A DNA stretch of 64,000 bases, taken from the NCBI RefSeq assembly GCF_020745735.1, contig NC_083448.1:14754006-14818005 (forward strand), in the 5' to 3' direction. The translations under genes and the position numbers were made by a program. Of the stretch, positions 1 through 64,000 are shown one piece after another (position 1 is the first letter of the stretch; every line of letters begins with the position of its first letter). The notes under the pieces are model-generated. The model saw only the letters and a program-made list of their open reading frames with translations. It was not told the origin of the DNA and ran no database searches. This DNA comes from Hemiscyllium ocellatum (Eukaryota).

Positions 1-587
1 TAGCTCAGAGTTGATGAGTTGAAATCTGAGCTTCAAATGCTGCTGCACATCCAGGATGGGAAGAAGTACCTTGATGCTTTATTTCAGGAGGCAGTCACAT
101 TTGGTGGATTAAGTAATAAAAATTCAGTTGGAGATCAGGGACAACACGGTGTGATTGCAAGTGAAGCAGGTAGGGGGATCCCAAGTTCAGGAACGGAAAA
201 GCCTCAGCTTTTGAACTTATCCAACAGGTATGAGATGCTTACTCCCTGTGTGGATGAGGAAAAGGGCTGCGGGGACGAACAGTCAGCTGACCATGGCAGT
301 ATGGTGCAGAAGGCAATTCAACAGGAGGGAGCAAAAAGACAAATGATAATTATAAGGGATTCTATGATTCGTGAGGGGTAGATAGTATTCTTTGTAAGCC
401 AGACCAGCATTGGCTCATGGTGTGTTGCCTGCCTGTAACAGAGTCCAGGATATCTCTGACCAGCTTGAAGAGATATTGGATTGGGAAGAAGACATGCAGT
501 TGCTGTGGTCCACATTGGGACAAACAACATAGGCAAGGATCAGAAGGAGGACCTGAGGATTACCAAGCACTAGGAATGACAAGCACG

Positions 588-910
588 AGGGCAGCTCAGT
601 GGTTAGCAATATTACCTCATAGCGGCAGGGACCCAGTTACAATTCCATCCTCAGGTGACGGTCCGTGTGGAGTTTGCACATTCTCCCCTGCTGGGTTCCC
701 TCTGGGCAGTCCAGTTTCCTCCCACAGTTCAAAGATGTGCAGGTCAGGTGAATTGACGATACGAAATGGCCCAGAGTGTGGGTCAGGTGCATTAGTCAGG
801 GATAAGTGTAGAGTAATAGAGTAGGGGAATGGGTCTGGGTGGGTTACTCTTTGGAGAGTCAGTGTGGACTTGTTGGGCCTAATGGCCTGTTTCCATACTG
901 TACAGATTCA
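588..910 (+). mobile_element. HE1-like tRNA-derived V-SINE
   Basis: tRNA-like head (gctcagtggttagc), V-domain gtgtggagtttgcacattctcccc, and a CR1-derived tail gtggacttgttgggcc..ggcctgtttcc. Confidence 0.85.
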
Positions 911-3154
911 ATGATGATCAATTAAGGAACAGGGCATCAAGTGTTACAATCTCTGGATGAGTGTCCAAGCCACATGCAATTCAGCTGAGGGATAAGAAAA
1001 TTAGGGAAGCAAACATCTGACTCGGAATGGTGTGGCAAAGAGGGGTCCCATTTCATGGAGCATTAGCATTAGTTTTTGAACAGGAGATATCTGTACTGAT
1101 GGGACTGTCTCCACCCGAACCAATCCAGAACCAGTGTTCTAGTGAAAAGGGTACACAGGATTGTCACAAGGCATTTAAACTGGTGTGTTATGGGGCAAGG
1201 GCAAGGGAAAACGACAGGAAGTATGGTGGTTAATACAAACCTAATCAGCAAGTTAGCATGTGTGCAGGAGGGTTTAAGTACAAGGCAGACTATAAAAAGT
1301 AAAAAGGAAAGATAACTCAGGATATATTATTACAGATGCTGGAAATCATGAGGGTATGAAAACAAGCACAAAGGCACTTGAATGGTCAAAACATTCGTAA
1401 CAAGGTCAATACGTTAGCAGCGCAAACCATGACAAATGAACATGATTTAGTAGCCATTAGAGAGACCTGGTCACCTAATGGTCATAACTGGGAGTGAAAT
1501 ATCCAGGGGTATCAGACTATTTCAGAAGGATAAACAGGTCCATAAGGGAGATGGTACAAATCAAATTTAAGGATGACATCAGGATGGTGCAGAGAGATGA
1601 CGTAGGCTCGGTGGAAAATAAGGTTGAATCCATTTGGGTGGAAATGAGAAATTCCAAGAAAAAAACGTCACTGATTGGCCTATAGACTATGCCACCAAAC
1701 AATAACATCACACTGGGACAGGCAATAAACAAAGAAATAATTCATGCCTGTAAAAATGGTAAGGCCATTATCATGGGTGATTCTAATCTACATGTCGATT
1801 GGTTGAACCAGCTCAGTGAAGGTAACCTTCAGGGGGAGTTTGTTGACTGTATCAGTGATAGTTTTCTTGAGAACTATGTAATGGAAACAACGAGAAAGCA
1901 AGCTATCCTAGATCTGGTCCTGTGTAATGAAATAGGAATAATTAATGATCTCATAGTCATGGATCCTCTTGGAAGGAGCAATCACAGTATAGTTGAATTT
2001 AGAATGCAGATGGAGAGTGTGAACATAAAATCCAATACCAAAGTCCTGTGTTTAATCAAGGGAGACTACAATAGGATGAGGGAGGAGTTGGCTAAAGTAG
2101 ACTGGAAACAAAGATTTTAATGGTGTGACAGTTGACAAACAATTTTTTGAAGTGCTCAGCAAAAGTATATTCCAGTAAAAAGGAAGCACTGTAAGAAAAG
2201 GGGTAATCTGCTATGGGTATCTAAGAAAATAAGGGAGACTATCAAATTAAAAGAGAAGGCATACAAAGTGGCCAACATCAGTGGGAAACTATTAGAATGG
2301 GAAAGCGTTAAAAGTGAACCGAAAGCCACAAATAGAGCTATAAAGAAATGATAGACCAGGAGGAAAAACTAGCACAGAATATCAAGACAGATAGCAAAGG
2401 TTTGTATAAATACATAAAATGAAAGAGTGTCTAAAGTAAACACTGGTCATTTAGAGGATGAAAAGGGGCATTTAGTTTTGGGATACGATGAAATGGCTGA
2501 GGCATTAAACAGGGATTTTGTATGTCTTCACAGTGGAGGTCATCAAAAACATGTCAGGAATTTGAAGGTAGGTGAGGACCCGGAAACAATTATTACAAGA
2601 GATCGTGTTGGGCAAACAAATGGAGCTCAGGATAGACAAGTCTCCTGGTTCTGTTGGAATGCATTCCCAGGCTATGAAAGAGATGGCAGGAGAAATACAA
2701 AAGTGCATGCGCCTTAATTTTCCAAAATTCGCTAGATTCTGGAGCAGTTCCAGCAGATTGGCTTCACACTTGCTGTTTTCCAATGTTTAAAAAGAGCGGG
2801 GGTAGACAGAAGATGGGGAATTATTGACTGGTAAGCTTAACTTCTGTCGTGGTGAAGATGCTTGAGTCTTATCAAGAAAGAAATAGCAAGACCTCTAGAT
2901 CGAAAATGTCCGATTGCGCAGACACAATGTGGGTTCATGAAGGGCAGGTTACGCTTAACTAATCTTTTGGAATTCTATGAAGACATTATGAGCAAGGTAG
3001 ACAAAGGGGACCTAGTAGATGTGGTTTATTGAAATTTCCAAAAGGAAATTGATAAGGTGCCACATATGAGGCTGCTGCACAAGATAATGATGCATGGCAA
3101 CGTGGGTAAAGTTATCAGCATGGATAGAGAATTAGTTAGCAAAGAGTGAGGATA

Positions 3155-4730
3155 GTTGACAATGTGTTGCTGGTTAAAGCACAGCAGGTCAGGCAGCATC
3201 CAAGGAATAGGACATTCGACGTTTCGGGCATAAGCCCTTCATCAGGAATGAGGAGAGGGTGCCAGGCAGGCTAAGATAAAAGGTAGGGAGGGGGGACTTG
3301 GGGGAGGGGCGATGGAGATGTGATAGGTGGAAGGAGGTCAAGGTGAGGGTGATAGGCCGGAGTGGGGTGGGGGCGGAGAGGTTAGGAAGAAGATTGCAGG
3401 TTGGGAGGACGGTGCTGAGTTGAAGGAACCGACTGAGACAAGGTGGGGGGAGGGGAAATGAGGAAACTGGAGAAATCCGAGTTCATCCCTTGTGGTTGGA
3501 GGGTTCCCAGGCGGAAGATGAGGCGTTCTTCCTCCAACCGTCGTGTTGTTATGTTTTGCCGGTGGAGGAGTCCAAGGACCTGCTTGTCCTCGGAGGAGTG
3601 GGAGGGAGAGTTAAAGTGTTGAGCCACGGGGTGGTTGGGTTGGTTGGGTTGGTTGGTCCGGGCGTCCCTGAGGTGTTCTCTGAAGCGTTCCGCAAGTAAG
3701 CGGCCTGTCTCACCAATGTAGAGGAGGCCACATCGGGTGCAGCGGATGCAATAGATGATGTGTGTGGAGGTACAGGTGAACTTGTGGCGGATATGGAAGG
3801 ATCCCTTGGGGCCTTGGAGGGAAGTGAGGGAGGAGGTGTGGGCGCAAGTTTTACATTTCCTGCGGTTGCAGGGGAAGGTGCCGGGAGCGGAGGTTGGGTT
3901 GGTGGGGGGTGTGGACCTGACGAGGGAGTCACGAAGGGAGTGGTCTTTGCGGAACGCTGAGAGGGGAGGGAAATAGATCCCTGGTGGTGGGGTCCGTTTG
4001 GAGGTGGCGGAAATGACGGCGGATGATCCGCTGTATACGGAGGTTGGTGGGGTTGTTGGTGAGAACCAGTGGGGTTCTGTCTTGGTGGCGGTTGGAGGGG
4101 CGGGGCTCAAGGGCAGAGGAGCGGGAAGTGGAGGAGATGCGGTGGAGGGCATCGTCGATCACGTCTGGGGGGGAATCTGCGGTCCTTGAAGGAGGGGGGC
4201 ATCTGGGCTGTGCGGTGTTGGAACTGGTCCTCCTGGGAGCAGATGTGGCGGAGACGAAGGAATTGGGAATATGGGATGGAGTTTTTACAGGGGGCAGGGT
4301 GGGAGGAGGTGTAGTCCAGATAGCTGTGGGAGTCAGTCGGTTTATAGTAGATGTCTGTGTTGAGTCGGTCGCCTGAGATAGAAATGGAAAGGTCTAGGAA
4401 GGGGAGGGAGGAGTCTGAGACAGTCCAGGTGAATTTGAGGTCGGGATGGAAGGTGTTAGTAAAGTTGATGAACTGTTCAACCTCCTCGTGAGAGCACAAG
4501 GCAGCGCCGATACAGTCATCGATGTAGCGGAGGAAAAGGTGGGGGGTGGTGCCGGTGTAGCTGCGGAAGATGGACTGTTCCACATATCCTACGAAGAGAC
4601 AGGCATAGCTGGGGCCCATGCGGGTGCCCATGGCAACTCCTTTAGTTTGGAGGAAGTGGGAGGATTGAAAAGAGAAGTTATTCAGGGTGAGGACCAGTTC
4701 AGTCAGTCGAAGGAGGGTGTCAGTGGAAGG
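3155..4730 (-). mobile_element. Young 5'-truncated Penelope-like element (Neptune-type: RT, Cys-rich linker, GIY-YIG endonuclease, pLTR with hammerhead)
   Basis: RT motifs MGTRMGPSYA, FLRYIDD, LPFLD, YYKPTD (4107-4631); linker CNRRKCKTC; GIY-YIG IIYCIRCTRCGLLYIGETGR..RFREH (3382-3960). A 9-bp target duplication gtgaggata lies at 3146-3154 and 4731-4739. Two frameshifts (~4170 in a G7 run, ~3965). Confidence 0.93.
3213..3250 (-). ncRNA. Minimal type I hammerhead ribozyme, intact (PLE family A)
   Basis: Minus strand reads cauuc-CUGAUGA-a-gggc-uuau-gccc-GAAA-cg-UC-gaaug. It has a 5-bp stem I, a 4-bp stem II, a loopless palindromic stem III (ACGU) and a GUC cleavage triplet. Confidence 0.88.
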
Positions 4731-5775
4731 GTGAGGATAAATGAGTGTTATACTGGTTACTAATCACCAACCAGAAGTGTGTCTCAGGGATCGGTGTTCA
4801 CAACTTACACAGATGATTTAGGAGTTAGGGACCACTTGTAGTGTGTCAAAGTTTATAGATGACACCAAGTTGAGTGGAAAAGTCAAGTATGCAAAGGACT
4901 GTGAAACCTTGCAAAGGGACATAGAAAGTTTAGGTGAGTGAGCAAAGGTCTGGCAGATGGAATACAACATGAATAAATGTGAAGTCATCCATTTTGGTAG
5001 GATTAACAGTAAAAAGGATTTTACTTGAATGGCAAAAAGTTGCAGCATGCTATGCAGAGGGACCTGGGTGTTGTTATGCATGAATCTCGGAGAGTTGGTC
5101 TGCAGGTACAACAAGTAATTAGGAAGGCAAATGGATTTTTTTCCTTTCATTGCTCAAGGGATTGAGTTTAAAAGCAGGGAGGTTATGTTGCAGCTGTACA
5201 GGATGCTGCTGAGGCCACACCTGGAGTACTGCACAGAGTTTTGGTCTCCTCACTTGAGAAAGGATGTACTGGCACTGGAGGGGGTACAGAGGAGGTTCAC
5301 GACGTTGACTCCAGAGTCAAAGGGGTTGGCTTATGAGGAGAGACTGAGTAGGCTAGGATAATATTCATTAGAACTTACAAGAATGAGGAGGGAGGTTCTT
5401 AGCAAAACATAAAATTATGAAGGGAATAAGAAGAAAGTTAGATATGGAGAGGATGTTTCCACTGGCAGATGAAACTAGGACAAGAAAACATTGCCTCAAA
5501 ATGAAGAGGAGCAGATTTAGGACTGAATTGAAAAGGAACTTCTTCACCCAGAGGGTTGGAAATCTATGGAATTCCCTGCCCATTGAAGTATTTGATGCTA
5601 CTTAGTAAATGTTTTTAAAGCTAAGAAAGATTTTTTTGGAACAATAAAGGAATTAAGGGATACTGAGAGAGGGCAGCTAAGTGAAGCAGCTAAGGTCAGC
5701 CTGGATCTTATTGCATGGTGGAGCAGGCTAAAAGGGCCAGATGGCCAACTCCTGCTCCTAGTTCTGATGTTAAGT

Positions 5776-6050
5776 TCTTGCCCAGTGGCTCAAATTTGCG
5801 AACCCTAGCAGCATCCTTGAAAATCTTTTCTAAACTCTTAGAAGTTTCACAACATCCTTCCTAAAGCTGGGAGACCAGAATTGCACTCAGCATTCCAAAC
5901 CAATGTCCTGTACAGCCACAACATGACCTCCCAACTTATATACCCAATGCAGTGACCAATAAAAGCAAGTGTACTAAATGCCTTCTTCACAATCGCATCT
6001 ACTTGTAATTCAAGGAACTATGAACTTACATTCAATATGAACTGCACTTG
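5776..6050 (-). mobile_element. CR1 LINE fragment
   Basis: Near-identical in layout to 7265-7520 of the adjacent minus-strand CR1. Confidence 0.75.
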
Positions 6051-6832
6051 AAACTCATCCTAAACTGTTGTACCAAACTCAAAAGGAATAGGAGAGAGAA
6101 AAGCATACTTTGTTTCTGTCAAGTGGAAGCTTATTGTACTATATATATCATGAAAACTTGAATATTTGTGTTTTTTTTTGTGTCTGCACATAGGACTCTT
6201 ATTCATTGCCGATAAAAGATTTTGTGAAAGTAGCTCCTTTGCTTCAGGCCTTTTCCAATCTGCCTCTATTCCTTGCTGACGTCTATTGAAAGGCAGTTTG
6301 AGTATGACCTTTTGTTCATCATGACCAGAGCACAGGGATAGAAGCATGCGGCTGAGGCGCTGTTTTCAGAACTTGCACCTTTTTAAACCTGGAAAGCATC
6401 TCGAGATCACCAACATGTCCTGAGGAACGAGAATCTGTACAGATTTCAAAAACACTGGACTGCCAAGAGGAAAATGTTCACATGCCTGTCACCAAGAATA
6501 ATCAACATTATCTGGAAAGTAATCTGGAATTTTCATGTGGTTGATCTGGGTTATATACAGAACGAGTCACTTGCTGACCAAAGAGGAAAACAAAATATGT
6601 TTCTTTATGCAGTTGACATTTTCAGCTTCTGCTTGTTACCGTGACTCGCACTCTCTCTCATGATCTGCGCCCATTTTTGTATCTCACTTCCCATGACTTT
6701 TCTGTTGATCTATTTCCAGCATGTGCTCCGAAAGAGTGAGTCACTCTCATTATCTTCACATGTTTATTTGATCTCTGAATCTGTATGGCTGTCACACGCT
6801 TACTCCTGCTATGTTCTTGTTCACCTTTGCTG

Positions 6833-8064
6833 TCATAGAGATGTTCAGCATGGAAACAGACCCTTCGGTCCAACTCGTCCATGCTGAGCACATATCCCAA
6901 CCTATCTAGTCCCACCTGCCAGCACCCGGCCCATATTCCTCCAAACCCTTCCTATTCATATACCCATCCAAATGCCTCTTAAATGTTATAATTGTACCAG
7001 CCTCCACCACATCCTCTGGCAGCTCATTCCATACACGTACCACCCTCTGCGTGAAAAAGTTGTTCCTAGGTCTCTTTTATATTTTTCCCCTCTCACCCTA
7101 AATCTATGCCCTCTAGTTCTGGACACCCCAACCCCGGGGAAAAGACTTTATCTATTCATCCTATCCATGCTCCTCAAGTTTGTAAACCTCTATAATGTCA
7201 CCCCTCAGCCTTCGACACTCCAGGGAAAACAGCCCCAGCCTGTTCAGCCTCTCCCTGTAGCTCAGATCCTACAACCCTGACAACATTCTTGTAAATCTTT
7301 TCTGAACCCTTTCAAGTTTCACAACATCTTTCCGATAAGAAGGAGACCAGAATTGCATGCAATATTCCAACAGTGGCGTAACCAATGTCCTGTACAGCCG
7401 CAATGTGACCTCCTAACTCCTGTACTCGATACTCTGACCAATAAAGGAAAGCATACCAAATGCATTCTTCACTACCCTATTTACCTGCGACTTCACTTTC
7501 AAGGAGCTATGAACCTGCACTCCAAGGTCGCTTTGTTCAGCAACACTCCCTAGGACTTTACCATTAAGTGTATAAGCCCTGCTAAGATTTGCTTTCCCAA
7601 AATGCAGCACCTCACATTTATCTGAATTAAACTCCATCTGCCACTTGTCAGCCCATTGAACCATCTGGTCCAGATCCTGTTGTAATCTGAGGTAAACCTC
7701 TTGGTTGTCCACCACACCTCCAATTTTGGGGTCATCTGCAAACTCACTAACTGTATCTCTTATGCTCGCATCCAAATTATTTATGTAAATGACAGAAGGT
7801 AGAGGACCCAGCACCGATCCTTGTGGCACTCCACTGGTCACAGGCCTCCAGTCTGAAAAACACCACCCTCTGCCTTCTACCTTTGAGTCAGTTCTCTATC
7901 TAAATGGCTAGTTCTCCCTATATTCCATGAGATCTAAACTTGCTAATTAGTCTCTCATGGGGAACCTTGTCATACGCCTTACTGAAGTCCATATATATCA
8001 TATCTACTGCTATGCCGTCATCAGTCTTCTTTGTTACTTCTTCAAAAAACTCCATCAAGTTTGT
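6833..8064 (-). mobile_element. HER1-like CR1 LINE 3' portion
   Basis: ORF 7413-7841 has VTSGVPQGSVLGP, FADD and WQMEFN.DKCEVLHFG; typical 3' UTR ending ..ctctatgac. Confidence 0.92.
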
Positions 8065-8116
8065 TGCCCATTATCTATTTATAGTTTTTCCTGTTTGTAA
8101 CGTTGTTGTTCTGGAT

Positions 8117-8713
8117 TGTTATGGATCAGGCCAGATCCCCTCAAACACTTCAAGGAGGTAGCCTAGACCCTAACTTTTTCTTATTTTAAAGGCAAATGCA
8201 ATGTGGATATTCCAGAAGTAATGCAGCTGGTCAAACTATTCCACTTTAAGCAAACCGGAATTCATTTACACACTACGGTTGAAACACGAACAAAGGAAAA
8301 CAAAATTCAGAATAACTCAATTATTTGGAAAGCCAACTGACTCAAAATCACGACTTAACTAAAGAACTGTTCCAATACCGGGAATGTTCCATAAATGCAC
8401 CCCTTAGCTAATGCTAAATTTACACTCAGATTCTTATAGGCAGGAGAGATTTCAGAGACATGAGTCGGCAAGAAACATCTGTTGAAACATGGAACTTTGT
8501 TTCACGGTAGTAGCTTCTCCGCAACCAGCAGGTTGTGACTGCCTGTTAAAGCAAGTCAAACTAGAATAATACCTGAACTGAGAAAACTGGCCACTCCCTT
8601 GCCATTGTTTAAAGTCCGTCCTTCCTGACATCAAGACCTCTGCCTTTATGACCCCTCTTGAAAAAAACCAAGGACAACATAACCGTGTTCAAGGGGTAAT
8701 ATTGGCATATGAT
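8117..8713. repeat. Interspersed repeat of uncertain class, possibly a solo LTR
   Basis: Starts tgttatg.. and ends near ..ca; non-coding; resembles shark LTR-like repeats from memory only. Boundaries are uncertain. Confidence 0.3.
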
Positions 8714-9294
8714 CATTTATGTTGATTGATTTCACAATGCGACTTCACTGCTCATGTGTCATTTCCAGGCTTTTGGGACAGAGGCTTTGGAAATAAAGTA
8801 AAATGGGGAGCTGGGCCGAGCAGTAAGAACAAACAGACAGGGTCCTGCTACATCCCTCCACTCATCCAATATTTAGCAGTGCAAGAGTTGTTGAATGGAG
8901 GAAACAAAATATCATGAAACAAATAATGACTGACCAGTCAGATAATATAGACAATCTGGTACCTTGGGCACAGTACTCCAGACAAAGAAAGTTGGAAAGA
9001 ATGGTACAGAATAAACAAAAAGCTCTGTAACGAGAAAAACTGAAATGGTATCAATTGTCAGCAGCTTGAATTTCAAACATTTCCAGAGGAACAGAAGGAA
9101 ATATCAAAAATATTATGCTCCCACTTCAACCCGGTGGAATTCTAGCCCAGATTGATGTTTGATGGTTGTAATGGAGTGAACTTCAAAAGAAAATTCTGGA
9201 TAAGCAACGTACTATTTCAAACTCAGTCAGCATCATCATTCCTAATTGCCTTCAAGGAGGTGGTAGTGATCAATCATTTACATATTTCACATGT

Positions 9295-9480
9295 ATTTTT
9301 GAAGTGCTGTCGCTCTTGCAATGCAGCAAACATAGGAATCAATTACACATAGCTGACTCCCATCAAAAACCACAACACAACAAAAATAGTTATTTATTTT
9401 GGTGCTGAAAGATGGTTAAATATCAGCAAGCGAATTGGGTATAATTTCCCTGTTGTTTGAAATATTCCCAAAAGAATGCT
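9295..9480 (-). mobile_element. Degenerate Deu-domain SINE (SacSINE1/AmnSINE1-like)
   Basis: Reverse complement resembles the better-preserved copy at 50476-50690. Confidence 0.5.
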
Positions 9481-10029
9481 ATACCAATTTTGGAAGGTAG
9501 GTTGGCCCTGAAATTCCCACAAGTGCAGAATCCCTTCTTATTTCACGGTGGTTTTTTGCCCTCAAGTCCCAAAACAAACCATGAAGACAAGAGAACTAAT
9601 AATGTGCCACAACTAAAAAAAAACTTCAATCTCTGAACTTACAGATTCAGCAAGAAGGTTGACATTAGAAACTGAACTAAATTGACACTGATGCCATGAT
9701 TGTAAGTGAACTGAGTGATTTGATGTTCCTCCCAAACTGCAAATACAGCCTTGTTCTCCCTCAATCATACACACCTTAATGCCTCCTTTCCAGATTGTGT
9801 ATTGCCAAGAATTCCAAAACTGTGGTCAAGTCTCTCACTTTCCTGGATGTCCTACCTCCTTCCTACAAGACAACACCAGAAGTTGACATTGCATCAACTC
9901 TACATTCTGTCACTGTTTGCATTTGCCAGCCTCTCTCCAAATTAATTTGTGATTGAAATAATATATGAGGAGCACACATTTCGATCACTCCTCCCAGATC
10001 CTGAGGATCTACTAAAGCATTTCATACTT

Positions 10030-10325
10030 AAATGCAAGTGGACATTATAATTGGATTGATTTACTGTAAACCCACACAACAGCTACTCAAGAAAGACCAG
10101 ACAATCTCTTTTCACAATGATAGTTATGGAATAAGCATTGCAGAGAACATTCTTGCTCTTTGAAATAATGTTTTACTTCCAACCTTAAGACACTTCCTTT
10201 AACAATGTTGCATATCCTCAGCACTACACTGTCGTCATGAGCAGTTAAGTACTCTATCACTCAAGTACAACTTGAACCCAAAAGCTGCTGACTCAAAAGA
10301 CAAGGGTGCAATTGAGCTACAGCTG
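10030..10325 (-). mobile_element. Degenerate Deu-domain SINE
   Basis: Patchy similarity to the reverse complement of 50476-50690 plus a SINE head region. Confidence 0.45.
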
Positions 10326-10779
10326 GGTTAGTACACATTACGAACTTGTCACGTTTATTGTGCAATTCACCTTCTGAAGAGTTGGTGACAACAGATTTAA
10401 GAAAAAACATTTTCCAACAGATCAGAACAAGAGTTTCACATCGACTTTCTCCAGATTTTCTCACATGTAGCATATCTCTCAACTGTGCCAAAGCCAACCT
10501 TCACATGGCCTGTCTTTTAGGGCACTGAGGTAGCAAAAGGTGTTAAATTTGACACTGACAAAATTGCGCCTCAATTCCAGCTCGTTTGCTCAGCCGAAAT
10601 TATCAATGTACCTTCCCCATAATTGGTGCGGAAAACTTAATTAGATTTCTCGTTGGAGTTAAGTACACAGTAGAGTATTTCAGCATTTAAATTCACAAAA
10701 ACTTCAGAAGTAAATTAGGTATTGCAATTCCACGTTGAGACTTGTTAAATTGATTTCTTAAGTTTTAAGTCCGTAAATA

Positions 10780-11860
10780 CACAGAGCAGGAGGAAGCCAC
10801 TCAGCTCAGAAAGCATCTTGTCCCATTTTGTAAGATCATGGCTGATTTGATGACCGCACATTTCCACCTCTCTTGAGTACATTTCACCCCCTTGATCATT
10901 CACAATCTATTTGTCTTAAAAATGGTTGAAGAATGTGTTGCTGCACATTGAGTTATGAAGACCTTTAAAGAAATTCATTTCTCAGCTGTCTTAAATAGAT
11001 GGCTCCTTGTTCTAGATTCTCCCTCAAGGGGAAGCTGCTTTTCCACATTATGTTGTTCAGACGTGCAGGATCTCATGTTTTTTCTGTCAATTCACATCTG
11101 ACTCTTGTCAACTCCAGCAGATACAAATGTAATCTGTCCATCCTTTCCTCTTCTCATCAATGCCCTGAAAATCTGAAGCAGAATCCTCATAATTTTGCAT
11201 GCAAGCCTCTTTTGTCCCCAGTCAAATCATTTTTAATCAAACTGCCCATGAACGGCGAGGTAATAGAATGTAATAGAAAAGGATTTCAGTACAGGAATCG
11301 CAATATCATGCTTCAATTGTAAAGGAGTTTGGTTGGTCTGTATCTGGTTGATAGTGTGCAGGTTTGGTTTCTTTACCTCAGGAAAGATATCATTGCCACA
11401 CAGATGATGCAAGGAAAATACATCAGACTTGGCACGAGGAAACAAGACAGTCCTCTGTAGAGAAATTTGGGAAAGTATGCCTGTATTCTCTAGATTTTCA
11501 AAGAGGTTATCTCATCGAAACCTACAAATACTTCAAGTGATAGATAGTATAGATCAGAGAAAAAGTTTCCATTTTTGGAGAGTCTGGCAACAAGGGACAC
11601 AAAAAGATAAGGGAAACACCCTTTAAACAAAATCAAGGAATTTTTTTTTGTCAGAGGATGGTGAATCTCCGCAATTGTCCATCCCACACAATGGGTAGAG
11701 GCTCAGACTTGGAGTATAATACAATAGAGACTGATAAATTTTTAATTATCATGGGCTAAAGGGTTTTGACAATAATGCTGGGAAATAGCATTGAACTGTT
11801 GATCAGCTGTTATTGTATTAAATGGTAAAGTTGGTGAGATGGACCAAACAAATGACCTCC
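10780..11860. mobile_element. Two old CR1 3' fragments in opposite orientation (minus ~10780-11200, plus ~11240-11860)
   Basis: Degenerate KGFQYRN..MLQL and FF.QRMVNL motifs plus 3' UTR remnants. Confidence 0.55.
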
Positions 11861-13429
11861 TGGTTTGACCTCAAAATTTAAGTGTCTGTTATAACTTGTA
11901 ACAAGAGCTTCTATTATCTTCCCCATGAGATTTTTGATGTTGACTAGCCAGTACTTTCCAGGTTTCTCTCTCACGCGTCATGTTGAATTTTGGCATTGTA
12001 GCAGTAGCAATGACGTTAACATGACCGACACGATGCCAATCTTGCAAACCCATCTGATTCAGCATATCCATCAACTTGATTTGGCGCAGAGCTGTCCCAC
12101 TGCTAACTCTGGCAGTTACTGTCCTGTCAGTGGTGTGTGGCCTGGGAGGACATACTGGAACAACGCATCCCCATGAATCTCTCTCATTCAAGTCATGATA
12201 GAGTCTATCAGAAAATCAAATTCTTCAGAAGGCAGTGAGAAGACTAACTTCACCTGCCCAACACTCAAGAATTAGGTTCCACATCAGTCATGATGTCACC
12301 AAAGGGCAAAACAACAGCTTCTATTTTATATTTATTCATGCGGGTGTCACTGGTAAGCACTGTATTTGTTGCACATCCCTTACTTGCTATCCATAAGGTC
12401 ACCCCCCCCCCCCGCAACCCAATTGTGTTTTTTTAAATATAGCAGACTTACATACTAGGCCATTTTAAAGATCTGTTACGAGGCAACCACACTGATGTGG
12501 ATCATAAGCATTGCAGATTTCCTTGTCTGAAAGATATGAGTCAATTTGGTGGAATTTTAAACCAGGCAAGGATTATTTTATGGTCACAATTATTGAGATG
12601 AGCTCAGATAACAGATTTTTGGATTAGATGACTTGAAACTTCACCAGCTGTTGCAGTGGAATTTGTCCCATGATCATAGACCACAAGTCGGATTACACAC
12701 CCAGTGACATGAACATAACATCACCACCTCAAGGACAAAATTCCTAAATGTATTCACAATTGTTTGATTAATTTCCTGATTAATCTGGGAGTGCAGCCAC
12801 ACAGCTGAATTTCCCCAAGTTTAAGTGCAAACCAGCAACCATTGGAGAACAATCTGCCTGGAGCCAAGGAACTGAACTCTGCACTTCTGATGTGCAGGGG
12901 CCAATCCAACATCTTGCGGTTCAGTCACACACAAACCCTCAGGCCATTCTCAAAAAATCTTATTCAATGCCCTCGATCAGGACAGACAGTAAATAAAAAT
13001 TGTTAGAAAATTCTGTTTTGAAAAATTTCAACAACATTACTGAAGGAAAGCAAAAAGCCTCATTATTATTTTTTTATTTACATTATTTTAAATACATGTG
13101 AGGTAAGCCTTACTGGTGCCAATTTCATTCCCAGATTTTTCACAACTCTTCGAACAAGATTAAAGGCACTGCAGTACTGACAATTTTTGAGATGCTTGGA
13201 GGGAGGCAAAATGACAAGAACCAGAATTCTTCACTAAAGCTGTTAACTTTTGAAAATAAAAGAGTTTTTCGGTGTTAAAATCATGCTCAAAAGACAATTA
13301 CTGCTCAAATGTGCACCTGCGCTGCTGAACCAAACAGTGCATTCTCCTTCACCAAGTTTTGGTAACAAGTATCGTCAGTTTCTTCAGAAACCACAAAGCC
13401 AAAGCTGTTCTCTACTCAATGCTCATAAT

Positions 13430-13550
13430 TTGGAAATGCCGGTGTTGGACTGGGGTGTACAGAGTTAAAAAACACACAACACCAGGTTATAGTCCAGTAG
13501 GTTTAATTGGAAGCACACCAGCATTCGGAGCAACTCTCCTTCATCAGGTA
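13430..13550 (-). mobile_element. PLE pLTR fragment (family C) with a degenerate hammerhead at 13516-13549
   Basis: Minus strand reads uac-CUGAUGA-a-ggag-aguug-cucc-GAAu-gc-UG-gug. The same terminal sequence recurs inverted at 36450-36540 and at 56580-56660. Confidence 0.7.
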
Positions 13551-15270
13551 ATAGACTGATGAATCAAGAGCTGCAAGGAAATGCAATCTCCCTTTATAGA
13601 ATTATTTTGAGGTGGGAGCAAAATCTAAACTTTAAGAACTCAATCAGCACCGTCACACTGACTCAAATGCAGTGGCTATCAGCCAAGATTTGTTCAATAT
13701 CTCATCTTCAGCTTTATAATAATGTTGGTGGAAAACATGGTCAACAGACACTATGACTGCGATAACACCATCTCATTGTCTGCTGCTCCCATCTTGCAAC
13801 AATTTGTGATGACAGACTGCTGCTTAGCCACAGCACTGCAGTATATGGTTGACGGAGAGATGGTGACCTTGTTATAAGCAAACTTTCCAAAGGGCAGCTG
13901 AGGCCACTGGTGGCCTCTGATAACAAATGGTCAACCAAGCAGTGGCAATTGACATGGGAGACTCCCAATAACAACCCAAGTTTTCCTTAAAAGGCAAGCT
14001 TTCATTCAAATACATACACCCACCATAATTAGCAGAAGGGCAATACAAATGCCACAAGAGAATCATGGGGCTTCTATACAACGTCAATATTGCCTTTGGG
14101 TCAAACTTCAATGGATGAGCCAAGTAGCTTGTGACTCGTTCTTGTATTGCACGCATCAGGCAGGACTAATTAATATTCTCGTTTAAAGCCCACATTCCAA
14201 ACACTTTATTTTATGATCCTTGGACACAATATGTTCTATCGCAATCATGAAATATGGGGCCTTAACAAGAACAAGAAAACACTTGGACCATGACATCCTT
14301 TATAGTGAAAGGAGAAAATGCTGGAAAAACTTAGCATTGCTGTTGGAGACAAACAGTGAAAGATTTCAGCACAAGGACCTGTCATCAGAAATGATAAACA
14401 TTGGAGAAGTAACTGGCTTGAAGCAGTGGCAGAAGCGCAACAAGGGGAGATGGAGAAGTAAAGAACAAAGGGGAAGAATTGGAATAGGACAGTCGACAGG
14501 CAAAATAAAATGGAGACAGCATTGGGATAACTGCAGAAATAAAAGACAATCAACAGAAATCAATACATTGTCATGAATACCCTGCACCCATAAAACTGGG
14601 AGACAGAGGTTCTGGTCTGAAAGTGATGACTTAAATGAGTTTAGAAGATGGCAAATTAGAAGATGGCAAGTTATCCGCAAGCTCACAATGATCTTCAGAG
14701 AACTGTGCCGACGGCCAAGGACAAAGTGTTGAGTGGCTTGGAGAATCAATGGACATGTAACCACAAGCTTGGGGTCACACTTGCAGATTGAACACTAACG
14801 TTCTGTGGAGTGATCACCCAACATGGGACTGGTCCTGTCTGTGTGGTTCAGGTCAAGTTCAACTTCAGGTCACTGCTTTAGGACTTTACAGCCATATTGA
14901 ACAATTGAGGTCTAAACTCCTGCTCCCAATTTTCATGACAGTAACTTGTGGGAATGATGGTATTGTTGCTACTCAATACCGATGTTTAATTTCGTGCCAG
15001 ACATATTTCACATCCATCTCATTAACTTTGTATTATCTCATCTCCTTGCCTTCTACTACAACTTCAACTTCTGCTAAGTTCTCTTCCGATCACCCTCACC
15101 CTCAGGTTTACCCTACCTCTGCACAAGCTTCAAGGCTGTCACATATCTAACATTTGCTTTTTCTCACAGAAGACTGACCCCCAAAGTTGACTGATTTTTT
15201 CTCAATATGGTAGCTCATCTTGCCTATTCTATTTCAGATTTTTTTTATCAAGATTTATTATTTATTATTC

Positions 15271-15740
15271 AACTGGAAAGGGTTCAGAAGATATTTACCA
15301 AGATGTTGCTGGGAATGAAGAGTTTCAGTTATAGAGAGAGGCTGGATACACAGACTTTATTCAATGCAATGTAGGAGGTTGAGGGGTGACCTTATGGAGG
15401 TTTACTAAATCATGAAGGGTATAGATAAGGTGAATGGCAAATGTCTTTTCCCTTGGGTGGGGAATTCAAGATAGTGGCATATTTTTAAGTTTGGAGGAGA
15501 AAGATTTAAGAAGAGGCAAGTCTTCCAAAGAGTGGTTCGTATATGGAAGGAACTTCCAGAGAAAGTGATGGATTCAGGTACTGTTAAAATGTTTTACACA
15601 TTTACACGTGAATAGGATATGTTTGGATGGAACAGGCCAAGCACAAGCAGGTGGGACTAGTTTAGTTTAGTTTAACTTCAGATTATGGTTGGCATGAACT
15701 GGTTGGACTGAAGGGTCTATTTACGTGCTGTATAACTATC
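15271..15740 (+). mobile_element. CR1 LINE 3' fragment
   Basis: ERVQK.FT.ML.G and RRLRGDL.EV motifs and a HER1-like 3' UTR. Confidence 0.85.
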
Positions 15741-17444
15741 TGCAACATTTGGAGTAATTTGCTTTTGTCTTTGTACTAGATATTTTAAACAATCTTGTCT
15801 GGAAAGTTTGATAACTCAGCCTTCCCAGCATCATGGAAGTCGTGGAGTCATAGTCACTGCAACACAAAGGAGAGCATTCAGCCGAAGGTTCCATATCTAA
15901 CAGATATCCAGTCAGTCATATTTCCCTGCTCCAATGCAGTAACCCTCCCAATTTCTTGCCCTCACATGCTCAACGAATTTCTATTGGCATAGTTCTATCA
16001 TCCCCATTTCCACCCTTCACTCATTACTTGAAGGCAGTGAGTTACTGGTCAGAAGGATTCAATGATGAAGCAAAAATATTTGTCACATTCCTCCCCCACT
16101 GCCCCCACCCCAGCAACTCTTCCTTACAGAGCTTTGTTTTGCCCACATTGTGCTGTTGTATTTTGAATCCCTTCTCCATCAATGGAACAGGCTTAAGGGG
16201 TTGAATGGCCTACTCTTGTTCTTTTGATCCGAAGTTCCCTGAAGCAACCAGCTGATCAAGGGCAAAAGTGAAGGAGAGATAGGACCACATTACAAATGTT
16301 GCAGTTTTAAGTCCAAGTCCATGAGTTGTCAGTACAATACTGCTTTACAAACACCTTCAGCACAGCAACCAGTTCAAATCAAAGCTCTCCTCAACTCCAG
16401 AACTCATCTCCAGCAAGCATTTTGCCGCAATTCGTCTTTTCACCAAACACAGATTTTGAAGCCAAGTACTGAATTTACAGTGATGAATTAACCTCAAACC
16501 ATAATCAAAAGCAGCCTGGTTTGAGGGGAATAGGTGAGTTCAAATTTAAAATTTCCCAATTGGAAACAAAATGGTTTGCTCTTCCTTGTGAAGAATAGTT
16601 ATTACACAATAAGGAATAATTTCCTGCAACAACTTGGATAAAAATTGGGGATGGTGAGAAGATGGAAAAAATTCAACATTATTATTTTTGCCAGAAAGTC
16701 AAACGGTTATTTACAGTGATAGGAAGAATGATTACCAATAATTGAATAATCCTTCAATAATTTTATTCAGTGCGACAGTAAATCAGTGACTATCGTCAAA
16801 TAGCCACAGACAGCCATCTTCTTCCCTCCCCAACCACTGCAAGTAAAGTGCTCATTCCTGTGTTTAATGGGTGAACAATTCCCTGCTCATAGCAATTAAC
16901 ATTTGTAGTGCTGTTAAGTCAGCAGAGAAAGGAATCACAAACATTTAGCAGAGGTTTGACTATTGGCAAGAATGCCCAAGGACACAGAACTCTCGTTTCG
17001 GTAGTTTTCCGTTTCCTGCTTACACTCCTCGACCAGCTTCTTAAAGACCTTCCCAACAGTAAACTATGGATGCCCCCTGTGAGTGTGTTGCTGGAGAGGG
17101 TGCTGGGTGGGGGGGGTTTAAACACACATGAAATTCCATAACTTCCTTCATTGAACAAGTGCAGATAACATCCTTTGCAAATAGCAGGGTTGAAAACAGA
17201 GCCAGACATTGGCCTAAAATTCTCCCCCAACTACTGAAATTAAAATGTATGATTCAATATCCACAAATCCTGAAGAGGGTGGACAGAGCAAGTTTGTTTT
17301 GTTAAGTGGTGTCCAAACCCTTTCTTTGTATACATCAAAAATTCTCACATTACTTGTCCATTATTCATTCTGCATGGTTATGTTGTACAGACTGGAGTCG
17401 AAGCTTACACAGCAGCACGCCAACTTCACACAGTTCCAGTAATG

Positions 17445-33118
<15,674 letters not shown>

Positions 33119-33701
33119 TGTCAGACGGGTTTTTTTTTAATTCGGTTCTCCTCTCACTCACGAACAAGCCTCCTTTTTGTAATATTTTCTTAAAGCTCCC
33201 GTTTTTCTTTTCTTTTTTTTCCCCCCTCCCACGGCGCCTCCACCACCAACCACCCGACGACTGATCTCGGCGCCTGCGCACAACCCGCCGGCACGCCGCC
33301 TCCGCCTTTGCCGCACCGCGCGCCCGCGGGTGGCGATTGGCCGCCGCGCGTGGCGTGGGCGGGGAGTGGAAAAGGGGTGGGGCTGGCCAGCTCGGCGGGG
33401 GGAAGGAGGAGGGGCGACTGACGATGGGCCCGGCCAATCAGCACTCGGGGATGGGAGAAGGGGCGGGGAAAAAAGCGGCTTGCGGGTTTTCGATGGGTCG
33501 CGGCGCCCCAACCAATGGCCAGAGACTCTAGTCCGACGCCGGGCGTCCGATTGCACAGCTGGCAAAGAAGGGGTAAATCGGATTGACCAATCGGATTGCG
33601 AGCCGCCGCGGCTGCGTGGAAGGTTGGAGGGGGCGGGGCGCTGGAAAGAGGCGAGCTAAGGCCCAAAGCCTGGGGCTGGATTTGGACTTGGATCCTTGGG
33701 G

Positions 33702-33736
33702 ATGGCAGCAGCACAGGGTTTCAGTGGGCTGGAACG
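33702..33736 (+). CDS. march5l: MARCH5-like exon 1 (coding part)
   Basis: MAAAQGFSGLE(R); good Kozak (gggATGG); donor gtgagt; phase 2 matches exon 2. Confidence 0.85.
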
Positions 33737-36700
33737 GTGAGTGGAAAAAGGAGGGCGGTTTCCGCAGCACTTCCCACACCCCCAGGCAGTACCTTTCAGA
33801 AGGTCCATTCTCCAACCCGCCTACTTCCTTCCTCTCCCAGAGGATGACTCTGATTGAGGAGGAGAAGGGGGGAAAAAAGTAAACTGGCTGGAAAAGCTCT
33901 GGCACCCTTTCTCGGAGAGAGAAGAGGGTGACAAGAGTTCACCTTTTCCAGTCCAGTGTGACCCTTGTTCATGAGTCAGGATGACTTTTTTGGTTGTTGA
34001 TCCACTCCTCCTCAGGTACACAGACCAGAAGGAGGGTCAACTTCTCCTCTGATAGCAACTACTGACCTATACCCTTGTCCCGACCTGAATTTCCTCAGCA
34101 CTCTCTGCTTTTCAGGATATCTAGGATCCTCATGGCCAGATGTAGGGTAGTTGCAAGGCACTGGGCATCCAAGCTACCTCCCCCTCTTCCCACCTGGCTT
34201 TTTATCCTCCGCACTCTGCTGGGGTCTTTTGTTGTGGGTAGGGGATGGGCACTTGTCCGGCCAACAGCATTTCTTGTTGGAACAGACTTTGAGGATGCGC
34301 TTGAAAGGTTTCCTCCCTCCACCATCCCTTCATTTCACTCGGTAATGTCTTGCCGTGATGAAGCTCAGAGCAGGGAAAGCTTGTTTTGGGGCAGTGGGGT
34401 GTTGTGTCAGACGTGCAGACAAAGTGCCCCTTGAAAAGCACAGGCTGGCAGTCACCATTGACTCGAAGCTGAATATGCTGACCCGAGAGTGAGCATTGAC
34501 ATTGGAGTGCCAGCCTTCGTTTTCATTTCCAGTGGCATTGCTAAGTGATGATTCTACAGGGATTGGAAACGTTTGCTGTCCAGAGTTTGTGTTGTCTATT
34601 GCACATATAGGAGGGTAGGTAACAGTGCAGTTGAAAATGCGTTGCTGGTTAAACCACAGCAGGTCAGGCAGCATCCAAGGAATAGGAAATTTGACGTTTC
34701 GGGCATAAGCCCTTCATCAGTGCAGCCATGTTAAATGTGACATTTGTGCAAGGTTTGAGGTTGTTATCGATTGGTCTGTCCCTCCTAGGGTCGGATATTG
34801 CACTGACACACTGGGGATGATGTTCAGTTTCATTGTCAGTTTGTTACCCGTGCTGAGAGTAGTCTTTTGTTTGGCTCATAAAAGATCTTGATATTTTTGG
34901 GAATAGTGTTTGTCAGCTCGTGCACACTTGTAGAGAATCTTTGTCTTCAGGATACTTAGTGTCAGACTCATTCTCTGAATGTACAATGATCAGTTGGATT
35001 TCCACCTTTGAGTGTGTGCACATGCAAATGTCACATATTATGGTTGGGTTGGTTTTCCTCATCCTCTAGAGATTCTATTCTCCAACAAGGAGCATCATGG
35101 ATCATGCCTGGAGTGTTGGGAACATTATTATAATGGCACAGCTTTGCTTCATTGCAGCTCTCTTGCTAAGCATCACATTGGATCCATTCATGAGGATCAC
35201 CATGCGTTTCTACTCATTTCCTGTTGGCATGCACCAGGCAGGATATAATTATGAAATAATGCAGGCAGCCAAATTTGACACAGACTGTGCCAACCAGGAA
35301 GAATCTGCGGGCTTTGTGTACTCCAAGAGGATGCTGAGGCTGCTGTTGCTCTCTGCGTTTTTCTTGGACTTGGCTTCCATTCTGACAGGACACAAGACCC
35401 TATTACGTTAGCATAAACAGTCTTGATCCCTTTTTGAAGATGGTTACAATTGTGACTTCCTGGAGATGTGCCAGATGAAGGAGATGAGATTGTGCATTTG
35501 GAGGGAGAGCATTTCTGTTTGATACTTTAATATGGTTTCTGAATGCATAAAAATCATTGTTAATTCTCAGCTCTTGGATCTTTTCAAACTTTGGTCATTC
35601 TGTGGTTGTGCCAAGATAATGGCAAAAGCATGCAATGGTTTGTGGTTTGTGGTCCAGACTGACACTTGATAGGGGAGATGTGGAGTTTGCACATTCTCCC
35701 CGTGTCTGCGTGGGTTTCCTCCGGGTGCTCCGGTTTCCTCCCACAGTCACAAAGATGTGCGGGTCAGGTGAATTGGCCATGCTAAATTGCCCATAGTGTT
35801 AGGTAAGGGGTAAATGTAGGGGTATGGGTGGGTTGCGCTTCGGCGGGTCGGTGTGGACTTGTTGGGCCGAAGGGCCTGTTTCCACACTGTAAGTCTAATC
35901 TAATCCTTGAACTGTTCCTTCCAAAAGAGCTTACTGCCTTCTGACCATGATGAATGCCACTCAGTGGGCCAGGTTCATTGGTGCTTGGGCCTGAGGTGAT
36001 CTTGAGTTTTCAGAAGCATCCACACATGTCACGGCTATCAGCAGGTTGTTAGATTTCCTGAACATTTTCCAGCTGTGATCTCTTGTTACACCAAGGGTTT
36101 TATGTTGGACTTCAACTGTCATTCATCTGTAAACCTAATTTAGTTCCCTCAAATGCAGGAAACCCTTGCACTTAAGTTTTAGGAGTTCCTGGATGTCCTG
36201 GTTATTCGACTCAAAGGGACCTTCATCTTTCTTGAGAGAGAAACCAAGTATGTCCTCACAGATGCTGTTCATGATGAATTGAAGGGCAGATCAGATCCTA
36301 TGAACATTCCATGATTCCTGTTTGCTGAGTGTCTCCATGTGACATTTGCTCACTGAACAGGCAGACCTTTGTAGAGTCATTGACTCCATTGATATTCATG
36401 TTCTGGTAACACTGTTTTTGCTGCCATTGCTGTTTTTGGGCCAAGTTTTCGCTTTCAAATAGACCTGTTGAACTTCTACCCAGTGTTGTATGATTTTTAA
36501 CTTTGTCCACCCCAGTCCAACACCAGCATCTCCACATCATGTTTTTGGGCCAGATGGAGATATTAGGCAATGGTCAGTGCAGCTCCAGTCATGGCGTGAA
36601 TCATGCAGATATGCTTGAGGTCCCTCACTCGGGCAATGACAGAGTCAACCTGGTGTCAATTTGTTTCAAGTGAAAGCTTAACCATGCAGTCTTCTATTTG

Positions 36701-39700
36701 TCTTTCTGACAAGAAATGGTACTTGTTATCGAGGGGTACTCGGTTGAGATTCATTTTCCTCATTCCTTCTTGCCAACCAAACCTTTCCAGAGATTTGAGT
36801 CCCTCATCTTCTTTGGGTTACAGGACAACAATGGATCCTGTTTAGAAATATTCTTTGGCCTTGTCTGATGCTTCTACTGTTGGACCATACACAATGACCA
36901 CTGATCTGGCTTCAGATGAGCTGTCATGGTTGGCTGAGTCTTGTTTATCCCAAAAGGGGTCTCACTGTGATGGTCAACTCATTTGTTTTTTCATGTCGAA
37001 ACCAATCCCATGGAATCATTTTGCATCTTCAGTCTTGCCTTTCCAGAAGAGATTTGTCCACCTTCTTGTCCTTTGATTGGTCTTCTCCTTTCCACCATGT
37101 ATAAGCCAGGCCATCAACGTTGCCTTTCCAGCATTGGAATTTCATATTTGTGGTGTGACAGGAATTTGTGAGAGTCAATGTATTCCAGGTTCGCACTTGA
37201 ATTTTGAGTGGGTTGAAAGTGACAATGGGTGGGTTCCTTTAATGTGCAATGGCTGATGTATACTGACAACAAGATAGTGCTGGTGCAACAAGGCTCTGTC
37301 TATTGGCCAATATACGGACAAGATTGGAGACCAGGCTACAACACAGAGACAGGAACTGACCTGCATGTCTTATTGGCCCAATCACCCCTTACAAAACATA
37401 ACAGCCCGGAATGCTGCTTGTATTGTCAGAGCAGAGGTAGTGCTTTTCAACATTGCTCCCCTGTGAAACGAACGAAGACTCACTGCTGCCACAGCAGGCT
37501 GAATCTTTCACTTATAAACAAGTCGTATTATTATTGCAGCAGTGCTTTTTTTTTCGCTCCAAAATTTCTAGTTATGCTTTCACCAAAGAGCAAAACCTAA
37601 AGTTGTCCCTCTGGAAAAAGGGGTATCCATGTGTAAAAACAGGCCGAACAGTTTGAGGACAAATACTTTCAATTGTCTCACTTTGTGATTTGTTCAATAA
37701 TTATAGCATGTTGTCACAGTTTGTCTCATCGCAGCTTTAAATCCCAAAGCACAGCGGTGGGATCAGCTGGGAATCAGCGTAGAGTCAGGCAAATGAGCAC
37801 AAACCTGTCTTTCTTTTTCTCTCTCTCTCTCCTGCCCTCCCCCTCCCCCCTCCCCCCCCACCCCTCCCCCCCCCACCCCTCTGAACTTCGCACATACCAG
37901 ACATACCATTCTAATCCTCATGCCCGTGCCCCTCATTTCCCTCTGTTTCTCAGGCCTTGAATCCCACTGACCCTCATTACCTTGTCATTTGATGTTCAGC
38001 TCCATATTCTCTCCAACTTCATGCTACTGCCTCCCTACCCATACTCCCTCTGATTTTCATGCACTCACCACCCATTTCCACCCCCCAGCAGATGTCACTA
38101 CTCATTATGTGACCCTAATGACTCCACCTCTTCCAGACCACCTCCACCAGCATTTAGCCTCTAATCAGTTTATCCCCATCCTCTCCTTGCCCTCTCTTCC
38201 TTTGACCCTGTCCCCTCTTCGGTAACCACCTCTGGTCACTCTTAGATTCCCTCCACTCCTTCCTGTAATTCCCATACCTTTACTCTTTGTTGTTGCAGTC
38301 CCATCTCTCCAACCCTCTCCTGCATGTTAATGTTGTCAGCCCATTTGCGAGTTTCCAGGAACAAAAGATTAATTTCTCGGGTAGTTAACACTTAAGTCCC
38401 AAAACATCATAGGGTGCTATCTCATGAGTTTAGCCTGAGGGTCAACATGCTGCAGGAGAGAGGTAGGGTTTGAGACAATGAGCTTTCAGGTTAACCCCGA
38501 GCTTGTGTGGTTCGACATTATCGGTGAAAGATTCAATGGGGATGGGGGGTTGCAATTGTTTTAAAATGAAACCTACAGGGATATGCCCACCTAGAGTTGG
38601 CAAAGTTATCCTTTTTGTCTTCCAAATGTTGTTTTTCTATGCTTATGCCTATCTTTAAGATATGATGATAGATGGAGCTACTGTCAAAGAGATACAATGT
38701 TTCCTCTTGTTTGATAGCAATGTCCTTGATTGCTTTCGGCAGGAACTGCTGGGTATGCTTTGCCACTGACCTTGATGATCGCTCGGCAGAATGGGTAAGC
38801 CCATGTCGATGTAAAGGGTCCACAAAATGGATACACCAGGCATGCCTACAACGATGGCTGGATGAGAAACAGAAGGGGAACAGTACAGGCCGAGTGGCCT
38901 GTCCACAGTGCAACACTGAATATCTGATCGTCTTCCCAAAGTTAGGTGCGTACAAGACTTTGACCTCCTCTCTCTCTGTCTTCAGCTCCCCCATTAAAAA
39001 TGCTAAATTTATAAAAAAAACCTTTCCAACCACAATGTACTAATCTGCTGGTTTTCACCCTTCCGAAATGCATCATGTATGTTCAGCTACTTCTTAAGAA
39101 TCCATTCTTCCCAGCTGAGCCCAAGATTTGGAATGTGGCCAATACCGTGCCTTAAATTCAATCTCCAAAAAAAGTCCTTTCGACTAAACATTAATCAGTC
39201 GTTTAGATTGTTCATTAAGCGACTATAATTGTACTACCTATAATTTACAGGGTTGCATTGGTATTAGCACTGACTTTGCAGAACAAGAATTACAACACTC
39301 ATAATTGATACACACAGAATTGAAGACAGCAATTAGATCTCCATCTGGATCATTGTGATTCAGTCCACTGCCCTCATCTTTTAATGATTCAAGACTCCAT
39401 GCTGTACATCGCTATGACTATGACTCTATGACCTCTAAATTGTGTTCATAAACATTTGATCGAAACTGTCAGACTTGGTACTCACTGAATTTGTTGACCG
39501 TGACGGGCAAAAATAGGAAATGGAGGAACTCTTCCTCCTATTTTGGTAATTAACCATTACTTCATCCCTTGAGCCTAAAGAATTGTCCAAAGACATTGGC
39601 CAGTGAGCCAAAGGAGGAGATGTTAATAGGGGTAAACCTGGTTAAAAAGCTGAGTCTTAAATCTTGCTTTAACAATATGAAGTGCAAAGGCAGAAGGTAT

Positions 39701-42700
39701 CTTTCGGCTTGCAGTCTGAGACTGGGAAGGTACCAGAAAGTACAAGATAACAAACACAGTTGTATGAATAAGCTAGAGATGAATACAGGAAGGGAAAGTT
39801 ATTCAATCCTGACCGAGCACCAGGAGCTATTTAAGCCTCGCAAAGTTTCCAAACTGGGAGCCTAATGACCAGATTTGCTTTCAAAGCATTATCTGAAAAG
39901 AAACCAGAGTATGATGTAGTTTTATGCATAACTTGTATTCATGTTGTTTTTTTGTAATTTTTTTCTTCAGGTCCAGTCGTTTACTCCTTGCATCAAGTTG
40001 ACCGCATTCTGTCCAAAGCCAGCCCCTTTGCAGCAGCCAGCATTGTGGTGGGGACCGTCTATTGGTCGGCAGTGACTTACGGAGCAGTGACTGTCATGCA
40101 GGTCGGCCTTCCCATATCAAGTGGATTGTTGTCCAGAGTCAAGAATTGTTAACTCACTGGCCACTTTGTATCAATTGTTAAGTCAGACCGTGACTTGCTG
40201 AAGGTAGCCCTTGTGAGAACAAGGTGGTCCATATTGCAACAGGGACAACAGGTCAAGTCTGTGACCCTAAGATGTGGAAAAACACAGTAGTGACAATTAT
40301 CGTAGGATAGTTCTGTCACTTGGAGGTGTTGAAGTTTCATATAACTATTCAGTTTGCAATTGTAGTTTGCATGTCTTGTAATAGCATATCAGTTTTCTGC
40401 TCTACTTGTATTTTGAAAAGGGTTTGAATGTTGCATCGTCAACTGTGTGCAAGCAGTTTATGGTCAGATTCCAGTGGGCAAGCTTCACAGGTGTGTTCTG
40501 CCATTTACCGCATCGCACAGTTGGAAGCAAGAAAGCTGCATATCCCCATCCTGCCTATATAGGTTGGTTACACACCTGAAGCAGCCAGTTACTTCCATTT
40601 CACCCGTGGCATTGACTTGCTCAGGTCACAATTCTGCTGGATTCATAGAGAACTCATTAATGAAGTCAGTAAGATTCTCTGGGACTTTCACTTGACCCTC
40701 ACCCTTAGGGAGAACAATTCCACTATCATGTAACTGAATGTAGCAAAACTTGGAAATTTCAAACCACGAGGAAGGCATCACAACAAAATAGATGGCAGTA
40801 AATTGTCAGATAGTTCAATTAAATAACAGGGTAACTTGTCATGAGAGGAAGGAGCAATATGAGGTGAGCTGGGCCATGCCTCAAACCGTGATGCTTGTGG
40901 CCTGGGAGCTCTTAAGCGCTTACACTCGGTGACGAAGTCAGAAAATTGCCTTCATCAGTGCTGGCACTCCTTGCTAGATTAAGAAAAGCGAATTATGGAT
41001 TATCACGTTATTACATTGCATTAAACAGAACAAAGTACTTTGAGAGTGTTGCAGAGCAGCAGCCTCCATTGTCTTTGGCTGTTAGTTTCATTAAGTGGAT
41101 ATCAGTGAGCATAACAATTTACTTTGTGCAAGAACATACTAAATATGTACAGGATTGACCATATGGCCTTTGAGAAGCTTCTTCAGCTTCAACTTTCCCA
41201 CTCGCTCCCCAAACCCTTTGATTCCCTGATAACCAAAAATGTGTCCATCCTGCCCTTACAGGTTTTCAACAATGGAGCATCCACCCCTTTTGCGTTAAGG
41301 AACTTCAGAAGTTCAGAGCTCTTTTTAAGTGAAGTGATTTCTCCTCATGTCAGTCCTATATGATTGGACCCTTGTGCAGAGACTGTCCCTTATCCTCAGT
41401 TTTGCTGACCTTGATGTCTGTCCTGTCAAACTCCTTGAGAATCATTTCTGTTTCAGTAGATCACCTGTCGTTATTGTCATTTCCCAAGAAAATCAGCCCA
41501 ACTTACTGAACGACACATCATGGGACAACCACCTGAAACCAGGGACTGATCTTGCCAATGAGTTTTTTGGGTTTTGGAGACTAGTGTTCAATCGAAATGT
41601 GAGCTTTTCACACAACATAACTCGCACAACATAATAGTTAAGCAAATAGTTCAGATTTGTTGGTGGGGGGCATATTATGAAAGCATTTAAGGGAATAGGT
41701 GATGAATCTCAGTTAGCAAAGATGAGTGGAGGCTTGACTGACGTCCCTGGGCTGAATTTCTGGTTTCTTCGCCAAACATCCTATATAATTCGATGCAAAC
41801 AGATGGGTTTTGGACAACACTGTAACTTGATCTGTCTTGATCTCTCTGTAGGTTGTTGGACATAAGAAAGGTTTGGACTTAATGGAGCGGGCAGACCCAC
41901 TGTTCCTGCTGATGGGGCTTCCTACCATTCCTGTGATGCTTATTCTGGCCAAGATGATCCGGTGGGAGGACTTTGTGCTTCGCATGTGGCGCAAATACTC
42001 CAGCAAGCTGCAAGTTCTAAGTAACATTTTCCCAGGTGAGACTCCAGGCTGGTCCCATTAATCACTAATCACTGAATTGTCATATAGACAGGAAGCCAAG
42101 AGATTTGAGATTTTTTTTAAAGAAGAATTGTAGCTCAGGTTGAGGTTCAGGTTGCAAGTTTGCTCGCTGAGCTGGCAGGTTTGTTTTGTCATCATCAATA
42201 AATACATCGATTTGGACCCCATTTACCAACCTCTGACAAAAAAAAATGTCATCCACCTTAAGAGACCAAGACACACAAAAAGAGAGTGGGACACAACACC
42301 AGGACTTAACAGAGGCTCACTGATGATGTTACCTAGCATGATGACAAAACATCTGAAAACGAACCTGCCAGCTCAGCGAGCAAACTTCCAACCATGGTTA
42401 TTTTAGTTACTCCTTTCTCATGGATGCAAAAATGTTCATTCTAATCATGTTTTGGCCCACGTATGTCAGATGTTCATATTTGTTTCTCTGCATTATCTTG
42501 CAACTCCTAATCTGTACACCACCTTCAGTTGTGCATCCCTCCAATATCTCTGCATTGATCTAATCCTGGTTGCTTGACCTCCAATTTTAATCAGTTGATG
42601 GTAGTGCCGACTGCTGCCTCTGCTGTCAGCTTTCGTGTCCTCTTTATGCTTTGCTAACCTTTCCTTCCTCCTTTGCGAACCTCCTTAAAATTGACCTCTT

Positions 42701-45394
42701 TATTCCAGATGTCTTTTGATCTCCTTAAGTAGCGTTGGGCAAATTGTATTTGCCTATGCTTCTGTGAAGAGCCTTGGGATGTTTCAGACAACTCTGTCCG
42801 TCTCGTTTCACTATCTTTCTTTTTAAACCACGCAGTATTTTGATTGATCTCATACACTGTTCAATCTTGCAGTCTCTTGTTCTCATTGCATTTCCCTCAC
42901 CATCACCCCTGTTTCTTAATTGCATTTGACACTTTCTAATCACATTGTATATCTAGTTTTTGCTGAAATTGTCCATCTTCTCCCTTGTTGAGAAGCATTG
43001 CTCAAAACGATGGATCGCCAAATGCTGGAGAAGACCTGATAGATAGATAAAATGAAGAACTGTGGATGCCAGAGATCTGAAGCAAAAACAGAAATTGCTG
43101 GAGAAATTCAGCAGGGCTGACAGCATCTGTAAGGAGAAAACAAAGTTAATGTCTAGAATAAGTGTCACTGAAGTTCAAACCTTGACACAGTTTTTATCTC
43201 CACCGATGCTGCCAGGACCTGATAGGTGTCATTTTTAGTTGTTTCAAGCTGCTTTGAGAAATGAACAATGAAGTCATCCCTGCAGTAGCAGTTTGACTGG
43301 ATGTATGTGCAGCTCCCTTCATTTTATGTGTTATTCAGGTTGTGTTGAACATTGTGTAGGTTTTGGATGTCCCGTTCCTCGTATACCAGCTGAGACCAGC
43401 TATCAGAGTGACCACATGTCTGTCTCCCGCATCTTGTGTGGTGCCCTTGTGTTCCCCACAATCTCCAGCATGGTTGGCAAGCTGATATTCAGTGGTGTTC
43501 ACTCCAACCTCCAGCGAACCATCTTGGTGAGTATATGTACCACGTCCTTCGATTTTTCTCCCTTGCTCTCCCAAATGCGCTGACTTGTGCCGGGACTCGA
43601 TTTCATTTGCACCATTGGTCTTTGGTCATTCTGGAATGTCCAGTGCTTTAACTAGTCATCTTGAGTGAGGCTGACTTTAAGGCTTTGCATTTCCTCAGTG
43701 CAAACAGAAGTCATCTGGATAGGATCTTTTATTGTAGGTATGCATCATTCAAGCCCAGCTTGAGTACGTTGCCTAAGCTGATGCTGAATGCGAAGCACAC
43801 TGGATTTTCCATTCCAGTGACCTCATGGTAGTGATGGAAGGGGAATACCTGGTTCCTTCACTTACTGTCTACCATTCTTTCCTCATCCAACACCACTAAA
43901 AGTAGATGGGCCATCATTCACCTTTCAGCTTCTTTGTTGTCTAATAGAAGAATTCATGCCCTATCAGTTTGGAAAGCTCTTCTCAAAGGCCTATACAACC
44001 TTTTCCACCTGGATGAACCAACCTCTCACAATCTGTCCTGTCAAGCTCTTTACAATCTTCATACATTTCAATGATATCACTTCAAGTTGAGATAATATAG
44101 TTTCATACTGTTCAGATTTTATCATAAGCCTGTTAATGAGTCATACAGCGCAGAAACATGCTGACCAAGATTCTCAAACTAAACTAGTCCCATTTGGCCC
44201 ATATCCTTCTGAATGTTCCTTATTCATGTCCCTGTCCAAATGTCTTTTAAATTTTGAAACTCTTCCTGCATCTATTGTTTTCTCTAGTTTATGAACCACC
44301 TGTTTTGTGAACAAGTTGTCCCTTGGATCCCTTCTCAATCCTTCTCCTCTCAATTCAAAATTATGCCCTCCAACCACTCTGCATTGGTTGTAATCTCTCT
44401 TGGCCGGCTGTGTAAGTCAGCGGGTATATTGTCAGCTAAGCCTTTGGATAATGGCAGTTAGATTTCTATACCTCTTGGAGTGTAATCCCATTGCAATAGT
44501 CTCCTGTCTCCTCAAAAAGGAACAGGTATATCATAGGTTAGGATCGCTTGTAATTTCCCCAGCACCAAATGTCCTGCTGATGGTCGCAATTAATTCCTCA
44601 CAAAAGGCCTACTTGGGGCAAGATCAGAGGTTTGTGGTCAAGTGACTTGTGTTGCATTCAGAGCCAATGCATGGACGGGGAAAGAAAATCAGAAAAATCA
44701 AGATTTTATGTAATTTTTGAAAGCCTTACACTGCTAGATTAAGAGTTCAGTCTGAACCACTGTAAATTCATCTGAGTTTGATTTGAGGATAATTCCAAGT
44801 GAAACCTGTTAGATAGATCAATAGTTCTCAAGAATTTCTGTATCCATGTGTTAAGGGTTTCTTTCTTAACAAATGCAAGAAAACAAATGTTGCATGGGCT
44901 CAAACATTCTCAAAAGTGAAGGATGGTTTCAACCAAAGAATTTTGAATTGGGGTGAAGGGAACTCGGAAGTTGTTTTGATGAGGGACACAAAGGGGCAGG
45001 TGAACAATTTTCACTGAAGAGCAGCTTATTAATTGGGAGGTTATCGATACAACAATGAAAGATGAGATTGGTGAAAATTGTCAGGACTTGAATTGCTGAA
45101 TCAGTGACAGTAACAGAATGTAGAATCCAAATATTAAGGTGTTGTGGAAAAATATTCAACAAAAAAGGGGAAACAGTAAAACTGTGGGGAAAGCCAGCAT
45201 TATGGGATGTGGAGAGATCATTCAGAGAGTCATCCAATGCACAAATGGCTCTCTGCTGAATTGTGAAATTCCAGTTGCTGCTGTATAGATAAATGGCCTT
45301 GTGAAACAAGGAGAGTCAAGCTGAACTTTATGAGAAGCAGCTTTATGGATCCATAGCACTTTGCAACTATCTTGCTGTGCGTCAAGATTGACTT

Positions 45395-45430
<36 letters not shown>

Positions 45431-45592
45431 CAGGGCGGGATTGCCTTCATTGCCATCAAAGGGGCCCTAAAAGTTTACTTCAGACAGCAGCAATATCTGA
45501 TGCAAGCAAACCGCCGGATTCTGAACTATCCTGAGCGAGATGATGACCAGGAAGAACTCCAGGCAGGTTATGAGGATTCTGGGAGTGACTAA
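33702..45592 (+). CDS. march5l: MARCH5-like (MITOL paralog) RING-CH E3 ubiquitin ligase; 6 coding exons, 292 aa
   Basis: Exons 33702-33736, 38743-38945, 39971-40101, 41852-42035, 43360-43526, 45434-45592 total 879 nt, all GT-AG. RING-CH CWVC..PCRC..H.AC..CPQC and four hydrophobic segments. WVSPCRCKG, WIHQ, WLDEKQKG, GTVYWSA and HKKG resemble fish march5l more than MARCHF5. Confidence 0.9.
34631..34720 (-). mobile_element. ~90-bp solo PLE family A terminus containing the hammerhead core (34693-34720)
   Basis: Near-identical to 3155-3245; flanked by direct repeat cagtgcag (34623-34630, 34718-34725). Confidence 0.9.
35679..35904 (+). mobile_element. Young 5'-truncated HE1-like V-SINE
   Basis: Intact CpG-rich V-domain and tail ending ctaatctaat. 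Confidence 0.9.
36450..36540 (+). mobile_element. PLE family C terminal fragment
   Basis: Reverse complement of 13430-13515. Confidence 0.7.
38743..38945 (+). CDS. march5l: MARCH5-like exon 2 (RING-CH)
   Basis: NCWVCFATD..EYLIVFPKL. Confidence 0.95.
39971..40101 (+). CDS. march5l: MARCH5-like exon 3
   Basis: GPVVYSLHQVDRILSKASPFAAASIVVGTVYWSAVTYGAVTVMQ. Confidence 0.95.
41852..42035 (+). CDS. march5l: MARCH5-like exon 4
   Basis: VVGHKKGLDLMERADPLFLL..SNIFP. Confidence 0.95.
42115..42393 (+). mobile_element. Short PLE family B derivative with inverted ends and a degenerate hammerhead (42317-42356)
   Basis: gtttgctcgctgagctggcaggtt (~42158-42181) is mirrored by aacctgccagctcagcgagcaaac (~42362-42385); uca-CUGAUGA-u-guuacc..gaugac-aAAA-ca-UC-uga. 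Confidence 0.8.
43360..43526 (+). CDS. march5l: MARCH5-like exon 5 (alternative in-frame acceptor at 43339)
   Basis: GFGCPVPRIPAE..SNLQRTIL. Confidence 0.92.
44140..44375 (-). mobile_element. CR1 3' fragment
   Basis: GHNFELRGE and FKRHLDRDMN motifs plus 3' UTR. Confidence 0.75.
45399..45427 (+). repeat. (TC)n microsatellite forming the polypyrimidine tract of MARCH5L exon 6
   Basis: About 14 TC units ending 6 nt before the exon. Confidence 0.9.
45434..45592 (+). CDS. march5l: MARCH5-like exon 6 (coding part, stop TAA)
   Basis: GGIAFIAIKGALKVYFRQQQYL..NYPERDDDQEELQAGYEDSGSD*. Confidence 0.95.
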   Translation, partial: GGIAFIAIKGALKVYFRQQQYLMQANRRILNYPERDDDQEELQAGYEDSGSD

Positions 45593-46467
45593 AATGCTTA
45601 TTTGCAAGAGATTCGTGCTCTGAGATGGACTGTTTTCACTTTAGGCCTCATGGAATTGGCACTCGATATCACCCGTTTTGGGGACATCACCACACTGAGA
45701 GATGGCAAAATGCTGATCTGGAATCCAGCCCCCATAGAGCTGGTCCCACTGGTTTCTTTTTAAACATGGGCTGAATATCTACGCTCATTTTTAACTGGCA
45801 TTATGTTCGTAAATCTTACTGCTTGTCTGTTTGATATTTCAAACTCCTCTCAGCAAACCTCTGCCAGAGGCCACAGTCCCGAGCAGTACCATGCTTGAAA
45901 GTTCCTGTGCAAGTATGACACCATGCCTTGGCAGGACACGATTCCTCTGATTGTAGGAGGCACAGTTTCTGTCTGAAGGCTGGGAGAACTTGAAAACTCA
46001 ACAATGTTCTCATGGCATTTGCTGGACAGGAGAAAGCACTCCATCTCAAGTCTGTATGATACACCAGACTGTGCAGATTCTAAAAGGGATGGACGTAGAG
46101 TATCAAAGATGTGGATGGGATCTGAAGTGATTTCTGTCGACCTTGTAAGCAAATCAGATTATTGGCATCTTTTAAAGTGATCTAAAAATTCTTCTGTCAG
46201 ACCCTGTGATATTTCAGGCCACAAGAAAGAAGAGAAATGTAGTGAAAAGTTAAGTTTGGCATTCAGTGAAGTATCACAAGCTTCTGTCCCACAGAGAGAA
46301 TTTTCTAAGCTCGTTGCATGTGGCTAAAACAAGTGTATCAAAATAAGTGACTTAATTTTATAAATATATATTTAAAAGTTGATAGTGTAGATTAGTTTTT
46401 TTTTTAAACCCACAGAAAATAATTTATTTTTAATGGAATTTGCTTTTTTCCCTGCTGTGGCAGCCCT

Positions 46468-46505
46468 AATAAATTGACTATTTATGCAAAGCTACTTGGA
46501 ATAAA
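46468..46505 (+). terminator. Candidate polyadenylation signals of MARCH5L
   Basis: AATAAA at 46468-46473 and 46500-46505, after an AU-rich 3' UTR end and followed by GT/T-rich sequence. Confidence 0.55.
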
Positions 46506-49500
46506 ATGAGGAATCTCAGTAAGTTGAATTTAATTAAAAAAAAATGCCAGCTCTGATTTGTTGCCTGTTTCTTCCTCTGGTGTTGATGATGTACATGAAT
46601 AAGTCTTGACATCAAGGCTTTTCTTTTTTTCTCTCTCCTGTTGCTATTTCTGTGCATGTACACAGAAATATTACAGAGGTTGTGCCACCCTGAGTTGATG
46701 AGTGAAGCAAGAGCAATGGGATACTTGTTGCCTGGAGTGCAAAATAACAAAGCATCATATGTTCTTTGTTCTGCCCCCTACTTTATGCCCCTACATTCAG
46801 GTAGTTTGGCAGCACAAGGAAGGTGTGTTTCAATTGCTCTGGGGAAGCAAATGGAGAAAATAACACAGAGCTGAGATCTGGCAACTTGAACCTGCCTGAG
46901 CTCCTCTCATTTCTCACCCCTCTGATTTTCATTGCCCCATCAGTGGCGACTGGGCTTTCAGCTGCCCAGGGTCTAGACTGTGAAATTCACTGCCTGAGCT
47001 TCATAGCGTTTCCACTGCTGCATCTCCACCTCACTATTCTCCTTCAAGAATTTTGTTAAAACCACCAAGTTTATGCTCATGGACGTTAATTTTTTCTTTT
47101 GTCACTCCATGTCAAGTTTTGTTGCATTCGCACTTCGCTACACTGAACTGTGTTAGAGGTGATATATGAAACTAAGTTGTTGCTGACATGTCAGTGAAAC
47201 AATATCCCTTCCTTGTAACTTTGTCTTTTTCATCTTAAAGTCCAGAAGCTGAAGTCAACAGGGCTATTCTGTGACTGGATTGTTCCACTTGCCCTCTGGA
47301 TTATGTGTGACAGTGAGCTACTGGTTTGTAATATTGATTTCCAAAAGCTGGTGGAGCTAAAATATTCCATCAGTTTATTTGAGGTTAGTTCCCACCATTT
47401 TCTATTGCATCCTGAAAATTGCCTGTGTAAAGAATTACCTAAATCTCCTGCGGGACCTTCAGCCCCATGTTATTGTATTAAAAAAAGAGATCGAATGTCA
47501 ATTATTCAGTGAGGTCTTGATGGAAAGTGAGCGTAGATGGATACTGATCAATGAAAATGTTGATCTTGAATATGGTGTTTCCTGCGACCAGTTACCTTAC
47601 TCCTACAAGGTGTGTAAGCACATTTGAGCAGAATTTGTCCAAATATGCATCTAATGAACAAGATTAAGACCAAACACTAATTCATTTTCTCCAGCCTCTG
47701 TCTGGGTTCTTCAGCTGAGTCGTCACCTCATTCAGGCATCCCCAACTTAAACCATATTGTTCAATACGGTCCACTGACTCCTGTTTATGTTGTGGCTGAT
47801 GTTCATCTCTTCGAATTTCTTTGAAAGTGTTGCATTTAAATTGCTGATTTACAAAAGTCATTGCCTACTGCACAAAACCTGAACAGCCTCCTTCAGTTCC
47901 ATAACCCAGTTTGTATATTTGCCCCATCAGTTCCTCCTTGCCCCACGGTCAGTGATAAGGCCTTATGGCACGATAGCTGATCATACTGGAAATCTCTCTT
48001 TACAAATTTGTCCTTGACTTTAATATCTCCATTCACCCCAAAGCCTTTCAACCCTTTTAAACCGCTGCTGCATGTATTCCACTGCACACGTTTTTGACCT
48101 GCTTTAGTTCACTGGCGCTTAAAATCCTCAGATTATACCTGTTGTTATACTGCATGCTCCAGTCCCCACTTTGCCTTGCCTCTTGCAGTTCTGTAATTCA
48201 TCAAAAACGTTTTCCTCCCTAGATGCCCTCTATTTTGTGTTTTGAAAGGAAGTTCGTACCAGACTTGAAATATTAACTCTGTTTCTCCCTAGAAATGCTC
48301 CAGCTCTGCTGAGTTTCTCCAGCATTGCTCCAGCTTTCACGCATCTGCAGTGGTTGAAGTTCATAGTCTTCCTCCAAATTTGCTCTTAATTCTCTCCCCT
48401 CTCGTTGCAAAATGAGCAGTCAGACCCTCAAATAGGCTTTGCTCCAGGCTCTGGAATTTATTGTATACTCGTTCTGGTTCTGTACCCTCTCAAATCCACA
48501 TTTTCTATTTAAAAAGAAAAACACTTATTCAGGCAAATCTTCATTGGCTCTTTCTTTGGTTTAGTGTCCCTTCTGACTGATGATGAGTCGTGTGTGTATC
48601 TTTGTGAACGTTGGGCGTATCATTTGTTGCTTCCCATTCTAAAGATCAGCTTATTCCTGTTCACAATAGACTTTAACCTGAAGGAAGAGGGGACAGACTG
48701 AGATTCATGAGAACATGAGTAACAGGAAATGGGTCAGAGCAGGAAGGAATGGGTGTAGAATGTATACTTCAAGTAAATGACTGAAAACAAAGCATATTAC
48801 AAGTCACTTCAGCAGTGAGATTTCAAGATCATGTACATTATGTGTAATTTGATTTGGTTTTGTTTTTATTTTGTCATGTGTAGTGTAATACAAAAGTACA
48901 GGAGTGCAATGAGAAGGGTCTAAGGTCGCCACACATGGTGCCATCTTCAGCTTAAGTATCTAGGTACAGACTCTTAAGAACAAAGTCGAAAGAAAGAACA
49001 AAATTAGAAGTTAAACATTGCAGTAATTATAGTGTAGTGCAAAACATACAAAATAAGGTTTAAATAAGGTTGCAGATCTTAGTTTTAAATGGAAAATGAA
49101 GAAATGAAGCTGAAAGTTCAAACTTTCCAGTCTTAAGTGCTTAACCACAGTGGAAAAGCACGTTGGTGCTGGCAGGTGGGACTAGATGGGGCTGGGATAT
49201 CTGGTCGGCATGGACGGGTTGGACCAAAGGCTCTGTTTCCATGCTGTACATCTCTATGACTCTGTCTGGAGTCTCGAATTGGTTTGAGACCCTCTTTGCA
49301 TTTAGTTATACTTCATTTAAAAACTGATATATGTCGCAGAGAGAAAATTACATTTTCTAACTGTGTTTGGCCACACCTGCTGCAGACCTCCTAATTTTGG
49401 TCATCTGCCTTGGACAATGATTCAGTGTTGGTTATCCAGCCATTCAGCCAAAATTCAACATACTTCCATGTGGGACAAAATGTATACTTCCAAAAACTTG

Positions 49501-50475
49501 GGATCCTCATCCTGATGGCGAACATAGGTGTGCTGGTTTAACTTGTTCTCCACATTTCGGCCTGAGGTTGTGAGTAACTGAATAGTGTGTAAGTGTTACA
49601 CGTGCACTAATCACAGACAGCAAAAGGTAAGCTGAGATGGATTTTTTTTAACTTTGCTTTTGTGTCTCTTTTTCTGTCTCTGAATCCATTCTTTCTTTTC
49701 ATCTCCATTCATGTATCTGCACCTGATTTGACTCTACTATTTGCCCTTCTCTTCCCTAATCCCTCTCTCTTAATCCTTAAATTCTATGATTAATTTGCTT
49801 TGTATTGACAGGCAGAAACTTTGAAACGTCAGGAAGCAGATGGACGGAGAGAAATCTACCATGAATCTGAAAGTGGAGGTCACAAGTGTAAGGTCATCAT
49901 GAATAGAATTTAGGGGCAAGTTGTTTGTCCCAAGTGCAAAAATCTGGAATAGGCTATCAGAGGGAGCAGTTGAGTTGAATAGTACTGATGCATTTGCGTA
50001 GGAGCTAGACAAACACGAGAAAGGAATATGATATGCTGATGGAGTTCACAGAATTCAGGAACGTGAAGGCTTTGGTGGAGCCTAAAACAGCTGCAGGGAG
50101 TGATTAGTCAGAATTGCATGTTGTTATGCTGCATTTCAGGAGCAACTTGTAATGCAATTTTCCAGTTTTTCAACCAAGAATCATGCAAAATGATTGTGAC
50201 AAAAAGGGATTGGAATCTCATACAAAACAAAATTTAATGTAACTAATTCACTAATTGCAAATCAATGGGCCTTATCGTGATCATCAATAAAAAGTGATCG
50301 GAAATCTGTTTGTTCACCTTTATCCTCTTGCACAAATGGTTTGCTGAAGATTGAGAGTTACAAAGGAGTAGTCATTCTCTGCTACCCCTCTTTTTCTGTC
50401 ACAGTTTTGAGCATAAAAATCTCGGTGCTGTCTTCCAAATGACATGTGAAAACAGGCAATGTCAGGTGAACATGA

Positions 50476-50690
50476 AAGGTCCCATGGTTCTATTTTGAAA
50501 AAGGGTGGAGAATTATTCCGTTGACCAATATTTATTGCTCAAACAAAATCACAAGAACCAGATTGTCTGGCTTTAATCTTAGTGCAGTGCTGTTTGAGGA
50601 ATCTTTGTTGTGTGCAAATTGACTGCCATTTTCCTACATCATACCAGGAACTAGACTTCAGAAATACTGAATTGCTTGTGAAGCAACTTT
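50476..50690 (+). mobile_element. Deu-domain SINE (SacSINE1/AmnSINE1-like)
   Basis: tcccatgg..ccaatatttat..cagatt.tctgg..gctgtttg..tgtgtgcaaattgactgcc..tttcctacat..acttcagaa matches the remembered Deu-domain consensus. Confidence 0.7.
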
Positions 50691-51186
50691 TTTTTCTGTT
50701 CATTTACTCTTTACGCGAATGCAGAAGGCCTGGCCAGACATATTTATCATTTATTTGTTAGAAATGTGTTTCCTTATTCTTGATGTTTCGTGTCCTGTTA
50801 AGGGTTAGTTCTTTAGACATCTTCCTCTCTGGCAACTCTTCTGTCGTATGTGAACATGGGCCTGATAATTGGGAGATATTAGAAGAAATTAGCTATTAAC
50901 CTTGGACATACATTTTAGAGCAGCTGCTATTTTATTGATTCTTCCAGAGGACAGTTTTTCTCCCCTTAACACGTTTGAAGGTACAGGCTCCTAAGTTAAG
51001 CTCTCACAATTGGAAGGTTTTGTTTTGCAGACAATTGTAAACTTACAAACTGAGATTAAGGTAAGAATGATTATAATTTGTACTGTGTATTAAGTGTTGC
51101 ATCTTCACAATATGTGGTGGCAACTTTTACATTTATGACCAATGGTTTTGTTTCAATGAAGGATTGAAGGATGGATCAAGTCCTAT

Positions 51187-51532
51187 GGAAACACAGAAGA
51201 TAGGAGCAGGAGGAGGCCATTCGGCCCTTTGAGCCTGCTCCACTATTCATTACTATCATGGCTGATTGTTCAAATCAATAGCCTAATCCTGCTTTCTCCC
51301 CACAACCTTTGGTCCCATTCGCCCCAAGTGCTATATCTAGCCACTTCCTGAATACGTTCAATGTTTTGGCAGCAACTACTTCCTGTAGTCATGAATTCCA
51401 CAGGCTCACCCATCTCCTTCCTAAATGGTCCACCCAGAATCCTCAGACTGTGACCCCTGGTTCTGGGCGCACATGCCATCAGAACATACTCCGTGCATCT
51501 ACCCTGTTTCATCCTGTTAGAATTTCATAAGT
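51187..51532 (-). mobile_element. CR1 3' fragment
   Basis: RTRGHSLRI motif; 3' end ..ctgctcctatcttctgtgtttc. Confidence 0.85.
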
Positions 51533-54500
51533 CTTTCTGAGATCTGAGCTCAGGAGTTGGTTCTTTTTGCAGAAATGACAGGAATTGTGAAACAGGTTTC
51601 TGCAGCTGCACCAAAGGGGCTCAACTCGTTCACGCAAGAACTGGATAGATTTCTGACTAGTGCGGAGATAACCTCTGAGAAAACAGAGTTATGTTGATTG
51701 CATCTTCTGGATGAATTTCTACTTCTTAGGAGGAGCTTTTTTTAATACTTCTCCCCAAAGGTTGGAAAGTGTCGTTGGAACAGTGTACAACTTGGAGTAT
51801 GATGGGGAGGCAACTTCGCACGACGGGCTAAAGAGAACCAGTTGTCTTTTGCTGTCCAAAGTTGTGCATATCTAACTCCACCGTAAGAGAACCAGATACT
51901 GACTAGAATGTGAAAGTGAGTTTTGAGAGGTATTAAAAGGATTATTCTGAGAGGTGGCAGGGTCTTGGCTTTGAGAAATTGTACCATTTGACCTTTCATC
52001 CTATAGGCTTGGATTCCCCTTCAAAAAGACAATGACTGATATTCTACCGTGGCTCTACTTTTATGCATACTCTCAATAATTTGTATTTCTGACTTAAATA
52101 TACAGGGTACTCTGACTTTGCCTCAAGAGACTGCTGAAATGCAAATTCGAGGTTATTACAATGATATTCTGTACTATTCTTATTCCAAATTTGAGTCAGA
52201 TTGTGGATGTTGAGCATTTCTGCATCGGCATCTTTCAATAAGTGTTTGAATAAGTCAGTCTCAAATTAGTTTCAACTGTTTTTGTGGATCTTTATCGATT
52301 CATCTTCAAATATTTCCCCATTGCTTTGTTCAGCAGAGCTGTTTGTAATTGCAGAACCACAACATTTGGTTTTTCACAGCTTGGGTGTGTTTGGCATCAC
52401 CCATTCCTTCCTCAAGTCCTCTTTGCTGTTCTTGAACTTGCGCTTTGCACTTGGATAGCTGATGAACTTGTCTCATTCATTTTGAGGCACAATGGAACCA
52501 AAGACAGAGGCAAGGGAGAGGACTCTAGACTGAGTAGCACTCACCATTTCCGAATTTTTCCAACCAAGACAGGGGTAAAACAATTTATTAGCCAGCCAAT
52601 TTTCTACAACTACCACCTTTCTAAGGGCTCTGTGGGGCAATTTTTATGTGTTGTTTAAAACTACAAGGTAAGAACATCGTAGCAGTAGGTATGTCAGACT
52701 GTCCACACAATACAGAAGCTTTCTTCGCTTCAGGACTTATAAAACACACACCCACACATGCCCAGCTGTAAGATTTGGAACCTTCTCTGCTTTTGAATGA
52801 CTCATTGCGCAATACAGATTGTTGACAAAGGTGGAATCTGTTCAGAAATGCACTGTCACTCAAAATTATGCATTTCAGGGTCAGCCTGTTCATTTGCAGA
52901 CAATAAGTCAGAACTAAGTATTTTTCAAGGATCGTATCCTTGGCATGATAAAGATGTCACATGCACATACACACATACCAATGTTTTCCTTTTAGCAGAC
53001 CAGGAGATGTCTGTCATCTGAATGCAAGCTATGACGGTAGGGTTTGATGGCTGCTGGCATCTTGCCCAAGTACCTGCTTTCCAATTATCAGCAAGCCATT
53101 GAAATACACTGGGCATTCTGTCTGAGATGGATCCGGTCTTCACTCAAAGCCAACCTTTGTGTAGTAATCACCTCGCAAGCCCAGGGAACAAAAGCTTGAT
53201 ATTTGCAATGCAGCTCACAGCGTTTGGGTGTTTGTGCCAGCATTGAACATATTTAAAAATATATCCTCTGCAGCCTTTGACAGACAAGAATTTCTGAGAG
53301 AATTCACTCCCTTCTGAGAGAAGTGATTCCTTCTCATTTCCATCATAACTGGGTAATCCCATAGTCTGAGATTATACCCTCTGGTCCAATAATATCTTCA
53401 GATTGACTCTGTTCAGCTACCTAAAAATACTTCATGTTTCAGAGCCGAGAGTGTAGTGCTGGCAGAGCACCACACTCTGGACTGTGAGCTCCAGCGTCTG
53501 CAGTCCTCGCTTTCTCTATGTTTCAATAAGGTTTCTTCCAAAATTTGCAATCTTCTAAATGACAAAGCATATAGGCAACTCAGTCAACCACCTCAAAAGA
53601 AAATTCATCCATGCCCAAAATTAGTCTTATGAACCCTCTCTAGATTGCCTCAAATATTTTCCTTTCGAAAAAGGAACCAAATCTGTTCATAATATTATAA
53701 GTATGACTCTAAGTATGCTCTGAGTAGTGCCTAGTATATCTTTAAGCAAGACATCCATATTTTTATATTCCATTTCCTTTGAAATGAAGGCCTACATTCC
53801 ATTGACTTTGTCTATTACCTTCTGAAATGCATGAGGAGGCCAAAATGTTATGCTGTGGCTTCTACATTCTTAACCAATTTAATTACTATTCACCACCTAT
53901 TTTTATCACGCCCAAGTGCATTTTCCCACATTATATTCAATTTGCACTGGTTGCCTTTTACCTATCCTGCTTTTTAACTCCTCAAAGAATTACAGTAAAT
54001 TTGTAAGTCATGATTTCACCTTCATGAGGCTATCCTGACTGGATGATATTACGTGTTTCAAAATGCCCTGCGATTACACCCTTTATGATAGACTCTAATA
54101 CTTTACCAATGACACATGTTCAGCTACCTGACCTAACATGATCTATTGTTTCAATGTTTTCCTATTTGAATACAGATGCTATCTTGGCAGTTTTCCAATT
54201 CTCTGGGATTTTTCCAGCATCTAAGGTTGCTTAGATGATTACTGCCTTTGCATCAACTAAATCCATAAGGAATTCCTTTAATATCCCATGATGCAAACTA
54301 TCAGGTTAAAGGCACTGATCAGCCTTTAATCAGTTTAGTTTCCCGAGTAATTTTTCATTTTTGATTGTTATTATATTTATTTCCTCTCCACGTTTGGTCC
54401 TTGATTTTTTTTTGGTATTTTTGGAATCATTTTAGTGTCTTTTACTGTCAAGACCATTGCTGAGTAGTTATTTAGAAATTATGCCTTTTTTTTTTGATTC

Positions 54501-55069
54501 CCCATTTTTTTTTCATAGCTTCATTCTATGTTTACTTTTTTTTTCAGATTTCAGAAAACTCACACAGTCCATTTTGAGAATACTTGCCAATTTACTCTCA
54601 AACTTTATTTTATCTGTCTTTTTATGTTGGTCATTTCAGAAAAAAAGTTGACAATCCTCTGGCTTTTCGGTAATCTTTGCCTCTTTTTTTGTTTTTTTTA
54701 AATGCTATCTTTAATGAGTTTATCCCCATCCAAGAATCCTTATTTCTCACTGGATTTTTTTTTTGCTATTTATCATAAACTATTAAAAGTCTGCCGACAT
54801 TCGTCAACCATCTTCGCAGCTAAACTCCTGCCTCAATCTACTCCAGCCAGCCCTGCCCTCATTCTGCTCTGGGAATGACCCTTATTTAAGGTTAGCACTG
54901 TTGTGTCCAATCCTAATTCCTTCCTCCAGGCTATGGCCAGTCTTTTCTAGAAGATCTTCGGATCCAAGATCATCTCTTGCGATTGACCTTATTCCATTTC
55001 ATACTCACAGAACTACCTCAGCACTGTTCATTTCTTGCCTCTTCTTTCAAAATGTTCCATACACTTAAT

Positions 55070-55545
55070 TAGATTTACTAGCGTGTTGCTGGGTATAGAA
55101 GGTTTGAGTTAAAAAGAAAGACTGGATCAGCTGGGATTTGTCTCATTGGAGCATAAGGTTGAGAGATCACCTCATTGAAGTTTATAAAATCATAAGGAGT
55201 ATAGATAGGATTAATGGTAGTTGTCTTTTCCCTGGGAGGGGGATTTCAAGACTCGGTGGGGCTCATTTTTAGGTGAAAGGAGAGAGATTTAAAAAGACAT
55301 GAGAAGCAATATTTTTACACAGAGGGTGGTTCATGTGTGTAATGAACTTACTGAGAAAGTGATGGATATTGGTATAATTACAACATTTTAAAGATTATTG
55401 GATAATTACATGAATGAGATGGTTTGAAGGGATGTGGGCCAAGAGCAGGCAGGTGGGACTAGTTTAGTTTCAGATTATGTTTGGCATGGACTGGTTGGAC
55501 CAAAGAGTCTGTTTCTGTGCTGCATGACTCTGACTCTGCGACTCC
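55070..55545 (+). mobile_element. HER1-like CR1 3' fragment
   Basis: FTQRVV motif and a 3' UTR with gactct tail repeats. Confidence 0.85.
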
Positions 55546-56394
55546 ATGTTGACCTTGGAACCATGTCATCATCGTCCTATACGGTCATTTCATAATCCCA
55601 TAAATTCATACCCAAGAGGGAACAGTATCTATCCCCCTAATTACACTGTCCCTCTATTATTTCCTTCCCCCCCCCCGCCCCCTGCTCAAATACCTCCCTG
55701 TATCATGATGCTCTGGTAAGTTTATCCATATTCCCTGTAGTCCTCTTGCTTGTTCACACAGCATGCAGGAAAATTATAACTGTTGTGGCACGGTCAGGGC
55801 AAGTCGCCTCAAATGATCCCTGGAGGCCCTATGCCAACCTCACCCGCAGTCACACCCTCCAGTCATTGATCAGACTCGAAATTTAATTTTGAATTACTAA
55901 GTCTGAACGGTGTGACTGGCTCCTGTTGCAAATGTTCCAGATAGCCTTCCTCCTCTCTAATATCGGTTGGTATGTCCAACTCACACTCTGGCTCCTCAAC
56001 TTAGATTTGAAATTGCTCGAGCTGCAAATACTTCCTAAAGATGCATTCGCTTCATGTTCAGTAACACAACATCTGTACATATTAGCATTATCATATTTTT
56101 TTCAATTAATTATGCTATACTCCCTGTACTTTAGAGTTTATGATAACTACTTAAAAACTGTATCAACCTGACATTTGACAAGGCTTTCAAGAAAAAATGA
56201 GAGCTAGACACAAACTGAGTTACTTGATTTAAGGACAACAAATATTCACCATTCTGATTCATGAACTGTTCCTTTCCTGGCATGTATCCCATTATAGTTC
56301 ATGCTTTCTCTCTGCTGCTGGTCTCAGTGCAGGTCAGCCTCTTAATCTGCTCCTTTTATACTGTAAACATTACTTCATGCAGCAAACATCACTG

Positions 56395-57460
56395 AGAGTC
56401 AAAGAGATATACAGCACAGAAACAGACCCTTCGGTCCAACTCGACCAGATATCCTAATCTCGTCCAATATTTGATCCCTCTAAACTCTTCCTCTTCATGT
56501 GCCCATCCATATACCTTTTAAATGTTGTAATTGTATCAAGCTCTACCACCTCCTCTGGCAGCTCATTCCATACACTTATAAAAATCACATATCAGTTTGC
56601 AGTACAACAGGTTTATTTGAAAGTACAAGCTTTTGGAGCACTGCTCCTTCAGCAGGTAGCTAATGAGGCAGGATCATAGGACATAGAATTTATCATTTAA
56701 AATCCAAGTGTCATTCAACTGATGTAATGCATTGAATAAATCTAGATTGCTGTTAAGTATTTAATCACTTAGAATGGGTTTGTAGGTTCCAAATGATTAA
56801 TATGTAAGTCCCAGAATGTCTTTCAAGTCACATTCCTGAGACAACTTAAGGTTTTATCATTATTTAAAAAAGTGACATCTCAACTCAGACAATGTGTTAA
56901 AGGTGTGAGGTTAGAGTCTGTCTGTCTCTAACTTGAGTCAAACTGGTTCTATTTCCAAAGTAGTAATTTATAAAATGTCACATGGACTGACTGCAAACAG
57001 ATCGTGTGCTTTTTGAACAAAATAGAATGTATCTGCAAATACAAATCTGCAAACACTAGCCTCAGCACAAAAATGTTTTCCCTGAGGTCTCTTTTAAATC
57101 TTTCCCATCTCACCTATACCCTCCAGTTTTGGACACCCTAGCCTGGGAAAAAAGACCTTGGCTATTCACCTTATCCATGTCCCTCATGATTTTATAAATC
57201 AATAGAAAGTCATCCCTTGGCCTCCAACGCTCCAGGGAACAGTACCCCAGCCTATTCAGGCTCTCTCTATACCTCAAACCCTCCAACCCCTGCAACATTT
57301 TACTAAATATTTTCTGAATCCTTTCAAGTTTCATAACATCCTTCTCATAGCAGGGTGACCAGAATTGAACGCAGTATTCCAAATGGAGTCTAACCAATGT
57401 CCTGTACAGTCGCAATATGACCCTCAAACTGCTACACTCAATGCTCTGACCAATAAAGTC
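56395..57460 (-). mobile_element. CR1 3' fragment interrupted by a PLE family C pLTR (~56578-57060; degenerate hammerhead 56623-56658)
   Basis: LYRTLVRLHLEYCVQFWSP motif; the insert reads uac-CUGcUGA-a-ggagc-agu-gcucc-aAAA-gc-UU-gua on the minus strand. Confidence 0.8.
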
Positions 57461-59049
57461 AATGGGACTTTGTCAGAGTTAGCCGACAGAAACTTAGATG
57501 GCAACAAGGTTTTATGTGTACAATACAGCAGCACGGCCAGGAATACATTGGAATGACCAAGTCTTGGAGGAGCGAGGGCAAAGATGATGGTTTCAGCAGC
57601 TACAAAACAGTTAAGGCAGAGCCACAGATAGGGCTTTTGCAAAGATGGTCACAGCCAGACTTCTTGTTGACGTGGAAATAGCTTCCAAAACGCACTGATA
57701 TGAATCTTTGGGGGATTGTAAGACATCTTGCCCTTGATAGCATAGTGTCAACATTTGTCATTGATGAAATAGTTGAATTTTGTCTTGCAATTTTTCTACA
57801 ATATTTCACATTGATTACCAACCCTAGATATGCAGGGATATGTCTTTAAGAAGAGATACAGCTGATGGTAAGAAAAGGAACTAAGCAACTAGAAATGAGC
57901 AAGTGTCAGTCCCTTCAAGAGAGACATCCGATCAATGAACAATGGCCAATGTGGGATGAAAAAATTCCAAATATATTGCAAATATTGGCGGTCTCACTCT
58001 GTGCAGACTGTCTTTGCTGTCATTTTCAACTTTGTATTTCACATTGAACAGCAGGCACGAAACACAATGGTCCTTCAGAAGGCAGAGGTCCTTCAGAAGG
58101 CAGAATGCCAAATAAGGCGTGGGGCTGGAAATGATTACGTACACTAATTTCGGGAACTGCATGGTAACCCTGGTATTGGAGAGCTGGATTCTGGGAGCGG
58201 TAGTTTGCAAAATGCTTCTGTCACTTCCCTTATGTCAGCACACAAAACACTACAACTCCCAGAAGCTGTTGTAGGAGTGAGGAGTTCTCGTTCCAGAGAA
58301 TCTGCAGGACAACCACTTCTCAAAATTCAGCAGCTCACCTTCATTTGTGGGTATTTTTTTGTAAAAATAATGTGACCAAGCGCGAAGGAAGAATTGGAGT
58401 TCATGGATAGTTTCAGAGGAGGAGGTGGAATAGTGGGAGGAGATCAAAATCGAGGCCAGGAGCATTACGATTCAACCATTATCTTGCACTGGTGCAGTAG
58501 AGGGACAATGTTTAAGTGTGACAGGAAACTGCTGGCACTGGTCAGTGCCCACTGCCACGCAAATTAATTGATGACAACTTGTTGGACCTTGGACAGCACG
58601 TCATCGACCTGCCTTAAGCACATTATCTCCCTGGCATCTTCTCCCCAACCCCAACAAGTAACCACTCCTTGAGTGAATGCCATTAAAAAAATTTATCGAG
58701 GAACTTGGGTTTCTTCCCTTCTCTGGTTTGCTTTCCTCCCCACCCCCCCCCCCACCCCCACAAACACACGCATTGTTTGCAACTCCATATCACACCTCGA
58801 TTGTAATCTAACCACAACTGCCACCTGCAAACTACAAGTTTCCAAATTCATCCATCTCAAGAAAATAATGAGGGCCATGACAGCACTATTCCGCACATTT
58901 TCCTCCAAACCTGCATTGTACTCTGCTTGAGAATGTGCATGGGTGTTCGGGGGTGTGTGTGTGTGTGTGGTGAGGGTCCGTTTCACCAGCACCTTATGTT
59001 GCTATTTGTGTCAAAGAGCAAAACTGCAACTTTGTGCATTTTCCAGAGA

Positions 59050-60513
59050 TGAATGCATGACTGCAACAAATGATAGTACGTAGCCTTGTGTCACACAGTG
59101 GGTCGGGGGGAACAAAAAAATACACAGATTATTCGTTTTTTTGCAAAAAGAAGATAAACTGCTCTGAGAATGCGGAACAGGGAGTGGTTAAGGTGAATGA
59201 ATGACGCATTTGAGGGAGAAAGTTTTGCAAAGAGGCGAGGCAAGAGTGGGGGGCGGGTGGTGGAGAGAACAAAAACAACACATCGACTGAAGGTCACGTT
59301 GAAAGGGAATAAGCCAGAAAACACTTGAAATGCTCAGCCGGTCAGGCTGCACCGCAGAGGGTGGTGGGGGGCTGAGTATTTCCAGCATCCTCTGCTTACA
59401 CTTGACGTGAGCAACACCGGCCAAAAAAAAAGTTGCACTTTTGCTGAGCAAATGGGAGCAACGCCAGCGAGTGGAGGAAGGCGGCGTCAAGCAGACGCGG
59501 CAGCATCGATGCGGTGGGCCGAATGGCCCTGCGCTGCACGCCAGGAAGACGAGATGTTTCAGATTCCACGCGTCCTTGCAATAAAAGACCTCCCCCGACA
59601 CACAATAATGACAGCTAGCCAGCCCATGAGAGACGGTGGGATTTGGACAGGGGAACAAAACCACCCCCCAAAAATTAATCCGCATTTATGCTTCGTAAAA
59701 CATTCGGTTCAAAGCACCAATCGGGAAAGCATTGAGGAAAGGAGGGGGTGAGGGGTGCAGGAGAAATTGCAATGAAATTATAAAGGGGAGGGAGAAAGGC
59801 TGGGCTGGGAGGTGGGGTCAGAAACAACACGGAATTGGATTTCTCTTATTGCCGCAAAGTGGAAACTGGGGCCAAAATTGCCCTGCGCAGGTCAGGTGCA
59901 GGACTGGAAAAACACACACACAGGGACAGAAAAAATCCAGATCAACCAGAATGCTTCAGAGTGTCAGAGCTTCAGTTCCGGAGTAAAGAGGCGATGAGCA
60001 GGTCATTAAACATCATCTTGTGATCTTGCTTATTCCATTTTGACGCGATCGATTGAGGATCTGAGGAGGAGGCAGTGGGTAGGGAGGAGGAGGGTGGGGG
60101 GCTAAAAAGCACACACGTAACACACACAAAAACAAAACTGGTGGTGATCGCCTTTCTGTCGCGGTGTGTCTGTGCTTTCGTTTTCGTTGCATTGGCTGGT
60201 GCGGACGCGTTCGATTTATTTATTTTATTTATTTCTCTATCTGTCTGTCATCCCTTTTCCACCCCCTTCTCTCTTTGCTGTGCATTTTCTAGTTGGGAGA
60301 CTGGGGCGACTCAGCTGTTACAACATCGCCGCGCTGGGCAGGGCAAAGCTGAGATCGACGTCCCACGCCACGAACTGCACTGACTTTCTGCCAACTGTTA
60401 TCTCCTCTGCAACCCCCTCCTGAAGCGAGAGAGAGAGAGACACAGAGAGGGGGGGTTGAGAGAAAGGCAAAAAAAAACCCTCCCCCCCCCCCCCCCCCTT
60501 TGCCAATCCAGAC
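59050..60513 (+). promoter_or_regulatory. CpG-enriched promoter / 5' UTR region of the CPEB-like gene
   Basis: Repeat-free and CpG-retaining; GC box ~59250, TGACGTGA 59403-59410, CCAAT 59717-59721; strong polypyrimidine tract plus AG at 60291-60292 (possible 5' UTR intron acceptor). Confidence 0.6.
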
Positions 60514-61245
60514 ATGCTCCAGAATGACACTAAAAGGCAACCAGTTTGCTGCCCCTATCTGGAGCAAAACCTGGAGTCCTTGAAAAGTCCTGAGGTCAAC
60601 AGCGGCGATGGGTCCACCTCCTCCTCCTCCTCCTCCCAGCTCGACTGCCCGCCTGCCCCGGCCAGCTTGGTTCTGCAAGAGCAAGGAGGCAGCACTTCGA
60701 CACTTAACGCTCTGGGATGGTCCACTAGCCAGTCCGGTGAGGAAAGCCTTCTCCAGCAAGGAGTCCTGCCGACTGCCATGTTGCTACCCAAAATGGTGCA
60801 CCTGGGGCCCCTCTTTGGAGGGACTTTCCCCTCGGTGCAGCAGATGGGGCTGGCGCAGCAGCACAGGAGATCGCCTCTAGGGCACCACCCTCACCAAGGC
60901 ACCAACACCACCACCTCCGCCTCCCAAAGGAATAGCTACAGCCTGCAGCAGCAGCAGCAGACCTTCAGGGCTCTGAACTGGGGCAGCCATCAACAGCAGA
61001 CCGGAGGAGGGAGTGGCGGCTGGGGCAGTGTCAGCAATAACTGCGGGAGGGGACTGAGAAGGTCAGCCGGAGTAATGGGCATCTCGAACTCCATTCCTTC
61101 CTGCTCCTCCAAGAGGTCCTATTCCAGTCACATGATGGTGCCTCCAAAACTGAACAGGGGCCGCCCGGCATTCGCTTCGAAACCGTGGATGGAAGAGAAC
61201 CCGTTGAGGACAGATGGCAACAGCAACTGGCTGCCTCACCATCAG
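60514..61245 (+). CDS. First coding exon (244 aa, disordered N-terminus) of a CPEB2/3/4-subfamily cytoplasmic polyadenylation element-binding protein; the gene continues beyond the window
   Basis: Motifs FGGTF, QQHRRSP, QRNSY, GGWG, RGLRR and KRSYSSHMMVPPKL..ASKPWMEENPLRTDGNSNWLP align with the end of the first coding exon of CPEB2/3/4 (K.F.S.VIAPPKF..KSWMEDN.FRTDN..LLP). Phase-0 donor cag|gtaag; in-frame stops lie upstream of the ATG. Confidence 0.85.
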
Positions 61246-61504
61246 GTAAGCCATGATTTACAGTTTGTAAATTTAACAGTATGGTGCAAGTATCTGTGAT
61301 TTGTTTTCAACATAACAAGAAAGAGGGGCAACAGGGGGTCATATGGTCCTTTGAACCTGTTCCTCCACCTGTCTCATTTGGATGACTGAAATATTTTCGT
61401 GTTCACATCCGTAACCTTATGGAATGTCGGGCTAGTTTTGCTTATCTTCTTTGGGAGGACAAAGCATCACCCTAGCAATAGTCCAGTGAGCTATGATTGA
61501 TTTG

Positions 61505-61846
61505 GGGAGGTGATGGCACAGTGGTATGGATGGACTGTTAATCCACAGAGCCAGATCATGTTTGGGGAGCCCCGGTTTGAATCCCACCACAGCAGAGGGA
61601 GGATTCTGAATTTGAAGAAAGTAATCTGGATTTAAGAGTCTCGTGATGACCAGAGTCCATTGTCAATTGTCGGAAAAACCCATCTGGTTTACTAGTGTTC
61701 TTTTGGGAAGAAAACTGCCATCCACACTGACAGGCCTGACCAACAGGTGACTCGAGACCCACAGCCTTTTTGGCAATTAGGGATGGACAATAAACGTTGC
61801 TTAGCCAGTGGCACCCTCACACTCAGTGAATGAATAAAGAAAAAAA
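61505..61846 (+). mobile_element. Shark SINE with a tRNA-like head and a LINE-derived tail
   Basis: A-box-like tggcacagtgg, B-box-like ggtttgaatccc, tail ggcaattagggatgg.caataaa..gaatgaataaa. Degenerate minus-strand relatives lie at ~12325-12730 and ~17840-17970. Confidence 0.7.
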
Positions 61847-62454
61847 ATTCTCTCCAAGGTCTGCACATCTTTACTTAAGGCCTCATGAGAAATGATCATC
61901 TCCAGTCACCTGAAGTAGATGAGTGAGTTAATGCAGTGCTTGGTGTGGGATGCGCAGATGTGGGGTTTCAACTTGATCTCTCGTGTGCAGCATAGCTGGG
62001 GCACAGAAAATAAGAGCAGGGGGTCACATGAGTTCCATGTTCAACATGAAAAGGCAACAACGTGACTGTCGCATGGACTGCAGTAAACATTCAACCAATC
62101 TTCCTTCAGTTATACACACACACATTTTGTTCTATTGCTTCTCCTGAATTTAATATGCTATTGCTTCACCACCTTCCATAATATCCTCCACCCATCCAAT
62201 TCTGGGTTCTCTGGCCTCCCTGATTTTCATTAGTGGCGTGTTTCCATCATCCAAGGCCTTCATCTCTGGAAATACCTCTCTTATCTGCTCTCTCTTTATC
62301 TCTCTCTTTCTTCACCTTCACGACATTGCTTAAAATCCACCTCGTTGACCTAACTTTTAGTCCGATATCTCCATTTCTGACTCTGCCCTCACAATTCTAT
62401 AACGTTGGGTTCCTGCAAAGACAGATCCGAATGTTTTCCTATTTGAAAACTGCC

Positions 62455-64000
62455 ACATAGATGTACAGCATGGAAATGGACCCTTCGATCCAACTTGTCC
62501 ATGCCGACCAGATATGCCAACCCAATCTAGTCCCACGTGCTAGCATGGTGGCTCAGTGGTCAGCACTGCTGCCTCACAGCGCCAGGAACCCGGATTCAGT
62601 TCCTGCCTCAGATAACTGTCTGTGTAGAGTTTGCACATTCTCCCTGTGTGGGTTTCTTCCGGGTGCTCCGATTTCCTCCCACAGTCCGAAGGTGTGTAAG
62701 TTAGGTGACTTGGCCATGCTAGATTGCCCATTGTGTTAGGTGCATTTGTCAGGGGTAAATGTAGAGGAATGGGTCGGTGTGGACTTGTTGGGCCGAAGCG
62801 CCTGTTTCCACATTGTAGGGAATGTAATCTAATCATATCCCTCCAAATCCTTCCTATTCACATACCCATCCAGATGCCTTTTAAATATTGCAACTGTACC
62901 AGTCTCCACCACTTCCTCTGGCAGCTCATTCCTACAAGTACCACTCTTTGTGTGAAAAAGTTGCCCCTTTGGTATCTTTTATATCGTTCCCCTCTCACCC
63001 TAAACCTATGATCTCCAGTTCTGAACTACCCGACCCCAGAGAAAACACTTTGTCTGTTTACCCTATCCATGGCCCCTCATGATTTTATAAACCTCCATAA
63101 GGTCACCCCTCAGCCTCCAATGCTCCAAGGAAAACAGCCCCAGCCCATTCAGCCTCTCCCTATAGCTCAAATCATCCAACCCTGGCAACATCTTATAATC
63201 TTTTCTGAACCCTTTCACGTTTCACAACATCCTTCACTATCCTATCTATCTGTGACTCTATTTTCAAGGAGCAATGAACCTGCACTCCAAGGTCCCTTTG
63301 TTGAGCAACACTCCCTAGGACCTGACCATTAAGTGTATAAGTCCTGTTAAGATTTGCTTTCCCAAAATGCATCACCTCGCATTTATCTAAATTAAACTCC
63401 ATCTGCCACCACTCAGCCCATTGGCCCATCTGATCAAGACACCGTTGTAATCTGAGGTAAGCTTCTTCACTGTCCAAAATACCTCCAATTTGGTGTCATC
63501 TGCAAACTTACTAACTGTACCTCTAATGCTCACATCCAAATCATTTACATAAACGACGAAAAGTAGTGGACTCAGCACCGATCCTTGTGGCACTCCATTG
63601 GCCACAGGCCTCCAGTCTGAAAAACAACCCCCCACCATCACCCTCTGTCTTTTACCTTTTGAGCCAGTTCTGTATCCAAATGGCTAGTTCTCCATGAGAT
63701 CTAACCTTGCTAACCAGACTCCCATGGGGAACTTTGTCGAACGCCTCACTGAAGTCCACACAGATCATGTCTACTGCTCTGCCCTCATCAATCCTCTTTG
63801 CTACTTCTTTAAAAAAATCAAATTTGTGAGACATCATTTCCCACGCACAAAACCATGTCGACTATCCCTTATCAGTCCTCATCTTTCCAAAAACATCCTG
63901 TCCCTCAGGATTGCCTCCAACAACTTGCCCACCACCAACATCAGGCTTACCTGTCCACAATTCCCTGGCTTGTCCTTAGCATATTTCTTAAATAGTGGCA
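62455..64000 (-). mobile_element. HER1-like CR1 LINE 3' portion, running off the window
   Basis: DFSEAFDKVPH, GVPQGSVLSP, KFADDTK and WQMEFNLDKCEVMHFG motifs. Confidence 0.92.
62543..62833 (+). mobile_element. HE1-like V-SINE inserted in the CR1 3' UTR
   Basis: A box tggctcagtgg, V-domain, tail ending aatctaat; the CR1 sequence resumes on both sides. Confidence 0.9.

What the first reader, a model, noticed from the sequence alone, without database searches (positions are those of the whole stretch)
60514..61245. Probable fourth CPEB2/3/4 ohnolog, not matching any single mammalian CPEB
Seen: a 244-codon exon with CPEB2-4 landmark motifs (RRSP, GGWG, PPK, WMEEN..RTD, phase-0 donor). It is shorter and more divergent than the equivalent exons of CPEB2, CPEB3 or CPEB4 as I remember them. 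Known: human CPEB2, 3 and 4 lie on chr4, 10 and 5, members of a four-fold paralogon whose remaining arm is on chr2/8, where ACTR1B sits and no CPEB exists. Inference: this is the missing fourth copy, kept in sharks. An extra fish paralog may already be reported or mis-annotated as 'CPEB2/3-like'; I cannot check that here.
Basis: partly seen in the sequence, partly recalled or inferred. Interest (0 to 1): 0.8.

Follow-up and report, generated by a model that had tools for sequence, protein, structure and literature searches.

The report
Fifth CPEB gene kept in sharks
This exon starts an intact, expressed extra member of the CPEB family of translation-controlling RNA-binding proteins; sharks and rays keep it, no counterpart was found in bony vertebrates, and databases label it only "CPEB2-like", so it is a modest but real addition to a family usually said to have four members.

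Summary
Window 60514-61245 (+) is a 244-codon first coding exon ending in a phase-0 CAG|GTAAGC donor. It is 100% identical to residues 1-244 of RefSeq XP_060712340.1, "CPEB2-like" of Hemiscyllium ocellatum. That protein has 574 aa and carries RRM_7, RRM and CEBP_ZZ domains.

Full-length orthologs exist in 10 sharks and 8 rays or skates. Skate RNA contigs show the spliced mRNA, and exon 1 has dN/dS of about 0.15.

The same species also carry true CPEB3. A CPEB2-type first exon (whale shark) and a CPEB4 (stingray) were each seen in one species.

In trees the gene forms its own clade (100/100), outside the CPEB2, CPEB3 and CPEB4 clades. The best grouping is (X+CPEB3 | CPEB2+CPEB4), support 94/82. 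Nesting inside any of the three is rejected (AU p 0.017 to 4.5e-5).

True CPEB3 sits head-to-head with a MARCHF5-type gene in catshark and guppy. Here a second MARCHF5-like gene and a centractin unlike ACTR1A lie upstream. This supports a duplicated block.

The fourth-paralog reading is supported. A 2R-ohnolog origin is likely (about 0.7) but not proven. I found no paper describing it. The scan has no note of it on other DNA.

The parts
60514..61245 (+). First coding exon (244 codons, ATG to phase-0 donor) of the extra CPEB gene ('CPEBx'; RefSeq 'CPEB2-like'). It encodes the disordered N-terminal regulatory region.
   Evidence: ORF and sequence. 244/244 identity to P0248 = XP_060712340.1. dN/dS 0.15.
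61246..61251 (+). Splice donor GTAAGC of intron 1.
   Evidence: Sequence. The homologous donor (CAGCAG|GTAAAC) is used in skate mRNA contigs that join exon 1 to exon 2, 17.6 kb downstream.
61252..64000 (+). 5' part of intron 1. Exon 2 lies beyond the window. It holds reverse-transcriptase ORF fragments on the minus strand at about 63.2-63.8 kb.
   Evidence: tblastn of P0248 finds only exon 1 in the window. Collinear with the whale shark intron up to 62454. ORFs with reverse-transcriptase-like sequence by my own reading, no family search run.
59943..60059 (+). 117-nt element conserved between shark and skate, 455-570 nt upstream of the ATG. Probably an upstream 5'-UTR exon or the core promoter of CPEBx.
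   Evidence: 85% identity to skate L003 9767-9882, just upstream of the annotated start of skate isoform X1.
38741..45592 (+). Context: intact MARCHF5-like gene. Coding exons seen at 38741-38947 (RING-CH), 39973-40101, 41852-42037, 43359-43526 and 45434-45589 plus stop. Same strand as CPEBx; it ends about 15 kb upstream of the CPEBx ATG.
   Evidence: Open frames. RING-CH matches in PDB. ag/gt splice flanks at most of the boundaries printed.
19997..28236 (-). Context: centractin (ARP1) gene. Six exons were seen here and more lie outside these bounds. It is head-to-head with the MARCHF5-like gene.
   Evidence: Open frames. Best PDB matches are ARP1/alpha-centractin, with 63/73 identity in exon 23457-23672. 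Splice flanks.
32001..34000 (.). Context: G+C-rich stretch (0.56) between the divergent centractin and MARCHF5-like genes; a likely shared promoter region.
   Evidence: Composition profile. Position between the two genes.

Best explanation
Window 60514-61245 is the first coding exon of an intact, transcribed gene for a fifth vertebrate CPEB, the fourth member of the CPEB2/3/4 (Orb2-type) subfamily. I call it CPEBx; RefSeq calls it 'CPEB2-like' or 'CPEB3-like'.

Shown: the gene has 8 coding exons over about 50 kb and encodes about 570 aa. These comprise a 244-aa disordered N-terminal region (this exon), a short CPEB3-like linker, RRM1, RRM2 and a ZZ zinc-binding domain. It is present in sharks and batoids and is under purifying selection. 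It is distinct from CPEB2, CPEB3 and CPEB4, which were found alongside it in elasmobranchs (CPEB3 in many species; CPEB2-type and CPEB4 in one each).

Inferred mechanism: like its relatives, it binds U-rich cytoplasmic polyadenylation elements in 3' UTRs through the RRM pair, and it controls translation and poly(A) length of target mRNAs. The RNP motifs and all Cys/His zinc ligands are kept. The N-terminal region would serve as the regulatory, phosphorylatable part. There are 28 substitutions fixed at RNA-binding-domain sites that never vary in CPEB2/3/4. These suggest altered targets or partners.

Inferred origin: a duplication older than the split of cartilaginous and bony vertebrates. Most likely this is the second-round (2R) sister of CPEB3, duplicated together with a MARCHF5-type neighbour and later lost in bony vertebrates.
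For: Identity and completeness:
- The exon is 100% identical to P0248 (574 aa).
- Pfam RRM_7 126 bits, CEBP_ZZ 69 bits and RRM_1 39 bits are all above their cut-offs.
- The closest solved structure is CPEB4 RRM1-2, 2MKI, E 1e-117.
- The gene spans 49.6 kb in this genome's assembly.
- Eight coding exons were mapped in whale shark and skate.

Expression:
- Skate RNA-derived contigs L001, L002 and L006 carry the full ORF. L001 maps to the skate genome in 8 blocks.
- Small runs X9 and X10 hold 100% of the exon's words but only 0.82 of exon plus flanks.

Selection:
- Exon 1 dN/dS is 0.14-0.16.
- The RNA-binding domain is 97-99% identical between sharks and batoids, yet only 84-86% identical to any CPEB2/3/4. 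Those three are 96-99% identical to each other.

Distinctness and age:
- Four clean clades appear: X 100/100, CPEB3 99/96, CPEB2 100/99, CPEB4 100/99. The split X+CPEB3 | CPEB2+CPEB4 has 94/82 support.
- The tree from the N-terminal part alone gives the same picture.
- AU tests reject X with elasmobranch CPEB3 (p 0.016), X with chondrichthyan CPEB3 (p 0.017), X with Callorhinchus CPEB2 (p 4.5e-5) and X with chondrichthyan CPEB4 (p 0.008).
- The linker matches CPEB3 best.
- No closer relative appears among 1252 hits; scores drop from at least 708 bits to at most 434 bits outside elasmobranchs, leaving aside one insect model (598 bits) inflated by a duplicated segment.

Synteny:
- True CPEB3 is head-to-head with a 281-282-aa RINGv gene in catshark and guppy.
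- The window has a second MARCHF5-like gene upstream of CPEBx.
- Beside it is a centractin only 86% identical to ACTR1A in one exon.
- CPEB3 and CPEBx lie on records of different length in 10 species.
Against: - With insect and sponge outgroups the backbone collapses, so the root is unknown.
- The RNA-binding domain alone is uninformative. The placement therefore rests on N-terminal and linker columns, where X is only 31-37% identical.
- X sits on a long stem (0.91 changes per site). This can push a fast-evolving recent duplicate out of its true clade.
- The AU p values against nesting in CPEB3 are only about 0.017.
- X as sister of CPEB2 or of CPEB4 is not rejected (p 0.15).
- In Carcharodon carcharias CPEB3 and CPEBx are on records of identical length, 122,117,421 bp, so probably on one chromosome.
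- No ortholog was seen in Callorhinchus. Retention since 2R therefore needs two losses, in chimaeras and in bony vertebrates.
- Orthology of the neighbours to ACTR1B and to a bony-fish MARCHF5-like gene was not tested by trees.
- The CPEB2, CPEB3 and CPEB4 genes of Hemiscyllium itself were not seen directly, only those of other elasmobranchs.
- RNA binding and translational control are inferred, not assayed.
Confidence: 0.7

Rival explanations
1. Lineage-specific duplicate. A MARCHF5-CPEB3 block was copied in the elasmobranch (or chondrichthyan) stem. Both copies then diverged fast, and the long branch pulls CPEBx out of the CPEB3 clade in trees.
For: - CPEBx was found only in elasmobranchs and not in Callorhinchus or any bony vertebrate.
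- Its nearest relative by linker and by tree is CPEB3.
- The stem is very long (0.91) and the later rate is very low, the pattern of a post-duplication burst.
- CPEB3 and CPEBx share one record in the white shark.
- The RNA-binding-domain tree cannot separate X from CPEB3.
Against: - AU tests reject X with elasmobranch CPEB3 (p 0.016) and with chondrichthyan CPEB3 (p 0.017).
- CPEB3 of cartilaginous and bony vertebrates forms a 99/96 clade without X.
- X groups with the shortest of the three stems, not the longest, so simple long-branch attraction does not explain its place.
- The copy sits beside a centractin that differs from ACTR1A at 10 of 73 residues. From my memory of human ACTR1B, 7 of these fit ACTR1B. 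A random insertion would not be expected in the matching paralogon arm.
- CPEB3 and CPEBx are on different chromosomes in 10 species.
Confidence: 0.2
2. The duplication is older than the two vertebrate genome duplications, or comes from the first round only. CPEBx would then be sister to all of CPEB2+3+4 rather than to CPEB3.
For: - X is equidistant (84-86%) from CPEB2, 3 and 4 in the RNA-binding domain.
- The root could not be placed.
- Sister positions to CPEB2 or CPEB4 are not rejected.
Against: - The best tree and the N-terminal tree both give X+CPEB3 against CPEB2+CPEB4 (94/82 and 89/88).
- The linker is most CPEB3-like.
- A MARCHF5-type neighbour was seen beside CPEB3 and CPEBx. From memory of the human map, it is not beside CPEB2 or CPEB4.
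Confidence: 0.07
3. The exon is simply the shark ortholog of CPEB3 or CPEB2 (as the RefSeq names suggest), or a dead relic exon.
For: RefSeq names it 'CPEB2-like' or 'CPEB3-like'. A MARCHF5-type gene lies nearby, as at CPEB3.
Against: - True CPEB3 coexists with it in at least 11 elasmobranch species. A CPEB2-type gene does in whale shark and a CPEB4 in stingray.
- The clades are separate.
- Full-length spliced mRNA exists.
- dN/dS is 0.15.
- All domains are intact.
Confidence: 0.02

Closest known systems
[quoted passage not shown]
   Same: Same domain order: disordered N-terminus, RRM_7, RRM, CEBP_ZZ. It is the nearest relative by linker (71-72% identity) and by tree. A MARCHF5-type gene is a neighbour at both loci.
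   Different: - Exon 1 is only 31-35% identical and lacks the MQDDLLMDK start.
- The RNA-binding domain is 85-86% identical, against 98.8% between shark and human CPEB3.
- The long alternatively spliced linker segments of CPEB3 are absent.
- The MARCHF5-type neighbour is in tandem about 15 kb upstream, not head-to-head.
- No gene was called within 10 kb downstream in whale shark or skate, whereas guppy CPEB3 has a BTAF1-like gene there.
- It lies outside the gnathostome CPEB3 clade.
CPEB2 and CPEB4 (the other members of the 'CPEB2 subfamily', PMC2995058)
   Same: Same domains. Shared N-terminal landmarks: RRSP, G-rich GGWG, PPK, W(M/I)E(D/E)N..R(T/A)D.
   Different: About 84-85% identity in the RNA-binding domain. 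Nesting inside either clade is rejected (p 4.5e-5 and 0.008). It lacks the MGDYGFG N-terminus of the 870-aa CPEB2 sequence fetched here, an N-terminus I also recall for CPEB4. RefSeq's name 'CPEB2-like' is a similarity label, not an orthology call.
CPEB1 and Drosophila Orb2 (wider CPEB family; four vertebrate CPEBs per PMC4580432)
   Same: RRM-RRM-ZZ RNA-binding module. The solved CPEB1 RRM1-2 and ZZ structures match it (2MKH, 2MKK, 2M13).
   Different: CPEB1 is far more distant (183 bits against 397 bits for CPEB4). The Orb2-type insect sequence serves only as a distant outgroup.
Other paralogs reported as arising early in vertebrates and found in sharks, e.g. nanos1A/1B (PMC5932020) and CTCFL (PMC7471279)
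   Same: By their abstracts, these are paralogs that arose early in vertebrate evolution and were recognised through shark genomes. That is the same kind of evolutionary finding.
   Different: nanos1B is also found in some basal bony vertebrates, and CTCFL is kept in amniotes. I found no CPEBx ortholog outside elasmobranchs. I read only the abstracts of those papers.

Membership tests
CPEB2-4 / Orb2-type CPEB subfamily | RRM_7 (PF16367) + second RRM + CEBP_ZZ (PF16366) at the C-terminus | tested here: met
   P0248, whose first 244 aa are this exon: 126, 39 and 69 bits, all above the Pfam cut-offs. CPEB4 RRM1-2 structure 2MKI matches at E 1e-117.
CPEB2-4 / Orb2-type CPEB subfamily | RNP motifs of both RRMs and the Cys/His zinc ligands of the ZZ domain are kept | tested here: met
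   Read from the P0248 sequence: KVFVGGL, KGYAFLLF, TVFVGGV and KGAGRVAF are present, and all seven Cys and two His of the ZZ region are present. None of the 28 X-specific substitutions falls on them.
CPEB2-4 / Orb2-type CPEB subfamily | Long first coding exon for a disordered N-terminus with the subfamily's short motifs, ending at a phase-0 donor after ...LLP.Q | tested here: met
   RRSP, GGWG, PPK and WMEEN..RTD are present, and the donor follows NWLPHHQ. Matching exon ends are seen in CPEB2 and CPEB3 fragments.
CPEB3 orthologs | Falls inside the gnathostome CPEB3 clade | tested here: not met
   The CPEB3 clade (99/96) excludes X. AU p 0.016 and 0.017 against nesting. True CPEB3 coexists with it in at least 11 elasmobranch species.
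CPEB3 orthologs | Head-to-head with MARCHF5, and a BTAF1-type gene downstream | tested here: not met
   This arrangement is seen in catshark (RINGv gene only) and in guppy (both genes). In the window the MARCHF5-like gene is on the same strand, about 15 kb upstream. No gene was called within 10 kb downstream in whale shark or skate.
CPEB2 or CPEB4 orthologs | Falls inside the gnathostome CPEB2 or CPEB4 clade | tested here: not met
   Both clades (100/99) exclude X. AU p 4.5e-5 for CPEB2 and 0.008 for CPEB4.
2R ohnolog of CPEB3 (fourth copy) | The duplication node predates the split of cartilaginous and bony vertebrates | tested here: inconclusive
   The unrooted trees and AU tests favour it. 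However, rooting failed, the stem is long, and the RNA-binding domain alone is uninformative.
2R ohnolog of CPEB3 (fourth copy) | Lies in a paralogous chromosome block, on a different chromosome from CPEB3 | tested here: inconclusive
   MARCHF5-type/CPEB pairs occur at both loci. The neighbouring centractin is unlike ACTR1A; its ACTR1B identity rests on recalled residues. The records differ in 10 species but are the same in the white shark. No chromosome-scale comparison was possible.
2R ohnolog of CPEB3 (fourth copy) | Absent, or present only as relics, at the matching locus of bony vertebrates and chimaeras | not testable with these tools
   There is only indirect evidence: no closer hit among annotated proteins. 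Genomic searches of vertebrate assemblies were not available.

The most novel reading that the evidence does not exclude
CPEBx is a true 2R ohnolog of CPEB3 that survives only in elasmobranchs. After an early burst it fixed 28 changes at RNA-binding-domain positions that are invariant in every other CPEB2/3/4 (for example RR to CC in RRM1). On this reading it recognises different RNA targets or partners, making it a functionally new fifth vertebrate CPEB, perhaps specialised for germline or neuronal translation in sharks and rays.
Probability: 0.3. Interest if true: 0.6.

Novelty: new member of a known kind. Interest (0 to 1): 0.45.

Why it matters
Reviews and primary papers describe vertebrate CPEBs as a family of four (for example PMC4580432), with CPEB2, 3 and 4 as near-identical paralogs (PMC2995058).

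An elasmobranch-wide fifth gene would complete the expected four-copy set for the CPEB2 subfamily. It would also give a natural experiment: the RNA-binding domain is frozen at 96-99% identity in CPEB2/3/4, but here it changed by about 15% and then froze again. That contrast could show which residues set target choice.

Automatic names ('CPEB2-like', 'CPEB3-like', varying between species) hide the gene from orthology-based studies. The MARCHF5-like/CPEBx pair also adds a marker for reconstructing this paralogon in early vertebrates.

Tried and rejected
- Pfam on the exon alone gave nothing, as expected for a disordered region.
There is therefore no read-level RNA evidence for this species.
- Rooting with Anopheles Orb2 and sponge CPEBs collapsed the backbone, with branches of 1.6-10. 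I dropped these outgroups.
- The tree from the RNA-binding domain alone was uninformative.
- Two apparently intermediate hits are gene models with an internally duplicated segment that doubles their score. They are the Anopheles quadriannulatus protein (598 bits) and the Acipenser sinensis 'UNVERIFIED_CONTAM' protein (156 bits). They are an Orb2 and a CPEB4, not orthologs.
- tblastn of the window's MARCHF5-like exons against the 10-kb flanks of whale shark and skate CPEBx, and against the guppy CPEB3 flank, found nothing. The neighbour's coding exons lie beyond the flanks. No MARCHF5 tree could be built.
- The look-up of encoding contigs returned no DNA for Hemiscyllium, Chiloscyllium, Scyliorhinus or Carcharodon, and no record for P0028 or P0295.
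- Literature searches for CPEB5, march5l/marchf5l, CPEB with shark terms, the SRR accessions, and CPEB with paralogon/ACTR1 found nothing relevant. The supplements of PMC8040251 are not held.
- I did not classify the centractin by tree. Its ACTR1B label rests on tool-shown differences from ACTR1A plus recalled ACTR1B residues.

Full report
**1. The observation**

The window holds an ORF at 60514..61299 on the + strand. Its first 732 nt run from the first ATG after an in-frame stop to CATCAG|GTAAGC, a strong donor placed after a complete codon. Pfam finds nothing in the exon alone, as expected for a disordered N-terminal region.

**2. What the exon belongs to**

An exhaustive representative search found one near-identical protein, then only weak matches (31-46% identity). 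The best of these was a CPEB3; all the others I read (13 of the 14) are CPEB2-type first exons.

A word-indexed search found a skate protein, "CPEB3-like" of Amblyraja radiata, at 65% identity, with a ZZ domain behind the exon. Searching with that protein brought a sharply separated top group of full-length proteins of about 570 aa. They come from Leucoraja, Hypanus, Narcine and Chiloscyllium and score 708-931 bits. All other true CPEBs score 434 bits or less.

Cluster look-ups extend the group to 10 sharks:
- Chiloscyllium plagiosum and C. punctatum, Hemiscyllium, Stegostoma, Rhincodon
- Carcharodon, Scyliorhinus torazame, Mustelus, Heptranchias, Heterodontus

and to 8 batoids:
- Leucoraja, Amblyraja, Hypanus, Hemitrygon, Pristis, two Mobula species, Narcine.

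All are named "CPEB2-like" or "CPEB3-like" by RefSeq. One further unnamed UniRef member probably comes from another shark.

The window's exon is 244/244 identical to XP_060712340.1 of Hemiscyllium ocellatum (P0248, 574 aa). The window is therefore epaulette shark DNA, and the gene is already modelled there. It spans 49.6 kb on a 22.25-Mb record.

P0248 has RRM_7, RRM_1 and CEBP_ZZ above the Pfam cut-offs. Its best solved relative is the CPEB4 RRM pair, 2MKI. The condition "no RRM exons follow" is therefore not met.

**3. Gene structure, expression and selection**

I mapped the whale shark and skate proteins on their genomic loci (L004, L003). Both show 8 coding exons. Intron 1 is about 13 kb in whale shark and 17.6 kb in skate, which explains why exon 2 is not in the window.

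Three skate contigs assembled from sequencing runs SRR5172150-52 (2.0-2.1 kb) carry the complete ORF. L001 maps to the skate genome in 8 blocks at 96-100% identity and uses the homologous exon-1 donor. These are spliced mRNAs.

For the window's own species I have only indirect evidence. Two small runs (150-253 million letters) hold all words of the exon but only 0.82 of exon plus flanks. This fits RNA.

Exon 1 has dN/dS of 0.147 against whale shark (dS 0.30) and about 0.15 against skate.

In the RNA-binding domain (259 aa), sharks and batoids are 97-99% identical, yet the protein is only 84-86% identical to any CPEB2, 3 or 4. Those three are 96-99% identical to one another from shark to human. 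There are 28 changes fixed at positions invariant in all sampled CPEB2/3/4. The RNP motifs and zinc ligands are untouched. The pattern is an early burst of change followed by strong constraint for as long as sharks and batoids have been separate.

**4. Is it a fourth lineage?**

True CPEB3 is annotated in at least 11 of the species that have this gene. Whale shark also has a CPEB2-type first exon, and Hypanus has a CPEB4.

A maximum-likelihood tree gives four clean clades (40 proteins, 563 columns, LG+C20 PMSF, no outgroup):

| Clade or split | Support |
|---|---|
| CPEBx clade | 100/100, stem 0.91 |
| CPEB3 clade | 99/96 |
| CPEB2 clade | 100/99 |
| CPEB4 clade | 100/99 |
| Central split X+CPEB3 / CPEB2+CPEB4 | 94/82 |

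Each of the three known clades contains both cartilaginous and bony vertebrates.

The N-terminal-plus-linker columns alone give the same picture. The RNA-binding domain alone has too few changes to resolve anything. Distant outgroups (insect, sponge) collapse the backbone.

AU tests give:

| Constraint | p (AU) | Outcome |
|---|---|---|
| X with elasmobranch CPEB3 | 0.016 | rejected |
| X with chondrichthyan CPEB3 | 0.017 | rejected |
| X with Callorhinchus CPEB2 | 4.5e-5 | rejected |
| X with chondrichthyan CPEB4 | 0.008 | rejected |
| X sister to CPEB2 | 0.15 | not rejected |
| X sister to CPEB4 | 0.15 | not rejected |

A search with the linker alone returns CPEB3 first, at 71-72% identity.

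The gene is therefore not nested in CPEB2, 3 or 4. CPEB3 is its most likely sister.

**5. Neighbourhood**

Upstream in the window, on the same strand, lies an intact five-exon MARCHF5-like gene. It has a RING-CH exon at 38741-38947 and its stop at 45590-45592.

Head-to-head with that gene is a centractin gene on the minus strand. A G+C-rich stretch at 32-34 kb lies between them.

True CPEB3 in the catshark has a 282-aa RINGv gene head-to-head about 2.7 kb upstream. Guppy CPEB3 has the same (281 aa), plus a BTAF1-like gene downstream. From my own knowledge this is the human BTAF1-CPEB3-MARCHF5 order. A CPEB gene and a MARCHF5-type gene thus occur together at both loci, which points to a block duplication rather than a single-gene copy.

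The window's centractin differs from mammalian ACTR1A at 10 of 73 residues in one exon. From my memory of human ACTR1B, 7 of these 10 are the ACTR1B state. This is a lead, not a test.

CPEB3 and CPEBx lie on records of different length in 10 species, with CPEBx often on a 15-28-Mb chromosome. In the white shark both lie on a record of 122,117,421 bp. I read this as a probable later fusion, but it is a caveat.

Counting events does not decide between the scenarios:
- Retention since 2R needs two losses, in bony vertebrates and in chimaeras.
- A stem-elasmobranch duplication needs one early loss plus one duplication.

**6. Verdict**

The exon begins a real, expressed, conserved fifth vertebrate CPEB gene. 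That it is a separate paralog is close to certain. That it arose before the crown of jawed vertebrates, most plausibly as the 2R sister of CPEB3, I put at about 0.7. A stem-elasmobranch block duplication with rapid divergence gets about 0.2.

Function is inferred from the intact domains: CPE-type RNA binding and translational control, possibly with altered specificity.

The gene is present in public annotation under shifting similarity-based names. I found no paper that describes it. The scan's only other note on it is on this same window (s1-148441). That note suggested the ACTR1B-MARCH5L-CPEB block, which I checked in part.

Noticed in passing
window 59943-60059: A 117-nt stretch upstream of the CPEBx ATG is 85% identical to skate L003 9767-9882, just upstream of the annotated start of skate isoform X1. 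It is the only non-coding piece of the locus that aligns between shark and skate. It is probably a 5'-UTR exon or the core promoter.
   Followed up: partly
window 60420-60500: The leader just before the ATG holds a (GA)n run, a G run, an A run and a C run of about 20 bases. The effect on transcription or translation is unknown.
   Followed up: no
window 19997-45592: A centractin gene (minus strand) and a MARCHF5-like gene (plus strand) are arranged head-to-head around a G+C-rich stretch at 32-34 kb. At the true CPEB3 locus the MARCHF5-type gene instead pairs head-to-head with CPEB3 (catshark, guppy). The promoter pairing therefore differs between the two paralogous blocks.
   Followed up: partly
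P0016 (Amblyraja radiata XP model, 414 aa): This RefSeq model joins exon 1 directly to the RRM2 exon and lacks the linker and RRM1, which are present in Leucoraja and in skate mRNA contigs. It is probably an annotation or assembly gap, not a real isoform.
   Followed up: partly
P0021 (Anopheles quadriannulatus A0A182XLY1) and P0135 (Acipenser sinensis FKN15_077847): Both gene models contain an internally duplicated segment (168 and 57 residues). The duplication inflates their search scores and made them look like intermediates.
   Followed up: yes
Carcharodon carcharias record of 122,117,421 bp (P0249 and P0295): CPEBx and true CPEB3 appear to lie on the same chromosome-scale record in the white shark. 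In 10 other elasmobranch species they lie on different records. The distance between them could not be obtained.
   Followed up: partly
window 62800-63850 (minus strand), 7413-7841 and 3382-4631: ORFs that look like reverse-transcriptase fragments of retroelements by my own reading (no family search was run), lying in intron 1 of CPEBx and in the first 8 kb of the window.
   Followed up: no
Scyliorhinus canicula CPEB3 locus: A DnaJ/DnaJ_C gene of 341 aa, whose gene range is only 1026 bp (so apparently intronless), lies on the opposite strand inside the CPEB3 gene range.
   Followed up: no
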